This document shows, piece by piece, positions 1-64,000 of a DNA stretch of 64,000 nt. A program made the translations under genes and the position numbers. Origin of the DNA: Candidatus Binatia bacterium (GTDB taxonomy: Bacteria > Desulfobacterota > Binatia > HRBIN30); NCBI GenBank assembly GCA_038245295.1, contig JBBRSP010000002.1:256001-320000 (forward strand), in the 5' to 3' direction. Under the pieces are notes generated by a model. The model saw only the letters and a list, made by a program, of their open reading frames with translations. It had not been told where the DNA came from and made no database searches. Numbering within the stretch: the stretch's first letter is position 1; each line of letters opens with the position of its first letter.

Positions 1-86
1 TGAAGATGAGCCAACAATGGACCCACCACGAACAATCCCAACGCAAGTGTTGCCAAACGTCCGGCCCAACCGCTGGCGCGTCCCAT
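1..86 (-). CDS. Partial CDS (5' end only, runs off the window); membrane protein, possibly DUF1499-like
   Basis: GGAGG RBS then ATG at 86; reads MGRASGWAGRLATLALGLFVVGPLLAHL, a hydrophobic N-terminus. Confidence 0.5.
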   Translation of the reverse strand, partial: MGRASGWAGRLATLALGLFVVGPLLAHL

Positions 87-316
87 ATTTGTTTCCTCCC
101 TTGGTATTCCCAGGCGTGGCTACTCGCTGCAGGCATGAGAGTCAAACCTTCCGACGTCGCATCGCCAAGAAAAGCGTCATTGATCGTTGCCAAGGCCCCT
201 CGGGTGCGGCTATTTACAAGGGGACAGCCTCTGATCCCTGGTGCGGGGTGGATGGAAATCGAGGTCGGGAAGTGGGGTAGGTAGCACTACACTCATTCTT
301 TCGGCGGCTGCGATGA

Positions 317-787
317 ATGAATCGACAGCATAAGCACCAAGTAGAAAGAGCCAATGTGGCGCAAAAACTCCGAAGTCTCGGATTCGAGGTCGAGGAGGTG
401 CCGCGCAATGGCAAGTTCGACCTGCTCGTCGACGGCCAGTTGCGCGTCGCGTTACGTGTTGCCTTTCCGGGGCGTTACGCCCACACGGTGACGGTCAACG
501 GCCGTCGCTACGCCTACGATTACAAGAGCTGGAATTTCAATTTCCACCGCCATGGTCGGTGGGAGAAAGCCTACTGCGATGTCTTTGTTTGCATCGCCAA
601 ACAACGGCGCGCCGATGATGAGGTCTTCCTCATCCCCGCCTCAGCGGTCTCCGGGCCGACCTTCAGTCTGCACGGTGCGGGCAAACCGTATCGTGGTCGC
701 TACGCCGCGTTCCGCAATCGGTGGAGTGTCTTTGCCGCGCTCTTACGTGCCCGAGCCGAGCATCCTGACGTTGCACAGGTCGCCTGA
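317..787 (+). CDS. Hypothetical protein with PD-(D/E)XK nuclease-like fold
   Basis: 156 aa; helix E..VAQKL, GFEV, FDLLV strand, later CDVFVCI...VFLIP, resembling small PD-(D/E)XK endonucleases; no (D/E)xK motif visible. Confidence 0.55.
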   Translation: MNRQHKHQVERANVAQKLRSLGFEVEEVPRNGKFDLLVDGQLRVALRVAFPGRYAHTVTVNGRRYAYDYKSWNFNFHRHGRWEKAYCDVFVCIAKQRRADDEVFLIPASAVSGPTFSLHGAGKPYRGRYAAFRNRWSVFAALLRARAEHPDVAQVA

Positions 788-827
788 GAAGTCTCGATAC
801 GTCGGCCGATGCCGGCTCCGCTTCAAA

Positions 828-1313
828 TCAATCGCGAAAGTTGATGAACTGCAGCGGCAGCTCGAATTCGATGCCGCGCAGGAATTGAATCGCTTCCTGT
901 AAGTCGTCGCGTTTCTTGCCCGTGACACGCACCTGGTCGGCCTGAATCTGCGCCTGGACCTTGAGCTTGGTTTCCTTGAGCCGCTTCACCAGATCCTTGG
1001 CGCGATCGGTATCGATACCGTTCTGGATCGTGATGATCTGGCGCGCCAGACTGCCACCTGCCGGTAGGATGTCGCCATACTTGAGTGACTTAAGCGACAG
1101 ACCGCGGCGCACGAACTTCGACTGCAGGACGTCGACGACGGCGGTTACCTTGTAGTCGTCGTCCGACGTGATGGTGATGGTATCCTTGTCGTCGACGATC
1201 TCGGTCTTGGTGCCCTTGAAGTCGTAACGCTGTACGATCTCCTTGCGCGTCTGATTCAGGGCGTTGTCGACTTCCTGCGGGTCAACTTTGGAAACAATAT
1301 CGAAGGAAGGCAT
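828..1313 (-). CDS. yajQ: YajQ family nucleotide/c-di-GMP-binding protein
   Basis: [11 protein letters not shown]...RYDFKG...[11 protein letters not shown]...LQFINFRD; start reset to ATG 1313 after GAGGAG. Confidence 0.95.
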
Positions 1314-1320
1314 ACGCTCC

Positions 1321-1989
1321 TCACTTGGTGGCGCTCGGAGCGTCGAGCACGTCGACTCCCGGCGGAACGTTGAACACGAAGTGATCATCCGGCAAGCCGA
1401 GGTTGCGGCGCAGATTGGTCAGGCGAAAGCTGCTGAGATTACCCAGCGGGTCCTCGACCTCGGCGGCGCGCAGATCAAACGTATCTGGGCTCACCGACAG
1501 CTTCAGTTGCTTCAAGTCGGCGCCCGGCTTCTTCGGGGTCAGCAGCAAACGGATTTCTTCGGGGCTTTCGCTGTCGAGCTTTGCGGTGAAGTCGTCGGCG
1601 ATTCGCCCGACCCCGACCAGGAAAGAGATCGGCGTCCGCGAATTGAAAGCGTTGTCGAACGGCATACGCACGACCTGCTGGTCCTCGGCTCGATAGAGCC
1701 ACAGCATCTTGCCGTCGGCGACGATGGTTTGGGCGTCACCTTCGGTAAGCTCCCAGCGCATGCGGCCGGGTTTCTTGAACTCGACGGTGCCCTTGGCGGT
1801 CACCGTCTTGTTGAGGCTTTTGATCGTGGCAGATTGTATCACGTCGGCCTGGAAATCAGTCGTCGCATCGTAGCGCGCCTGCACCTGGCGAACGATTTTG
1901 TCGACCTTCGACGCGGCGGCATGGGCCGGCGCACTCGCCGACACCACCATCAAGAACAGCGCAATGAGATTTGGTTTCACGGCGCTCAA
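1321..1989 (-). CDS. lolA: Outer-membrane lipoprotein carrier protein LolA
   Basis: Signal peptide; [25 protein letters not shown] and C-terminal F.F..P.GVDV motifs. Confidence 0.85.
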
Positions 1990-2032
1990 ACTAGCGCGAA
2001 CCTATCGCCGTCTCTATGCCTCGCCGTCGCAA

Positions 2033-3025
2033 CTAGAATTCGATGACCGCATCCGGGGAGCCATCGAGCCGCACGGTGTCGACGAAACGGATCGTGTGCT
2101 CGCGCAGATCCATGACCAGCGACGAACTGCGTGCGCCGTGACCGAAGAAGCGTACACCGCGCAAAAGTGCGCCGTCGGTGACTCCCGTCGCGGCAAAGAG
2201 GATCTCGGGGCCGGGGGCGAGATCGCGTTCCGAGTAGGTCCGATTCGGATCCTTGATACCCATCTCCTTGAGGCGTTCCTCGAACTTCTTGCGTTCTTCC
2301 TCGCCGGTCTTGAACGGAACCAGGCGCCCTTCCATGCCGCCGTTGAGACAACGCAGGGCGGCCGCGGCGAGAACACCTTCGGGGGCACCGCCGATTCCCA
2401 TGACGGCGTGCACGTTGGTGCGGCGCACGGCGGCGGAGATACCGGCGGAGAGATCACCATCGCTGATCAAGCGGATGCGCGCGCCGGCGCTACGGATATC
2501 TTCGATCAGCTTCTCGTGGCGTTCGCGTTCGAGAACGATGACGACGAGATCCTTGATGCCGCGGTTCAAGCGTTTGGCGATCGCGGTCAAGTTTTCCTTG
2601 ACGGTTGCGTCGAGGTGTACGGCGCCTTTGGCCGCCGGTCCGACACAGATCTTTTCCATGTAGCAATCGGGAGCGTGCAGCAGTCCGCCGCGGTTTGACG
2701 CGGCCAACACGGCGATCGCACCGGGCGACCCGGTGGCGCACAAGTTGGTTCCTTCCAGGGGATCGACGGCGATGTCGACCTCGATGTCGCTCTCGCCTTG
2801 GCGGCCGACCTTCTCGCCGATGAACAGCATCGGTGCTTCGTCACGTTCACCTTCGCCGATGACGACGGTGCCGCGCATCGGCAGGCTATCCATCGAGTGG
2901 CGCATCGCTTCAACGGCGACGCGGTCCGACCCTTTACGCTCGCCCTGACCCATGGTGCGCGCGGCGGCGATCCCGGCATCTTCCGCAACGCGTAGAAACT
3001 CCCGTGAAAGGCTCTCAAACGACAT
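2033..3025 (-). CDS. glpX: Class II fructose-1,6-bisphosphatase
   Basis: [49 protein letters not shown]; start reset to MSFESL. Confidence 0.95.
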
Positions 3026-3116
3026 CGACGACTCCCCGGTTACCAAGATTGAAACGATGTTGTTGACACATTCCGTACATACGAGCAACGCGGGGGAGGA
3101 GAGTGCGTCGCTACGA

Positions 3117-3155
3117 GGGCAAGGGCAACGGCAAGGGCCCGGGCAAGTGCCCGGC
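3117..3155. repeat. GGGCAA/GGGCAC hexamer tandem repeat, copy 1
   Basis: gggcaagggcaacggcaagggcccgggcaagtgccc; same unit at 26742 and 44574. Confidence 0.7.
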
Positions 3156-3235
3156 CAATCCGTCTCACATGTTTGGACCCAAACTTCTTGCCCTTGCCGC
3201 TGCCCAGCCGTTGCTCCTGCCCGGCCCAACGGATT

Positions 3236-4816
3236 CTAAGCCGCGGCGGCGACAGCGGTCGCCTTCAGGCCATCGAGGTTATCGCGCAAGACGGCGAGTT
3301 GTTGCTCGATGTCGCCCTGCAGTTTCTCGGCCCGGGTGCGAATTTTTTCGCCGTGCGAACGGATCGTTCCGGCCATGGTGACGATCTCGGCCAGCGATTC
3401 GGCGGCGCGGGCGATGCGCCGCGCCACGTCTTCGATGGCGGCAAACTCGGCTTGGGCCCGATCTTGTTGTGCCCGCTCGCGGATGACGAGGGCGCGCGCC
3501 AACGAAAGGGCAGCTTGGAGCAAGACGTCGCTGGCGGTATCGTCGCGATCCCACACGACCAGGATGTCAGGCCCGAAGCGAACCAGGGGTTCCATGTCTT
3601 CGCTGGCGGAGGTCTTGGAAAGAACCACGATGCCGACTTGTGCGTCGCGGTTCTCGCGCGCCTCGGCAACTTCGTCGAGGAGTTTGCGCAGGTTGAACGA
3701 GCGATCGTCCTTTGCCTCGATGACGATGCGTGTTTCGGGGGCCGCACTCTCGGCACCGAGTGTCAGAACGAAGTCGCCGACTTTACAGCGCGGTGTGCGG
3801 CCGACGATTGTCCCCACGGGTTCCAGCAGGTCGCCGCTGTGACGCAATTGTTCGGTGAGCACAATGCCGAGGGCGGCCTCGAATTCGATGCCATGCCGTG
3901 TCGAGCGGGCCGCTTCGGCGCGGCGGACCTGCACCGCTTCGAGTGTGCTCTTGACCTCCAGGTGGAACATCTCGTTGGCCTTGGTCAGGCTACCGATGAC
4001 GTCGAGCAGCTCACGGCGCAGCAAGGCAAGGGGCGATGTCTCGACGTCCAAGGTCAAATTGGCACGCACTTGGGATGTCGTCTCGTCGACGCGACGCACC
4101 AGGCGGGACAACGCCCCGTCCTCGTGATCGAGCGAAAATTCCTTGCGCACGACGTCCATGTCGCGCGCCAACTCGTCGCGCAGCAGGCCGTTGCTGCCGG
4201 TGATCTCGGCGACCAGACGCGACAACGCCGAGGCTTTGTCGTCGAGGCTGAACTGATGCAGCAGGTGCTCGCGTTGCGTCTGCAGCGCCGCTTCGATCAA
4301 CTGACGGACCGACGCCAGAAAGCCGTCACTTTGGCCAGGCGACAGTTGCTTGAACAGCGGGCTCGACTCGCCCACCAAGCTCGAGAGTGTGCGTGAGAGC
4401 GCCGATGTTTCACCGTCGAGGTAACGTCCGAGGACCTGCTCGAGATCGCCGTCCTTGCGTACCAGGCGGTCGAGGCGCTGTGGCAAGTCGCCGGTGTGCG
4501 GATCGAAGTATTGCCCGATTGCGCCGGCGAGCTTTCCCGTCAGGGTGCCCGAGTGGTCGGTCAGAAGTTGGCGCACCTCGGCGACGAGGCGCTCTCCTTC
4601 ATGACGGATACGTTCGGCGTCGACGCTGCCGGCGGCCTGGCGCAAGGCGAGCACGCCGAGCCGCAGGGCCGCCAGCGCAAACTGTTCGCGCGGCATGCCC
4701 TGGTCGTGTCGCTGCAACTCGAGCAGTACCTCCGGGTCGATGACGTGCAGGGCAAGCTCGAGCCCTTCTCCCTGCGCCCGTGGCTCAGCAACGATCGCCG
4801 TCGCAGCGTTTCCCAT
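3236..4816 (-). CDS. Coiled-coil protein with C-terminal restriction-endonuclease-like domain (RmuC/DUF2130-like)
   Basis: Long heptad-rich region, then GIEFE...VGD...IVIEAK PD-(D/E)xK pattern; GGAGGAGG RBS before ATG 4816. Confidence 0.7.
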   Translation of the reverse strand: MGNAATAIVAEPRAQGEGLELALHVIDPEVLLELQRHDQGMPREQFALAALRLGVLALRQAAGSVDAERIRHEGERLVAEVRQLLTDHSGTLTGKLAGAIGQYFDPHTGDLPQRLDRLVRKDGDLEQVLGRYLDGETSALSRTLSSLVGESSPLFKQLSPGQSDGFLASVRQLIEAALQTQREHLLHQFSLDDKASALSRLVAEITGSNGLLRDELARDMDVVRKEFSLDHEDGALSRLVRRVDETTSQVRANLTLDVETSPLALLRRELLDVIGSLTKANEMFHLEVKSTLEAVQVRRAEAARSTRHGIEFEAALGIVLTEQLRHSGDLLEPVGTIVGRTPRCKVGDFVLTLGAESAAPETRIVIEAKDDRSFNLRKLLDEVAEARENRDAQVGIVVLSKTSASEDMEPLVRFGPDILVVWDRDDTASDVLLQAALSLARALVIRERAQQDRAQAEFAAIEDVARRIARAAESLAEIVTMAGTIRSHGEKIRTRAEKLQGDIEQQLAVLRDNLDGLKATAVAAAA

Positions 4817-4866
4817 CTCGTCCTCCTCCACCCCGGCGACCGCCCGCGCGGCCTCTCAAACAAACA

Positions 4867-5865
4867 TCAGTTGCGTGGTTTAGTGTTGCTATTGAACTGC
4901 GCTTGGATTTCGCTCGTCGATAAGGTGCGGTTCAGGATCTGGACCCCAGAGACCTCGCTATTCGCACCGGGAACCCCGTTGGCGTTCTGGGTGCCAATGT
5001 ACACTTTAGTCTCATCCTGAAAGTCCGGCGGCTTTGGGAACGACTCTTGGGAGATCAGCTTGCCGTCGCCGTAGAGATAGTATCGGCCATTGTTCCAGGT
5101 GCCCGTGACCTGGTGCCACTCGCCGTCCTTCCAGTCACCGATGTTGAATCCCAGACCGCGTTCTTTGCCGTCGGGATCGATGTATTGGAAGCGCATGAAG
5201 TTGACGTTCTTGACCATGTGCATGCCGCTGTCGCCGAGCTCGACGAAGCTCGCATCTTCCTGGTTGGCCTCACCCCACTGCGGTTTGACCCACAAGGAAA
5301 CGGTGCCGTTGGGTCCGCCAATCTTGCCTGTGTCGGGTACCTCGCTGCGGCTGACCGTACTGAATCGCTTGTCGACGCCACTGTCGTAGGCGACCTCCGG
5401 CAAGGGTTGTGCGGGCGCTGCCGGCGCGCTGCCGGCTTGGCCGTCGGTCGGTTCCTCCCCTACGGGTGGTTTGTTTTTCGGTGCAAGCCGTCCGCCGCCC
5501 TGATCGCCGGCCGCGAGCACATCGGATGGTGCGGCCTGTTCTTCGACGATTGGCTGTCCGCCAGCGACGGTACTGCCTGCCGCGCCGGGCCCGGGAGGAT
5601 GAACGGGCTGCAAGCGGCCGCTCTTGTCGCCGGCGGCGCTTGCCGTTGAGCTACCGCTGGCCCCTGCCTTCGCATGTCCGCCTGAGTCGGTGTCGCCGCC
5701 CATACTGTTGCCGGTGTCACGGGCGTGGAATCCAGAATCACCCTGGCCGCGGCCGCTGGCACCAGGTGCCGTGTTGGCACCGTGCTCGTTCGAACCTCCG
5801 AAAAGTACCCAGGCACCGCCGAGAGCGATGGCGCCCGCAACCCCAAAAATGACCGCACGATTCAT
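4867..5865 (-). CDS. Membrane-anchored protein with LamG/concanavalin A-like jelly-roll domain
   Basis: N-terminal TM helix, Gly/Ala/Pro linker, then GTVSLWVKP...GEWHQVTGTW...LYGDGKL...YIG...NRTLSTSEI. Confidence 0.8.
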   Translation of the reverse strand: MNRAVIFGVAGAIALGGAWVLFGGSNEHGANTAPGASGRGQGDSGFHARDTGNSMGGDTDSGGHAKAGASGSSTASAAGDKSGRLQPVHPPGPGAAGSTVAGGQPIVEEQAAPSDVLAAGDQGGGRLAPKNKPPVGEEPTDGQAGSAPAAPAQPLPEVAYDSGVDKRFSTVSRSEVPDTGKIGGPNGTVSLWVKPQWGEANQEDASFVELGDSGMHMVKNVNFMRFQYIDPDGKERGLGFNIGDWKDGEWHQVTGTWNNGRYYLYGDGKLISQESFPKPPDFQDETKVYIGTQNANGVPGANSEVSGVQILNRTLSTSEIQAQFNSNTKPRN

Positions 5866-6014
5866 AATGGCGTAATCTGCGGGGGTCGCTTGCCGAAGTC
5901 AACTGATTCAACGTTGCCGATGGGGCGACGTCGGTGTGCTTATGTAACAAACGTTCCAGAATCTTTGTCGGCGCGCGAAGATTTTCTCGGTGCCGTATTT
6001 TGCCACCCTGACCT

Positions 6015-6205
6015 GTCATACCGGCGAAAGAGTGTGTCGATTTACTCGGAAACCAAATTTGAAACCGAGCAGACCTTTCCATCATACAGGCGAAAGCCGG
6101 TCTCTCGCCAGCTTTCGAGGCTTCCAGCAGGGGGAGATCCCGGTTTTCACCGGGATGACGTTGCTCCACTTTGGTTTTACGACAGTCTCGAAAGCCGGGA
6201 TCTCC
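6015..6205. repeat. GTCAT-type REP-like palindrome cluster
   Basis: gtcataccggcgaaa (6015), atcatacaggcgaaagccgg (6081), inverted partner gatcccggttttcaccgggatgac (6136-6159), gaaagccgggatctcc (6190). Confidence 0.75.
6030..6189. mobile_element. Putative 160-bp non-autonomous MITE-like insertion
   Basis: Ends GAGTGTGTCG / CGACAGTCTC form an 8/10 inverted match; flanked by GAAA direct repeats (6026-6029, 6190-6193); excision restores hairpin CCGGC-GAAA-GCCGG. Confidence 0.55.
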
Positions 6206-6408
6206 TCGATTGGAAACTGCGCCACCTGCTGATTTCCTATCGACCAACTAGTCGTTGAGGCATGTGTCCTGCTGATTGGCCCCGTACCGCCTCTGACGAA
6301 GGTGGAGGCAAGGACCAAGCGTTGGAATTTCGTCGCTCTGTCGATTCTCTACATCGGAGTTCCAAGCGCCGTGAAACACCAGGCTAAATAAATCCGTCGT
6401 AACCATGG

Positions 6409-6424
6409 TGGCGTTGATCTTGCC
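6409..6424 (+). promoter_or_regulatory. Candidate sigma-54 -24/-12 promoter
   Basis: TGGCGT-N5-TTGC with exact GG-N10-GC spacing, about 50 bp upstream of the CheA-like gene. Confidence 0.35.
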
Positions 6425-6474
6425 TCCCTAGGAGTTCACCCAAGGAGCGTAAGGGAAAACCCTTGTAACAAAAC

Positions 6475-8217
6475 ATGGACTATGCGGTTCTTGATAGTAC
6501 GCAGCGCTCGTTGCGCGACGAAGTCTTCGGACTGACCGCGCAGCTGCGTTGCAGACTTGCCGCATGGGATGAGGCGCCGCAGGCTGCTGCCACCCGCGAG
6601 CAACTTTTAAGCGCATCGGCGGCGTTGGCGGCCAGTAGCCGCCAGGCGCGCATCGCTCATCTGGATTCGTGGGCCGATCTTCTCAATCGATACGCTCAAC
6701 TCACCGGGCACGGCGCTATTTCTGGCGCAAACGCTGGGATTCGCACCGCACTCGGCTTGTTCGAATCGGTCCTTGAGCCCTGCCTGGAAGGCCTTACCCG
6801 CAGTCGGGTCGAGCGGGTGGATGCCGCCCTTCGGAGCTGCGTACCCGAAGAAGCGCATCGTTGGATCGACATCGAAGCCAGCACATTTCACAACTATATC
6901 GAAGAGTTGAGATCTCCTCCGGCGCCACCTGTCGTAGCGCCGCCAGTCCCGACGGTGCCTGCCGAAGCCGGTGCCACCGAAGAAGCCGACGAAGATGACG
7001 ACTTCTCGCGTGAGCTCCTGGCGGCTTTCCGCGAGGAGGTCACGGAGTGTCTGGAACGTTGCGACTCGTTGCTTGTCCGGCTCGAAAAAGCCGATGATCC
7101 GAGCGCCGAATTAACCTCGTTATTCCGTGAGTTTCACACCATGAAGGGGGCGGCGGCGGCCGTCGACCTGGCTGCTGCGGCTGCGCAGTTGCACGAGGGC
7201 GAATCATTATTGGAGTCGTTGCGTGACGGTGAGCTCAATGTTGAGCGCTCCGCCTTGGTCGACTTCCTCTTCCGTCTGCTCGATTCGGTAAAGGCGTTGA
7301 TCAATCAGAGTCTTGGCGAAGAAGTACCCGCCGGGGCGGTGATTGCTGATCTGCACGCCGAGCTCGCTCATCTACTGACGGATGATTCAGGTCGCCGCCC
7401 TGTCGCTGAGCCAGCCACTCTCCAACCTCAACCTGAGGCGATGCCCGACGCGCCCTCAATGGTCGTCGAGTCAGGCACGAGCCCTGCGGCCGACCAGGGG
7501 GCGCTCCTCGCCGACCTGCGTCGCAAGGCTACCGCCGGACAACTCGACCCGCAGCTTCTTGCCCTGATTGATGCTCTGGATGAGCGTGCCCGTCACTATT
7601 CCGAGGTAGCCGCTTCCCTGCAGGAGGAAGTCGAACACCTGCGCGCCGTCCCAGCTGAGGTTCTGCTGCGTCGCCTCGAACGCCCGGTGCGCGATGCCGC
7701 CCGGCAGGAAGGCAAGCTGGTAGAGCTCCACCTCTCGGGGGAGGATGTTCGTCTTCCCCGCTCGATCGCCGATCGCTTGGCCGGTCCGCTATTGCACCTC
7801 GTTCGCAATGCTGTTGCTCACGGTATCGAAGCTCCGGCGCTGCGCCAGGCAGCAGGCAAGCCGCGCGCCGGCAACATCGAGGTGTCGGTGCGGCTTGAGG
7901 GCACCGAGATCATCGTTTCTGTTGCTGACGACGGCGGAGGCCTCGATCTCAAGGCGATTCGCGCCAAGGCCGCGGCGCGCGGCTGGGTAGAGCCTGATCG
8001 CACCTTGGATGAGCACGTGTTTATCCCGTTCTTGTTTCGTCCCGGTTTTTCGACGCGCAACAGCGCCTCGGAGCTCGCGGGCCGCGGCGTCGGGCTCGAC
8101 GTTGTCGCCGCCGAGGTGGAAGCCCTGGAGGGCTGGATCGAGGTCAAGTCAGAGCCTGCCAAGGGCACACGTTTCACCATTTATCTGGCGCGTGACGGCG
8201 CAGGAGTGAAGCGATGA
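6475..8217 (+). CDS. CheA-like histidine kinase (Hpt + HATPase), no CheW domain
   Basis: LFREFHTMKGAA Hpt motif; HLVRNAVAHGIE, DDGGG, PGFST, GRGVGLDVV, GTRFTI boxes; protein ends right after the ATPase domain. Confidence 0.85.
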   Translation: MDYAVLDSTQRSLRDEVFGLTAQLRCRLAAWDEAPQAAATREQLLSASAALAASSRQARIAHLDSWADLLNRYAQLTGHGAISGANAGIRTALGLFESVLEPCLEGLTRSRVERVDAALRSCVPEEAHRWIDIEASTFHNYIEELRSPPAPPVVAPPVPTVPAEAGATEEADEDDDFSRELLAAFREEVTECLERCDSLLVRLEKADDPSAELTSLFREFHTMKGAAAAVDLAAAAAQLHEGESLLESLRDGELNVERSALVDFLFRLLDSVKALINQSLGEEVPAGAVIADLHAELAHLLTDDSGRRPVAEPATLQPQPEAMPDAPSMVVESGTSPAADQGALLADLRRKATAGQLDPQLLALIDALDERARHYSEVAASLQEEVEHLRAVPAEVLLRRLERPVRDAARQEGKLVELHLSGEDVRLPRSIADRLAGPLLHLVRNAVAHGIEAPALRQAAGKPRAGNIEVSVRLEGTEIIVSVADDGGGLDLKAIRAKAAARGWVEPDRTLDEHVFIPFLFRPGFSTRNSASELAGRGVGLDVVAAEVEALEGWIEVKSEPAKGTRFTIYLARDGAGVKR

Positions 8218-11200
8218 GCTGGCGTGACGCATTACGCCTACCGGTGGGAGAAGCCGCCAAACAGGGCGCCGCGAAGTTGCGCGAGCAGCTGCAGCGCGAA
8301 ATCACGTTGGGCGCTTTGTTCAAACAAGCCGAAGTAACACAGTCGCGCAGCCGACCAGGCGAAACGCCGCCGGCAACAGCCAACAAGGCGGGTGTCGAGG
8401 CTACACCACGAACCGCCGTAACGGCAGAACCGACCGTCCCGGCTCCATCGACACAACTGTCGGCACCGTCAAATTCGGCACCGACGGCTTCGATGACCAG
8501 CGAATTCGGCAGCGGCAATGCCGCGGTTGCGGTTGCCCACCGAATTGACCCCGATACGTCCACCGACGACGGACGGCACAGCTTCAGAGCCGGTGACTGT
8601 ATCGCAGAGCTCTATGAAATCACCCGTATCGCCGGCCGTACGCCGCACTTCACGACCTACCTCGCCCAGCATCGGGAGTGGAACCGTCCGGTCGCCATCA
8701 AGATCCCGACCTTGGAATTCCTGAGTCAGCCCAACGAGCGGGACCGCTTCATCGCCGCAGCGGCGCGCTGGACCGCGTGTGGCCAGCATCCAAACCTCGT
8801 CTATTGTTATGATGTTCACTTTGTCGACGACCTGCCGCTCTTGGTCGTTGAAGGAGCCGAAGGTGGCTCGCTGCGTCAGACGTTGGCCAGCCGCTCGCCT
8901 GGTCTGCGCACGGGCCTCGCCGTTGCGTTGCAGGTCTGTCACGCCCTGGAACACCTCCACAGCCGCAACTGCTGGTACGGCACGCTGACGCCGGAGAACA
9001 TCTTGTTTGCCGGCGACGGAATCGTGCGTGTCACCGACGTTGGTGTTTCACACTGGCTCGATCATGCCGGTGAGCCATACGTCGCTCCGGAACAATGGGT
9101 CGATAGCTCGGCCGCCGGGCCGGAAACCGACATCTTCTCGCTCGGCGTCTGTCTCTATGAGATCTTCTGCGGTGGCCGACCCTATGAGATGGCACGCGGG
9201 CCGCGGCGCAATCCTCCGGAACCACGCGCCGCCAACGGCGATGCTCTGCCGCCCCTGCTGACCCAATTGCTACGCCGTTGTGTCGATTGGGACCAAACGC
9301 GTCGGCCAACCACCGTCATGGAGATTCGTATTGCTCTGGCGCGCGTCCACGAGGAAGCGCTCGGAACCAGCAGCGTCCTGGCACGCCTCGACATCTCCGA
9401 TTGCGACTCCGACGGTTGGAACAATCAGGGCATGGTGGCGTTGCTGCACGGGCGCCACGATGAAGCAGAAGTGGCTTGGGAGAACGCGCTTGCCGCGGAT
9501 GCGCAGCATCTGGAATCACTGTTCAATCTTGGCGTGACGCGATGGCGCCGCGGCGCGCTCACCGACGAAGCCCTGGTCGGGCAATTGACGCGTATCCGCA
9601 ACGCCAATCCGACGGCCTCGCAACCCGCTCATTTGCTCGGCCTCGTTCATCTGGAACGTGGCGACGCGTCTTCGGCGTTACCCCTTCTCGAGCATGCCGC
9701 CGCGCTCGCTCCTGCCCCGGCAACGGACGAAGCCCTGGCGCTGGCGCGGCGGTTGACGAGTAGCGGCTCTGGTCGGATCTCGCGCGAGTGTAACGGACAC
9801 CTGCAATTCGTCTCGGCAGTTGCGGTGAGCCCAGACGGTAGCTGGATCCTGTCGGCGGGCGACGACAACGCCATTTGCTTGTGGGAAGCGAACACGGGAC
9901 GTCTGCTGCGTCGCATCGATGGGCACACGCGGCGGATCTCTAGCATCGCCATGACGCACGATTCGCGCCTCGCCTTGTCGGGAAGCGACGACTTTACGTT
10001 GCGCTTGTGGGATGTCCGCCAGGGTCGTTGCACACGAACCATCGAGTTGGCCGGTAAGGTCTTCGGCGTCAGCCTAAGTGCGGACGGTCGTTGGGCGGCG
10101 TCTACCAGCTCCGGCACTGACAACTTCCTCGGTGTCGACGGCACGCTGGTCGAGCTCTGGGATCTCGAAAAGGGCAGACTGTTGCGCCGCTTCGAAGGCC
10201 ACACAAACGCCGTGAAGTCCGTCGCCCTCACCCCGGATGGCAAACGTGTTGCCACGGCAGGCGACGATCGATCCGTGCGCGTATGGGATGGCGTTACAGG
10301 GAAATCGCTGCGCGTGTTCCGGGGCCACGAGCACTACGTGACCTCGGTGGCCATCAGTGGCGACGGCTCCCGCGTTCTGTCCGGGAGCTGGGATCGCACG
10401 ATTCGACTTTGGGATGTGCACAGCGGTGAGTGTGTCCGCGAGTTCCCTGGGCATACAGGGATCGTGACGTCTGTCGCCATGAATGGCGATGCCAGCCTCT
10501 TGGCCTCCGGCAGTTGGGACGGAGCAGTGCGCATTTGGGATGCCGAGAGTGGACGCTGCGTCCGCACCTTCGAAGGGCATACCAGCATGGTCACGGGTGT
10601 TGCCTTGAGCTCGGATGGCCGAGTCGCAGGGTCGGGCAGCTGGGATTGTATGGTGCGTGTCTGGGACGTTCCCGGTTCGCGCCCCGCCGTGTGTACGTTG
10701 CAACTGTCGCGTCGTGCCAACGGGTCCTCTGTCGCCGGCAACGAGCCCGATGCGGAGGAGCTACTTGCGGATGCTGAACAGGCGTTGCGTGGGCAGCATA
10801 TCCACGAAGCCTTGCGCTACTACCGTCGGGCTCGCGAGCTGCTCGGAAACAGTCGTCCCGAGAAGGCGCGGGCTCTCGGGAAAGCGCTGGCTCAGCGGAC
10901 CACCAGAGTTGCTGTGGGTAGCACTTGGCCGCTGGCCGAGTGGACGGCGCCCGATCGCGTCGCGGCGCTGGCGGCGGCGTTTGATGCCCGTCATCTACTT
11001 AGTGTTGGACGCGATGCGCGGTTGCGCCTCTGGGATACGGAGCAGGGCCGCTGCGTCCGCGCCATGGAAGGACACGCGGACCGAATTCTGGATCTGAAGG
11101 TCGCACGCCGCGCCGCTCTCGCCGCGTCGTCCAGTGCGGATGGTAGCGTGCGTGTTTGGGATCTCGCCTCGGGCGCCTGCGCGCGCTTGCTCAGCGGCCA

Positions 11201-11822
11201 CACCTCAGCGGTAACCGTCCTGGCAATCGGCGACGACGACCGGCGCCTGGTTTCCGGAAGTTACGATCATACGTTGATGATCTGGGACCTCATGTCAGGC
11301 GCCCATAAGAAGACCCTCGAGGGGCACCGTCGTCAGGTTACGGCTTTGGCGATGGATGAGGCTGGCGGACTTATCGCTTCCGGCGCGTTCGATGGCGAGA
11401 TTCGCATCTGGGATGGCGAAACGGGGGCGACGCTAGCGACCTGGGAAGCCCATCAGTCGGCGGTAACAGCATTGGCATTGAGCTCTGATGGACGCACGCT
11501 CTTGTCAGGCGGAGCCGATGGTACCGTGCGGCTGTGGAAGGTTGGCAGCGGCGAACCCTTGCGCGAATACAACGGCGTCGGCGAGTGCGTCACGGTTCTT
11601 CAATTCATCGCTGGTGGCCGCTGGATCGTCGTCGGCGCCGCCGACGGATGCGTGCGCCTCTGGGATGTGCGCGGCGAACAGGATGAGGTGGTCTTGCACC
11701 GTAGCGATGCGGCGATCACCGCGGTCTCGTTCACACGTGACGAGATCGGCATGTTCGTCGCCGACGGCAACAACCGCATCAGTTCCGTGGAGCTCGAATG
11801 GGAGCTCGAACCGACGAAGTAG
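8214..11822 (+). CDS. Ser/Thr kinase-like domain + TPR + two WD40 propeller blocks
   Basis: VAIK, HPNLV, YVAPEQ, DIFSLG; TPR-like WNNQG..; many GH...SGS.D..VR.WD repeats; ATGA overlap with upstream gene. Confidence 0.9.
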   Translation: MSWRDALRLPVGEAAKQGAAKLREQLQREITLGALFKQAEVTQSRSRPGETPPATANKAGVEATPRTAVTAEPTVPAPSTQLSAPSNSAPTASMTSEFGSGNAAVAVAHRIDPDTSTDDGRHSFRAGDCIAELYEITRIAGRTPHFTTYLAQHREWNRPVAIKIPTLEFLSQPNERDRFIAAAARWTACGQHPNLVYCYDVHFVDDLPLLVVEGAEGGSLRQTLASRSPGLRTGLAVALQVCHALEHLHSRNCWYGTLTPENILFAGDGIVRVTDVGVSHWLDHAGEPYVAPEQWVDSSAAGPETDIFSLGVCLYEIFCGGRPYEMARGPRRNPPEPRAANGDALPPLLTQLLRRCVDWDQTRRPTTVMEIRIALARVHEEALGTSSVLARLDISDCDSDGWNNQGMVALLHGRHDEAEVAWENALAADAQHLESLFNLGVTRWRRGALTDEALVGQLTRIRNANPTASQPAHLLGLVHLERGDASSALPLLEHAAALAPAPATDEALALARRLTSSGSGRISRECNGHLQFVSAVAVSPDGSWILSAGDDNAICLWEANTGRLLRRIDGHTRRISSIAMTHDSRLALSGSDDFTLRLWDVRQGRCTRTIELAGKVFGVSLSADGRWAASTSSGTDNFLGVDGTLVELWDLEKGRLLRRFEGHTNAVKSVALTPDGKRVATAGDDRSVRVWDGVTGKSLRVFRGHEHYVTSVAISGDGSRVLSGSWDRTIRLWDVHSGECVREFPGHTGIVTSVAMNGDASLLASGSWDGAVRIWDAESGRCVRTFEGHTSMVTGVALSSDGRVAGSGSWDCMVRVWDVPGSRPAVCTLQLSRRANGSSVAGNEPDAEELLADAEQALRGQHIHEALRYYRRARELLGNSRPEKARALGKALAQRTTRVAVGSTWPLAEWTAPDRVAALAAAFDARHLLSVGRDARLRLWDTEQGRCVRAMEGHADRILDLKVARRAALAASSSADGSVRVWDLASGACARLLSGHTSAVTVLAIGDDDRRLVSGSYDHTLMIWDLMSGAHKKTLEGHRRQVTALAMDEAGGLIASGAFDGEIRIWDGETGATLATWEAHQSAVTALALSSDGRTLLSGGADGTVRLWKVGSGEPLREYNGVGECVTVLQFIAGGRWIVVGAADGCVRLWDVRGEQDEVVLHRSDAAITAVSFTRDEIGMFVADGNNRISSVELEWELEPTK

Positions 11823-11900
11823 GTTGGTTGCCGCCCTCGATATGCCAGTGACATCCGTCACCCCCTTGGCGAACTACCCCGAGACAAGTAAGAGACTTCT

Positions 11901-12239
11901 ATGACTACGCATCGGTACAAGGTCCGTTGGATCATTGCCGCCGGCACGCTTGCGCTCGCCCTAACGAGCGCTAGCCACGCGACGCCGGCCAAACCCGCGG
12001 CGCCCGACGCCGTTCAGCTCGCACAAGCGAACCAGCGCGACCCACGCCCCCTCGAGCCGCGCTACGAGCCGGTACCGCCACAGCCGAGGAGCTCGTACAA
12101 TGACGAGTACATCTTCGCCGCCACCAAGGGTGTTGCGCACTCGACGATGATTCCGGCGGCGAAGGTTTCCCTCTATCCCCTTACCGTCATCCTCGACATC
12201 GTCATTCTGCCGTTTGCCGTGATCGGAGGGTTCTTCTGA
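11901..12239 (+). CDS. Small exported/membrane hypothetical protein
   Basis: Signal peptide (ASHA) and hydrophobic C-terminus; stop abuts the next start. Confidence 0.7.
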   Translation: MTTHRYKVRWIIAAGTLALALTSASHATPAKPAAPDAVQLAQANQRDPRPLEPRYEPVPPQPRSSYNDEYIFAATKGVAHSTMIPAAKVSLYPLTVILDIVILPFAVIGGFF

Positions 12240-12901
12240 TGATGCGGACGATTCGGACGATGCGACGATACTCCCCCACTTCCGGGACGCGCCGCTTGCG
12301 GGCGATGGTTGCCGTGGGCTTGGCCGCGGTGCTGACACTCGAAGCCGGTTGTGCGGCACGCGCGTCGCGTGGCGGCGAGGGCACGGATAATCCCGATCTC
12401 GACCGGCCGGCGCTCAGTGTCACTCTCGATCGTGATGACATCACCTATCTGGTCGCCGACTATTTGAAGCGCCTGGAGCCCTCACCATTTTGGCAAGAGG
12501 CCGTGATCGGGGCGCCGAAGCCACCGATCGTCGCCATCTGGCCGATTCAGAACTCGACAACCCAGCACCTCGACGACCAGATGCTGACGTTGCTGTCTTC
12601 GATCGAAACCTCGCTGGTCAACACCGGCCGCGTACGCGTCGTCGACCGCGCCAGCCAGGAAGCCCTGGCGCGCGAGGTCGGCGTCCAGCAAGGCTCGGCG
12701 TATGACCCGAGTGCGGCGCAGCGCATGGGCAAACGCCTGGGGGCGCAATACTTCTTTACCGGCAAGATCACGTCGGTTGACGAGCGCCTCAACAACACGC
12801 GCCGGGTTCAATACTCGCTCTTCCTGCAGGTCATCGAGATCGAGACCGGCTTGATTCGCTTCCAGAACGAAGTGACTCGATCGAAGTCGCTGGAAGGTTA
12901 G
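12239..12901 (+). CDS. LpoB/CsgG-like lipoprotein (penicillin-binding protein activator LpoB family)
   Basis: Lipobox EAGC; I.NSTTQHLD, LVNTGRVRVVDR, GKRLGAQYFFTGKI, IETGLI. Confidence 0.75.
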   Translation: MMRTIRTMRRYSPTSGTRRLRAMVAVGLAAVLTLEAGCAARASRGGEGTDNPDLDRPALSVTLDRDDITYLVADYLKRLEPSPFWQEAVIGAPKPPIVAIWPIQNSTTQHLDDQMLTLLSSIETSLVNTGRVRVVDRASQEALAREVGVQQGSAYDPSAAQRMGKRLGAQYFFTGKITSVDERLNNTRRVQYSLFLQVIEIETGLIRFQNEVTRSKSLEG

Positions 12902-12965
12902 TTCGCGAGTTCTTCCGAGAAGCCTCGTCGCGCCGGCGGCGCGACGAGGCGGAGCACTGATCAAG

Positions 12966-14336
12966 ATGTGTTCGTCGAACGCCCCTGTGCGTTGCCGCTT
13001 GCGTGCCGCAGCTCGCCGTGGGGCAGTGGCGTTGCTCGTCGCCATCGCTTTCACGGCCTCGGGATGCGCCACATATGTCGACCATCTGCAGCGCGCCAGC
13101 AATGCCGCGTCTGGGGGCGATTACAATCAGGCTCTATCTGAGGTGAACACCGTCCTCGGCGTCAAGAGCAGCGACGAGCTACCGACCCGGTGGAGTGGTG
13201 ATCAACCGCTGACCGTGCTGGAGCGCGCTTCGCTGCAACAAGCGGTTGCCCGTTTCGGCCCTGCCTCACGCGACATGTCGGGCGCCGAGGCCCGACTCGA
13301 GTTGCTCGACCTCAAAACCGATCCGGTCGGCACCCTCGGCAGCTATCTCTTCAGCGATAGCGTCAAAACCTACAAGACGCCGCCGACGGAACGCCTGGCC
13401 CTGAACGCTATCAACATGCTCAACTTCCTGGCCCAGGGAGATCTTGATGGTGCCGCCGTCGAAGCCCGACGCTTTCAGGTGATGCGTGATTACCTGGCGT
13501 CGGTCGATGTGAAAGCTGACGGACCGGCAACCCTCGGGACCTACCTCGCCGGATTCATTTTCGAGCGTCGCGGCGAGGGAGATCGCGCGTTGCGGTACTA
13601 CGAGGAGGCGCTGAGTGGCGGAGCGCTGGAGTCCCTCGATGCCCCTATCTCGCGGTTGGCCCGCAAGAATCCCTATCGCGGGCCAAAACTGTCTGAGGTT
13701 CTGAAGCGCAGCCCCGCCGCCAAAGCGACCGAATCACCGCGCGAGCTGTTGGTGGTTGTGAGTGCCGGCCGTGTGCCGCACCGCGAGCCGCGGCGCGTTC
13801 CAGTCGGCCTTGCAGTGGGCATCGCGGGAACTTTTCTCAGCGGCAATGAAGACTTCCTGAAGTACGGTGCCTCGAAGGTCGTGGTGTATCCCGATCTCGA
13901 ATCGACGCCGAGCGTACTTGGCCCGCCAGCCGTCCAGATCGACGGGCAATCAATCCGCGTCGAGGATCTGACCAACCTGGGAAACGCGATCCGCAGGGAG
14001 TTCGACGACATGCGCCCAAAGATCGTAGCGGCGGCGCTGACACGCATGGCGGCACGTGCCGCCATGGCCGAGGGCGTGCGCGCCGGCGCTAGCAAGCAGG
14101 GAGATGCTGCCAGCGCGATTCTCAGCATCCTGTTCGAGACCACGCTAGTGGCCCTGGATCGACCTGACACCCGTTCGTGGATCATGCTGCCCGATCGTGT
14201 GCTCGTCGCCCGTGTGCCGGTGGCGCCGGGCACACACAGCGTCGACGTGGACTTCGGTGGTCGCGCCCAGCGCCAGGTATCGGTCGATGTCGGCGACAGC
14301 GGCTATGCGGCTGTCGTTATTACCGAGCCGCGCTGA
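12966..14336 (+). CDS. COG3014-like TPR lipoprotein
   Basis: Lipobox ASGC; Y....E, A.VEARR, PDTRSW..LP motifs typical of the family found next to lpoB. Confidence 0.7.
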   Translation: MCSSNAPVRCRLRAAARRGAVALLVAIAFTASGCATYVDHLQRASNAASGGDYNQALSEVNTVLGVKSSDELPTRWSGDQPLTVLERASLQQAVARFGPASRDMSGAEARLELLDLKTDPVGTLGSYLFSDSVKTYKTPPTERLALNAINMLNFLAQGDLDGAAVEARRFQVMRDYLASVDVKADGPATLGTYLAGFIFERRGEGDRALRYYEEALSGGALESLDAPISRLARKNPYRGPKLSEVLKRSPAAKATESPRELLVVVSAGRVPHREPRRVPVGLAVGIAGTFLSGNEDFLKYGASKVVVYPDLESTPSVLGPPAVQIDGQSIRVEDLTNLGNAIRREFDDMRPKIVAAALTRMAARAAMAEGVRAGASKQGDAASAILSILFETTLVALDRPDTRSWIMLPDRVLVARVPVAPGTHSVDVDFGGRAQRQVSVDVGDSGYAAVVITEPR

Positions 14337-14388
14337 ACACGCATCCAGGTTCGGTTGGCCGGAACCAAATCGGAGCAGGGCCGATCTG

Positions 14389-14413
14389 GTACGGGCGGTT
14401 CGGGAACCGCCAC
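14389..14413. repeat. Degenerate GTAG-type REP palindrome
   Basis: gtacgggcggttc-gg-gaaccgcc; resembles the copy at 19343. Confidence 0.55.
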
Positions 14414-14446
14414 GTCGAACCGCAGGGTCACATTAAGACATCAAAG

Positions 14447-15898
14447 TCAGATCGAGCCCAGGAAGGCGAGGAGATCGGCTTGCTGAGCGCTCGTGAGCCC
14501 TCCGAAGCCGCGTGCTGCGTGGCCACCTTGGCCGTCGTGCAGCGTGATCGCCTCGGTGACCGTGGCGGCGCGACCATCATGTAGGAAACGCGAGCGGCCG
14601 CGCAGGCCCCACAGTGGTGCCGTGCGCATCTGCTTCGGTCCAGCTTCGTCGGATGTGATGCCATCTCCCAGAGAGCCCATGTCGTGCAGCAGGAAGTCGG
14701 AGAACGGATGGAACGTCTGTTTGGCGAGCACGCTGTTCATCGTTGCGCTCAACGCAATGCCTCCGGTGGTTGGTGGAATGAACGCCGCGGGATTTACCGC
14801 GGTGGTCAGCGTTTCGGTGTGGCAGCCGCCGCAGCCGAGCGAGCCGAAGAGTTGATGTCCGGCTTGGGCGCTGGCACTCAGCGCGATCGGCGGCGGCGCC
14901 TCGGTGGCGCGCATGAAGTCGGCGAACCTATCGATGTCGGCCCGTCCGTCGTCTTCGGTTTCATCCTCAGGCTCATCCGCCAGGTCGAGGATTACACCGA
15001 AGCGTGTCTTGTTGAGCGCGCACGTGCTGCGCTCCTCGGGCTGATCGGGACTGGTGACTCCCATCTCGTTCAAGTAGGCGTCGGCCGCAAAGGCGCGCAG
15101 CGTCGCGTGATCATTCTTCCAGCCGAAGCGACCAGCGCGCCGCGCTCCGAGCTCGTCGACGATCTTGACCTCGCCGCGGATCGGCGGCGGCTGACTGGCG
15201 GCGAGGTCGCGCAGTGTCTGATCGGCAACCGCTTCGACGAGACCGAGGCCGAAGAGCGGCGTTGACTGGCGTTCAGCGACGCAGTTTTCACCGGCCTGGA
15301 AAGCCGGGCTGGTTGGATCACAGATCGGCAAACGCGGCTTGAATGTCGTCCGGCGCATTTCCTCGCGCTGGCAAGCCGACTTGGCGCAACGCTCCGAGGT
15401 GATCTGGCAACCGATCGGGGTTGCCTCGACGCCGTTCGGAAAGATGGTGAAGCGCCCCTGTGACTGCGGCCCGAGCCGCAGCAGGTTATCGCTGGCGAAC
15501 AAGTGCAACGGACCGCCCGCGGTGTTGTTGCGGACACGCATCTCGTTGATGAACGCGCCTGAACCGCCGAGCGCCGGTTGAAAATGGCACGAACCACACG
15601 ATCGACTGTTGAAGATCGGTCCGATCTTCGGCAACTCCTCGACCTGCAGAAATTCCGCCTGCCCATCGGCTAAGCGCTGCAGGTCATCGACGTTTGCTGG
15701 CTGGAGCAAAGCGGCGAAGGGTTGTCCGAACCCAGAAATGATCGGCACCATAGGCATCGGTGGCATCCCTTGCGCGGAGACGCCCGAGGTCATTCCGGCG
15801 GCGATCAGCAAGAACGCCAGGGCCATCATTGCAGCAAAGAGCGCAACTGCAGACTTGTTGTTGCGACAATGTTTCTCGGCGCGTGTGAACAGTGCCAT
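14447..15898 (-). CDS. Di-haem oxidoreductase family (DHOR-like) exported c-type cytochrome
   Basis: Two CxxCH motifs (CGSCH, CGGCH); GPIFN, PLFGLGL, GRFGWK, SDFLLHDMG, RTAPLWG, LHDGRA; start reset to MALFTR. Confidence 0.85.
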   Translation of the reverse strand: MALFTRAEKHCRNNKSAVALFAAMMALAFLLIAAGMTSGVSAQGMPPMPMVPIISGFGQPFAALLQPANVDDLQRLADGQAEFLQVEELPKIGPIFNSRSCGSCHFQPALGGSGAFINEMRVRNNTAGGPLHLFASDNLLRLGPQSQGRFTIFPNGVEATPIGCQITSERCAKSACQREEMRRTTFKPRLPICDPTSPAFQAGENCVAERQSTPLFGLGLVEAVADQTLRDLAASQPPPIRGEVKIVDELGARRAGRFGWKNDHATLRAFAADAYLNEMGVTSPDQPEERSTCALNKTRFGVILDLADEPEDETEDDGRADIDRFADFMRATEAPPPIALSASAQAGHQLFGSLGCGGCHTETLTTAVNPAAFIPPTTGGIALSATMNSVLAKQTFHPFSDFLLHDMGSLGDGITSDEAGPKQMRTAPLWGLRGRSRFLHDGRAATVTEAITLHDGQGGHAARGFGGLTSAQQADLLAFLGSI

Positions 15899-15996
15899 GG
15901 CTGGTCCCCTCTCGGTTTTTCTTGTTCGTATCGCGATGGCTGTTGAGCAAGGACGATACCAGCGCCGGGCCGCGGCGCGGCGAAGCGCGACGCGCG

Positions 15997-16045
15997 GGGG
16001 GGCAGGGTGCGGGGTGCGGGGTTCAGCAGTTGGGTTGCGGATTCC
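15997..16045. repeat. GGGTGCG/GGGTGCA heptamer tandem repeat, copy 1
   Basis: agggtgcggggtgcggggttcag...; related to 28237-28292. Confidence 0.5.
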
Positions 16046-16108
16046 CGCGTTGTCCCTCCGCAAGCTGAAGCTTGCGCCTACCAGGCTGGGCAGCAGTAGG
16101 CGAAGGCT

Positions 16109-17051
16109 TCAGTCTGCGCGGACGGACTCGTCCGCCGTGAGGGACAGAACGCCGGCCGGGAGGTGTGTGCGTATGAAGGCCGAGAGCGCCTCGACCGATG
16201 CTTGATCCGGCAGGCTGCGCCGCCAGACAAGACCGATGCGGCGGTTCGGCGCGGGCTTGCTGAACGGGCGCGCCACGACATCCTTGCCATGCGCCAGGCT
16301 TGGCACCGCCAAGGCCGGTAGAAGCGTGCAACCCATCCCGGCCGCAACCAGGTAGCGAATCGTCTCGAGGCTCGTGGCGCGCAGGTCGTCATCGTCCGAC
16401 CCGCGGCCCTGGCCGCAAATCTCGAGTGCCTGGCCACGCAAGCAGTGGCCTTCGGAGAGCAGTAGGACGCGTTGGTCGTCCAGGTCTCTGGTGCGGATCT
16501 GGCGGTGCGTCGCGAGACGACTGCTTGCCGGCGCTAGAACGAAGAACGGTTCGTCGAAAAGTGGCTTCGAGACCAGTGCTGGTGCAGCCACCGGTAAGGC
16601 CAGCAGCGCCGCGTCGAGGCGGTGTGAGCTCAACTCGTCGAGCAACGTTGCCGTGAAACCTTCCCGTGGCAGCAAACGCAGCTTGGTAAACTTCTTCGGC
16701 AAGGCGCGCAGTAGCCACGGCAGAATGTACGGGCCCAAGGTGGGAATCGTGCCCAGTCGGAAGGTTCCCTGCAGCGGCGCGCGATCGCCATTCGCCAACT
16801 CGCCGATCCCCCGCATTTCTTCGAGGATGACGCGGGCGCGTTCGACGACGCGGTTGCCGAGAAGCGTCAGCTCGGTCCGCTTGCTGCCGCGCTCGAACAG
16901 CGGCGCACCCAACTGCTCCTCGAGCTTCTTGATCTGCGTGCTCAACGTCGGCTGGCTGACGTGGCAGGCCGCGGCGGCGCGCCCGAAGTGACCGTTGTCG
17001 GCGACGGCGACGACGTAACGCAACTCGGTGAAGGTGATGGCGGAGATGTCC

Positions 17052-17053
<2 letters not shown>
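16109..17053 (-). CDS. oxyR: Hydrogen-peroxide-inducible LysR regulator OxyR
   Basis: HFGRAAAACHVSQPTLSTQIKKLE HTH; LLSEGHCLRGQALEIC with both redox Cys; RATSLETIR; divergent from katG. Confidence 0.93.
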
Positions 17054-19339
<2,286 letters not shown>

Positions 19340-19342
19340 GGC

Positions 19343-19376
19343 AACGTAGGGGCGGTTCCCGAACCGCCCCTACGTT
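19343..19376. repeat. GTAG-type REP palindrome directly after katG
   Basis: aacgtaggggcggttc-cc-gaaccgcccctacgtt, perfect 16-bp stem. Confidence 0.8.
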
Positions 19377-19443
19377 CGTATGATTCGCATCGTTCCCCTC
19401 GGGCGCGTTCCCAGATAAACCGCCGGTCGAGGAGCAGAAGCCC

Positions 19444-19986
19444 ATGAGCGGTGTAGTGACGGCGGTCAGTTGCAGTGCGACGCACTCGATGCGCAAGCCG
19501 AACCAGGACAAGATCACGCTGATCCCTGGACTCGGCGTCGAGGGCGACGCCCATGCGGGCAAGACAGTGAAGCATCGCTCGCGGGTGGCGCAAAACCCAA
19601 ATCAGCTGAACCTGCGCCAGGTCCACCTGATCCATGCCGAGCTACACGACGAGCTACGTGCCGCCGGCTTTGTGCTCGATGCCGGACAGATCGGCGAGAA
19701 CATCACCACCCGTGGGGTTGACCTGCTTGGCGTGCCGACTGGGGCGCGGTTGCATGTCGGCGACTCGGCGGTCGTCGAGGTGACCGGCCTACGCAATCCA
19801 TGCGTTCAGCTCGACGCGATCCAACCCGGCCTGATGGCCGCGACCCTGGGGCGCGACGAGCAGGGCAACCTCATCCGCAAGGCCGGGGTTGTCGGTATTG
19901 TCATCGCTGGCGGTGACGTGCGTCCGGGGGATTCGATTCGCGTCGAGCTGCCGCCGTTGCCGCATCGGGCTCTGCTTCCTGTCTGA
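19444..19986 (+). CDS. MOSC domain protein
   Basis: GVEGDAH, RQVHLI, GENITTRG, TGLRNPC, GDVRPGD. Confidence 0.9.
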   Translation: MSGVVTAVSCSATHSMRKPNQDKITLIPGLGVEGDAHAGKTVKHRSRVAQNPNQLNLRQVHLIHAELHDELRAAGFVLDAGQIGENITTRGVDLLGVPTGARLHVGDSAVVEVTGLRNPCVQLDAIQPGLMAATLGRDEQGNLIRKAGVVGIVIAGGDVRPGDSIRVELPPLPHRALLPV

Positions 19987-19992
19987 CGTCCA

Positions 19993-20062
19993 GCGCAGGC
20001 TAAAGCCTGGCTAAAGCCTGCGGCTACCAGCGGGACTGGTAGGCGCAGGTCTTTAGCCTGCG
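19993..20062. repeat. Inverted pair of GTAG-type REPs (GTAG..GCAGG.CTTTAGCCTGCG) with an internal tandem duplication
   Basis: gcgcaggctaaagcctggctaaagcctgcggctacc ... ggtaggcgcaggtctttagcctgcg. Confidence 0.7.
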
Positions 20063-20122
20063 GCGTCCATCTGGCTCCATCCGCGGATCCGTGGTTTGAA
20101 GAAGCGCTGAGCGGAGGGTCCA

Positions 20123-20977
20123 ATGCAGAAATGGCGTGTTGGCGACGTGACGATCACCAAGGTCGTCGAGATCGAGATGACCGGCGGGACGCGCTTCATC
20201 CTCCCCGATGCGACGCGCGAAGCCTGCGCCCCCATTGAGTGGTTGAAGCCGCACTTCATGGACGATGAGGGCCGCTTGAGGATGAGCGTGCACGCTCTCG
20301 TCATCGAAACGCCGAGCCGCCGCATTGTGGTCGACACGTGTCTAGGAAACGACAAGCAGGGCCGCAGCGTGCCGAATTGGAATCAGCTGCAGGGCTCCTT
20401 TCTACGAGATCTCGAAGCCGCCGGGTTTGCGCCCGAATCGATCGACACGGTGCTGTGTACGCATTTGCATGTCGACCATGTCGGCTGGAACACGCGGCTG
20501 GTCGGCGACGCCTGGGTGCCGACCTTCACCAAAGCTCGCTATCTCATCGGCCGTGCGGAGTTCGAATACTGGCGCGACCAGGACGCTTCGGCGGAGCAGG
20601 TCGCTGTCTTCGCTGACTCGGTGCGCCCGGTGTTCGATGCCGGTCTGGTCGACCTGGTCGCCACCGACCACCGCGTGTGCGACGACGTGAGCTTCGTCCC
20701 GTCGCTCGGGCACACTCCCGGACACGTCTGCATCCGCATCGCCTCCAAGGGTGAGGAAGCGCTGATCAGCGGCGACTTCGTGCATCACCCCTGCCAGATG
20801 GCGCATCCGGAATGGGCTGCCGCCGTTGATTACGATCAGCAGCATTCGACCCGAACACGTAATGAGATCTTCGCCGCTCTCGCCGGCACCCCGACTCTGC
20901 TGATCGGCACCCACTTCGCGGGTGTCACGGCCGGCCGCGTCGTGCGCGACGGCGATTCCTATCGCTTGTCGATCTGA
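20123..20977 (+). CDS. MBL-fold metallo-hydrolase
   Basis: THLHVDHVGWN, GHTPGH, SGD..HHP, GTHF. Confidence 0.9.
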   Translation: MQKWRVGDVTITKVVEIEMTGGTRFILPDATREACAPIEWLKPHFMDDEGRLRMSVHALVIETPSRRIVVDTCLGNDKQGRSVPNWNQLQGSFLRDLEAAGFAPESIDTVLCTHLHVDHVGWNTRLVGDAWVPTFTKARYLIGRAEFEYWRDQDASAEQVAVFADSVRPVFDAGLVDLVATDHRVCDDVSFVPSLGHTPGHVCIRIASKGEEALISGDFVHHPCQMAHPEWAAAVDYDQQHSTRTRNEIFAALAGTPTLLIGTHFAGVTAGRVVRDGDSYRLSI

Positions 20978-21069
20978 TGTCGTAGGACTTGCCGAGGAGG
21001 AACGTGATGACCGCCGCGATCACCCCACGCCGCGTGGCACGACGCCCGCAACCCAACCCAGGTCTTATG

Positions 21070-21172
21070 GCCACAGATGAATGGGATGAACACAGATGGC
21101 TTGCCAACGGCCATCGCCAGCATCGCAGGCCCAACGGGCCTGCATCCGTGTTTATCTGTGTTCATCCGTGGC
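21070..21172. repeat. Inverted element built from CACAGATG/CACGGATG ~10-mers
   Basis: gccacagatgaa..cacagatg ... catccgtgtttatctgtgttcatccgtggc. Confidence 0.75.
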
Positions 21173-21237
21173 AAAAATCAGGGATGGTTTGAAGCCCGCT
21201 GGATCATCGCGCGCCGCGACGATTTCGAAGGTCAGTA

Positions 21238-21396
21238 CTACGAGGGCCGCGAACAGCCCAGCCCGGCGGAGCTGGAACCAAACCAACGCAAACCACGGAC
21301 AGCAATGTTTCGAACGTCGGCACGATCAAGGTCGTGCGCGTTCCAAGCCGCCAGCCATTCGCGCGCCAGGTGCTCTGCCGCTTGTCTCGGTACCAT
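21238..21396 (-). pseudogene. Truncated SnoaL/NTF2-like gene
   Basis: GGAGGAGG RBS, then MVPRQAAEHLAREWLAAWNAHDLDR, a typical NTF2/SnoaL N-terminus; similarity ends after about 25 aa. Confidence 0.6.
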
Positions 21397-21428
21397 CCCG
21401 CCCTCCTCCCGCGCGAATGACGGTGAAT

Positions 21429-22640
21429 CTAGATCACCGCGGCTTCCTTCAGTTCGGCGATCTTCTCCCAACTCAGCCCGAGCAGTTCTGTCAGGATCTC
21501 TTCCGTGTGTTGCCCCAGCTCCGGCGCCGGCAAACGCACCGAGCCCGGTGTCTCGCTGAGGCGTAGCGGCATGCCGACGACCTGCGTCGGGCCGAACTGT
21601 GGATGGTCGAAGTTGGTGACGTACTGGTTGGCTTGCACTTGCGGATCGTTGGGTAGCTCGTCGACGCTGTTGACGATGGTGAAGATGAAGTCGCCACCGG
21701 CGCGTAGGACCTTCAGCCATTCGTCGCGCGAGTTGGTGGCGAAGATCTCGTCGAGGATGGCGATGGCGGCGCCGGCATTGCCGGAGCGCACCCTGAGGTT
21801 CACGAAGCGTTCGTCGGTGGCCAGCTCGGGGCGCCCGAGCACACGCACGAAGTCGGCCCAGTATCGATCGGGCTGCAGCATGCCGAGGCTGAGCCAGCGG
21901 CTGTCGGCGCAGCAGTAATGATTCCACAACGGATTCGACGTGTACTGGCGCGCCTGGCGCGGTATGGCGACACCCATCATGGCGCGCGCCGCGACGCTGA
22001 GTCCTTGCAACCAAATCATGCTGCCGAGATGCGACGCGTCGACCATCTGCCCGATGCCGAAACGATCGCGCGCGATCAGCGCCGTGAGAATACCGTAGGC
22101 CAGCATGATGGCACCCATCTGATCGGCGATGCCGCCGGCGATCTGCTGCGGCGGCATGCCCGGCTCGCCGGCCGCCATCATGATTCCGGAGCGCGCCAGG
22201 CCGAGGTAGTCGAAGGAGGGCTCGGCGCGGTCGGGACCTTCCGGTCCGTAACCGGTGGCGCTGGCGTAGATCAGACGCGGGTTGTGCTTCTTCAGAGCCT
22301 CGTAGCCAAGGCCCAGCCGCTCGGCGACGCCGAAGCGGTAGTTCTGCACGAAGACATCCGATTTCTCGATGAGGCGGTAGACAATGTCGATCGCTTCCGG
22401 CTGCTTCAGGTCGAGCGTCAGGCTGCGCTTATTGCGGTTGTTGGCCTCGAAGTAGAAATTCGGCATGCCGGTCAGATCGATGCCGCTCATGCGCAGCATG
22501 CCGCGCCCCGGATCGCCCTTGTCCCGCTCCTCGATCTTGATGACCTCGGCACCAAGGTCGCCGAGCATCGACGAGCAGACAGGGCCCTGCTGCCAGATGG
22601 TCCAATCAAGAACCCGAATTCCCTCGAGCGGCATTGGCAT
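21429..22640 (-). CDS. Family III CoA-transferase (CaiB/BaiF)
   Basis: PLEGIRVLD, LGDLGAEVIKIE, NRNKRSLTLDLK, APELGQHTEEIL. Confidence 0.93.
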   Translation of the reverse strand: MPMPLEGIRVLDWTIWQQGPVCSSMLGDLGAEVIKIEERDKGDPGRGMLRMSGIDLTGMPNFYFEANNRNKRSLTLDLKQPEAIDIVYRLIEKSDVFVQNYRFGVAERLGLGYEALKKHNPRLIYASATGYGPEGPDRAEPSFDYLGLARSGIMMAAGEPGMPPQQIAGGIADQMGAIMLAYGILTALIARDRFGIGQMVDASHLGSMIWLQGLSVAARAMMGVAIPRQARQYTSNPLWNHYCCADSRWLSLGMLQPDRYWADFVRVLGRPELATDERFVNLRVRSGNAGAAIAILDEIFATNSRDEWLKVLRAGGDFIFTIVNSVDELPNDPQVQANQYVTNFDHPQFGPTQVVGMPLRLSETPGSVRLPAPELGQHTEEILTELLGLSWEKIAELKEAAVI

Positions 22641-22667
22641 GAGCAACCTCCGATACACGCTTGGGTG

Positions 22668-22771
22668 GGGCTTCGAGACGGCGCCTGAACGGACGGCGCC
22701 TCCTCAGCCAGAACGGAAATCAACCGCTCGCCCTGAGGAGTCGCCGTCTTTTCGGCGGCGTCTCGAAGGGC
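22668..22771. repeat. Inverted pair of CTTCGAGACG...CTCCTCAG palindromic repeats
   Basis: cttcgagacggcg..cgcctcctcagccagaacgg / ccgctcgccctgaggag..cgtctcgaag; second locus at 40800. Confidence 0.75.
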
Positions 22772-22782
22772 CTTCAAGGGCC

Positions 22783-23763
22783 CTATGCCACCCGCAAAAC
22801 CACTTTCCCGAAGTGCGTGCTCGCCTGCACGATGCGGTGCGCCTCAGCGGCCTCGGCGAGCGGTAACACCTTGTCGACGACAGGCTTGATACGTCCGGCC
22901 CGCAACGCGTCGCCGAACTGCGCCTGGAACTGGCTGACGATCCCCGCCTTCTCGTCGACCGAACGTGTGCGTAGCGTCGAGCCGATGACTTGCAGGCGGC
23001 GAATCAGGAGAAGCGCCAGGTTGATGTCCGCCTTGGCGCCGCCGATAAGTCCGATGATCACCAAGCGGCCGTCGTTGGCGAGGCAGTCGATGTTCCAGCC
23101 GAGATACTTGCCGCCGACGTGGTCGAGGACGACGTTGACGCCAAGCCCGTCCGTGGCGGCGCGCACAGCGCCGGAGAAATCTCCATCGTTGTAATTGATC
23201 GCCACGTCGGCGCCGTGCTCGAGGCAACGTTTACACTTCTGTGCGCTGCCGGCGGTGACGATCGAACGAACTCCCGCCTCACGCAGCAGCGTGATCGCGG
23301 CAGTACCGACACCGCTGCCACCACCCTGCACCAGCGCGCTGCCGCCCTTCTTGGCGCGGCCCAACAGGAAGAGATTGAGATATGCCGTGAAGAACACCTC
23401 CGGAAACGCCCCGGCTTCCTCGTCGGTCATACTGTCCGGCACCGGCAGCGCTGACCCGCCATGCACAACCGCTTCCTCGGCGTACCCGCCGCCAGACAGC
23501 AGCGCCATGGCGCGGGTCCCCTTCTTCCAATTCTTCACATTGGCGCCGACCTCAACGACCTCACCGGCGCACTCGAGACCAATGATCGGCGACGCCCCCG
23601 GCGGTGGCGGATACATCCCCTGGCGCTGCAACAAATCGGCGCGGTTCACCGCCGTGGCGCGAACCCGGATGCGGATGTCGTCGGGACCCAGCGTCGGCGC
23701 CGGTGCTTCCCCGATGTGGAGAACGTCCTCGGCTCCGGGGGTGTCGTAGATGATGGCTTTCAC
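22783..23763 (-). CDS. NAD(P)H-quinone oxidoreductase, PIG3 family
   Basis: AVNRADLLQRQGMYPPPPGAS, GLECAG, GGGSGVG, GSTLR, HFGKVVL; GTG start after AAGGAGAG. Confidence 0.92.
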   Translation of the reverse strand: MKAIIYDTPGAEDVLHIGEAPAPTLGPDDIRIRVRATAVNRADLLQRQGMYPPPPGASPIIGLECAGEVVEVGANVKNWKKGTRAMALLSGGGYAEEAVVHGGSALPVPDSMTDEEAGAFPEVFFTAYLNLFLLGRAKKGGSALVQGGGSGVGTAAITLLREAGVRSIVTAGSAQKCKRCLEHGADVAINYNDGDFSGAVRAATDGLGVNVVLDHVGGKYLGWNIDCLANDGRLVIIGLIGGAKADINLALLLIRRLQVIGSTLRTRSVDEKAGIVSQFQAQFGDALRAGRIKPVVDKVLPLAEAAEAHRIVQASTHFGKVVLRVA

Positions 23764-23789
23764 TGTGCTCTCCTTCTGGCGGTAGGTCG

Positions 23790-24677
23790 CTACTTGCTGG
23801 TGAGCTCTTCGTAAACCCACTTGATGTTGTTGGCGCGTGTCGTGAAGAACGGCACGGCGTGGAAATCATCATAGGCGGACAGCTTTTCGCTACGCTGGAT
23901 GTCTTTCAGCGACGCGCCGCTTTGGACGCCGGCTGTGACGTGTGCCAGCACATCTCGCCAGTACTGCTGGAAGTGACGCACATCCTCGGCTGCCGCGATG
24001 GCGCCGTGGCCGGGGATGTACTGGCGGATCCCTTGGATGGCGAGAACACGATCGAGTGTCTCCACCCAGGCACGCGCCGAGCCACCGCCTTTGCGATCGA
24101 GGTAGGGATACTGGTGGTTCACGAACAGATCGCCGGTGTGCAGCACTCCACGTTTGACGAACTGCACGACGACGTCGCCGTCGGTATGGCCGCGGCCGAG
24201 ATGCATCACACGCACCGTCTCATCGCCGAACGGGAACTCGCGGCTGTCGTCAACGAGATCGCTGGGCATGAGATCCCAAGACGTCGGATCACTGAGCCAG
24301 AACCCTTTGTCGAGATCGATCAAATGCTGACGCGTGCGCCGCTGCGCCATGACGGTGGTACCGACGGCGTACTGCGGATTCCCGTGGGTGTGATCCTGGT
24401 GGTAATGCGTGTTGATGATCAAGCGTACCGGCTTGTCGGTCAACTCACGAATCGTCTTCGCCAGCGTCGTAGCCGGTCGAAACTGTTTGGTATCGACGAC
24501 CAGCACACCATCGTCGCCGATCAGAATGGCGCTGTTTCCACCGCCACCCGATAGAACGTAGAAGTGATCGTCGATGCGTGTCAGCTCGGTGGTCAGAAAA
24601 CGCTGCCAGAACCAGATGCCGACGGCCCCGAAAAGCACCGTCAGCGCGGCCAGAGTGATGAGCAAGCGGCGAAGCAT
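23790..24677 (-). CDS. Membrane-anchored MBL-fold hydrolase (cyclase-like)
   Basis: N-terminal TM; NTHYHQDHTHGN, GHTDGD, HTGDL, IPGHG. Confidence 0.88.
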   Translation of the reverse strand: MLRRLLITLAALTVLFGAVGIWFWQRFLTTELTRIDDHFYVLSGGGGNSAILIGDDGVLVVDTKQFRPATTLAKTIRELTDKPVRLIINTHYHQDHTHGNPQYAVGTTVMAQRRTRQHLIDLDKGFWLSDPTSWDLMPSDLVDDSREFPFGDETVRVMHLGRGHTDGDVVVQFVKRGVLHTGDLFVNHQYPYLDRKGGGSARAWVETLDRVLAIQGIRQYIPGHGAIAAAEDVRHFQQYWRDVLAHVTAGVQSGASLKDIQRSEKLSAYDDFHAVPFFTTRANNIKWVYEELTSK

Positions 24678-24710
24678 TGGAACGATTTAGCCCCGATTCA
24701 ACAAAAGAAC

Positions 24711-24852
24711 ATCACCGCAGAGTCGCCGAGGCGCAGAGATCGCGCCCGGATCGAGGCTGAACCCGCATCGCATCTAGAGTGAGTATCGTTTCGACGGAAT
24801 GGAGTTCTCATGGCGACAGACCTCTCGCAAATCTCTGCGACTCGGCGGTGAT
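24711..24852. repeat. Inverted element with CACCGCAGAG..GCGCAGAG ends
   Basis: atcaccgcagagtcgccgaggcgcagagat ... atctctgcgactcggcggtgat; lies between 24677 and 24852. Confidence 0.65.
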
Positions 24853-25412
24853 CATTGTTCGGCTGGCGGCGCAGCGTCCAAGGATTGGCCCTGGCGTTCC
24901 AGCAAGCGGCCCTTGCGCTGCCGAAGCGCATCGAGCTTCGATTCGACGTTACGCGTCTGAGTCCGCAGTTGATCGAGCTTGTTCACCAGACCGACTTCAC
25001 GCTCCTTGAGCTGCTCCAGAGGGCTGGCGTTTGATGCCGTCGCCCAGCGGCGCGCCGCGGCGTGCAACTCGACGGTTACTAGCGGCACAATGCCGCACAG
25101 CAGGGCGAGGATGAGGATGACGGCAGGGCGGCGCGACCCGCTCTGCGAGGCTTGGTTGAACTCCCACCAATGCAACGCCGTTGCGTTGGCGATCTCGTAC
25201 GTGAGCCCGATGAAGAACGCGATGAGAAAGATTGGACCGTTGCCGAGGCTCTTCCACGCGGCCGCCAGCCCACCCATGACGAATCCATAGCCCACGACGA
25301 TGTTGAGCAGCGCGATCCAGCGCACACGATAGGTCCGCAACCCCAGGACATACGCCGCCAGTTCGGCGACCAAACCGATGCCGAGGGCAATCGCGAGAAA
25401 GTAGAACTGCAT
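24852..25412 (-). CDS. Hypothetical 4-TM membrane protein with C-terminal coiled coil
   Basis: Four hydrophobic segments, then LEQLKERE...LRQRKGRLLER. Confidence 0.65.
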   Translation of the reverse strand: MQFYFLAIALGIGLVAELAAYVLGLRTYRVRWIALLNIVVGYGFVMGGLAAAWKSLGNGPIFLIAFFIGLTYEIANATALHWWEFNQASQSGSRRPAVILILALLCGIVPLVTVELHAAARRWATASNASPLEQLKEREVGLVNKLDQLRTQTRNVESKLDALRQRKGRLLERQGQSLDAAPPAEQ

Positions 25413-25497
25413 CGCTTGTGTGTTTGCCGCATCGGGCGCACGCGCACAAGGCAATGATGCCCGGGTCGCTTGACCGGATGCTGGCTTTTCGGATCAG

Positions 25498-26739
25498 ATG
25501 CGCTCCGTGCCTCAACCCCGACGACTTGCGCTCGTGCTCTCCGGAGGCGGTGCCCGTGGTGCCTATGAAGCCGGCGTCCTATCGGCGCTGTTCGAACACC
25601 TTCCCAAGCGCCTTGGTGCGCCGCTGCATTTCGACATCATCACCGGCACCAGCGTCGGCGCCGTGCACGCCTGTTACATTGCCGCGGCGCAAGGAGAGGC
25701 GGACATCGGCCCACGCCTGATCGAAGTGTGGAAGTCGCTGTCTCTCGACTCCGTGTTCGGGCCGAGTGTCGGTGACCTCATTCGCGTTCCCTTACAGCTG
25801 CTCGGCTTCCAGAATCGGATTCGACACCTTCCCCCGACGCAACACGGCGTCCCCGAGCGCATCGCCGGATTGTTCGATACCGGCTGGCTCGAACGCATCG
25901 TCCTGGAGAGCATCGATTGGAAGAGGTTGCGTCAGCAGCTGGACAGCGGTGCCTTGCACGCGCTGGCGGTAAGCGCGACCGAGATCGCAACGGGCCGCTC
26001 GGCGGTGTTCGTCGATGCGCCGCATAGCAAGACACCGTCGTGGTCGGACGACCCGTTCATCGTCTCGCGCCCAACTGAGATCGGTCCAGCCCATGCCCTT
26101 GCCTCGGCAGCGATCCCGCTCGTCTTCCCGGCGCTGCGGATCGACCGCACCTACTACTGCGACGGAGGGCTGCGCCTCAATACGCCGCTATCGCCGGCCC
26201 TGCGCCTGGGGGCGGACCGGGTTCTCGTCATTGGTTTGCGTTTCCCGCGCTCCGATGCCGAACAGGATCGTGCGGCGCAACGCCGCGAGGCGAATTACTC
26301 GAACCCAACGTTCCTGGCCGGCAAAGCCCTCAATGCGTTGATCCTCGATCGCATCGAGCACGACCTCGATCGCTTGCGCATGCTCAACACGGTGCTGCGA
26401 GCCGGCACCAAGGTCTACGGTGACGATTTCCTCGGTCGCATCCAGAAGGCCATGCCGGCGCGGGAAGAGGCGCTGCGCATCGTCGACAACTTTCTCATCA
26501 GCCCCTCCAAGGACATCGGCATCATCGCTTCGGATTGCCTGGAGCACCAACCGCGCAGCCGCGGCATTCGCGACTGGCTCAGCCGCAACGTCGTACGTTT
26601 CGCCGGCAACGGCGCGCTCGGCGAAGCGGATCTCCTGTCCTACCTCTTCTTCGATTCCTGCTTCGCCGGCCACCTCGTCGAGCTCGGCCGGCGCGATGCA
26701 AAGAACCTCGCCGACAAGCTAGCCGACTTCCTCGCTTGA
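25498..26739 (+). CDS. Patatin-like phospholipase
   Basis: LSGGGARGAY, GTSVG, ASAAIP, DGG. Confidence 0.92.
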   Translation: MRSVPQPRRLALVLSGGGARGAYEAGVLSALFEHLPKRLGAPLHFDIITGTSVGAVHACYIAAAQGEADIGPRLIEVWKSLSLDSVFGPSVGDLIRVPLQLLGFQNRIRHLPPTQHGVPERIAGLFDTGWLERIVLESIDWKRLRQQLDSGALHALAVSATEIATGRSAVFVDAPHSKTPSWSDDPFIVSRPTEIGPAHALASAAIPLVFPALRIDRTYYCDGGLRLNTPLSPALRLGADRVLVIGLRFPRSDAEQDRAAQRREANYSNPTFLAGKALNALILDRIEHDLDRLRMLNTVLRAGTKVYGDDFLGRIQKAMPAREEALRIVDNFLISPSKDIGIIASDCLEHQPRSRGIRDWLSRNVVRFAGNGALGEADLLSYLFFDSCFAGHLVELGRRDAKNLADKLADFLA

Positions 26740-26741
26740 GA

Positions 26742-26775
26742 TGGGCAAACTTGCCCGTGCCCTTGCCCTTGCCCG
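26742..26775. repeat. GGGCAA hexamer repeat, copy 2
   Basis: gggcaaacttgcccgtgcccttgcccttgccc. Confidence 0.7.
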
Positions 26776-26816
26776 GTATTCTTCTGGAACGACCACGGTC
26801 GTTTGTTGAGTCGGCT

Positions 26817-28163
26817 TCAGCGCCCGGAGCGCAACCCCAAGGCGGCACTCATCGTGCGAAACAGATCCGTCTGATCCGTGATGCCGCTAACCCGTTCGGC
26901 AAACGGCCCGCGCGCCCCGACATGTACCTGCGTGCCTGTGTGGTTCTGATACCCCCCGGCCATGTTCGTGGCGTAGCCCAGGGTCATCTCCGCGCCTTCC
27001 TTCGTGATCAATGTGCTGAGGAGTCCGGGTGAGCTGCCGTAGTCACGCGGCGCGGGGACGATCTGACTGGTATGAGCATGATCACCGGTGACGATGACCA
27101 GCGTGTCGGGATGGGCATCGGCATAGGCCAGCACAACGGCAACCGCCGCGTCGAGAGCCACCGTCTCGCCGATCTGGCCGCACGGATCCGCCATGTGACC
27201 GCGTTTGTCGATCGAAGCTCCTTCGACTTGCAGAAAGAATCCGCTGTGACGCTTTTCCGCTTCGGCATCGAGCCAGCCCAGAGCTGCGGTTGTCATCGCC
27301 GCCAGGCTCGGCTCGTTCTCCGGCCGCAGCCCTTCTCGGCAGCGCTGTGGACCACTACCGGGGAAACGCGTTGCCAGTGCACCGTTCCATTCTGGGCTCA
27401 TATCGCCCTCGGCAAACAAGCCAAGGATGGGCTGTCCTGAGCGAACCTCCGCGAGTTCCGTTGCCTTGCCGACGACCGCGTATCCTTGCGCCGCGGCGGA
27501 TTCGAGCACGGTCTTTCCCTTGTCGGCGCCGCTCTGAATCGTTTGTGCGAAGCGTTTACGCCCGCCACCAAGCAGGATGCCGATATGATGATCGATGCTT
27601 TGCTCGGCAACCGAACCAGGGCCGTCGTTGATCTTGCTGAAGGCCGGACAGAGTTTCATGTCGGCTGGACCCTGGCAGCTTCGGAAATTGACGTGTGAGG
27701 CAAGTGCGGCCGGCGTCGCGTCGGTGAGCTCCGCCGTGGTGACGGAGCCGACCGGCAACCCGTCCTGCTGCGCTAACTCCAGGATCGTCGGCAAGATCGC
27801 ATCTGTCAAAGGCGCTGTAGAAAGGCGCCCATTGCTGGTCTTGTGACCGGTGCTCCACGCCGTCGCGCTGGCTGCCGAGTCGACGACATACTCTGGAAGG
27901 GGTGGGTCGGTCTCCTGGATTGCGTAGGTGGTATAGGCCCCGGTGAATGGCAATTGGTCCATCGCCAACCGACCCGCGGCGCCAACTTGGTAGTTGCGCG
28001 CGCTGGTGCGCTCCGAGTCGCTCATGCCGTCGCCGATCATCAGGATCACTTTGTTGTGCGTCGGTCGCATCGAGCCCGGCAAAAGGGTGCATCCCGGAAC
28101 GCTGCTGATGAGGACGAGAAGCGCCAGACGCGCTGCGACGACATTCGATGCGGCGTGCGACAT
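26817..28163 (-). CDS. phoA: Alkaline phosphatase (PhoA type), probable lipoprotein
   Basis: IGDGM, DSAASAT (catalytic Ser), DATPAA, VEGASIDKRGH, TGDHAH, HTG; lipobox-like VPGC; start uncertain. Confidence 0.88.
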   Translation of the reverse strand: MSHAASNVVAARLALLVLISSVPGCTLLPGSMRPTHNKVILMIGDGMSDSERTSARNYQVGAAGRLAMDQLPFTGAYTTYAIQETDPPLPEYVVDSAASATAWSTGHKTSNGRLSTAPLTDAILPTILELAQQDGLPVGSVTTAELTDATPAALASHVNFRSCQGPADMKLCPAFSKINDGPGSVAEQSIDHHIGILLGGGRKRFAQTIQSGADKGKTVLESAAAQGYAVVGKATELAEVRSGQPILGLFAEGDMSPEWNGALATRFPGSGPQRCREGLRPENEPSLAAMTTAALGWLDAEAEKRHSGFFLQVEGASIDKRGHMADPCGQIGETVALDAAVAVVLAYADAHPDTLVIVTGDHAHTSQIVPAPRDYGSSPGLLSTLITKEGAEMTLGYATNMAGGYQNHTGTQVHVGARGPFAERVSGITDQTDLFRTMSAALGLRSGR

Positions 28164-28236
28164 AAGGGCAGAAAATGACCGATCTCGCGTTGTCGGGCAA
28201 CGCCAGGCGAAGCCTAGCGACATGAGAAGCGACCGG

Positions 28237-28292
28237 GCGGTGCAGGGTGCCGGGTGCAGGGTTACCCTGAACCCCCAACCCCGCACCCTGAT
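28237..28292. repeat. Heptamer repeat arranged as an inverted array
   Basis: ggtgcagggtgccgggtgcagggtt-accctgaacccccaaccccgcaccctg. Confidence 0.6.
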
Positions 28293-28300
28293 TCCGTCAT

Positions 28301-28603
28301 TCAGAACGTAAGCTTGTCGTTTGTCCTGCCGTTGCGGGCGTCGATGGCCGATTTCACCTGTAGGTAGCCCGGCCATCCATAGATGGGAATGAAACCGATC
28401 CAGAACTTCTTCTGCGGACAATCCTCGAACGGACCCCAATCCTTCAGGTACCACTCGCCGAGGCCCGGGTGCAGGATGGAGAGCCACATTGCCTTATAGG
28501 TACTGCGTCCATTGTGAGTCTTCTCCGCCGCCCAGCTGGCACTCGGCATGACCAGCAGGACGAAGAGCAACAGTGCCATCAGGCGAGGCGAGATCAACTT
28601 CAT
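28301..28603 (-). CDS. Small exported/membrane hypothetical protein
   Basis: AAGGA RBS, signal peptide (SWA), LSILHPGLGEWY motif, ends in F. Confidence 0.7.
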   Translation of the reverse strand: MKLISPRLMALLLFVLLVMPSASWAAEKTHNGRSTYKAMWLSILHPGLGEWYLKDWGPFEDCPQKKFWIGFIPIYGWPGYLQVKSAIDARNGRTNDKLTF

Positions 28604-28808
28604 GCGGGTTCCTTCTTTCATCCGTGTGCGATTGTAGGGGAGTTCCTACCGACCTCAAGAGTGAAACTTCGCGCCATAAATCGGCGCTCGGCGTTGATTC
28701 TATTGTGCAACGCCACGTGGGGCCGCCACCTTCGGGATGTGGTGAAAGAATGGAGTGAGGGTTCGTTGGCCGCTCCGTGGAACTCGATGAGTCCCATGAT
28801 CGTCGATA

Positions 28809-28903
28809 ATCGGAGCGCGCCACTCCATGGCGCCTGGAGACGGAACCTGACCCGCTACGGGGGGTGGATTCCCGCGATGGGCGCCACGGAGTGGCGCGCT
28901 CCG
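28809..28903. repeat. Inverted pair of GGAG-type REP-like 24-mers
   Basis: cggagcgcgccactccatggcgcc and ggcgccacggagtggcgcgctccg (23/24 inverted match); related sequence at 39851-39926. Confidence 0.75.
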
Positions 28904-28951
28904 CGATGGGATCCATCACTCGCCACCACAGGCTGGCGCCGTAAACTCGGG

Positions 28952-29506
28952 TTACCACAAAAAGGGGATCAGCCGTGCCACCTCGCGGCAGTAGGTCGCA
29001 TAGACGCTGCCGAGCTGGGCGTGCAGCCGTGCTTCCTCTTGCCGTGCGCGCATGACGATGGCCAGGAAGCAGAGTGCGTAGGTGGCGAAGAGGAGTGGGT
29101 AGGGGACCGCTACCAAGGGTGCCGCGCTAGCGACCAGGTACGAGAAGAAGAGTGGGTGTCGCACGACGCCGAAGGCGCCGTCGCGGTGAAACTCGAGCGG
29201 CGGATTGTCCGGATGGACACGCACCTTCAGTGGACTGATCAACGGACGCCCCCAGAACCAGAAGGCGACGGCGAAGGCGAAGACTCCTGCTGAGGCGCCA
29301 AGGCGCCACCAACTCAGTTCGACGAAACTCAATGCCAGGCAACACACGGTGCAGTGGATACCGAGGAGCGCCGGTGCGGCGGTTGTCCAACGGCGCTCTG
29401 ATGCTTGATACGACCGGCGCACCTCGAGGTAGCTCTCGGTGCGGAACCAGAACAATGGAATCCAACCGATCGCGAAGGCGATTGCCAACCAAAAGCCGTT
29501 GGTCAT
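28952..29506 (-). CDS. Isoprenylcysteine carboxyl methyltransferase / PEMT family membrane protein
   Basis: G.F.VVRHPLF and RARQEEARL...G..Y..YC..V.RLIPFLW. Confidence 0.85.
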   Translation of the reverse strand: MTNGFWLAIAFAIGWIPLFWFRTESYLEVRRSYQASERRWTTAAPALLGIHCTVCCLALSFVELSWWRLGASAGVFAFAVAFWFWGRPLISPLKVRVHPDNPPLEFHRDGAFGVVRHPLFFSYLVASAAPLVAVPYPLLFATYALCFLAIVMRARQEEARLHAQLGSVYATYCREVARLIPFLW

Positions 29507-30501
29507 GGTACGGACACTTTCGCCGCCGGTGCCGCCTGCGGCCAGCGCAAGCCCGAAGTCAGGGCCAACAGCGCGGCGACGGTGAGCCAGAACGTTTCGT
29601 GCAGTCGCAATACGCCGCCGACGACAAAACCAACCTGCGGCGCCACCCCGATGGCACCCAACAATGCAACCTGGCTCGCCTCCAAGGCGCCCAGTGCGGC
29701 TGGGGACGGCGCGGCTCGGGCCAGTCCGCTACCGAGAATGACCATGCCCAGCTGCGGCAGCGACACGTCGATGCCGAACGCATGCAACAGCAACGCGTAT
29801 TGGCAGGCAATTGCCATCTCGATCAGTAGGCTCAGCCCAACCCCCTGCAGAAAAATCGCCGGCCGGTCGCGCAGCGTATCATGCAGGTGCTGCTCGACTC
29901 GTATCAACGCCTGCAGCAGTGGGCGTAAACGCGGAATCAGCCGCGTGAGCATCGCCACAGGCCGCGACATCGGTGCAATACCGAGATACAGCAACACGAC
30001 AATGGCCAGCAGAAATACCAGCAGCAGGGACATCGTTAGGGCCGTTGCTTCGAGTCTGGCCGCGGAGCCCGTCGAGTTCAGAGCGATGATCCCCATGTAC
30101 GTTACCGCGACGACCATGTTCCCCATTGCTTCGCAAAAGCGATCGAGGACGACACTCGCCCCCGCCATGGCTCCTGGAGATCCATCCGCGTGAAGCATGC
30201 CGATGCGCAATGAGTCTCCGGCAACACGTCCCGGCGGAATCAGAGACGAGACACCGTCGGCAATCACGCGCACTGTCAGGAAGCGGCGGATGGATGGAAC
30301 CGGGCCGAACGTCGCGGCGATGCGCTGCCAGCGGAAACTGTAGAGCAGGAGGACCGTGACGGACACACCGACGTAGAGCAGCAGCATCGCGACGTTGGCG
30401 CGTGCCACCGTCGCGGCCAGATCTGTCAGCCCGAAGTGTGCAATCAGGCCGGCGATGATTGCCAGGCCGGCGACAGCCGACAGGATTTGTCCAAGCCGCA
30501 T
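29503..30501 (-). CDS. Lysylphosphatidylglycerol synthase TM / flippase-like (UPF0104) protein
   Basis: RW, P.GRVAGD..R, SVVLDR, P.PAALGALE, R..TFW. Confidence 0.85.
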   Translation of the reverse strand: MRLGQILSAVAGLAIIAGLIAHFGLTDLAATVARANVAMLLLYVGVSVTVLLLYSFRWQRIAATFGPVPSIRRFLTVRVIADGVSSLIPPGRVAGDSLRIGMLHADGSPGAMAGASVVLDRFCEAMGNMVVAVTYMGIIALNSTGSAARLEATALTMSLLLVFLLAIVVLLYLGIAPMSRPVAMLTRLIPRLRPLLQALIRVEQHLHDTLRDRPAIFLQGVGLSLLIEMAIACQYALLLHAFGIDVSLPQLGMVILGSGLARAAPSPAALGALEASQVALLGAIGVAPQVGFVVGGVLRLHETFWLTVAALLALTSGLRWPQAAPAAKVSVP

Positions 30502-30505
30502 GGCG

Positions 30506-31378
30506 TCACCCTACCGCCGTCGGCGCGCTGATGACGTGCGGGAAGGCGGTGGCGATGGTGCTGAAGCGGCGGCGCGATAACAAACGCTCCAGGCGTTGCG
30601 GCAGCCGCGCGCGGCCGGCACGGATGAACCAGCGGCTGAATCCGGGCGCCGTCGGGGCATGTTCATCGAGCTCCCACGGATGCAGGTAGAAGACCCCAGG
30701 GCCAACCTCGTTCTCAAAGCGACGCACGAAGCGGTCGAACAACACGGAGGGTAAGAAACGCAAGCCGACCCCACTTGCCAAGGGCAGGTTCCAGAAGAAG
30801 CCGAAGTTCAGCAAGGCGACCGGAACTTCCCACAAGCCGTTGCGCAGCGGATAGGGCGCCCGCGGGGTGATGACATCGAGCCCCGGTGGCCGGTCGATGC
30901 CGAGAATGCTGGCGTCGTAACGCAGCCCAAGCTCGGCAAGAATCTCCACCGGCCAAAGGACATCGGCTTTGATGGAGAAGTACGGCGCGCGATATCCGTC
31001 GACCGCTTGCCCGGTGACCTGTTCGATCGCTTGCAGTGATCGCTGCGTATCTTCGTAGAACTCGCGACGCGTCAGCTCCATTACTTTGCGGTGCGCATAA
31101 CTGTGGCTGCCGATCTCGTGACCGGCCTTGGCGATCAAGTGCAGCAGGCGCGGATAGCGCTCGGCGACATCCCCGAGCACGAAGAACGTCGCGCGGGCAT
31201 CGGCCCGTGCCAGCAGCTCGAGCAAGTGTTCCGTGTTGGCCTCGATATGCTCGGCGATGCCCGGTGTCCACTGATTTCCATCGTGGTACCAGTCTTCGAG
31301 ATCAACACTGAGTGCATGTTGCGGCGCTGCCAGGCGCTGATCCGCCGCGTCTGCGGCGCCGCTCACCAAATCGTCCAC
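30506..31378 (-). CDS. Polysaccharide deacetylase (DUF3473-type)
   Basis: LSVDLEDWY, ATFFVLG, GHEIGSHSYAH, GYRAPYFS, FYLHPWELD; start uncertain. Confidence 0.88.
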   Translation of the reverse strand: MDDLVSGAADAADQRLAAPQHALSVDLEDWYHDGNQWTPGIAEHIEANTEHLLELLARADARATFFVLGDVAERYPRLLHLIAKAGHEIGSHSYAHRKVMELTRREFYEDTQRSLQAIEQVTGQAVDGYRAPYFSIKADVLWPVEILAELGLRYDASILGIDRPPGLDVITPRAPYPLRNGLWEVPVALLNFGFFWNLPLASGVGLRFLPSVLFDRFVRRFENEVGPGVFYLHPWELDEHAPTAPGFSRWFIRAGRARLPQRLERLLSRRRFSTIATAFPHVISAPTAVG

Positions 31379-31388
31379 CGGATGCGTC

Positions 31389-31712
31389 TTAGTGCGTGAT
31401 GCGGGGAATATCTGTCGCTTCCTGGATTGGCCCGAAGGTGGCCTCGTAACGCGCCAGATTTTCCTCGATGGCCTTGATGATGCGCCGCATGTGCTCGGGC
31501 GAAGTGATGACGCGCGAGCGCAGGTTGGCAACTCCCTCACCCTGGGGCGTGCGCTGTGGCTGCAAGAACAGGAAGTCGAGGATGAACTCTTCCTTGCGGT
31601 GGCTGATCATCATGAAGTTCGAATAGACGCCGCTGGCGTGCTGCGGATCGATCTGAATCTGAAAGTGATGTTGATGCGGTGCCGGTTGCCCGGGCTTATC
31701 GTCATCGGCCAT
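31389..31712 (-). CDS. DUF3467 family protein
   Basis: GVYSN..ISH..EEFILDF...SRVITSP.H...YEATFG.I; AGGAGG RBS. Confidence 0.85.
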   Translation of the reverse strand: MADDDKPGQPAPHQHHFQIQIDPQHASGVYSNFMMISHRKEEFILDFLFLQPQRTPQGEGVANLRSRVITSPEHMRRIIKAIEENLARYEATFGPIQEATDIPRITH

Positions 31713-31743
31713 GTTGTCCTCCTGACGTGTCTCTCTTCGCGGT

Positions 31744-32469
31744 TCATGTCTCGGCGCGCAAGGATCTTGCCCACTTCGCCGCCACCGCGGCGATCTCGTC
31801 CCACACCTCGGGACGCGAACGCTTCAGCGATTTGAGAACATCAAACGAGTGATCGCCGCCCTCAATGATGTGCAACTGCGCCAGACCGGGTCGCCGTTTG
31901 TCGATGACCCGTAATGTTTCCTGCAGCAGATCGAGCTGACACAACGAATCGCGGGTGCCGGCGACGAACAGCATTGGTACGTTGATCGTTTCGAGATGTT
32001 CGCGGCGCAGCTGTTCCGGTCGACCGGCGGGGTGCAGCGGGTAACCCAACAGCAGCAAGCCGGCAATGTCGGCGCCTTCGGCGGCCAGATGCGACGCCAT
32101 GCGTCCACCCATCGATTTACCACCGATGATGATCGGCATCCCGACGCGTGGCAGCTTGCGCCGCACGTCTTCGAGAACGGCGCGATAACAAGTCAGCAAG
32201 GCTTTGGCCGGATCCGGCGCTTTGCCGCCCTTCTCTTTGTAGAGGAAGTTGAACTTGACGCACAAATTTCCGGCGGCCGCCAAGCGCTCGTGCATGGCGC
32301 ACACGAAGTCGGAATGCATGTCGTTTCCGGCGCCATGGGCCAGAATGATCGCCGCAGCCGGAGCAACGCCAATCGGCGAGGCAACGACCGCACTTACCGT
32401 TTTGTCATTGCCGACGAGGATGCGGCGGGTTTCGAACGTTACGCGCGAGGCTGGTTGCGTCTCAGGCAT
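31744..32469 (-). CDS. Alpha/beta hydrolase
   Basis: [30 protein letters not shown]. Confidence 0.9.
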
Positions 32470-33031
32470 TTTCCGGTGGCAGGCTCTTCTTTACCCCGGT
32501 GATCTTGCACTCGCCGTCCAGAAACGCACCTTCGCGCACCACCAGGACGGCGGCCTCAATCCGACCGCGCACCTTGGCGCCGGCGGCGATCTCGGCGTGT
32601 TCTGCAACGGTGATCTCGCCGTCGACCTCACCCAGCACGATCAGCTTTTGGGCCCGCACAGCGCCGTCGACATGTGCCTCTTCACCAATCACCAGCAGAT
32701 CGTTGGCGCGTACCTCGCCCTTCAGTTTCCCGTCGATGCGCGTCGGTGAGTTGAAGCTCAGCTTGCCGGTGACGGAGGTGTCCTTGCTGAGCGAGGACCG
32801 CAGCGTTTGCACCGCGGCCAAGACCTCGCTGCTCAACGACGCGGCCGGGGCCGCCGATGCGGCGGGTGGGGTTGGCGCCGGCGGTGGCGGCGCGGCCGCC
32901 GCCTTCGGAGGATCCTTCTGGGCATTCTTGGCATTGCCGTTGCCCGCGTTTGCCTCTTTTTTCGTATCCTTCGCCGGCTCCGGCGTGGCAGCGGGGGCAT
33001 CCTTCGGTTGATTCCAAAAAGCCATCGTCAC
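32462..33031 (-). CDS. Bactofilin (polymer-forming cytoskeletal protein)
   Basis: Pro/Ala-rich N-terminus, then RIDGKLKGEV...GEVDGEI...EGAFLDGEC. Confidence 0.88.
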   Translation of the reverse strand: MTMAFWNQPKDAPAATPEPAKDTKKEANAGNGNAKNAQKDPPKAAAAPPPPAPTPPAASAAPAASLSSEVLAAVQTLRSSLSKDTSVTGKLSFNSPTRIDGKLKGEVRANDLLVIGEEAHVDGAVRAQKLIVLGEVDGEITVAEHAEIAAGAKVRGRIEAAVLVVREGAFLDGECKITGVKKSLPPENA

Positions 33032-33049
33032 TCCTCTCGTTGCGGCACT

Positions 33050-34012
33050 CTACGCGGGAAATACATGACAAGCCACGGCGTGGCCGGCAACCGTTTCGAG
33101 CTTGGGTTCCTCGATACGGCAACGCTCCTCGGCAAACGGGCAGCGCGGGTGAAAGCGGCAACCACTCGGCGGGTGGATCGGACTCGGGACATCGCCGGGC
33201 AGCAGCATGCGCTCGCGTTTGGCTTTCGGGTCGGGCACCGGCACGGCCGATAGCAGGGCACGGGTGTAGGGATGCCGTGGGTTGCGGTACAACTCGACGC
33301 TTTCGGCAAGTTCGACGATCTTGCCGAGATACATGATGGCGACACGGTGGCTGATGTGTTCGACGACGCGCAGATCGTGGGCGATGAACACGTAGGTCAG
33401 GCCCATCTGTTCCTGCAGGTCCTGCAGAAGGTTGATGATCTGCGCCTGGATCGACACGTCGAGCGCCGATACCGGTTCGTCGGCCACGATCAACTTCGGC
33501 TCGACGGCGAGGGCACGGGCGATGCCGATGCGTTGCCGCTGTCCGCCGCTGAACTCGTGCGGGAATCGATCGTAGGCATCGCGCCGCAGGCCGACGCGAT
33601 CGAGCAGCTCGAGAATGCGGCGCTTCTTCTCGTCGCCGCGCGCCAGATCGTGCACCTCGATTCCTTCGGCGACGATCGAGCGCACCCGCATGCGTGGATT
33701 CAGCGAACCATACGGGTCCTGGAAGATGATCTGCATGTCGCGGCGCTTGTGACGTAAGGCGTTGCCGCGCAGCCCGGAAAGATCCTGGCCTTCAAAGAAG
33801 ACCGCCCCCGCCGTGGGCTCGAGCAGTCTCAACAACAAGCGACCGAGCGTCGATTTGCCGCACCCAGACTCGCCGACGACACCGAGCGTTTCACCGGGCC
33901 GGACGCTCAGGCTGACCCCGTCGACGGCGTGCACCACTTCGCGCGATGCCAACCACCCTCGTTGCACGGGGAAGTGTTTCGTCAGATCGCGGGCTTCGAT
34001 CAGGGCACTCAT
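33050..34012 (-). CDS. oppF: Oligopeptide/dipeptide ABC transporter ATP-binding subunit (OppF/DppF)
   Basis: [37 protein letters not shown]. Confidence 0.9.
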
Positions 34013-34980
34013 GCCGTCTCCCCAACCCGGATGCAGGCGGCGGCGTGAGCTTCGCCATACGTCAACAACGCCGGATCGGTGGTTGCACACGCCTCGATGG
34101 CATCACTGCAGCGATCACGAAAATGGCACCCCGACGGCAGATGTAACAGATCGGGGACGAGTCCCTGGATGGCCTCGAGGCGACGCGTCTTGGCGGCACC
34201 GACATGCGGAATCGAGCGCAACAGGCCACGCGTGTAGGGGTGCAACGGGCGCGCGAAGAGGTCTTCGACGCGGGCCTGCTCGACGATGCGGCCGGCATAC
34301 ATGACGGCGACATCATCGGCACGCTCGGCGACGACGCCGAGATCGTGGGTAACGAGAAGCATTCCCATCCCGAGGCGCTTCTGCAGCGAACCCAGCAGGT
34401 CGAGGATCTGCGCCTGAATGGTCACGTCGAGGGCGGTCGTCGGTTCGTCGGCGATCAGCAAGCGCGGATTGCAAGCCAGCGCCATGGCGATCATGACACG
34501 CTGGCGCATGCCGCCACTCAGTTGATGCGGGTAAGCGTCGACGCGCTCCTCGGGCTCGGAGATCTCGACCAGCTTCAGCAGCTCGATCGAGCGCACCCGG
34601 GCGGCATGACGATCGAGACCCTGGTGCTGTCGCAATCCTTCACCGACCTGAAAGCCGACCGTGAAAACCGGGTTCAGCGAGCTCATCGGCTCCTGGAAAA
34701 TCATCGCGATCGAGTTGCCGCGGACGCGCCGCATTTCACCCTCGCTAAGCTGACCCAGGGATTTGCCGTCGAAGCAGATCTCGCCCGCCGTGATGCGACC
34801 GGTAGGCGGCAGCAAGCGTAGAATCGACAGGGCAGTCATCGTCTTGCCGCATCCCGACTCGCCGACCAGCCCCAACGTGCGCCCGGCATCGATCGAAAAG
34901 CTCACGCCATCGACGGCCCGCGCCTCGCCGCGCGATGTGAAGAAGCTGGTGTGCAGATCACGCACCTCGAGAAGCGCCAC
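34009..34980 (-). CDS. oppD: Oligopeptide/dipeptide ABC transporter ATP-binding subunit (OppD/DppD)
   Basis: [35 protein letters not shown] start. Confidence 0.9.
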
Positions 34981-35102
34981 GCCGCGCTGTCTAGCAACAG
35001 CCGGCGCCAATTGGGAGAGACCTCTCGGTCCAGGGGCCCGTGGGTAGCCTGTTACGGTGTTAGGCTGTTGGGAGTAAACCCTGTGCGGTGGACAGCGCGC
35101 TC

Positions 35103-35157
35103 TCCCTCTCCCGCCTCGGATGGATCTATGGATGGCGGGAGAGGGTCGGGGAGAGGG
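35103..35157. repeat. CCCTCTCCC...GGGAGAGGG..GGGGAGAGGG palindromic repeat
   Basis: tccctctcccgcc..ggcgggagagggtcggggagaggg; same family at 40935-41080. Confidence 0.75.
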
Positions 35158-35222
35158 TTCGCACGTTTCCACGTTGGTCGACCCAGGCTGGGACGATGCG
35201 GCGCCGTGATGTAGGGAGGCGC

Positions 35223-36587
35223 ATGGCCATCGCATCGATCAATCCGTTCGACGGAAAAGTTCTCAAACGCTTCCGACCCGACAGCCGTGCCGTCGTCGAC
35301 GCGAAATTATCGCGCGCCGCGCGTGCGTTCGGTGTGTGGAGCAAGACGCCGCTGGTGAAGCGGGCGCAGTTGTTGCGGCGCACCGCCGGATTGCTGCGCC
35401 AGCGCAAGGCAACATATGCGCGCCTCATCTCTCTCGAAATGGGCAAGCCGATCACGCAGGCCGAAGCGGAGATCGATAAGTGTGCGCTGGTGTGTGAGTA
35501 CTATGCCGACAATGCGGCGGCGATGATTGCCCCGGAGATGGTCGCCACGGAAGCGCAGCGCAGTTATGTGCGCGTCGATCCGCTCGGGCCGGTGCTCGCG
35601 GTGATGCCGTGGAATTTCCCCTTCTGGCAAGTATTCCGCTTCGCCGCGCCGGCGTTGATGGCGGGCAACGTTGGGTTGCTGAAACACGCCTCCAACGTGC
35701 CGCAGTCGGCGCTGGCGATCGCCGAAGTCCTGCACGATGCCGGGGCGCCGAGCGGCGTGTTCCAGACGCTGCTCATCGAATCGGGCGGCGTGGCTCGGGT
35801 GATCGAAGACCCGCGCATCGTTGCGGTTACCCTGACCGGCAGCGAGCCGGCCGGTCGCCAGGTGGCGGCCACCGCCGGTGGTGTGCTCAAGAAAACGATC
35901 CTCGAGCTTGGCGGTTCCGATCCGTTCATCGTCTTGCGCGACGCCGATCTCGACAAATCCAGCAGCGCTGCGGCGCAAGCGCGCACCGTCAACTCGGGGC
36001 AAAGCTGCATCGCCGCCAAGCGTTTCATCATCGAAGCGGCGGTCGTCGCGAAGTTCACCGAGCGTTTCGTCGTCGCCATGCGCAACCTGCGGCTGGGTGA
36101 TCCGCTGAACCCCGATACCAACGTCGGGCCTCTGGCGCGCCCGGATCTCGTCACCGATCTCCACAAGCAAGTGCTGGGCTCGTTGCGCCGCGGCGCCAAG
36201 CTGCTTCTCGGCGGTAAGCCGGGGCGTGGTGCCGGCAATTTCTACGCGCCTACTGTTCTAGCCGATGTGCGCCCCGGCATGCCGGCATTCGACGAGGAAC
36301 TGTTCGGACCGGTGGCGGCGATCATCGTCGCCAAGGACGCCGACGATGCGGTGCATCTTGCCAACAAGTCGTCGTTCGGCCTCGGTGCCAGCATCTGGTC
36401 GAAGAACACCGCCGCCGCGGAGAAGTTGGCGGCGCGCCTCGAAGCCGGCGCCGTGCACATCAACGACATCGTCAAATCAGATCCGCGTTTACCCTTCGGC
36501 GGCATCAAACGTTCCGGCTATGGCCGCGAGCTCGGCGCCTTAGGGCTGCGGGAGTTCTGCAACATCAAATCGGTGGTGGTGAAGTGA
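35223..36587 (+). CDS. NAD(P)-dependent succinate-semialdehyde dehydrogenase family ALDH
   Basis: [48 protein letters not shown]. Confidence 0.92.
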
Positions 36588-36602
36588 TCCCGCTTGGGGG
36601 AA

Positions 36603-36752
36603 TAACAGGAAGGACCCACCTGCGCTGAGGCTTCGGAGGGCAGGCAGGATAGACAGGATGGAATGCGCGAAGTCTGGTTTCGTAGATTCAAGACTCGCGA
36701 ACGCGTAGACATTTTGAAAACGCTCATCCTGTGCATCCTGTCCATCCTGTTA
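36603..36752. repeat. Inverted element of ACAGGAT 9-mers, copy 1 (with 30-bp insert)
   Basis: taacaggaagga[30 bp]caggatagacaggat ... atcctgtgcatcctgtccatcctgtta. Confidence 0.75.
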
Positions 36753-36815
36753 AAACCCAAAGCAGCCGCGACAGCTGATGACGCAACCGAGCGGATTGTG
36801 TTAGAGACGCGCGCG

Positions 36816-38051
36816 ATGGCGACCGCGGTGAAGAAAACGATGCACACGGTCGAGGTGTTCGACGAGAAGCAGTTCTATCTCGACGAGTTCCGCAATCACA
36901 CGTTGCTCTTTTCGATTCCCGATCGCGAGCTGGTGCGCGAGGAGGCGCTGGTGCAGTTCGCCGCCATCGTGCGCGACCTTCTGCTCAACGATTCGCGCGT
37001 CATTGTGCTCATAGGCATCGCCGATCCGCAGCACGGCGAGCAGGTGATGCGGCGTTTGCAGCGGCGCCTCAGCCCGTTGATTTTTCGCGACGACACGACC
37101 CCGCTATTTGCGCCGGGTCGGACGCGCAATGCGGTGTTCGTCGCTTTGCCTCCGGACGTTTCGTCCCCGGGCGCCCTGAGCGGCGTTCTGTCGACCATTT
37201 GGAATGTGTTGCGGCGTGGTCCGCTCTTCGTCGGCACGTTGCCGGGAGCCGAGTTGGCGGGCATCAGTGCCCTGGCGCGCGACGTCGCGGCGCACTTGCG
37301 GGTTCACAAGTGGATTCTCGTCGAGCCCTCCGGCGGATTCGCCGGGACGGACGGTAATCCGATCTCGTTTCTCGACCAATCGTTGATGAACGCGCTGCTC
37401 AGCGCCGGTGAGGCCGAGTTCCATGGGCTCGCGGCGCGCCGCACGACGCTGGAAAATGTACGCCAGGCTTTGGAGGGTGGCGTCGCCTCGGTCAACGTCT
37501 GCTCGCTCGCCGGCGCGGCGCACGAGCTGTTCACGTACAATGGTTCGGGGACGCTGTTCACCCTCGCCGACTATTGCACCGTGCAGCGGCTCGGCATCGA
37601 CGACTTCGAAGAAGTCGAACGGCTCATCGAACGCGGTCAGCGCGAAGGCTTGCTGAAGATCCGCTCACAGGCGGAGATCACCGAGCTGCTGCTGCATGGC
37701 TACGGCGCCAATATCGGCCCGCATCACCTCGCCGGCGTCTGCGCCCTCACCACGGAGCCCTACCAGAGCGACAATGCCGGCGAGGTTGTCGGCCTCTACA
37801 CGATCACACGCTTCAAGGGTGAGGGTATCGGTACACGTCTGATTGCGCGTCTGCTGGCCGATGCGCGCCAGCGCGATCTGGACTACGTGTTTGCGGCGAC
37901 GACGGAGGAAAAGGCCGGGCTATTCTTCGAGCGCGAAGGATTCCACCGTGTCGACCACGCGCAGACTCCGGCCGCCAAATGGCAAGGCTACGAGACGGAT
38001 CGCAAGTCGCGCGTTGCGACCTATCGCCATGAGCTGCGGAGCAACGGATGA
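36816..38051 (+). CDS. ArgA-like protein (divergent amino-acid-kinase domain + GNAT)
   Basis: FYLDEFR..T, ELFTYNGSGTL, FKGEGIG acetyl-CoA motif; start uncertain (36816 or 36840). Confidence 0.7.
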   Translation: MATAVKKTMHTVEVFDEKQFYLDEFRNHTLLFSIPDRELVREEALVQFAAIVRDLLLNDSRVIVLIGIADPQHGEQVMRRLQRRLSPLIFRDDTTPLFAPGRTRNAVFVALPPDVSSPGALSGVLSTIWNVLRRGPLFVGTLPGAELAGISALARDVAAHLRVHKWILVEPSGGFAGTDGNPISFLDQSLMNALLSAGEAEFHGLAARRTTLENVRQALEGGVASVNVCSLAGAAHELFTYNGSGTLFTLADYCTVQRLGIDDFEEVERLIERGQREGLLKIRSQAEITELLLHGYGANIGPHHLAGVCALTTEPYQSDNAGEVVGLYTITRFKGEGIGTRLIARLLADARQRDLDYVFAATTEEKAGLFFEREGFHRVDHAQTPAAKWQGYETDRKSRVATYRHELRSNG

Positions 38052-38860
38052 TCGTTGGAATTGATATTGGCGGTTCGACCACCGACGCGGTCGTGTTGGA
38101 CGGAACCATTCACGTCGTCAGTGTCGAAGCCAGTGATCCGATCGCCGCGGCGGCCGGCGCTCTCGGTAAACTGATCAACGATATGCACTGCCGCTTGAGC
38201 GATCTGACGGCCATCGCCGCTTCCGGCGGCGGCTCACGCCTGCTCGGCGATGAGCTGCTCGGTATACCCGTGCACAAGGTCTCGGAGATCGATGCCATCG
38301 GCATCGGCGGGTCGACGTTGGCCGAACGTACCGAGGCTCTGGTCGTCTCGCTCGGTACTGGTACGGCGATGGTGGCGGTGCACGGTGATCATATCGTCCA
38401 TGTCGGCGGCACCGGAGTCGGCGGCGGCACCTTGCTCGGGCTGGCCAAACACATGCTCGGTGTGTCGCGTATCGAGACGATCGAGCAGTTAGCGGCGCGT
38501 GGGGAGTTGTCGCGCATCGATCTGACGGTGGGTGATATTGCAGGCGGGCCTGTCGGCCAGCTTCCGGCCACCGCGACGGCAAGCAATTTCGGCAAGCTCT
38601 CGACCGACGCCACGCCGGAAGACAAAGCGCGCTCGCTGGTCAACATGATCGCCGAGGTCATCGCTTCGCTGAGTGTCACGGCAGCGATGGCGGCGGGTCT
38701 GAAGGACATCGTCCTCACCGGTAAACTGCTGCGCGTCAAGCCGTTCATCGAGCGAATCCAGGCGACGCGCATGTTGTTCGATCGTACCTTCATCGTTCCA
38801 AAACATGCCGAGTTCGCCACGGCGATCGGCGCCGCGCGCAGCTTGCAACGGCAGCTCTGA
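38048..38860 (+). CDS. Type II (Fumble/CoaW-like) pantothenate kinase
   Basis: GIDIGGST, SLGTGT, GGTGVGGGTLLGL, DLTVGDI, ASNFGK, AIGA; ATGA overlap. Confidence 0.85.
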   Translation: MIVGIDIGGSTTDAVVLDGTIHVVSVEASDPIAAAAGALGKLINDMHCRLSDLTAIAASGGGSRLLGDELLGIPVHKVSEIDAIGIGGSTLAERTEALVVSLGTGTAMVAVHGDHIVHVGGTGVGGGTLLGLAKHMLGVSRIETIEQLAARGELSRIDLTVGDIAGGPVGQLPATATASNFGKLSTDATPEDKARSLVNMIAEVIASLSVTAAMAAGLKDIVLTGKLLRVKPFIERIQATRMLFDRTFIVPKHAEFATAIGAARSLQRQL

Positions 38861-38879
38861 AGAGGTCCCGCCTGGGATG

Positions 38880-39004
38880 TTTAACAGGATGGACAGGATA
38901 GACAGGATACGCGGGAGGAACCCGCTCCTGACGGATTCTGGGGCTGGGCCGCATGAGCATGAGGCTGTTCCCGTTCGATCCTGTGCATCCTGTCCATCCC
39001 GTTG
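38880..39004. repeat. Inverted element of ACAGGAT 9-mers, copy 2
   Basis: ttaacaggatggacaggatagacaggat ... atcctgtgcatcctgtccatcccgtt; between convergent genes. Confidence 0.8.
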
Positions 39005-39007
39005 TTT

Positions 39008-39826
39008 TTAGAGTCGATGGACGGCGGCCAATTCGAGTGGGAATGTTTGCACGCTTCGTAAGCGCCGCGCCAGCCGGTACGGGCTCGTCGGCAAGCGATG
39101 ACAATACTCGATGAACCCGGGCAGCGTCGCGAAGGTTGTCTCGGCGGCGGCGAAGTGCGGATCGTTGCGTAAGGTCTGCACTTCGCGCACCGGGGGTGGT
39201 GTGTGTGGATCGACGCGGAAGCGGCGCACGTAGTCGAGCAGGCGGGCGTGATAGTCCGGATCCTCGACAATGGCGCCGATGGTGCGATGACGCGGGTGTG
39301 TGCCGGCAACCATCTCGGCGACCTGACGTTCGAAGTCTTCCAAGCCGTTTGGGAACATTTGGATGAGCTGCAGATCGTAGACCGGGTTGAGATGGACGAC
39401 CTGCATGACATGGCCGACAATGGTGTCGCGCTGTGAAAGAAAGCCGGTCGGGTCGATCATCGATACCGGATCGTCGAGAATGCGCAGCAGCTGGTGCAGA
39501 CCGAAAGAAATTCCCTTCTGCTTGTAGTAGTCACGCGCCGCCGGCTCGATGACGAAGCGCACCATGTCGAGGCCGCCGAAGAAGATCTGCGCTCGCGTTG
39601 GGCGCTCGCGGATGTAACCTTTGAGCTCGAGATTATGCAGGCGGCTGTCGATCGTGCGGAAGTCGAAATATAAACGTAGCGTGTTGGCCAGGCGGCGCAG
39701 CTTGGCGGAAATCTCACGCGGTCCGCCGAGGGCGGTGCGCATGAGGGTCCACGCCGACGCGGTTTGTCGCAGCGTCGGTGGTTCGGTCTGGGTTGAGGTG
39801 GCCCTCTGCATGGGTGGCCGAAGCAT
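39008..39826 (-). CDS. Hypothetical protein
   Basis: 272-aa ORF with globular-protein composition filling the gap between genes; no motif recognised. Confidence 0.7.
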   Translation of the reverse strand: MLRPPMQRATSTQTEPPTLRQTASAWTLMRTALGGPREISAKLRRLANTLRLYFDFRTIDSRLHNLELKGYIRERPTRAQIFFGGLDMVRFVIEPAARDYYKQKGISFGLHQLLRILDDPVSMIDPTGFLSQRDTIVGHVMQVVHLNPVYDLQLIQMFPNGLEDFERQVAEMVAGTHPRHRTIGAIVEDPDYHARLLDYVRRFRVDPHTPPPVREVQTLRNDPHFAAAETTFATLPGFIEYCHRLPTSPYRLARRLRSVQTFPLELAAVHRL

Positions 39827-40005
39827 GCATCAATGGCGGGCCTTGGACAATCGGAGCGCGCGCCCCACAATGGACCGGCGGCGTGAGTGGACTTCACAAA
39901 CGGGCGTCGCGGAGCGACGCGCTCCGGCGGCCTGAGAAAGTTGCGCCGCCGGTTTGATTTTCGCCCTCTCTTCGTTTACGGCGTAGCGAAGAAGAGGAGA
40001 AAACG

Positions 40006-40797
40006 ATGCAAGCAGGGTTGGACTACGAAGATCTCGCCAGCATTGACCACGTCGCCTTGGCCGAGATGGTCGACATTCCCCTTCTGGGGGCCGTCGCGGC
40101 GGGCAAGCCGTACAATGCCTTTGAAGTCGATGAATCGCTGAGTGTGCCGACCAGCCTGTGGGGTGGCAAACAAGTGTTCGCCCTGCGTGTGCGCGGTAGT
40201 TCGATGATCGATGAAGGCATCCACCACGGAGATTTTCTGATTGTCGAGCCGCGTGTTGCGGCCGAGAACGGGCAGACCGTCGTAGCCGAAGTCGACGGCG
40301 GTGTTACGGTCAAGAAATTCTTCCGCGAGGCCGACGGTTCAATCCGCCTGCAGCCGGCCAATCCGGAGATGTTGCCGCTTACTGTGCGTGCCGGATCGAT
40401 TCGCATCATTGGTATCGTGACAGGGGTGTTTCGTAAGTTCGCGCCGCGTCGGGTGGCGAGTCAGGAAGCCGAGCCAGCTCCCGCTGCTCCACCCGTTGTG
40501 GAAGCCAAACAAAGTGAGGAGCCGACACTCGATCTCGAAGTAAACGCGCTCGACAACGAAATCGAACGCTGGAAGGCAGCCATCACACACGCATCGGGCG
40601 ACCGCCACCTCAAAAAGCACGTGCCGCAGATGGCCGAGTTGCAACGCGATCTGCAGGCGCTGCGCGATTGGTGCGCCCGTACGAGCAAGGCAGGTTTGCG
40701 TCGCGCCCTACTGGCTGAAGCCAACAAGGTCATCCGCCGCATGCAACGTTTCGCCACGGTAACGCCGGTGCAGCTGCCGGATTCATTACTGCACTGA
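40006..40797 (+). CDS. LexA/UmuD-type S24 peptidase without N-terminal HTH, with C-terminal helical extension
   Basis: IPLLGAVAAGKP (Ala-Gly site), VRGSSM (Ser), TVKKF (Lys), LQPAN; GAGGAG RBS before ATG 40006. Confidence 0.85.
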   Translation: MQAGLDYEDLASIDHVALAEMVDIPLLGAVAAGKPYNAFEVDESLSVPTSLWGGKQVFALRVRGSSMIDEGIHHGDFLIVEPRVAAENGQTVVAEVDGGVTVKKFFREADGSIRLQPANPEMLPLTVRAGSIRIIGIVTGVFRKFAPRRVASQEAEPAPAAPPVVEAKQSEEPTLDLEVNALDNEIERWKAAITHASGDRHLKKHVPQMAELQRDLQALRDWCARTSKAGLRRALLAEANKVIRRMQRFATVTPVQLPDSLLH

Positions 40798-40799
40798 CG

Positions 40800-40920
40800 T
40801 CGAGACGGCACCCGCAGGCCCACGCAGTCGGTGCCTCCTCAGCAAGAACGGATTTGCAGTAAGACTCCCACACTCCGTTCGGCCTGAGAGCCCGACCGGC
40901 GAAAGCCGGCTTGGCGAGTC
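40800..40920. repeat. Second, degenerate locus of the CGAGACG...CTCCTCAG family
   Basis: tcgagacggc..gcctcctcagcaagaacgg / ccgttcggcctgagag..ccggcgaaagccgg. Confidence 0.6.
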
Positions 40921-40934
40921 CATGAACTAAGGCG

Positions 40935-41080
40935 CCCCCTCTCCCACCTCGAGCGGAATATCAGTGCGTGGGAGATGGTCGGGGTGAGGGCCGGCTCGGC
41001 TTCTGAGTCCGCAGACCCAACCCTCACCCTCACCCTAACCCTCTCCCAGATGTTGCCGGACCGTTTGAGCTGGGAGAGGG
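40935..41080. repeat. Inverted pair of CCCTCTCCC/GGGGTGAGGG repeats
   Basis: ccctctcccac..gtgggagatggtcggggtgaggg ... ccctcaccctaaccctctcccag..ctgggagaggg. Confidence 0.75.
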
Positions 41081-41201
41081 AACCCGTGGCTTCCGCAGGC
41101 AGCTTTTCCAAGCCGAACCAGAATGAGCCCCGGTCAAATCATGTTCATGGGCAGGAGGGGCCCATCTGGAGCGGATTCTGTGCGCCGTCTAGAAGTCCGG
41201 T

Positions 41202-41939
41202 TCAGAGCAACAGTAGACCTTCGACGTAGCCAATCTGGTACAGCATGAACAACCCAACTCCGAGGCTGGCGGCGCAGGCCAGCGATCTCAGGGCCAGGTG
41301 CGCCGTTTCGAAGCGTGTCGCGGTGAACTGTACGGGCAGGGCAACCAGTAGGCTCATAATCGCCATCCCGCCGATCGAGCCGATTCCGAAGACAACCACA
41401 TAAGCGAGTCCGAGCCATGGCGACGGGATCGTTGCGAGGACCAGGAGCATCACCGCGGCGCTACCGGCCAACCCATGCACCAGACCGATTACAATCGAGC
41501 GCCGCGGTGCTGGGGTCCATTCGGCTCGATGCGCATGTGACTGTAGATGCGGGTGAACGTGTAAATGGATGTGACGGTGTTGCTCATGGGCGTGCACATG
41601 GATGTGCAGGCGATCGCCGCGCCATAACGCGCGCAGGGCATACAACCCCAAGCCGATCAGCATCAAGGCGACGCAGAGCTCAAACGCCAGGGCCATGTGT
41701 TGATTGATACGCAACTGCAGGAAGATGACCGCGATGCCGGCGGCGAGCAGCGAGATGGTGTGGCCGACGCCCCACAGGGCGCCAACAACCAGCGAGCTGA
41801 AGACACTGCGGCGCTCACTGACGATCGTGGCGATGGCGGCAATATGATCGGCCTCGACAGCGTGCTTCAGTCCGAAGACGAGCCCCAAGCCAAGCGTTGA
41901 GAACGCCGACCACCATTCCGGACTCAACCAATCGGCCAT
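41202..41939 (-). CDS. Nickel/cobalt permease-like protein (UreH / HoxN-related)
   Basis: GLKHAVEADHIAA, WGVGHT, His-rich loop HIHVHAHEQHRHIHLHVH, GLVHGLAGS, FGIGS. Confidence 0.85.
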   Translation of the reverse strand: MADWLSPEWWSAFSTLGLGLVFGLKHAVEADHIAAIATIVSERRSVFSSLVVGALWGVGHTISLLAAGIAVIFLQLRINQHMALAFELCVALMLIGLGLYALRALWRGDRLHIHVHAHEQHRHIHLHVHPHLQSHAHRAEWTPAPRRSIVIGLVHGLAGSAAVMLLVLATIPSPWLGLAYVVVFGIGSIGGMAIMSLLVALPVQFTATRFETAHLALRSLACAASLGVGLFMLYQIGYVEGLLLL

Positions 41940-41993
41940 CGGCGCTCCATGCGTTACGCGTAGCACGCAACGCGCTGGAGCGGGTAGGGGTAT

Positions 41994-42040
41994 TTGGTCG
42001 GGCGTAGGGGGGGCACGTACCCCCCCCTACGCCCGACCAA
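41994..42040. repeat. Perfect 20-bp hairpin downstream of ahcY (GTAG-type REP or terminator/stabiliser)
   Basis: ttggtcgggcgtaggggggg-cacgtac-ccccccctacgcccgaccaa; no clear U-tract. Confidence 0.7.
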
Positions 42041-42052
42041 GAGACGAGAACT

Positions 42053-43531
42053 TTAGTAGCGGTAGTGCTCCGGCTTGTACGGCCCATCGACCGACACGCC
42101 GATGTACTCGGCTTGCTTGTCGGTGAGGCGTGTCAGCTTCACGCCAAGCTTGCCGAGATGTAAGCGCGCGACTTCTTCGTCGAGCTGCTTCGGCAGCATG
42201 TAGACCTTCTTTTCGTACTTGCCGGTGTTCTGCCACAGCTCGAGTTGCGCCAGCACCTGGTTGGTGAACGAGGCACTCATGACGAACGATGGATGTCCGG
42301 TGGCGCAGCCCAGGTTCAGCAGACGTCCCTCGGCCAGGATCAGCACCGAGTGGCCGTCGGGGAATACCCACTCGTCGTACTGGGGCTTGATGTTGATCTT
42401 CGTGATGCCGGGGATCTTGCCGAGGCCGGCCATGTCGATTTCGTTGTCGAAGTGGCCGATGTTGCCGACGATCGCCTTGTCCTTCATCTGGGTCATGTGC
42501 TCGGCGGTGATGATGCCGAAGTTGCCGGTCGTCGTGACGAACAGGTCGGCGGTTCGTACGTAGTCTTCCAGAGTCGCCACTTCGTAACCCTGCATCGCCG
42601 CCTGTAGCGCGCAGATCGGATCGATCTCGGTGACGATGACGCGGGCGCCCTGGCCGCGCAGCGACTCGGCGCAGCCCTTGCCGACTTCGCCGAAACCGCA
42701 GACGACGGCGATCTTACCGCCCAGCATGACGTCGGTGGCGCGGTTGAGCCCATCGATCAACGAGTGGCGGCAGCCGTAGATGTTGTCGAACTTGCTCTTG
42801 GTTACCGAGTCGTTGACGTTGATGCCGGGGAACAAGAGCTCGCCCTTCTTCGCCATTTCGTAGAGACGGTGGACGCCGGTGGTGGTTTCTTCGCTGACAC
42901 CGCGGACGCGTGGCGAGATGCTCTGCCACTGGCCGGGCGCGTCCTTCTGCAGGCGTCGGACGAGATCGAGAATGATGCCCCACTCCTCGGACTCGGTCGC
43001 CGCGTCAAAGCCTGGGACCTTGCCGGCCTTCTCGTACTCCAGTCCCTTGTGCACGAGCAGCGTGGCGTCACCGCCGTCGTCGACGATGAGGTCTGGTCCG
43101 GCGCCGTCCGGCCACACCAGCGCCTCGTTCGTGCACCACCAGTACTCTTCGAGTGTCTCACCCTTCCAAGCAAACACAGCGATGCCCTGAGGCTTGTCGA
43201 CCGAACCGGTGCGGCCAACGGCAACCGCCGCCGCGGCGGTATCCTGTGTACTGAAGATGTTGCACGAGACCCAACGCACGTCAGCGCCGAGATCGGTCAG
43301 CGTTTCGATGAGTACAGCCGTCTGGGTCGTCATGTGCAGCGAGCCCATGATCTTGGCACCCGTCAACGGTTTCGAAGCGCCGTACTTGGCGCGTAGCGCC
43401 ATCAGGCCCGGCATCTCCTGCTCGGCGAGGCGAATCTCTTTGCGTCCAAGCTCGGCGAGCGCCAGATCCCTTACCTTGAACGGCGGGCGTGTCTCGGTGG
43501 TGACGGCCTTCTTCAGTGCGGTGTTGCTCAT
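42053..43531 (-). CDS. ahcY: Adenosylhomocysteinase
   Basis: [54 protein letters not shown]. Confidence 0.98.
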
Positions 43532-44505
43532 GCGTTTATCCTCCCTGTCTTTGTTCGATTACGAATCGGACGCCGCGCGGTGGCGGCGAACAAACCTGGT
43601 CCTTTGACATGTGTGGCGGGCGGCAACGGCTGGACGCGAACGCGCTCGAAGCCGGTGCTGCCAAGCCAATCCTCTACCTGTGCCGGCGTGAAGCCGAGCC
43701 AGATGTGACCCATCTGTTGCCGGTACTCGCGGCGATCGTGTTGCAGCATGTCGATGATCAAGAGCCGGCCACCGGGCTGCAGCACGCGCAGCAGTTCGGT
43801 GAACGCGGCCGCTGGGTCTTGGACGTGATGCAACACCAGGCAGCTGACGGCAGCGTCGAGCGTGTCATCTTCGATGGGCAACGCTTCCAGACGACCCTGC
43901 CGTACCTCGACGTTGCCGATGCTCGACAAGCTCTGCCGCGCCGCCTTCAGCATGGCGCGCGAGCTGTCGACGGCGATCACCTGGTGCACGAACGGCGCGA
44001 CGGTCTGAGCGATCTGGCCGGTGCCGCAGCCGAGGTCACCGATCACCCACGTGTCTTCGAGCAATCCGGCAAGGGCCATCAAATCGAAGCGCTCGCCGAA
44101 CATGTCGCGCCGCAACTTGTCCCACTGCCCTGCTGCCGTGCTGAAGAATGCTTGCGAACGCGTTTGCCGCGCCGCGAGAATCGCCGCGAGGCGCTGGTCA
44201 TCGTGTGCCGCGATGCGTGTTTGTCCGGTCTGCTCGCGCATCAACGCCCACAAGCGTCGGGCGGCCGCGTCCAGATCTTCCAGCGGCATTCGATACAGCC
44301 GGCTGGTACCTTCGGGGCGTGCGGCGACCCAGCCTTCATCCGCCAACAGCTTGAGATGTCGACTCACCGTCGACTGCGGCAACTGCAGAACGCCACACAG
44401 GTCGGCGACACTGAGCTCCTCGTGCTCGATGACGCGCAGGAGACGCGCTCGCGTCAGATCCGCGAGAGCATTCATCCAATGAACGATGGGGGGCGTTGCT
44501 TCCAT
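43528..44505 (-). CDS. sahR: ArsR-HTH + SAM-binding methyltransferase-fold regulator (SahR type)
   Basis: [23 protein letters not shown] plus DLGCGTG; ATGA-coupled to ahcY. Confidence 0.85.
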
Positions 44506-44520
44506 CCGTAAATCCGGATG
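44503..44520. promoter_or_regulatory. Candidate SahR operator overlapping its own start codon
   Basis: Palindrome CATCCG-N6-CGGATG. Confidence 0.45.
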
Positions 44521-44573
44521 TAGGGATATATGGATGCCACGTCGGCGTCAAGGATGGAAACGCAATGCGCCGA

Positions 44574-44641
44574 CCCCGTGCCCGTGCCCCGCCGCTCGTT
44601 GCTCTGGTTCCACCTTGGATCGGGCAAGGGCAAGGGCAAGC
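44574..44641. repeat. GGGCAA/GGGCAC hexamer repeat, copy 3 (inverted arrangement)
   Basis: cccgtgcccgtgccc ... cgggcaagggcaagggcaag. Confidence 0.7.
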
Positions 44642-44789
44642 GAACCACCGCGGCTCCGAGTCATGCGGGCAGAATCGAGAGGCTCTGGTCGAAGCGTTGA
44701 CAGGGGGAAGTACGGGCTGGGCGTTGAGCCGCAGGATCCTCTCGTGGTGAAGGAGATGCATCACATACTGTGGGCCATGGCCGCTCTCA

Positions 44790-45893
44790 TCAGTGTGCCG
44801 TTGGCGGCGTCAGCACCTGCTCGTAGGCCAGGGTAACCTGTCGCCATGAGTAGAGCGCCTGAGTACGACAGCGCGCCGCCGCGCCAAGCTCAGCGTGAAA
44901 GCCGTTCAGCACGGCCTCAAGCTGCTGGCTAAGACTGCGAGGATCGTTGAACGCGTAGTACAAGACGGCATCGCCGCCGACTTCGCGATGCTCTGGAGTA
45001 TCATTTGCGATCACCACCAGGCCGGCGCCCATGGCCTCGACGAGGGCCGGGTGTGTTCCGCCGACTTCGGTTGCCTGGACATAACACGCCGCGTGCCTCT
45101 GCAGCTCTCGGTACCCCTCGCCAAACACGAAACCGGCAAATAGGATTCGTGGATCGCCACCCGCCGCTTCGAGCAACTCACGCTTGTACTGATCCGCATA
45201 CGGTGCGTCACCGACGATCACCAATTTGAACGACGTCTCGACGTTGCGAAACGCACGGATCACCACCTCGGCATTATTCTCGGGTTCTAACCGGCTGACG
45301 TAGAGAACGTATCGGCCTGGCTCGAGCCCGAAGCGATCGACTGCGTCGCGCGTCGCACACGACTCGGTGCGCGCACCATAGGCAATCATGACTGAATCGA
45401 CCCCGTAGATGTCCCGGTAGTAGGTGCGGATGACCTCGGCGTCGGCGATCACGACGTCGGCCAACTTGGTGGCGAGCCATTCGCCCGCTCGGTAGTAGGC
45501 GCGGCCGGCAGCGCTCCACTTCTTGCGACGCCGTTCGATGCCGTCGACATTGATGACAACCCGTGCGCCAGCCAGGCGCGGCAACAGCGCAAACATGCTG
45601 TTGGCAGCGTTGCAGATGAGAACGGCGTCATAGCGGCGCCACAAACAGTCGATGGCGCTCAGGGCGCTGTGCATCACTGTGTCGAGGTACTTCGAGCGGA
45701 TCGTGCGCAAGACCCGCAGGCGCACACCGCGGTAGCTCGTGCCATGCAGACGTGGATCAACATGATGGGCGCGGCAGTACACCGTAACGTCATGGCCGCG
45801 CGCTGCCAGCCGACTTCCCAACTCCTCGGCCAACGTCTCGAACCCGCCGTAGCTGGCGGGAATACCGCGCGTACCTAGGATCGCCAGCTTCAT
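44790..45893 (-). CDS. GT4 glycosyltransferase (DUF1972 N-terminus)
   Basis: ILGTRGIPASYGGFET, NVDGIE..R.KW, SRLEPENN, VGGTHPALVEAM. Confidence 0.9.
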   Translation of the reverse strand: MKLAILGTRGIPASYGGFETLAEELGSRLAARGHDVTVYCRAHHVDPRLHGTSYRGVRLRVLRTIRSKYLDTVMHSALSAIDCLWRRYDAVLICNAANSMFALLPRLAGARVVINVDGIERRRKKWSAAGRAYYRAGEWLATKLADVVIADAEVIRTYYRDIYGVDSVMIAYGARTESCATRDAVDRFGLEPGRYVLYVSRLEPENNAEVVIRAFRNVETSFKLVIVGDAPYADQYKRELLEAAGGDPRILFAGFVFGEGYRELQRHAACYVQATEVGGTHPALVEAMGAGLVVIANDTPEHREVGGDAVLYYAFNDPRSLSQQLEAVLNGFHAELGAAARCRTQALYSWRQVTLAYEQVLTPPTAH

Positions 45894-45923
45894 TGTCCCG
45901 CCGCGATAGCCTCGCGCCGACGA

Positions 45924-47021
45924 CTATCGCAAGCGCCTCGACACAGTCAGTAGGCGGCGGGGCACCTGCAGCGCAGCCCCGATCAGGCTCGAAGAGCCCC
46001 AGCTTGTAGCCACTGCGGTGCCGAAAGCCGGCAAGGCTCGATAGCCGGCCCGGCGCCGCGCTTCGAACCAACATTGCGCCACGTTCGGTGTGACTCCCCA
46101 GTGCGAATTGCCGGCTCGATACCATAGCTCTCGAGCTTCACTCGTGCCGAGCCCAGGAGTCATGACCGCCGCAGCCTTGCTGACGTCGATGACAGGGCAG
46201 GTATCTCGTAGAACCCGTAAGGCCGTTGCCAGCAGTCCGCCAAACCGCCCCTGACGCGCCGTGCGCTGGACTTTCTCCCAGTCGATGCCGTCAGCATGGG
46301 GGCCGCGCAGAACGGCGCTGAGATCGGTAAGCCAGCGCAGGCCCGGGGTGCGATTCGACCACATTCCGTCGAGCACGATACGCATCAGCTCCGTCGAAGC
46401 AGCCGACACCTGTACCACCATCGACGCGAACTCAACGGCGAAACCGTCGGCTGTGTCGGTTGGCTTCCAAGGCAGACCCCATGCCAGAATGATCGGATTG
46501 CCTTCGCGATCACAAAAACGCAGCGACGTGAGCCGTTCAACGTGGGCGCGGCGCAAGCGAATGGGTGCCGCAAATCCCGCACCACTCAGGGTGGCAAATG
46601 CGTCGAGCGCCTGGCCAACCTCTACCCGCACGACGCTATCATCGATCAAGCGCGCGCCGAGGTCGGGAGCATGCGTCAGACTGATTGCCACCCCACCCGA
46701 CAGGGAAACATTGATCCCGGCGTCGCGCAGCAGCTCCACACATGACGACAGCCGGCGCAACGCGAGCTGATTGTGCGACCAATTGTAGCGATGCAGCCCC
46801 TTGAGCCGACCGAGCGACGCATCCGCCACCCCCTGGCGAATCAGGTTACGATAGACCCACGGCAGTAGATGGCGCGTCGCGGCGTCGACGTCGTCGATGC
46901 GATTCGCCCTGCTCCAGGCCTCCCACGCGTTGGCGGCTTGTTCGCCGGGCAGCGTCGCTGCAGCGAACAACTCACACTGGGCTGAGGTCGGCACTAGCCG
47001 ACCCAGATTCAGCTCATCCAT
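45924..47021 (-). CDS. Nucleotidyltransferase-family paralogue with degenerate active site
   Basis: Colinear with the neighbouring gene (LLP..Y, L..AGI.V, RW..D, DW), but LKG reads LSG and RxxxDxD reads RLIDDSV. Confidence 0.7.
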   Translation of the reverse strand: MDELNLGRLVPTSAQCELFAAATLPGEQAANAWEAWSRANRIDDVDAATRHLLPWVYRNLIRQGVADASLGRLKGLHRYNWSHNQLALRRLSSCVELLRDAGINVSLSGGVAISLTHAPDLGARLIDDSVVRVEVGQALDAFATLSGAGFAAPIRLRRAHVERLTSLRFCDREGNPIILAWGLPWKPTDTADGFAVEFASMVVQVSAASTELMRIVLDGMWSNRTPGLRWLTDLSAVLRGPHADGIDWEKVQRTARQGRFGGLLATALRVLRDTCPVIDVSKAAAVMTPGLGTSEARELWYRAGNSHWGVTPNVAQCWFEARRRAGYRALPAFGTAVATSWGSSSLIGAALQVPRRLLTVSRRLR

Positions 47022-47097
47022 GGATGGCCCACGGCCTTGCGAAGCCCACCCTTGGGCGGGCTCAGGACGAGAGGAAGGCTGCGCACCGACGAGAGCC

Positions 47098-48210
47098 TCA
47101 CATGGCAGCCCGGCGTCGACGCAGGGCGCGGCTCAAGATGGACCATAGGGTATCAGCTTCGGAGCGATCGAGAACATAGCGCCGGAAGCCGGCGACGCGC
47201 TCCAGCCATGAGCGGTCGGCGGCCAAGCGCCACCAGTTGAACCAGTAGCCGTGAAAATCACCGACGTAGCGACTACGCGGCAGCGTCGTGCGGACATAGT
47301 GTTCGAGGTGCTCCATTGGCGCAATTTTCACGGCGTCGAGTCGCGCCAGGACGGCACCCGGCACGGCAACTCCGACGTTCTTCCAGAGCCAGCGCAAGGC
47401 GTCGCGCATTGGGAGTACCAGGCGTAGCTGCTCGGTGGTCGCCAGCATACGCTGCCAGTCAAACGTTGCTGCATCACCGATGATGGCGTGCGCATCGCAT
47501 ACCCAGCGCAGGGGAGGTAGCTCACTCCATTTCACTCCGTGGACGATCACATGCAACAACATGTCGGCCGGATGCAGCCCCCACAAATGGCCTTCGTAAC
47601 CAGGTAGCGGGTGCACAGCCTGCCACAGCTCGTTTTCGCTGCCGGGCTGGCAGGTCTCGGGTAACAGATGCCAATGCAAGTCGATCGCGCGGTGCTGGGG
47701 ATCACTGAAGTTCATCGAGTTCATCGTGCGCAAGCGACGCGCCGATAGCTCGAACTCCGCAACCCAGCCCTGTCGTCGTACCGCCTCCACGGCGCGCGCC
47801 GCATCACCTTCGGGCACGAGCACATCGATGTCGCTCATAGGGCGCACCCCGGCGTCCTTGTAATACTCGATCACCAACGCTGCGCCTTTGAGGATTGCTA
47901 CCCGCACGCCCGCGTCGTGCAGCAGGCCGGCGACAACTTTGAGGTCGCGCAAGTGCATTTGCGTTTCGGCCCAGGTGCGGCGGTAGTGTTGCTTGATGGT
48001 ATCGTGCCAGAGGGGCTCCAGCAGCTCGGGCCGCCGCCGATAGATCAGCGGCAACAGACGCTCCGACGCCGGATCGAGCCCATCCAGATCAGCGCCGTGG
48101 TACCACTGTTGCCAGGCCAGAGCGCCGGGGGCCCCAGGCAGCAGCGCCGCGCGCAGCAGCAGAACTTGCCGTGGCATCGGCCAGCAGCCACCCGAGCTTT
48201 GACCCTTCAT
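47098..48210 (-). CDS. Nucleotidyltransferase family protein (NTP_transf_5-like)
   Basis: ILKGAAL..YY...GVRPMSDIDVLV, IDLHW, LLHVIVHG, RWVCD. Confidence 0.88.
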   Translation of the reverse strand: MKGQSSGGCWPMPRQVLLLRAALLPGAPGALAWQQWYHGADLDGLDPASERLLPLIYRRRPELLEPLWHDTIKQHYRRTWAETQMHLRDLKVVAGLLHDAGVRVAILKGAALVIEYYKDAGVRPMSDIDVLVPEGDAARAVEAVRRQGWVAEFELSARRLRTMNSMNFSDPQHRAIDLHWHLLPETCQPGSENELWQAVHPLPGYEGHLWGLHPADMLLHVIVHGVKWSELPPLRWVCDAHAIIGDAATFDWQRMLATTEQLRLVLPMRDALRWLWKNVGVAVPGAVLARLDAVKIAPMEHLEHYVRTTLPRSRYVGDFHGYWFNWWRLAADRSWLERVAGFRRYVLDRSEADTLWSILSRALRRRRAAM

Positions 48211-48301
48211 TGCTTACGTATGACGCAGGCCCGACAGTCCGTGCAAGGTCTCGTTCGGCTTGACCCTGCCGCCGGTTCGATGGACTATTGCGTCCATCGT
48301 T

Positions 48302-49165
48302 ATGATCTCGGTTGTCACGCTACATCTTGAACGCGAACTTCATACGAGTAGATTTGTGGATCGACTCTATGAACACACGCGAATCCCGTTTGAGCTCATC
48401 CTCGTCAGTCAGGGGTCCGAGCCGCCGACCGTCGAATGGCTCAACCTCCTCCGTAAGGACCGGCCCAACTTTCACGTGATTCTCAACGATCGTAACGTCG
48501 GCACGGCGGTGGGCCGCAACCGGGGAATTCTTGCCGCCCAGGGAGAGTACGTGGTTGTCGTCGACAATGACGTCGAATTCACCGAACAATGGCTCGAGCC
48601 ACTGCTTGAAACGGCTCGCAACGATGAGTCGGTTGCATGCGTCGGTGCCATGATCCTGACACCGCAGGGGCGTCCACAATATTGCTCGCATTACACGGTG
48701 GAGCGCCAGCAAGCAGATGGGTTACGGTCGATCGGATTGCGCTTCGATCGTTGGTTCGCAGCAGACTCGCCGGAGATCGGCGCCGAGTGCGATGTCCCGT
48801 GGTATCCGACCACCTGCCTTCTGATACGGAAGGAGGCCTTCGACAGGGTTGGCGGGTTCGATGAGCGACTCTTTCTCGCTGAAGAAGACAAGGATTTGTG
48901 CCTGGCCTTGCGAAACTCCGGCTATCGCGTCGTCTTCAATCCGAGGTCACGCGTGGTTCACAATGGCTACCCTCGCGATCCTGGCTACGCCAAGCTCCGC
49001 GAGAACCTGCCGCTTCTGCATCGCGACAAGCGCTACTTCGAGCAGAAATGGTCCTGCGGCGTCATCAACGAATCATCGCGCACGTACCTGCTACAGAGCG
49101 GTATCTCGGAAGAGAGGCTGCAACAGTATGAGAAGTTCCCTCTCTTTATGAAGGTCGTCCCCTAA
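48302..49165 (+). CDS. GT2 glycosyltransferase
   Basis: NVGTAVGRNRG, VDND, GGFDE, EDKDLC. Confidence 0.88.
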   Translation: MISVVTLHLERELHTSRFVDRLYEHTRIPFELILVSQGSEPPTVEWLNLLRKDRPNFHVILNDRNVGTAVGRNRGILAAQGEYVVVVDNDVEFTEQWLEPLLETARNDESVACVGAMILTPQGRPQYCSHYTVERQQADGLRSIGLRFDRWFAADSPEIGAECDVPWYPTTCLLIRKEAFDRVGGFDERLFLAEEDKDLCLALRNSGYRVVFNPRSRVVHNGYPRDPGYAKLRENLPLLHRDKRYFEQKWSCGVINESSRTYLLQSGISEERLQQYEKFPLFMKVVP

Positions 49166-49167
49166 CG

Positions 49168-50196
49168 ATGCCGATGCACACCGAATTCAAGTGGAACAGG
49201 CTGCCCCGACCGCGGCAGTTGATCCTCACCGTGACGGATCGCTGCAATCACTTCTGCGACATGTGCTACTACCACGCGTCGCTCAACAAGAAGACCCAAC
49301 TGCTGTCCCTGGCCGAGTACGAGCGGCTCTCAGATCAACTGCAGCAGGTCGAGCTCCTGCTGATCTCGGGCGGTGAGCCGTTCCTGCGCAAGGATGTCAC
49401 CGAGATCATCGAGATTTTCTATCGCAACAACGGCACGCGCACCGTGTTCATTCCGTCAAACGGCTCGATGCCGGCGGAGATCTTCAAGGTTGTAAGAGCG
49501 ATGCTCAGTTGCATGCCGGAGTTGCAGCTCACCTTGATGATGTCTCTGGAGGGTCGGCGCGACGAGCACGACCGGATCCACGGCAAACTTGGTGCCTTCG
49601 ACTCGGTTATCGAGACGATTCGCCGGCTGACCGTGCTGCGTGTGCACCGCCACTTGCACCGCAAGCCACCACTTGGGGTGCTGCTCAACACGGTCGTCTC
49701 GAATCAGAACGTCGACCGCATCCTGCCACTGATGAGCTACGTCAAAGACCACGTGCCCGTCAGCTCACACACGTTCTCACCCATGCGTGGAGCGGGGCCG
49801 GTGGCGAGTTGCACGACGCCCTCGGCGGCACAGTTCGAGGCGCTCGTGCGCGACGCACAACCCTACTTCGAGCACTACCTTCAAAAGCAACCCGCCGCGA
49901 TGAAGGCCACCCTGGAGCGCTACGCATTGTGGATGGACCTGATCGGCGGCAAGGGCTTGCCGCATCAATGCCAGGCCGGGAATTACATCGGCGTCATCGA
50001 GCCAGACGGACGAGTTCGCCTCTGCGAGCTGACTCCGGTGATCGGTAACCTGCGCGAAGCCGACTTCGATTTCGAGAAGGTTTGGACATCGCCCGAGGCC
50101 AACGCGCTACGCCAGCAGATCATCAATTGTTCGTGCACCCACGCCTGCTTCATCAACGCGAGCCAGAAGTACTACTCCCTCAAGCTCGATGCGTGA
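49168..50196 (+). CDS. Radical SAM protein with SPASM/twitch-like C-terminal domain
   Basis: CNHFCDMC, SGGEPFLR, HD.IHG..GAF, CQAG...DG.V.LCE...GNL...CSC..AC. Confidence 0.9.
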   Translation: MPMHTEFKWNRLPRPRQLILTVTDRCNHFCDMCYYHASLNKKTQLLSLAEYERLSDQLQQVELLLISGGEPFLRKDVTEIIEIFYRNNGTRTVFIPSNGSMPAEIFKVVRAMLSCMPELQLTLMMSLEGRRDEHDRIHGKLGAFDSVIETIRRLTVLRVHRHLHRKPPLGVLLNTVVSNQNVDRILPLMSYVKDHVPVSSHTFSPMRGAGPVASCTTPSAAQFEALVRDAQPYFEHYLQKQPAAMKATLERYALWMDLIGGKGLPHQCQAGNYIGVIEPDGRVRLCELTPVIGNLREADFDFEKVWTSPEANALRQQIINCSCTHACFINASQKYYSLKLDA

Positions 50197-51268
50197 ACCC
50201 GAGTACGATCTTCGCAACCGTCGAGCTCACGTTGGTGGCGAGGTACTCGGCCGGCGGAGTCCACGCCGGGGGCTGAGCCAACGCCAGCCGCACGGCGTCG
50301 ACGATCGCACCGGGGTCGGCACCACTGAGGATGCTGCTGCCGGCTTCGACGGTTTCCGGCCGTTCAGTAACGTCGCGTAAGGTCACGTTGGGGACCTGGA
50401 ACAGGCAGCACTCTTCCTGCACCGTCCCCGAGTCGGAAAGCACGCAGCGGGCGTTTTGCTCGAGGCGGACGAAGTCAAACAGCCCGAGGGGCGAGACAGT
50501 CCGCACACCATCGGTGAATGCCTGGCCTTGCCTCAAGAGCTGCCCACGGGTGCGCGGATGTAAGCTGCAGACGATCGGCAGATCGTGCTCCGCAAGCAAA
50601 CGAGCCAAGCCGTCGATGAAACCAGCCAGGCGAAGCGGCACGTCGACGTTCTCGGCGCGATGCAGGGTCACCAGGAAGTAGCCGCCAGGCTCGAGCCCCA
50701 ACCGCCCCAAGATCGTGCTGGCGGCAATCTCTGCAGCATGATGAACCAGCACTTCATGGATTGGATTACCGACGACGAAAATGCGATCCGCGGCGCAGCC
50801 TTCGCGCAACAGGTTGGCGCGGCTGCGTTCGGTGTAGGGCAGCAAGACGTCGCTACAGTGGTCGATCACACGGCGATTGACCTCTTCGGGAACCCTATCA
50901 TCGTAGCAGCGATTGCCGGCCTCCATGTGGAAGACAGGAATTCCCATGCGCTTGGCGACCAGCGCGCAAAGCCCGCTATTGGTATCGCCCAGGATGAGGA
51001 GCCGATCCGGTTGCTCTTCCTGAAACAGACCCTCGCAAGCGCAGAGAATCTTGCCAATCTGCTCCATCGGCGTCGCCGAACGGCAATCGAGCTGGTGATC
51101 CGGGCGGCGCAACCGCAGCTCGTCGAAGAAGACATCGTGCAACGGGGGCTCGAAGTTCTGCCCGGTGTGGACGAGCACGTGGCGGCAGTGCTGATCCAGT
51201 AACGGCAGGATGCGGCTCAGACGGATGATCTCCGGCCGGGTACCGAGCACCGTCACAACCTTCATCAT
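50180..51268 (-). CDS. Non-hydrolysing UDP-sugar 2-epimerase (FnlC/WbjD-like)
   Basis: GTRPEIIRL, HTGQN, LGDTNS, HMEAGNRCYD.RVPEE.NR, SDSGTVQEE, TERPE. Confidence 0.9.
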   Translation of the reverse strand: MMKVVTVLGTRPEIIRLSRILPLLDQHCRHVLVHTGQNFEPPLHDVFFDELRLRRPDHQLDCRSATPMEQIGKILCACEGLFQEEQPDRLLILGDTNSGLCALVAKRMGIPVFHMEAGNRCYDDRVPEEVNRRVIDHCSDVLLPYTERSRANLLREGCAADRIFVVGNPIHEVLVHHAAEIAASTILGRLGLEPGGYFLVTLHRAENVDVPLRLAGFIDGLARLLAEHDLPIVCSLHPRTRGQLLRQGQAFTDGVRTVSPLGLFDFVRLEQNARCVLSDSGTVQEECCLFQVPNVTLRDVTERPETVEAGSSILSGADPGAIVDAVRLALAQPPAWTPPAEYLATNVSSTVAKIVLGFTHRA

Positions 51269-52326
51269 CGTAGGAGCTCCATCGGGTCAGGGACGGCGGC
51301 ACCGGTGAGAAGCCCGTGGCGTGTCAGCATTTGCCGCGTCTCTTCGAGGCTCATCGGCGCATCGTGTGAGCTGTATTCGCCGCCGAGCGCTAGACCTGGG
51401 CATTCGCGGCTCAGCTCGGGCAACAATGGTTGAATCGCCAGGTAGTCACCACGCACGAAGGTGCGAACGCCCTCCTCGGACGAGACCAGCAGCTCATGAA
51501 CCTTCTCGCCCGGACGAATCCCGGTGAACGTCAACGGGATATTGCGGTCGCCAATCAAGACGTGCGCCACGTCGAGGATGCGCGCCGACGGCACTCTGGG
51601 CACAAAGATCTCGCCGGCGGCGGCGTGCTCCACGGCGGCGACGATCGTGTCGACGGCGCATTCGAGGGGCAACAGGAAGCGCGTCATCTCCGCGGTGGTT
51701 ACCGTCAGCGGGCCACCGTCGCGGATCTGCTCGTGGAACAAGGGAATCACCGAGCCCCGAGACGCCAACACGTTGCCGTAGCGCACGCAGACAAAACGCG
51801 TCGTCGCAACCGTGATATTGGCGGTAATCAAGACCCGCTCTTGCAGTGCCTTGGTCATGCCCATCACATTGACCGGCTTACACGCTTTGTCGGTCGACAC
51901 TCCGACGACCACCGCGACGGGCCAATCATGCTCGCGGATGGCGCGCACGAGATTCTCAGCGCCACGCACGTTGGTTTCCACCGCCTCGAATGGGAAGTAC
52001 TCGCAGGCCGGAACCTGCTTGAGGGCCGCAGCATTGACCACCACATCGGCATGCCTGAGCACCGCACACACCGAGGCATAGTCACGGATATCACCGATGC
52101 GGAATTCCAGGACGCGCTCGAAGTTTTGGTAGATGGCCTCGTCGGTCACTGCCCGTCGATGCTGCAGCTCCAGACGCATGAGGTGCTGCTTCGCCTCGTC
52201 GCGCGAGAAGATGATCACCTTCCTCGGCCGGCCATGCGTGCCGCCGAGAAGCCGGCGCGCCAGAACCTTGCCCAACGAGCCGGTGCCGCCGGTGATCACC
52301 ACTGTCTTGTTTTCAAATAGCGACAT
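51265..52326 (-). CDS. UDP-GlcNAc 4,6-dehydratase/5-epimerase (FnlA/WbjB-like)
   Basis: TGGTGSLG, SRDEAKQ, AAALKQVP.CE, STDKAC.PVNVMGMTK, RYGNVLASRGSVIP, GIRPGEK.HE. Confidence 0.9.
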   Translation of the reverse strand: MSLFENKTVVITGGTGSLGKVLARRLLGGTHGRPRKVIIFSRDEAKQHLMRLELQHRRAVTDEAIYQNFERVLEFRIGDIRDYASVCAVLRHADVVVNAAALKQVPACEYFPFEAVETNVRGAENLVRAIREHDWPVAVVVGVSTDKACKPVNVMGMTKALQERVLITANITVATTRFVCVRYGNVLASRGSVIPLFHEQIRDGGPLTVTTAEMTRFLLPLECAVDTIVAAVEHAAAGEIFVPRVPSARILDVAHVLIGDRNIPLTFTGIRPGEKVHELLVSSEEGVRTFVRGDYLAIQPLLPELSRECPGLALGGEYSSHDAPMSLEETRQMLTRHGLLTGAAVPDPMELLR

Positions 52327-53236
52327 GCGCCTCCGCGGCAGACGTGAACTGCCGGCGCGGATAACGCGCTGCTGCGTCGGTCAACATCGCATCGATCAGT
52401 CGCGGCCACGGCGGCGGGCTGTAACCCGTGGCCGTGTTAAACCTGGTAGCGTCCAACGACCTGTCGATCGCCGGCCCGGGGGCAGCCATAATATCGATGC
52501 GTTTGCCGTAACGGTCGGCAATTAGTCGCAGCAGATCGAGTTTGGAGATCGGCTCGGCAGCGACGTGGTAAATTCCAACCAGGCCTGGGCTCGGGAGGAT
52601 GTGCTGGCTCAGTATGTGAGCGATCTCGACGGTGGGCAGACCCGAAAAGACGGAGCGGCGAAAGCCATCGACGCTTCCGCGGCACCCGAGGAACCACTCC
52701 AGGAGACCGTGGTTGGTATGCAGCTCATGACCAATGATCGAGGTTCGCAGCGTCAGGGCGCCGCCGTCCATGGGTTCGCCGAGGAGCTTGGAGCACCCGT
52801 AGCGGTCGGCCGGATCGGCAACGTCGGCCTCGCTGTAGTGACCCCTCGCGCCGGAAAATACGCAGTCGGTGCTGAAGTGAATCAAACGAATCCCGTGGCC
52901 GCTGCAGTGCTGCGCCAGGCGGTGCGGTAGAAGGGCGTTCGCCGTAATGAGCGCAAGCGGATCGTTGGCAGACCGCAGTTGCTTCACCATACCGATGCAG
53001 TTGATCAGTACGTCGGGGCGGACGCCGTCGAGTAGCTGCCGCATCGAGTCCTGGTCAGCGGCGTCCACGCCAGCATGGATGCGCGTCTGGAACGCCGGCG
53101 CGACGCGTTCCAAAAGGGCTTCCGGGCGGCGCAAGGCGGCGTGCGTCTCCAGTGCCGGCAGGCGCGATAGGATTTCGAACAACGTATGGCCCAACATGCC
53201 GGTGGCGCCGAGGATCAAGATCTTGGGAGTGCTCAT
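52313..53236 (-). CDS. RmlD-like NDP-4-keto-6-deoxysugar reductase (WbvR/QnlA-like)
   Basis: LGATGMLG, INCIG.VKQ, STDCVFSG, YG.SK, RTSIIGHEL. Confidence 0.85.
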   Translation of the reverse strand: MSTPKILILGATGMLGHTLFEILSRLPALETHAALRRPEALLERVAPAFQTRIHAGVDAADQDSMRQLLDGVRPDVLINCIGMVKQLRSANDPLALITANALLPHRLAQHCSGHGIRLIHFSTDCVFSGARGHYSEADVADPADRYGCSKLLGEPMDGGALTLRTSIIGHELHTNHGLLEWFLGCRGSVDGFRRSVFSGLPTVEIAHILSQHILPSPGLVGIYHVAAEPISKLDLLRLIADRYGKRIDIMAAPGPAIDRSLDATRFNTATGYSPPPWPRLIDAMLTDAAARYPRRQFTSAAEAHVAI

Positions 53237-53294
53237 TGGAAACCCACGGTCGCTACAGCCCAGCTGATGCGATTGTCAAGCCGCGGTGCCGGGC

Positions 53295-54107
53295 CTACCG
53301 CCTCAATACGCGTTTCTGCAGCCACTGAAACTTGCGCACGATGGGCAAAACGAAGTTGAGCAGCCCGCTTGGCGCCAGAGCGTGGGCATCATCGCGCGGC
53401 AGATAGCCTAGATCGGCGCGCGTCGTCGTGATGTCGAGTCGCTTCAAGCAATTGTCGGAAACGCCGTGGTAGATGCCGAAGCGGAGGTCGTCCGGGGCGG
53501 CGATGGCGGCGTCCAGCAAGCCGATGAGGTCGTCATAGGTAAGTACCATGTTCAAGTGCTCCCCCGCCGGGGAGCGCTGCACGTCCCTGCGGTCCAGCAC
53601 CATTCCCAAGCGCAAGCAAATCACCGACAAGTTGGTTTGGTGTGCGTAGAAGCTGGCGAGCGCTTCACCGCACGCCTTGCTGGCGCCGTAGAGGGTGCTC
53701 GGACGTACCGGCCAGGTTGGTTCGACCGCTACGTCCGCCGGATACCCATCGACCGCTTGAATGCTGCTGGTAAAGATCACACGCCCACATCCGACGTCGC
53801 AGGCCGCCTGGAAGAGATTGTAGAGGCCGATGATGTTACTGGCGAGCAATCCCTCCCATGGTGTGAGCATCCCCGCGGCGCCGAGATGAAGGATGATATC
53901 GATGCCCTGACAGAGCTCGCGCGCCCGGGCCGCGTCGGCGAGGTCAGCTTGAACGAAGGGGAATCCATGGGTTTCGAGCAGCGGATTCACGTCGGTCAGC
54001 AGGAGGTCGTATCGCTCGGCATAGGCCGCGGCTACGACTCGGCCAAGGCGGCCCGACGCCCCGGTCAGGAGCATGCTCGGTTTCACCGCAGGGCCGTTCG
54101 TACTCAT
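53295..54107 (-). CDS. NAD-dependent epimerase/dehydrogenase (uronate-dehydrogenase-like SDR)
   Basis: TGASGRLG, YGASK, GVSDN, LGY.PRD; start at ATGA overlap. Confidence 0.8.
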   Translation of the reverse strand: MSTNGPAVKPSMLLTGASGRLGRVVAAAYAERYDLLLTDVNPLLETHGFPFVQADLADAARARELCQGIDIILHLGAAGMLTPWEGLLASNIIGLYNLFQAACDVGCGRVIFTSSIQAVDGYPADVAVEPTWPVRPSTLYGASKACGEALASFYAHQTNLSVICLRLGMVLDRRDVQRSPAGEHLNMVLTYDDLIGLLDAAIAAPDDLRFGIYHGVSDNCLKRLDITTTRADLGYLPRDDAHALAPSGLLNFVLPIVRKFQWLQKRVLRR

Positions 54108-54853
54108 CGGCGCGGCAGGCTCGGCGGTGACACGACGTCGGCGGTTGTTGCGGCTTTGGCGTCGGTCGGTTGTTGGCGACGTCGCAGGAGAGCGGCACGG
54201 GCGATCCGGACGTAGTCCGTCTTGCTGTGGGATTCGCGCAGCGTCGTGTTGGCGCCATGGATTCTGCGGCGCAGCACGAGCTGCGGCAGGGTTGCGGTTC
54301 GCAGTCCCTGATCGAGTGCTCTCGCCTGCCAATCAATGAACTCGCCGATCCGCAAGCCGGGGTCGAAGAGACCGATGCGCGAGAACGAGGCGCGACGAAT
54401 CAACATCGCCGGTTTCATTTGAACCCTCAGCAGGCCTGCCGGGCACACCAGTTTTCGTCGACTCTCTGCATCGAGCTCTGGGCTGAGGAAGCACTCAACG
54501 GCGCCGAAGACGGCCTCGAGTTCGGGGTTGGCCTCAAGAACCGCCATCTGCAGAGTCAACTTTTCTGAAGTCCAAAGATCGTCGGCATCCAGGAAGGCGA
54601 GACACTCGCCGCGGGAGAGCTCAATGCCGTGATTCACCGCGGTGCTGATACCGCCATGAGGTTGGTAGTCGTAGCGCACTGCTGATCCAAACCCGCGTAC
54701 GACCTCGGCCGTGCGATCCGTGGATCCATCGTCGACCACGATGATGTCGAGCCGGCGATACGACTGTGCCAACACGCTGTCCAACGCTGCGCCGAGATAA
54801 CGGTCGGCGTTATAAGCAGGGATGACGACGCTAATGAGCAATGGTTCGCGCAT
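54104..54853 (-). CDS. GT2 glycosyltransferase
   Basis: ISVVIPAYN, VVDDGSTD, FLDADD, RRIH. Confidence 0.92.
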   Translation of the reverse strand: MREPLLISVVIPAYNADRYLGAALDSVLAQSYRRLDIIVVDDGSTDRTAEVVRGFGSAVRYDYQPHGGISTAVNHGIELSRGECLAFLDADDLWTSEKLTLQMAVLEANPELEAVFGAVECFLSPELDAESRRKLVCPAGLLRVQMKPAMLIRRASFSRIGLFDPGLRIGEFIDWQARALDQGLRTATLPQLVLRRRIHGANTTLRESHSKTDYVRIARAALLRRRQQPTDAKAATTADVVSPPSLPRR

Positions 54854-54856
54854 GAA

Positions 54857-55912
54857 TCAGGTTCCAGATAAGAACGCCCGGATCACCCGCGGGATTTGCT
54901 CCACCTCTGTTCCCACCTCGAGGCGATAACACGCTACCCGTCGCAGCAAGGCGCCGATCATCCGGAAGGCCGCTGGCGCCACTGCCGCCACTTGAAAGAT
55001 GTTACTCGGGATCAGCGCCTTAACGCCTGCCGTCGCCGAAGTAGGCTGCAGTCTCGTGTCGCGGCGTCCGGTCACGCATGGTAACAGGACCGCATGGATG
55101 GGCAGGTGGCCGACAATCTGTCCCTTCCAGACGTCGTGCAGAAGGAACAACGCTTTCTCACCGGCCTCTCGTTCGGGGTTACGCACATGTGGGAGAAAGA
55201 CCGGCAATAGCCGCAGACTGTCGTCGGTCAACTTTCCCGAACTGAACAGGCTCGACGCCTGAGGCGATGGCAAGGGCGAGAACAGGCAATAGTCGTCGCT
55301 GACGTACTTCATACCAGCGGCGAGGCAGGCAAGAGCGGATGTCGACTTACCCGCTCCACCGCCGCCTGCCAACAACACACCTCCCTCCGGTGTGCCGACA
55401 ACGCCGGCGTGCAGGACTTGCTGCCCGCGGACACAGACTAGACCTTGCAGGAAGAGCACAAATGGCGAGCCCCTCTCGGCCGCCGAAAGCCGATCTGGGT
55501 CGGCGACCCAGTAGAAACCAAGCCTTCGCGACATGTCCAATACGCTAAGCGTGTCGGTCGCTGCATTGAATACCACGGTGAAGGTTCCATCGCCGGCAGA
55601 AAACCCCTGCGCCAGCGAGAACCCGGCAGGAAACCACGACGACGGTGCGACGCGCAACCGGGAAGAAACGCTATCCCAAAGGCAGATCGTCAGATCCGGT
55701 GTCGACGCCAGGGTCGGTCGTGCAAGGTGCGCCAACGCCGGGGTAAGATGCGGGATCAGCGCGGTAGTGGCGAATTGCAGGCGGATATGGCTTCCGCCCA
55801 CTATGTAGTCGCGATTGGTGGGAGCGCCGGAAGACTTTGTCGCCTGTTGGAAAAGCTCGTGGGTTTCGGCGAGCAGCGTCCCGGAAAGATGCTTCTGGCT
55901 GTCCCTCTCCAT
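54857..55912 (-). CDS. HPr-kinase-like P-loop kinase (lasso-peptide kinase type)
   Basis: LHAG.V....GVLLAGGGGAGKSTS and YVSDD motifs; start uncertain (55912 or 55978). Confidence 0.85.
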   Translation of the reverse strand: MERDSQKHLSGTLLAETHELFQQATKSSGAPTNRDYIVGGSHIRLQFATTALIPHLTPALAHLARPTLASTPDLTICLWDSVSSRLRVAPSSWFPAGFSLAQGFSAGDGTFTVVFNAATDTLSVLDMSRRLGFYWVADPDRLSAAERGSPFVLFLQGLVCVRGQQVLHAGVVGTPEGGVLLAGGGGAGKSTSALACLAAGMKYVSDDYCLFSPLPSPQASSLFSSGKLTDDSLRLLPVFLPHVRNPEREAGEKALFLLHDVWKGQIVGHLPIHAVLLPCVTGRRDTRLQPTSATAGVKALIPSNIFQVAAVAPAAFRMIGALLRRVACYRLEVGTEVEQIPRVIRAFLSGT

Positions 55913-55956
55913 AGTGCGGTGTTCCCGAACTGCGGCCAAATTGATGGGCGAACGAT

Positions 55957-56433
55957 CTAACTCTTGGACTTCGGCCAACCGGAATCGTCGACCTCATGAA
56001 TCGGATCGAGCAGAAGCAACTCCTGCATATCGGTGTACTTCTGCAACGTCGGAATCTCGAACGGTCGCTTGGCGGTCGTCTGGCGTGGTGCGGCAGCGTC
56101 GGGCGACGTGGCCGCACCACCTTCGTCTGCGTCTGTGGCTACGAGCACGATGCCTTCCCGTTCCAGTTCGCTGAGAAATGTGGAGGCCGCTTGCGCCATG
56201 GCAGCGCCATCACCTTCGAAGTGCTCGGCGAGGGCAGCCTCAATCTGGCGGCTCGTTGCCCCGTGCTCAACCGCACCGCAGATCGTCGCGCCGGTCGTGC
56301 CCAAACTGTAGTAGGTACCGCTTTCGAGATTGACGATGACCACTTCGTCCTCGAACGTTTCGAGGATGACCGTCGGGCTGTTCAATCGATAGCGGGACTG
56401 AGGAATTATTTGAGCCACCGTCTGCGAAACCAT
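55957..56433 (-). CDS. PqqD-family RiPP recognition element fused to a C-terminal leader/precursor-like peptide
   Basis: EVVIVNLESGTYYSL..TG..I...FLSELEREGIV (RRE), Ala/Asp linker, then KRPFEIPTLQKYTDMQELLLLDPIHEVDDSGWPKSKS. Confidence 0.85.
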   Translation of the reverse strand: MVSQTVAQIIPQSRYRLNSPTVILETFEDEVVIVNLESGTYYSLGTTGATICGAVEHGATSRQIEAALAEHFEGDGAAMAQAASTFLSELEREGIVLVATDADEGGAATSPDAAAPRQTTAKRPFEIPTLQKYTDMQELLLLDPIHEVDDSGWPKSKS

Positions 56434-56468
56434 GATCAGCGGCTAGGTGAAGCCCCGAGTGATGTCAA

Positions 56469-57596
56469 TCAGACTTGGCTTCGCGCAGACTTGGCGTCGC
56501 GGACACGCGCATACGCTCGCTCGTACATGCCGATCACCTGCGGCTGGATCACGGAATACTCCAGTCGCTCGCCGGTCGTCCGCATGTTGATCGCGGCCGC
56601 CCCATCGACCATGGCATCATCGGCTACGGCGCGCCGGATCGCTTCGGCGACTTGAGCCGGGTCATCCGGATCGACGAACAGAGCGGATTCTCCATCGGTC
56701 GCCCATTCATCCACACAGGCGGTCGGCGATTGGATGGGGAAGGCTCCCATCATCATGGCCTCCAGAAAGCTGTGGCTGATGCCATCACTGATCGAAAGGC
56801 CGATGGATACTCTGGCCCGGCCTTGCAGGGCGATCATCTTGTTGTGAGGCAGAAAGCGCGGCATCTCGACGTGCAGCCCGGTGTCGTTGGCCAGCAGCTC
56901 AGCGGCAATTCGTACATCCTGTCCGCCGGCCAGATAGACCACGATGCGGTAGCCCGGCAGCGCATCGGCGCACATCCGTAGGGCCTTGAGTCCCACCAGC
57001 GCCCGCCCGGCCCAACTCTGATAGCCTCTCAGCAGAATCATCCGGCGGGCGGACGTCGGGCCCGGCGGACAGAGGGCCTGCAGCTCTCGCACTCGATAGC
57101 CACCGCCCATGGGAACGACCGGCAACACGTCACCGGCGAACCCGCCGGAACGCGCCAGGGGTATGTCCCGATCACACTCGCAAACGTAGAATTGGCAGCC
57201 ACGCATCACCGCCTCGATGCGCGGGCGATGCTCCTTCAACCGCCCAAACAGGAAAAGGTCGCTGCCCCAGTTGCTGACGATCCACACGGGAAAGGCACCC
57301 GGCTCGAGGATGTCGCGGGCCGCCTGCGTCAGGTACCCGGCATGCTGGATTTCGAGCGAGTGAATGAAGTCGGGACGTATGACCTGAATGACAGCCGCCA
57401 GTCGTCGCGCCCGTTCACGCCAGGGTAACGACTGAGGTCCGCCCTCGTGAAGCGTAATGCTCGGCAACTGGCGCGCCTCCGGCGACAGTTCGTCCTCCAC
57501 AGGAAATACGTGCAGATCCCAGCCCAGCCCTTGCAACTGACTGATCCAGCGCTGAGTGTGGACGCTATTGGCCATCGCCACGAAGAGGATTTTCAT
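56469..57596 (-). CDS. GT4-like glycosyltransferase
   Basis: S.HT.RW, WGSD, SDG...SFLEAM..GAFPIQS; start at ATGA overlap. Confidence 0.85.
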   Translation of the reverse strand: MKILFVAMANSVHTQRWISQLQGLGWDLHVFPVEDELSPEARQLPSITLHEGGPQSLPWRERARRLAAVIQVIRPDFIHSLEIQHAGYLTQAARDILEPGAFPVWIVSNWGSDLFLFGRLKEHRPRIEAVMRGCQFYVCECDRDIPLARSGGFAGDVLPVVPMGGGYRVRELQALCPPGPTSARRMILLRGYQSWAGRALVGLKALRMCADALPGYRIVVYLAGGQDVRIAAELLANDTGLHVEMPRFLPHNKMIALQGRARVSIGLSISDGISHSFLEAMMMGAFPIQSPTACVDEWATDGESALFVDPDDPAQVAEAIRRAVADDAMVDGAAAINMRTTGERLEYSVIQPQVIGMYERAYARVRDAKSARSQV

Positions 57597-58348
57597 GGCG
57601 CCACAACGAATGGCCACGCCCCTCCGGAAGCCCGATAGGCAGACCGGCCGGCACGCGCATTCGCCAATTTACGGATGAGCAGGCGCTGCGACTCCTCGAT
57701 GGCCGCGCAATCGGAGAAATGTGGATGGCGCAGATGGTGACCGACGACCCGCTCCGTGTAAACGGGGGATAAGCCCAGGCCTTGCGTCAGGCAGAGTGCA
57801 AACCACACGTCCTCGCTGCAGGGGCGCTCGAACTCCTCGTCGTTACCACCGGCGGCGTACAGATCTCGGCGCCACAGGCTGCCCAGGAAGAACAGCGGCC
57901 GCGGGCGCAGCGGGCCGGTATAGGTCATCAGGCCGCTGCCGACGCCAGCGTCGGGCTCGCAACACGGGTTGCCCTGCTCATCGGTGTTGATCACCGTGGC
58001 GATCAAGAAACACCCCGTCTGCAGATCCGTGACCAGGCGTTCGATAGCGTCCGGGCCTGCGTGCACGACGTCGTCGCTTTGACAAATGACCACATCACCT
58101 CGCGCCCGGCGGTAGGAAGCGTTGCGTGCCTTCGCCGGGTTGCGGTAGGAGGCGTCGGTTCGTTGCATCGAGTGGTAGATGACCGGGTAGCGGCGGCAGA
58201 CGCGGGCCGTTTCCTGATTGTTGCCGTCGTCAGCGACGATCACCTCGAAGTCGAAGCCTGGCTGCTGACAAAAGATGCTCTGGAGCACCCTATTCAGGTG
58301 GTCGGGCTTATCGTGCGTCGCCAGGCAAATGGAGCACGTCACCGGCAC
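57593..58348 (-). CDS. GT2 glycosyltransferase
   Basis: EVIVADDG, ARN, SDD, GG.DE.F...ED. Confidence 0.85.
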   Translation of the reverse strand: MPVTCSICLATHDKPDHLNRVLQSIFCQQPGFDFEVIVADDGNNQETARVCRRYPVIYHSMQRTDASYRNPAKARNASYRRARGDVVICQSDDVVHAGPDAIERLVTDLQTGCFLIATVINTDEQGNPCCEPDAGVGSGLMTYTGPLRPRPLFFLGSLWRRDLYAAGGNDEEFERPCSEDVWFALCLTQGLGLSPVYTERVVGHHLRHPHFSDCAAIEESQRLLIRKLANARAGRSAYRASGGAWPFVVAP

Positions 58349-58432
58349 TTTCTCCGCACGCAGCAGGCTATCATGTGCGACGGCCGCGTGTCAGCCGAGC
58401 CAGGCCAGATGTTCTGCGACGCCACGTACACT

Positions 58433-59896
58433 TCAGTACGCCCCACGCCCGCGCAGCACGGCGCCGAGCGTGCGGACGAGGATCATGGCATCCATCCACA
58501 ACGACCAGTTGCGCACGTAGTACTCATCAAGCAGAACACGTTGTTCGAATGGCAGCTCATTGCGGCCGCTGACTTGCCATAAACCCGTCAGCCCCGGCCG
58601 CGCCCGCAATACCGTGTCGGCCGCTGCCCCCATACGATCCAGCTCGGCACCGAGGTAGGGGCGCGGGCCGACCAGACTCATCTCTCCCTTGATGACGTTC
58701 CAGAGCTGCGGCAGCTCGTCGAGGCTCCAGCGGCGCAAGACTCGTCCACTACGTGTGAGACGGGGATCATCCACTTTCAGCTTGGCGAACTGCGCCCAGT
58801 CGCGGTTGGCTTGCTCGTCGTTGGCCAGATGCGCCGTGAGCGACGCGTCGCTGCCGATACGCATCGTGCGCAGCTTCATACAAACGAACTCGCGGCGGCG
58901 GCGACCGAGGCGCGTCTGCCCGTAGAAAGCCGGGCCAGGTGAATCGAGGCGAATCGCCACGGCGAGAACCGCGACGATCGGCGCGACGATGGCGCCGATC
59001 GTCAGGCTCAAGGATACATCGAAGGCTCTCTTGATGGCGGAATTCCAAGGCTTCGCGAGGTTGCGCCGCAGGTGCAGGAGGAGTGTGCCGTTGACGTCCT
59101 CGGCCTCCACGCCAACCGTCGCCAAACCGACCAGATCAGGGACCAGTCGGATACTCTCGATCAGCCCTTCGCACGATTCGATCAGCCGCAACAGGCGTTG
59201 GCGCGGCAGTTGCGGGCTGGCAATCACCAGGTCCTTCACGCCGAGCGCGACGATATGAGCCGGCAATTCGTCGAGCGGACCGACAATCGGGATTCCATTG
59301 ATTTGCTGACCTATCAAAAGCGCGTCGTCGTCGATAAAGGCCGCCGTTTCGTAGCCAAGTACGCGGTCCGCCGTCAGATGTTGATAGACATCGCGACCGG
59401 TGGACCCGGCGCCGACGATGACGATGCGCTTGCGCAGCCAACCGGCACGCGCCAGCAGGCGTTTGGTCACCTGGCGCGCCAGCGGTATCAGCACCAACGA
59501 TGACAACCATGTCAAACCGATGACGACCCGCGACAGAGCCAGCTCAGGACGACCGGCGTAAGAAAGGACGATACTGAGAGCGGCACCAAAGGAAGTCGCG
59601 CGTATGCAGAGGCGCACGTCATCCCAGGCGCTCAGGCGGCGCGTGTAGAGGCCGCGTTGCGCGAAGGCAAAGGTCCACGGGAGAAAAAAGTATTGCCCGT
59701 AGAGGAAAGTCGAAAGCGGATCGACGGGCCCGATGCCCGGCGACAGACCTTCTAGGAGCTTAGCGCGCAGCAGCCACGCCAGTGTGACACAAACGAGAAG
59801 TGCCACCCAATCCGTGAGTAGCAAGCTGGCCACCGCAGCGGCCCGGCGCAACAGATCGGCGGCTGCGCCGCTTGATGACTGGCGCACAGAGCTCAC
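58433..59896 (-). CDS. wbaP: Undecaprenyl-phosphate sugar phosphotransferase (WbaP/WcaJ family)
   Basis: TM domain, IVGAG, KRAFD, KLRTM, DPRLT, SLDELPQLWNV, MSLVGPRP, PGLTGLWQVSGR. Confidence 0.92.
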   Translation of the reverse strand: MSSVRQSSSGAAADLLRRAAAVASLLLTDWVALLVCVTLAWLLRAKLLEGLSPGIGPVDPLSTFLYGQYFFLPWTFAFAQRGLYTRRLSAWDDVRLCIRATSFGAALSIVLSYAGRPELALSRVVIGLTWLSSLVLIPLARQVTKRLLARAGWLRKRIVIVGAGSTGRDVYQHLTADRVLGYETAAFIDDDALLIGQQINGIPIVGPLDELPAHIVALGVKDLVIASPQLPRQRLLRLIESCEGLIESIRLVPDLVGLATVGVEAEDVNGTLLLHLRRNLAKPWNSAIKRAFDVSLSLTIGAIVAPIVAVLAVAIRLDSPGPAFYGQTRLGRRRREFVCMKLRTMRIGSDASLTAHLANDEQANRDWAQFAKLKVDDPRLTRSGRVLRRWSLDELPQLWNVIKGEMSLVGPRPYLGAELDRMGAAADTVLRARPGLTGLWQVSGRNELPFEQRVLLDEYYVRNWSLWMDAMILVRTLGAVLRGRGAY

Positions 59897-60546
59897 CGCT
59901 GCACCACGAGGACGAGACTATGGGTAAGGCCGAGCAGTCGCAGCCGAATCAGTGAGGTTTTGCTGTTTACGGGCGCCAGCGAGCGCAGTTGGCGAGCGCT
60001 CAGCAGATTCAGGTTCGCCTCGGTGGCCCACGCTGCATGTCCGAGCCAGCGGTACAGTCGGTTGCGCAGTGGCATGGGCAAGAAGTGCAACAGTGGCAGG
60101 TAGGTGTGCAGGTCGACTGGGAACCAGCGATTCGGAGTGGCGACACAGACCCTCTCGGCGACGCGCAGCATTTCGGCGACGAGCCGGCGTTGCCGATCGC
60201 GGCTACCGACGTGCTCGATGACGGCGTTGGCGACAGCGAGGGCGAAACTATTGTCAACGAAGGGCAGATCGCAGCCGTCGGCCGTCAATGTGGTCGTCGT
60301 CGCGTGCGCAGCGGCGAAGCGTTGCGCTTGCGAGAGGTTGTAGGCACAGGCGATGACGCGGCGCGCGTAGCGCGAATCGGTGGCGAAGAAATCGGCGCCG
60401 CCGCCAGGACTGCCGCTTACGCCGATCTCAAGAAACGGCCGCGGGCCGGGGGTGAGAATCAACCGGCTGAGGAGATCAAGCTTACTCTTCCGGGAACGCA
60501 GGCGCAGCGGTTCGGCGAGAGTTTGAACGAGGCGACTTAGCGACAT
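59893..60546 (-). CDS. Class I SAM-dependent methyltransferase
   Basis: LEIG, DGCDLPF.DNSF, NAVIEHV, TPNRWFP. Confidence 0.85.
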   Translation of the reverse strand: MSLSRLVQTLAEPLRLRSRKSKLDLLSRLILTPGPRPFLEIGVSGSPGGGADFFATDSRYARRVIACAYNLSQAQRFAAAHATTTTLTADGCDLPFVDNSFALAVANAVIEHVGSRDRQRRLVAEMLRVAERVCVATPNRWFPVDLHTYLPLLHFLPMPLRNRLYRWLGHAAWATEANLNLLSARQLRSLAPVNSKTSLIRLRLLGLTHSLVLVVQR

Positions 60547-60556
60547 TTCAACCAGT

Positions 60557-60775
60557 TCATTGTCCCTGTACGAGCGACAGAGGGCTCAATACGGTCCCCA
60601 GGATCGGGGTATGTTGCAGATCGCCGCCGGTCAGCACCTTGACCAGCGCGAAGACTGCCGCCGCCGCAGCAGCCTCCAAACCGACGGCGATCACTGCCAG
60701 CGGGATGCACCAGTACCCCAGGCGCCGATTCGGTGCGGGCAACAACGCGACGCACTGGCGTAGCGCCGCGAACAT
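60557..60775 (-). pseudogene. Probable N-terminal remnant of an ABC exporter permease
   Basis: MFAALRQCVALLP...RR...LAVIAVGLEAAA..AVFALVKVL resembles the first TM helices of MsbA-like exporters; stops after 72 aa. Confidence 0.45.
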
Positions 60776-60879
60776 GCACGTATCGGTGTTGCTGCTCATC
60801 AGCCGGGAAGAACAACACCCCGCGCCGAATGTTGCAAGCAGATGGCGACGATTCGCCAAGCATGGCATGAGAGTGCCCC

Positions 60880-62010
60880 ATGGTGTCACCTAGCCTGCGC
60901 ATCGGCTTCGACTTTTTCGGCGCCGGCAATGTCGGCGACGACCTGATGCTCGCCGGATTTCTCGACCTCGTCCCGGTGGGCGTCGTCATCCGCGGCGATC
61001 TGCCAGCCGATTCCATTCCACCCATGCGGGTACGTTTCCCGCGTGTCCAGTGGACCCCGCTACCTGCCGGAAAGCCAGATCCCGGTGAAGTGTGGATCGG
61101 CGCCGGCGGCACGCCATTCCAAGTCCTCAGCGGTAGGGGCGGCCTCACCCGTCTGCAGGCTGCCCTGCAAACCCACGGATTTGACTCCGCGCTGATGGTC
61201 GGTGTCGGTGCCGAGCGCGAAGCGCAGTCTGAGAAAGTACTCGGCAGAGCCATCGTGTCTCGCTTGGATTACATCTCAACCCGTGACCAGATGAGTGGCG
61301 ACCTGTTGGTCAACACTTTCGACGCCGCTCCAGCGACGATCAGCGTCGGCAGCGATTTGGCGAATGTGTTTCTGCAGCGCGCCAGCGAGTCGTCGTGGAA
61401 AAACACCACTCGTGCCGTGGCGGTCGGACTCAACTACTATGCCGAGCGCTTTGATCTGCGCACCCGTGCCGCGTTGGTGCGCTTCTTCCGCACGACGAGC
61501 CCGCGGCCGGCGGTCTTCCTCGCCAACGAGTTGCGCCCATTCAGGCATGCCGAGCTGGCGCTCTATCTCGGACATAGGCGGCTTTGGAATTTCTGGAATC
61601 GAGACGGCGTGGTACCCCTGGTGGCACCAAACTACATGGCTCCACAAGTCGACGATCTCGTTGCTCACCTGGCGCAGATCGGCACAGTGGTGGCGGCGCG
61701 TTATCATTGTTTACTGGCGGCGGCCTGGTACGGCTGCAAGGTCTGTGGAATTGCACGCTCGAGCAAGATCGAGCAGCTCTGCAAGGATCTCGACATCCCG
61801 TCGATCCGCATACCTGCGTCGGCTGCTGCGCTTGCCGCCGGCGTCGCTACAGCACGTGTGGTCGACCGCGAGCGGCTGCACAACCTGGCGACCCTGGCAC
61901 GGCGCGTCCACGGCGAAGTTGTCACACGTGCCCTGTCGATCCCTCCAGCCAACCTCGAGGCGCCACATTCCTACGGCGCCGGTGCGGGGGTTAAGACGGC
62001 GGGATCTTGA
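60880..62010 (+). CDS. Polysaccharide pyruvyl transferase family protein
   Basis: FGAGNVGDDLML, GGTPFQ, GVG, STRD..S, RYH..LAA, SSK. Confidence 0.85.
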   Translation: MVSPSLRIGFDFFGAGNVGDDLMLAGFLDLVPVGVVIRGDLPADSIPPMRVRFPRVQWTPLPAGKPDPGEVWIGAGGTPFQVLSGRGGLTRLQAALQTHGFDSALMVGVGAEREAQSEKVLGRAIVSRLDYISTRDQMSGDLLVNTFDAAPATISVGSDLANVFLQRASESSWKNTTRAVAVGLNYYAERFDLRTRAALVRFFRTTSPRPAVFLANELRPFRHAELALYLGHRRLWNFWNRDGVVPLVAPNYMAPQVDDLVAHLAQIGTVVAARYHCLLAAAWYGCKVCGIARSSKIEQLCKDLDIPSIRIPASAAALAAGVATARVVDRERLHNLATLARRVHGEVVTRALSIPPANLEAPHSYGAGAGVKTAGS

Positions 62011-63244
62011 GCTGGTCTGGACGGCGGGGCGCAGCACCAGCCGTCTCGGATAACAGGCGATCGGCGCGCTGGTAGACGGCCTCGGTACCGAGGTCGTCGA
62101 GGCACTTGCCCCAGGGCTTGTCCCAAGCCTCACAACGGACCTGCAGGCACGGCGAACACGGGTAACGAACGTAGAGACGCGCCTCGTGCGCTCCGGCGGG
62201 ACGGATGGCCTCGGGAGGCGTTGGGCCATAGAGCACCACCGACGGTGTACCCACGGCCACCGCGAGGTGGCACGGTCCGCTGTCGGCCCCGATGAAAAGA
62301 CGCGCCGCCTGAAGCAAGGCCGCCAACTCCACCAGGGAAGTGCGCCCGCACAAGTCGAAGTGGGTTACCGTCAGCAATCGCGACAACGCGGCACAGGTTT
62401 CCCGTTCGTCGTTCGATCCGATGACGCACACGACAAGATCATGCTCCCGCGCCAGGCGCTCCGCCACCATGGCGTAGTTGTGTGTCGGCCAACGCCTGAC
62501 CGTCGTTCGCCCGCCGGGGTGGACCAGTAGCAATTTCGTCTGCGGAGCGATTCCTACGGACATCAGGCAAGCCTCGGCGGCAGCGACAGCCGGCGCGCCA
62601 ACATGCAGCTCCAGGGTCGTCTCTGCGTCGCTGATGCCGAGGGGAGCCAACAGTCCCAGGTTCTTCGCCACTTCGTCGACGGCACTCGGAAAGGACAGGG
62701 CGTGGGTGAGTAGAACGTCGCCGCCGCTGCGCCGGTAGCTGAGGCGATAGGGCGCTCCAATCGTGCTGACCAAACAAACGATTTGGCGCAGGTCAGCACG
62801 CAGATCGATCACCAGATCGACACCAGAACGCCTCACGCGACGCACGACCCCCCACCAATGCAACGGAAACTGCAGCCAGTTGCGCAGTCGCGCGACCAGT
62901 CCGATGCCGTCGCGGACGTTGGCCCACCACGGAACGCTGAGCACCAGCACTTCGTCGAGGTGGGGGTTTACCTCGAGGAGCCCGCGCGACCATGGCCCGA
63001 CGATGGCCGTCAGCCGTGCCGCCGGGAAGCGCTGGCGCAGGGCGCGATACACCGGCGTCGAAAGCAAGACATCGCCGACGTGGTCGAGGCGCAGAACGAC
63101 GATGTGTCGCAGGTCGGCGGTTGCAAGGTCGGCCGGCTTTGTGGCACGCCGCCCGATTAACCAATAGAGAAGCCGCATCAGTCGATCGACGAGGCTGGCG
63201 AGGCGCCGCTTGTAAGGGGTCTGAACGAGCAACCGGATTTTCAA
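61991..63244 (-). CDS. GT9 glycosyltransferase (heptosyltransferase-like)
   Basis: RLDHVGDVLLSTP, HPG...RRWP, DSGPCHLAVAVGTP.V.LYGPT, CSPC; start uncertain. Confidence 0.9.
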   Translation of the reverse strand: MKIRLLVQTPYKRRLASLVDRLMRLLYWLIGRRATKPADLATADLRHIVVLRLDHVGDVLLSTPVYRALRQRFPAARLTAIVGPWSRGLLEVNPHLDEVLVLSVPWWANVRDGIGLVARLRNWLQFPLHWWGVVRRVRRSGVDLVIDLRADLRQIVCLVSTIGAPYRLSYRRSGGDVLLTHALSFPSAVDEVAKNLGLLAPLGISDAETTLELHVGAPAVAAAEACLMSVGIAPQTKLLLVHPGGRTTVRRWPTHNYAMVAERLAREHDLVVCVIGSNDERETCAALSRLLTVTHFDLCGRTSLVELAALLQAARLFIGADSGPCHLAVAVGTPSVVLYGPTPPEAIRPAGAHEARLYVRYPCSPCLQVRCEAWDKPWGKCLDDLGTEAVYQRADRLLSETAGAAPRRPDQLKIPPS

Positions 63245-63603
63245 GGTAACGGTCTCTGCCGGCCTAGGCTGGAATTGTATCCGCGCATACCCAGTTTGGT
63301 AAGAACCGGTTGGCCCAGACAAAGAGGAATGGCGTAGGGTTGATTGAACGGCGTTTTCTCGATCCAGAAACGGCGTCCGAGTTGCGGAGTGACGCTCCCG
63401 TGGGCCAGCAAGGGGGCGGCCTTCGCCGGGTCACGGCGGAAGCAAGGCAGGATCGCGTCGAAAAAGTGCGTCTCGCGCGGCAGCACCAGCAGGTCGGGAT
63501 GGGAGTCGAGGAGCGAGAGCATCAGCGGCGCCTCCGAGCGGGGAAATCCGGTGACGCATACGGGTGAACCGAGGATCTGGCGGCGAGCCGTGGAGGCGAG
63601 CAT
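63241..63603 (-). pseudogene. Eroded sulfotransferase gene
   Basis: PVCVTGFPRSEAPLM.SLLDSHP....ETHFF then WIEKTP.N; PAPS loop RSGTT is altered and the C-terminal half is missing. Confidence 0.65.
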
Positions 63604-63826
63604 CGTGGCGCTGCTCTACCAGCGCCGACCTGGACGTGCCAGCGCGCGTTGCTCACGGCTTCGAACGCTGGCCCTTGAGGCCCTGGTGGTGCTACCGGGG
63701 TTACGGTGGGCGCGGAACGGAGTCGGACTGGTCCTTCTCCGAATCGCACGGCGCCTCAGCCCGTGGTCGGTGGACCGCTGACAGGCGGCGTGATGGTATG
63801 CCGACTCCGGTCTTAGGGGGATGATA

Positions 63827-64000
63827 ATGGTTGAGGTTCCGCCCATCGATGGCACTTGCGACACACGTTTCGGCGCCGTGCGCGATGCACTAGCCGAGAA
63901 CTTCCGCGACCGTGGTGAGCTCGGCGGGGCGGTTGCGGTCTATCTCGATGAGAAATTGGTCGTCGATCTGTGGGGGGGATGGTGCGACCGCGAGCGTAGT
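63827..64000 (+). CDS. Partial serine hydrolase (beta-lactamase class C / EstA-like esterase), runs off the window
   Basis: MVEVPPIDGTCDTRFGAVRDALAENFRDRGELGGAVAVYLDEKLVVDLWGGW. Confidence 0.85.
   Translation, partial: MVEVPPIDGTCDTRFGAVRDALAENFRDRGELGGAVAVYLDEKLVVDLWGGWCDRERS

Follow-up and report, generated by a model that had tools for sequence, protein, structure and literature searches.

The RRE protein encoded beside a polysaccharide locus of Candidatus Binatia bacterium carries a fused, precursor-like tail and is part of a portable cassette, not of the WbaP locus that surrounds it in the window (the stretch of 64,000 nucleotides of contig JBBRSP010000002.1 that was analysed, from a genome that is 96.6% complete). 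This cassette consists of the RRE with its fused tail, an HprK-like kinase, small GT2s, a PF14907 nucleotidyltransferase and often an ABC exporter, and comparison across its homologues reveals, besides the gene set itself, a leader pattern, an invariant Asp143, and the loss of Thr(-2), of a conserved Ser, of the peptidase and of the cyclase. Because the sole side chain kept throughout is an Asp, not the usual Ser, the tail is likely to be a protein handle for a phosphate-linked sugar chain, and its being a carrier modified on Asp143 is given somewhat less than an even chance. The features concerned are the following.

55957..56433, minus strand: RRE (PqqD fold) with fused tail; PF05402 at 41 bits, over cut-off
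55972..56061, minus strand: tail F125-P154, with leader-like F-x-x-P-x-L-x-x-Y-x-D-M, then L-D-P-I-H and G-W-P
56005..56007, minus strand: Asp143, which alone among the reactive side chains of the tail is invariant; 18 residues past the aromatic anchor
54857..55912, minus strand: HprK/PEPCK-fold kinase; H168/K189/D206/D207 intact; alternative TTG start at 55978
54104..54853, minus strand: cassette-type small GT2, DxD intact; relatives in 68/80 loci
53295..54107, minus strand: NAD-dependent epimerase/dehydrogenase, an occasional cassette member; relatives in 5/80 loci
47098..48210, minus strand: PF14907 nucleotidyltransferase-fold protein, 127 bits, DxD intact
45924..47021, minus strand: PF14907 paralog, 46 bits, with D-x-V for D-x-D (second Asp lost)
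48260..50196, plus strand: GT2 and radical SAM/SPASM pair, not members of the cassette; 0/80 loci at E 1e-10
50180..53236, minus strand: WecB-, FnlA/PseB- and RmlD-like nucleotide-sugar genes, local context; 1, 1 and 0 of 80 loci
56469..59896, minus strand: GT4, GT2 and WbaP, local context; relatives in 0, 0 and 1 of 80 loci

Profile matches bear out the gene content given in the original prediction, with RRE, HPr-kinase-like (under cut-off) and two NTP_transf_5-like genes lying among GT2/GT4, nucleotide-sugar and wbaP genes, and the overlapping or short junctions it described are evident in the intergenic gaps from WbaP (TIGR03022 over cut-off, minus strand) to WecB, which range from -25 to 84 bp (84, -25, 35, 44, 3, -4, 58, -14 and -4 bp). 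The co-oriented run that it described is correct insofar as the named genes are all on the minus strand, but they do not form one operon, as a GT2 (48260-49165) and a radical SAM/SPASM gene (49168-50196) on the plus strand part the nucleotidyltransferases from the RRE-kinase-GT2 block. In keeping with the same prediction, no cyclase, B2 peptidase or free precursor was found in the window. Run X1, which may stem from the source sample, has one contig that covers 44000-56968 and is identical to the window sequence there. Scans for repeats and for promoters or terminators yielded nothing above chance. A second, divergent copy of the cassette resides on contig C59 of the same genome.

Tabulation of neighbours in 80 homologous loci defined the cassette and confirmed the expected constant co-occurrence of kinase, nucleotidyltransferase and glycosyltransferases. 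Among the 49 well-flanked loci (at least 8 kb downstream) 47 contain the kinase, 47 a GT2, 41 the nucleotidyltransferase, and 41 all four core families; an MsbA-like ABC exporter appears in 20 of the 49 and is missing from the window locus. The cassette has one to four dedicated small GT2s, the kinase is the next gene in 60/80 loci, and the hosts include Cyanobacteria, Chloroflexota, Acidobacteriota, Nitrospirota, Bacteroidota and others; cultured cyanobacteria with the cassette are Oscillatoria PCC 10802 and Planktothrix PCC 9631. Two fully flanked loci (L028 and L071) have no nearby kinase, and among five genomes with such a locus a kinase is encoded elsewhere in three, though not in that of L071. 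No asparagine-synthetase-like cyclase was found in any of the 80 loci, in the window or in the C59 locus, and a B2 peptidase (PF13471) was found in one of the 80, on the opposite strand and with its own RRE. An SpI-like leader peptidase was likewise absent from the window genes and from 60 Pfam-scanned representatives of recurring neighbours.

These surveys bear directly on two other readings of the module. That it belongs to, or regulates, the surrounding WbaP polysaccharide pathway, as originally proposed, would agree with the tightly coupled genes that lie between WbaP and WecB here, with GT4 genes in 23/80 loci, and with the frequent location of LPP (linear polyphosphorylated peptide) and paeninodin clusters in capsule loci in the parts of the literature consulted. 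However, WbaP occurs in 1/80 loci (56 of these 80 have at least 4 kb upstream), as do WecB and FnlA-like genes, and RmlD-like genes in none; ten loci of relatives include one with a WbaP-like gene and one with WecB, and WbaP is absent from 12 kb around the C59 copy. Such membership or regulation is now improbable, and the neighbouring WbaP and nucleotide-sugar genes are best placed outside the machine, for which they may supply donors here. Still less credence is due to an orphan tailoring set whose free precursor or lasso cluster is encoded at another site. PF13471 exceeds its cut-off somewhere in 31/80 host genomes, a B2 gene lies 9.5 kb away in L056, and in L138, one of the ten relatives' loci, there is an asparagine-synthetase-like gene 7 kb off without B2. 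Yet in 49/80 host genomes (many of them incomplete) PF13471 had no match over cut-off, and the whole-genome search suggested by the original prediction found none in this genome either, with a single strong asparagine synthetase match on another contig; short ORFs bearing the leader motif are not enriched in the loci (126 vs 137-153 in shuffles), and according to the model the cleft of the RRE is occupied in cis.

The RRE protein comprises an RRE (residues 14-99), a flexible linker (100-124) and the precursor-like tail (125-154), with model pLDDT values of 86-96 for the RRE, 49 for the linker and 94 for residues 121-130. Its fold is B1-type, the best matches of the model being the lasso B1-leader complexes 5v1v, 5v1u and 6jx3, with NF033536 at 39 of 80 bits, under cut-off; a TIGR04353 (PqqD_rel_X) match of 26 of 35 bits is below cut-off, so that the protein is not a member of that family. 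In the model the leader strand of the tail is predicted to occupy its own RRE cleft in cis. Six free precursors of a sister cluster share the pattern Y-x-x-P-x-L-x-x-Y-x-D-L-x-D with the tail, and judged by sequence the fused tail is their homologue; in these six, Thr occupies +15 and Ser +20 to +23, and the tail carries Leu/Ile at +15, with C-termini that vary freely. Gene content and tail alignment uphold the description of a cyclase-free module derived from the paeninodin-type accessory set, in which the RRE carries a fused leader. A search with the tail profile gave 3068 clusters (50% identity). Of the best 150 matches 41 are shorter than 125 aa; most of these start with remnants of RRE helices or of the linker and resemble truncated genes or genes with a late start, which makes them doubtful as free-standing tail peptides, although free forms may exist. 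An apparent RRE-tail::kinase fusion in L066 proved to be an overlapping-frame artefact.

Within the tail, conservation converges on a single reactive residue. Across 409 tail proteins of three subfamilies Asp143 and Pro144 are each kept in 409/409, and in locus tails chosen with an RRE-only profile Asp143 is found in 106/106 and Pro144 in 104/106, the two exceptions being Ala or Val. Similarity searches supplied the protein sets, and a pattern containing L-D-P-I-H was used in addition for part of the 80 GTDB loci, so that conservation in subfamily A is inflated; the 120 proteins of subfamily C, like the relatives, were chosen without this pattern. The core Asp-Pro and a downstream Trp are retained in all three subfamilies, and His146 is missing from subfamily C. 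Asp143 lies at +18, the offset of the LPP phospho-Ser from the Tyr of YxxP (PMC13381572, as far as its text was available); the phospho-Ser of BsfA is at +19 (PMC10368454, in part). This match is suggestive only, since acceptor offsets in related precursors run from +18 to about +23. In the model Asp-Pro 143-144 precedes a short helical turn, and its conservation could be structural.

No Ser, Thr or Tyr column is conserved in the 409 tails, which argues against the originally suggested phosphorylation of a precursor Ser (or Thr). Phosphorylation of Thr134 or Ser151 followed by glycosylation, as in paeninodin, pseudomycoidin and LPP, accordingly keeps a slim chance, resting on Thr or Ser at position 134 in 248/266 subfamily A tails and on the T134, S151 and C-terminal Ser of the window protein. 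Over all 409 tails, however, both positions vary (T218, R118, S42, D12, N11 at 134; T120, S60, D60, A46, E42 at 151), and 18 tails have no S/T/Y at all from +9 to +33, while the kinases adjoining tails that lack them still keep the catalytic His, Lys and Asp-Asp. Furthermore, tail C-termini are free to vary, position 134 lies within the leader part, just ahead of a modelled helix, and LppK rejects Thr and Tyr (PMC13381572, available part).

The window kinase has the His-Lys-Asp-Asp motif and the PEPCK/HPrK fold, with matches to PF07475 (20 bits) and TIGR04352 (38 bits) both below cut-off, and belongs to neither NCBIfam HprK-related kinase A nor B (TIGR04352 38 of 200, TIGR04355 26 of 200 bits). 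In a FastTree phylogeny of moderate support, kinases beside tailed RREs separate from lasso and free-precursor kinases, and their clades track the three tail subfamilies; in seven loci the kinase is fused to a GT2. The RRE protein and its leader strand are predicted to dock on the kinase. The complex model scored 0.63, against 0.24 for the best of three controls, and the mark used for this score is reached by 116/157 solved complexes and 2/215 mismatched pairs, counts that hold only roughly (own alignments, ligands carried along). At least 58% of contacts recur between runs, with partner pLDDT of at least 73, although the control in which the kinase was replaced still gave 52 confident contacts at its score of 0.24. 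Specifically, kinase helices 292-324 are modelled to pack against RRE residues 20-43 and tail residues Y133, D135 and M136, the most conserved surface columns. This interface involves the leader strand, not the core, and among the contacts named as confident none links Asp143 to the active site (residues not named are uncertain there).

Concerning the two nucleotidyltransferases originally described, both PF14907 genes are present, but only one appears to be a working enzyme. The DxD metal-binding pair is found in 47098-48210 and absent from 45924-47021, whose product, 29% identical to the other, is likely inactive. A rule of one intact and one degenerate copy fitted 11/11 two-copy loci of a first set and then failed in 4/4 further loci (L119, L122, L134 and L136); on a quick tree the degenerate copies need at least three changes and do not form one clade, and in single-copy loci the enzyme is intact in 35/39. 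A sequence search for a solved structural relative found none, Atlas returning PF14907 only. PsmN, whose annotation (uncharacterised NTP transferase) resembles that of the window genes, is required for placing a hexose on phosphate and loses activity when its two Asp are changed (PMC6993621, accessible part).

The closest published system is the LPP family of Bacillota (Popov et al. 2026, PMC13381572, here and below as far as available), so that a cyclase-free set of RRE, HprK-like kinase and NTP transferase inside polysaccharide loci is already on record. Both systems have a discrete-type RRE, a kinase resembling HprK, an uncharacterised NTP transferase, no cyclase, an MsbA-like exporter (for the cassette, in part of the loci), glycosyltransferase-rich surroundings and an aromatic-x-x-P-x-hydrophobic leader motif, and in LPP, too, the RRE sheet with leader was modelled against a helix of the partner enzyme. 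Free precursors, Ser at +18, Thr(-1) and an SpI-like peptidase are found in LPP only; the cassette instead has a precursor-like peptide fused to the RRE, Asp at +18, no recurring peptidase, one to four dedicated small GT2s and a spread over many phyla. The paeninodin, pseudomycoidin and Bsf lasso sets (PadeK/ThcoK/PsmK/BsfK, PsmN) share the kinase His-Lys-Asp-Asp, a nucleotidyltransferase with two catalytic Asp and a B1-type RRE (PMC6993621, PMC9266682, PMC10368454, in the parts seen). Unlike them, the cassette has no cyclase (0/80), B2 in 1/80, no Thr(-2), Gly(+1) or conserved Ser, and kinases forming a separate group, and neither motif-bearing short ORFs nor tail columns disclosed a free precursor with Thr(-2) and terminal Ser. 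In fosfazinomycin biosynthesis FzmZ/T/U/F/K (RRE, nucleotidyltransferase, kinases) build a non-peptide product on a YxxP scaffold peptide, but the scaffold is a free 22-residue peptide, an asparagine-synthetase-like enzyme takes part, and the available text describes no GT2s (PMC13622209).

In the carrier mechanism proposed here, the RRE protein would bind the leader strand of its own tail and associate with the kinase, as the models predict. The kinase would phosphorylate Asp143, the presumed counterpart of the phospho-Ser in LPP-type precursors, and on this phosphate a sugar chain would then likely be built by the nucleotidyltransferase and GT2s. The product would be an acyl-phosphate-linked (or ester- or amide-linked) glycan on a reusable, uncleaved carrier, to be passed to a final acceptor and exported where an ABC gene is present. 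Acyl phosphates are labile, which speaks against this mechanism. A Pro following the Asp would protect it, once activated, from loss as aspartimide, which speaks for it. Throughout the characterised HprK-like peptide kinases, in the portions of the literature considered, the acceptor is Ser, and kinases of this kind add phosphate onto phosphate, an anionic oxygen like that of a carboxylate. The full picture of RiPP machinery turned into a protein-carrier glycan assembly line, with a self-leadered RRE, an aspartyl phosphate and no lipid or nucleotide carrier at that step, is a tentative one.

The main rival, a permanent adaptor or activator role for the RRE-tail, is given roughly three chances in ten. 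Here the bound leader would switch the kinase on, with a small molecule, lipid-linked glycan or other protein as the substrate of kinase, nucleotidyltransferase and GT2s, and Asp143 would be a phospho-Ser mimic or docking residue. This role fits the lack of a Ser/Thr acceptor and of a peptidase, the use of the leader strand in the modelled interface, and the frequent sugar-modifying neighbours and MsbA-like exporter. Published precedents, as far as the sources could be consulted, include constitutively active engineered leader-enzyme fusions (PMC11002830), the boost that BsfK receives from its RRE (PMC10368454), and the RRE-linked nucleotidyltransferase of fosfazinomycin, whose substrate is a small-molecule pyrophosphate supplied by kinases from other families, though the final acceptor there is still a scaffold peptide (PMC13622209). 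A pure activator would, however, need the leader only, whereas the core Asp-Pro and the downstream Trp are kept in all three subfamilies. The near-invariant Asp-Pro bond might alternatively be a cleavage site, at which an activated Asp143 cuts the tail and the RRE part is joined to the glycan, replacing the lost peptidase. ITIH/mucin proteins undergo such Asp-Pro self-cleavage with linkage to glycans, but the change of Pro to Ala or Val in 2/106 locus tails and the lack of His146 in subfamily C make this very unlikely.

New here are the absence of a conserved hydroxyl in the tail, the invariant Asp143 at the LPP phospho-Ser offset, and the RRE-kinase docking model. The cassette is widespread, with 3068 clusters matched by the tail profile and cassettes in many phyla, yet no description of a fused RRE-tail cassette was found in the literature searched, which was mostly open-access and included the LPP supplements. 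If modification of Asp143 is borne out, the product could escape MS that is run under acidic conditions to detect phospho-Ser/Thr. With the candidate substrate attached to a soluble protein of small size, test-tube work would need no more than four or five genes and could settle the role of the PF14907 enzymes (PsmN, LppN, BsfN). The adaptor role, if true, would represent a natural leader-enzyme fusion, and an Asp acceptor, if true, would extend the chemistry of HprK-like kinases and introduce a novel type of glycan carrier.

The RRE (PqqD), kinase, GT2 and PF14907 nucleotidyltransferase genes named in the original prediction are all found on the minus strand, surrounded by GT4, GT2, nucleotide-sugar and WbaP genes:

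55957-56433, minus strand: RRE (PqqD)
54857-55912, minus strand: kinase
54104-54853, minus strand: GT2
48260-50196, plus strand: GT2 and radical SAM/SPASM pair
47098-48210, minus strand: PF14907 nucleotidyltransferase, DxD intact
45924-47021, minus strand: PF14907 nucleotidyltransferase, second Asp of the DxD pair missing

The junctions are close from WbaP to WecB, but both nucleotidyltransferases are split off by the plus-strand pair, so that they need their own transcript unless the pair is an insertion. The end of this pair, absent from 80 homologous loci, overlaps the end of WecB by 17 bp. One contig of a sequencing run, possibly of the source sample, covers the arrangement end to end. Two short frames, 60557-60889 (like an exporter start, no Pfam match) and 63241-63603 (a sulfotransferase-like piece), flank a plus-strand pyruvyl transferase and GT9, and may be gene remnants. 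Both predicted nucleotidyltransferases are present, but the product of 45924-47021, judged by its missing Asp, is probably inactive and might serve as a scaffold. Degenerate copies arose more than once. In the first set, every locus with two copies (11 of 11) pairs an intact with a degenerate one, but four further two-copy loci carry two intact copies, so the pairing is no general rule. In the mostly cyanobacterial two-copy loci L008, L010, L011, L013, L040, L047 and L081, the cassette-type copy is degenerate and the nearby intact enzyme belongs to a clade adjoining lasso B2 (leader peptidase) genes.

For the RRE protein, 410 relatives were accepted out of 672 candidates (the alignment used 111 of 120 listed, nine being omitted as long or near-duplicate). 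A GTDB pattern search gave 599 matches, 554 of which encode such a relative, and the best 80 loci were kept. Of these, 73 contain the kinase, 67 GT2, 56 the nucleotidyltransferase and 24 an ABC exporter (47, 47, 41 and 20, respectively, of the 49 loci with at least 8 kb downstream); five of the seven kinase-less loci are cut short, and in seven loci the kinase is fused to GT2. Lasso cyclase occurs in none of the 80 and B2 in one, the neighbourhood that the original prediction had anticipated. Its view of the module as built into a WbaP polysaccharide locus is not supported: one of the 80 carries WbaP, none carries the window's GT4s, its other GT2s or its radical SAM gene, and among 10 loci from relatives a WbaP-like, a WecB and an asparagine-synthetase-like gene appear in one each. 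A role in the WbaP pathway, ranked below the two leading readings discussed below, is accordingly very improbable. Across 301 genomes of the phylum, full-length kinase matches (E < 1e-70) fall in five places including the window's own, and at each of them a tailed RRE lies no more than 1.3 kb away. This recurrence, together with the rarity of WbaP, marks the unit as a portable cassette placed here inside a polysaccharide locus.

In the window's genome (96.6% complete) no lasso B2 match exceeds the cut-off, and neither cassette copy has a cyclase nearby. The second, divergent copy (contig C59, 2247-7928) comprises a split nucleotidyltransferase, a subfamily B RRE-tail, kinase, GNT-I-like GT, GT2 and GT4; the TAG that interrupts the nucleotidyltransferase is also present on a second sample's contig. 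On contig C9 (5430-13256), two large PqqD-domain fusion proteins adjoin a PF11397 GlcNAc transferase, a 2OG-Fe(II) oxygenase and a weak O-fucosyltransferase match, forming a second RRE-plus-glycosyltransferase locus.

The model of the RRE protein has a confidently predicted strand at 130-133, after a low-confidence linker, and its fold is matched best by lasso B1-leader complexes, suggesting that the tail's leader strand binds its own RRE in cis. Since six free precursors of a sister cluster carry the same leader pattern, with a Thr at +15 and a Ser between +20 and +23, the tail is a precursor homologue fused to its RRE. Besides these precursors, that cluster, locus L190 (G201:C15, 4995-11962), comprises a tail-less RRE, HprK-like kinase, PF14907 nucleotidyltransferase, B2 peptidase, DUF362 and B12 radical SAM. 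No ORF resembling a cyclase was noticed over 20 kb, and the cluster may encode another linear phosphorylated RiPP. All 409 tails (subfamily A, 266; B, the C59 type, 23; C, 120 of 911 hits reached via relatives) have both Asp143 and Pro144, and His146 is found in 289, conservation being inflated for subfamily A by similarity retrieval and, in the 80 loci, by retrieval with a pattern that includes the Asp, while subfamily C and relatives were chosen otherwise. An RRE-only profile over all loci gave 142 distinct RREs, 106 of them tailed, with Asp143 in 106/106 and Pro144 in 104/106. Subfamily C (L133-L138, L142; Y-E-x-P-x-L ... L-A-L-D-P-P) forms a family with no fewer than 911 members, including one Candidatus Methylomirabilis protein, and its loci usually contain several GT4 genes.

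The predicted phosphorylation of a precursor-type Ser/Thr finds no target column: no Ser, Thr or Tyr position is conserved over the 409 tails (position 134, T218/R118/S42/D12/N11; 151, T120/S60/D60/A46/E42; 133, Tyr in 355), and kinases adjoining tails without a hydroxyl there retain His, Lys and Asp-Asp. Such Ser/Thr modification is therefore improbable, ranking below both Asp143 modification and an adaptor role. Asp143 lies 18 residues past F125, the offset separating phospho-Ser from the Tyr of YxxP in the linear polyphosphorylated peptides (LPP) of Bacillota, whose HprK-like kinases also phosphorylate phosphate and in which S3T or S3Y abolishes phosphorylation (PMC13381572); PsmN is required for hexose on the phosphate (PMC6993621). 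The offset, phosphate phosphorylation and the PsmN requirement place first a tail modified on Asp143 as glycan carrier, at somewhat under an even chance, each chemical step being one that we infer. The kinase would activate Asp143, the DxD-intact nucleotidyltransferase and GT2s would assemble the glycan on it, and the product would be handed on. The fuller scheme, in which Asp143 is phosphorylated and the glycan is phosphate-linked, built there without lipid or nucleotide carrier, is tentative.

When kinase, ATP, Mg and RRE-tail were modelled as a complex, the score was 0.63, the best control giving 0.24; the mark was reached by 116/157 solved complexes and 2/215 mismatched pairs, counts that apply only roughly here. 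Runs share at least 58% of contacts, with partner pLDDT of at least 73, and kinase helices 292-324 pack against the RRE sheet and Y133, D135 and M136, which would account for the near-invariance of E25, E30, Y41 and D135; the LPP peptidase was modelled on the same kind of surface (PMC13381572). The model supports binding of the RRE-tail to the kinase rather than proving it, since neither Asp143 nor the active site takes part in any confident contact and the RRE fold is common among solved structures. The interface fits equally well an RRE-tail that is a built-in activator and not the modified substrate, a doubtful but serious alternative that accounts less well for the retained core of the tail. 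Far less probable than either is a tailoring set for an orphan precursor. PF13471 exceeds cut-off somewhere in 31/80 host genomes, but not in the window's own. Cleavage at Asp-Pro ranks equally low.

The cassette resembles the tailoring half of paeninodin/pseudomycoidin lasso clusters (PMC6993621, PMC9266682) and appears to work in like manner to LPP (PMC13381572); unlike these taken together, it lacks a cyclase, a peptidase, a free precursor and the Ser, and belongs to neither. The literature searched, mostly outside subscription papers and including the LPP supplement, contains no description of a fused RRE-tail. The cassette is a variant of known RRE/kinase/nucleotidyltransferase systems, set apart by its fused tail, and, were the phosphate-linked scheme on Asp143 true, the RRE-tail would be a glycan carrier protein modified on that residue.
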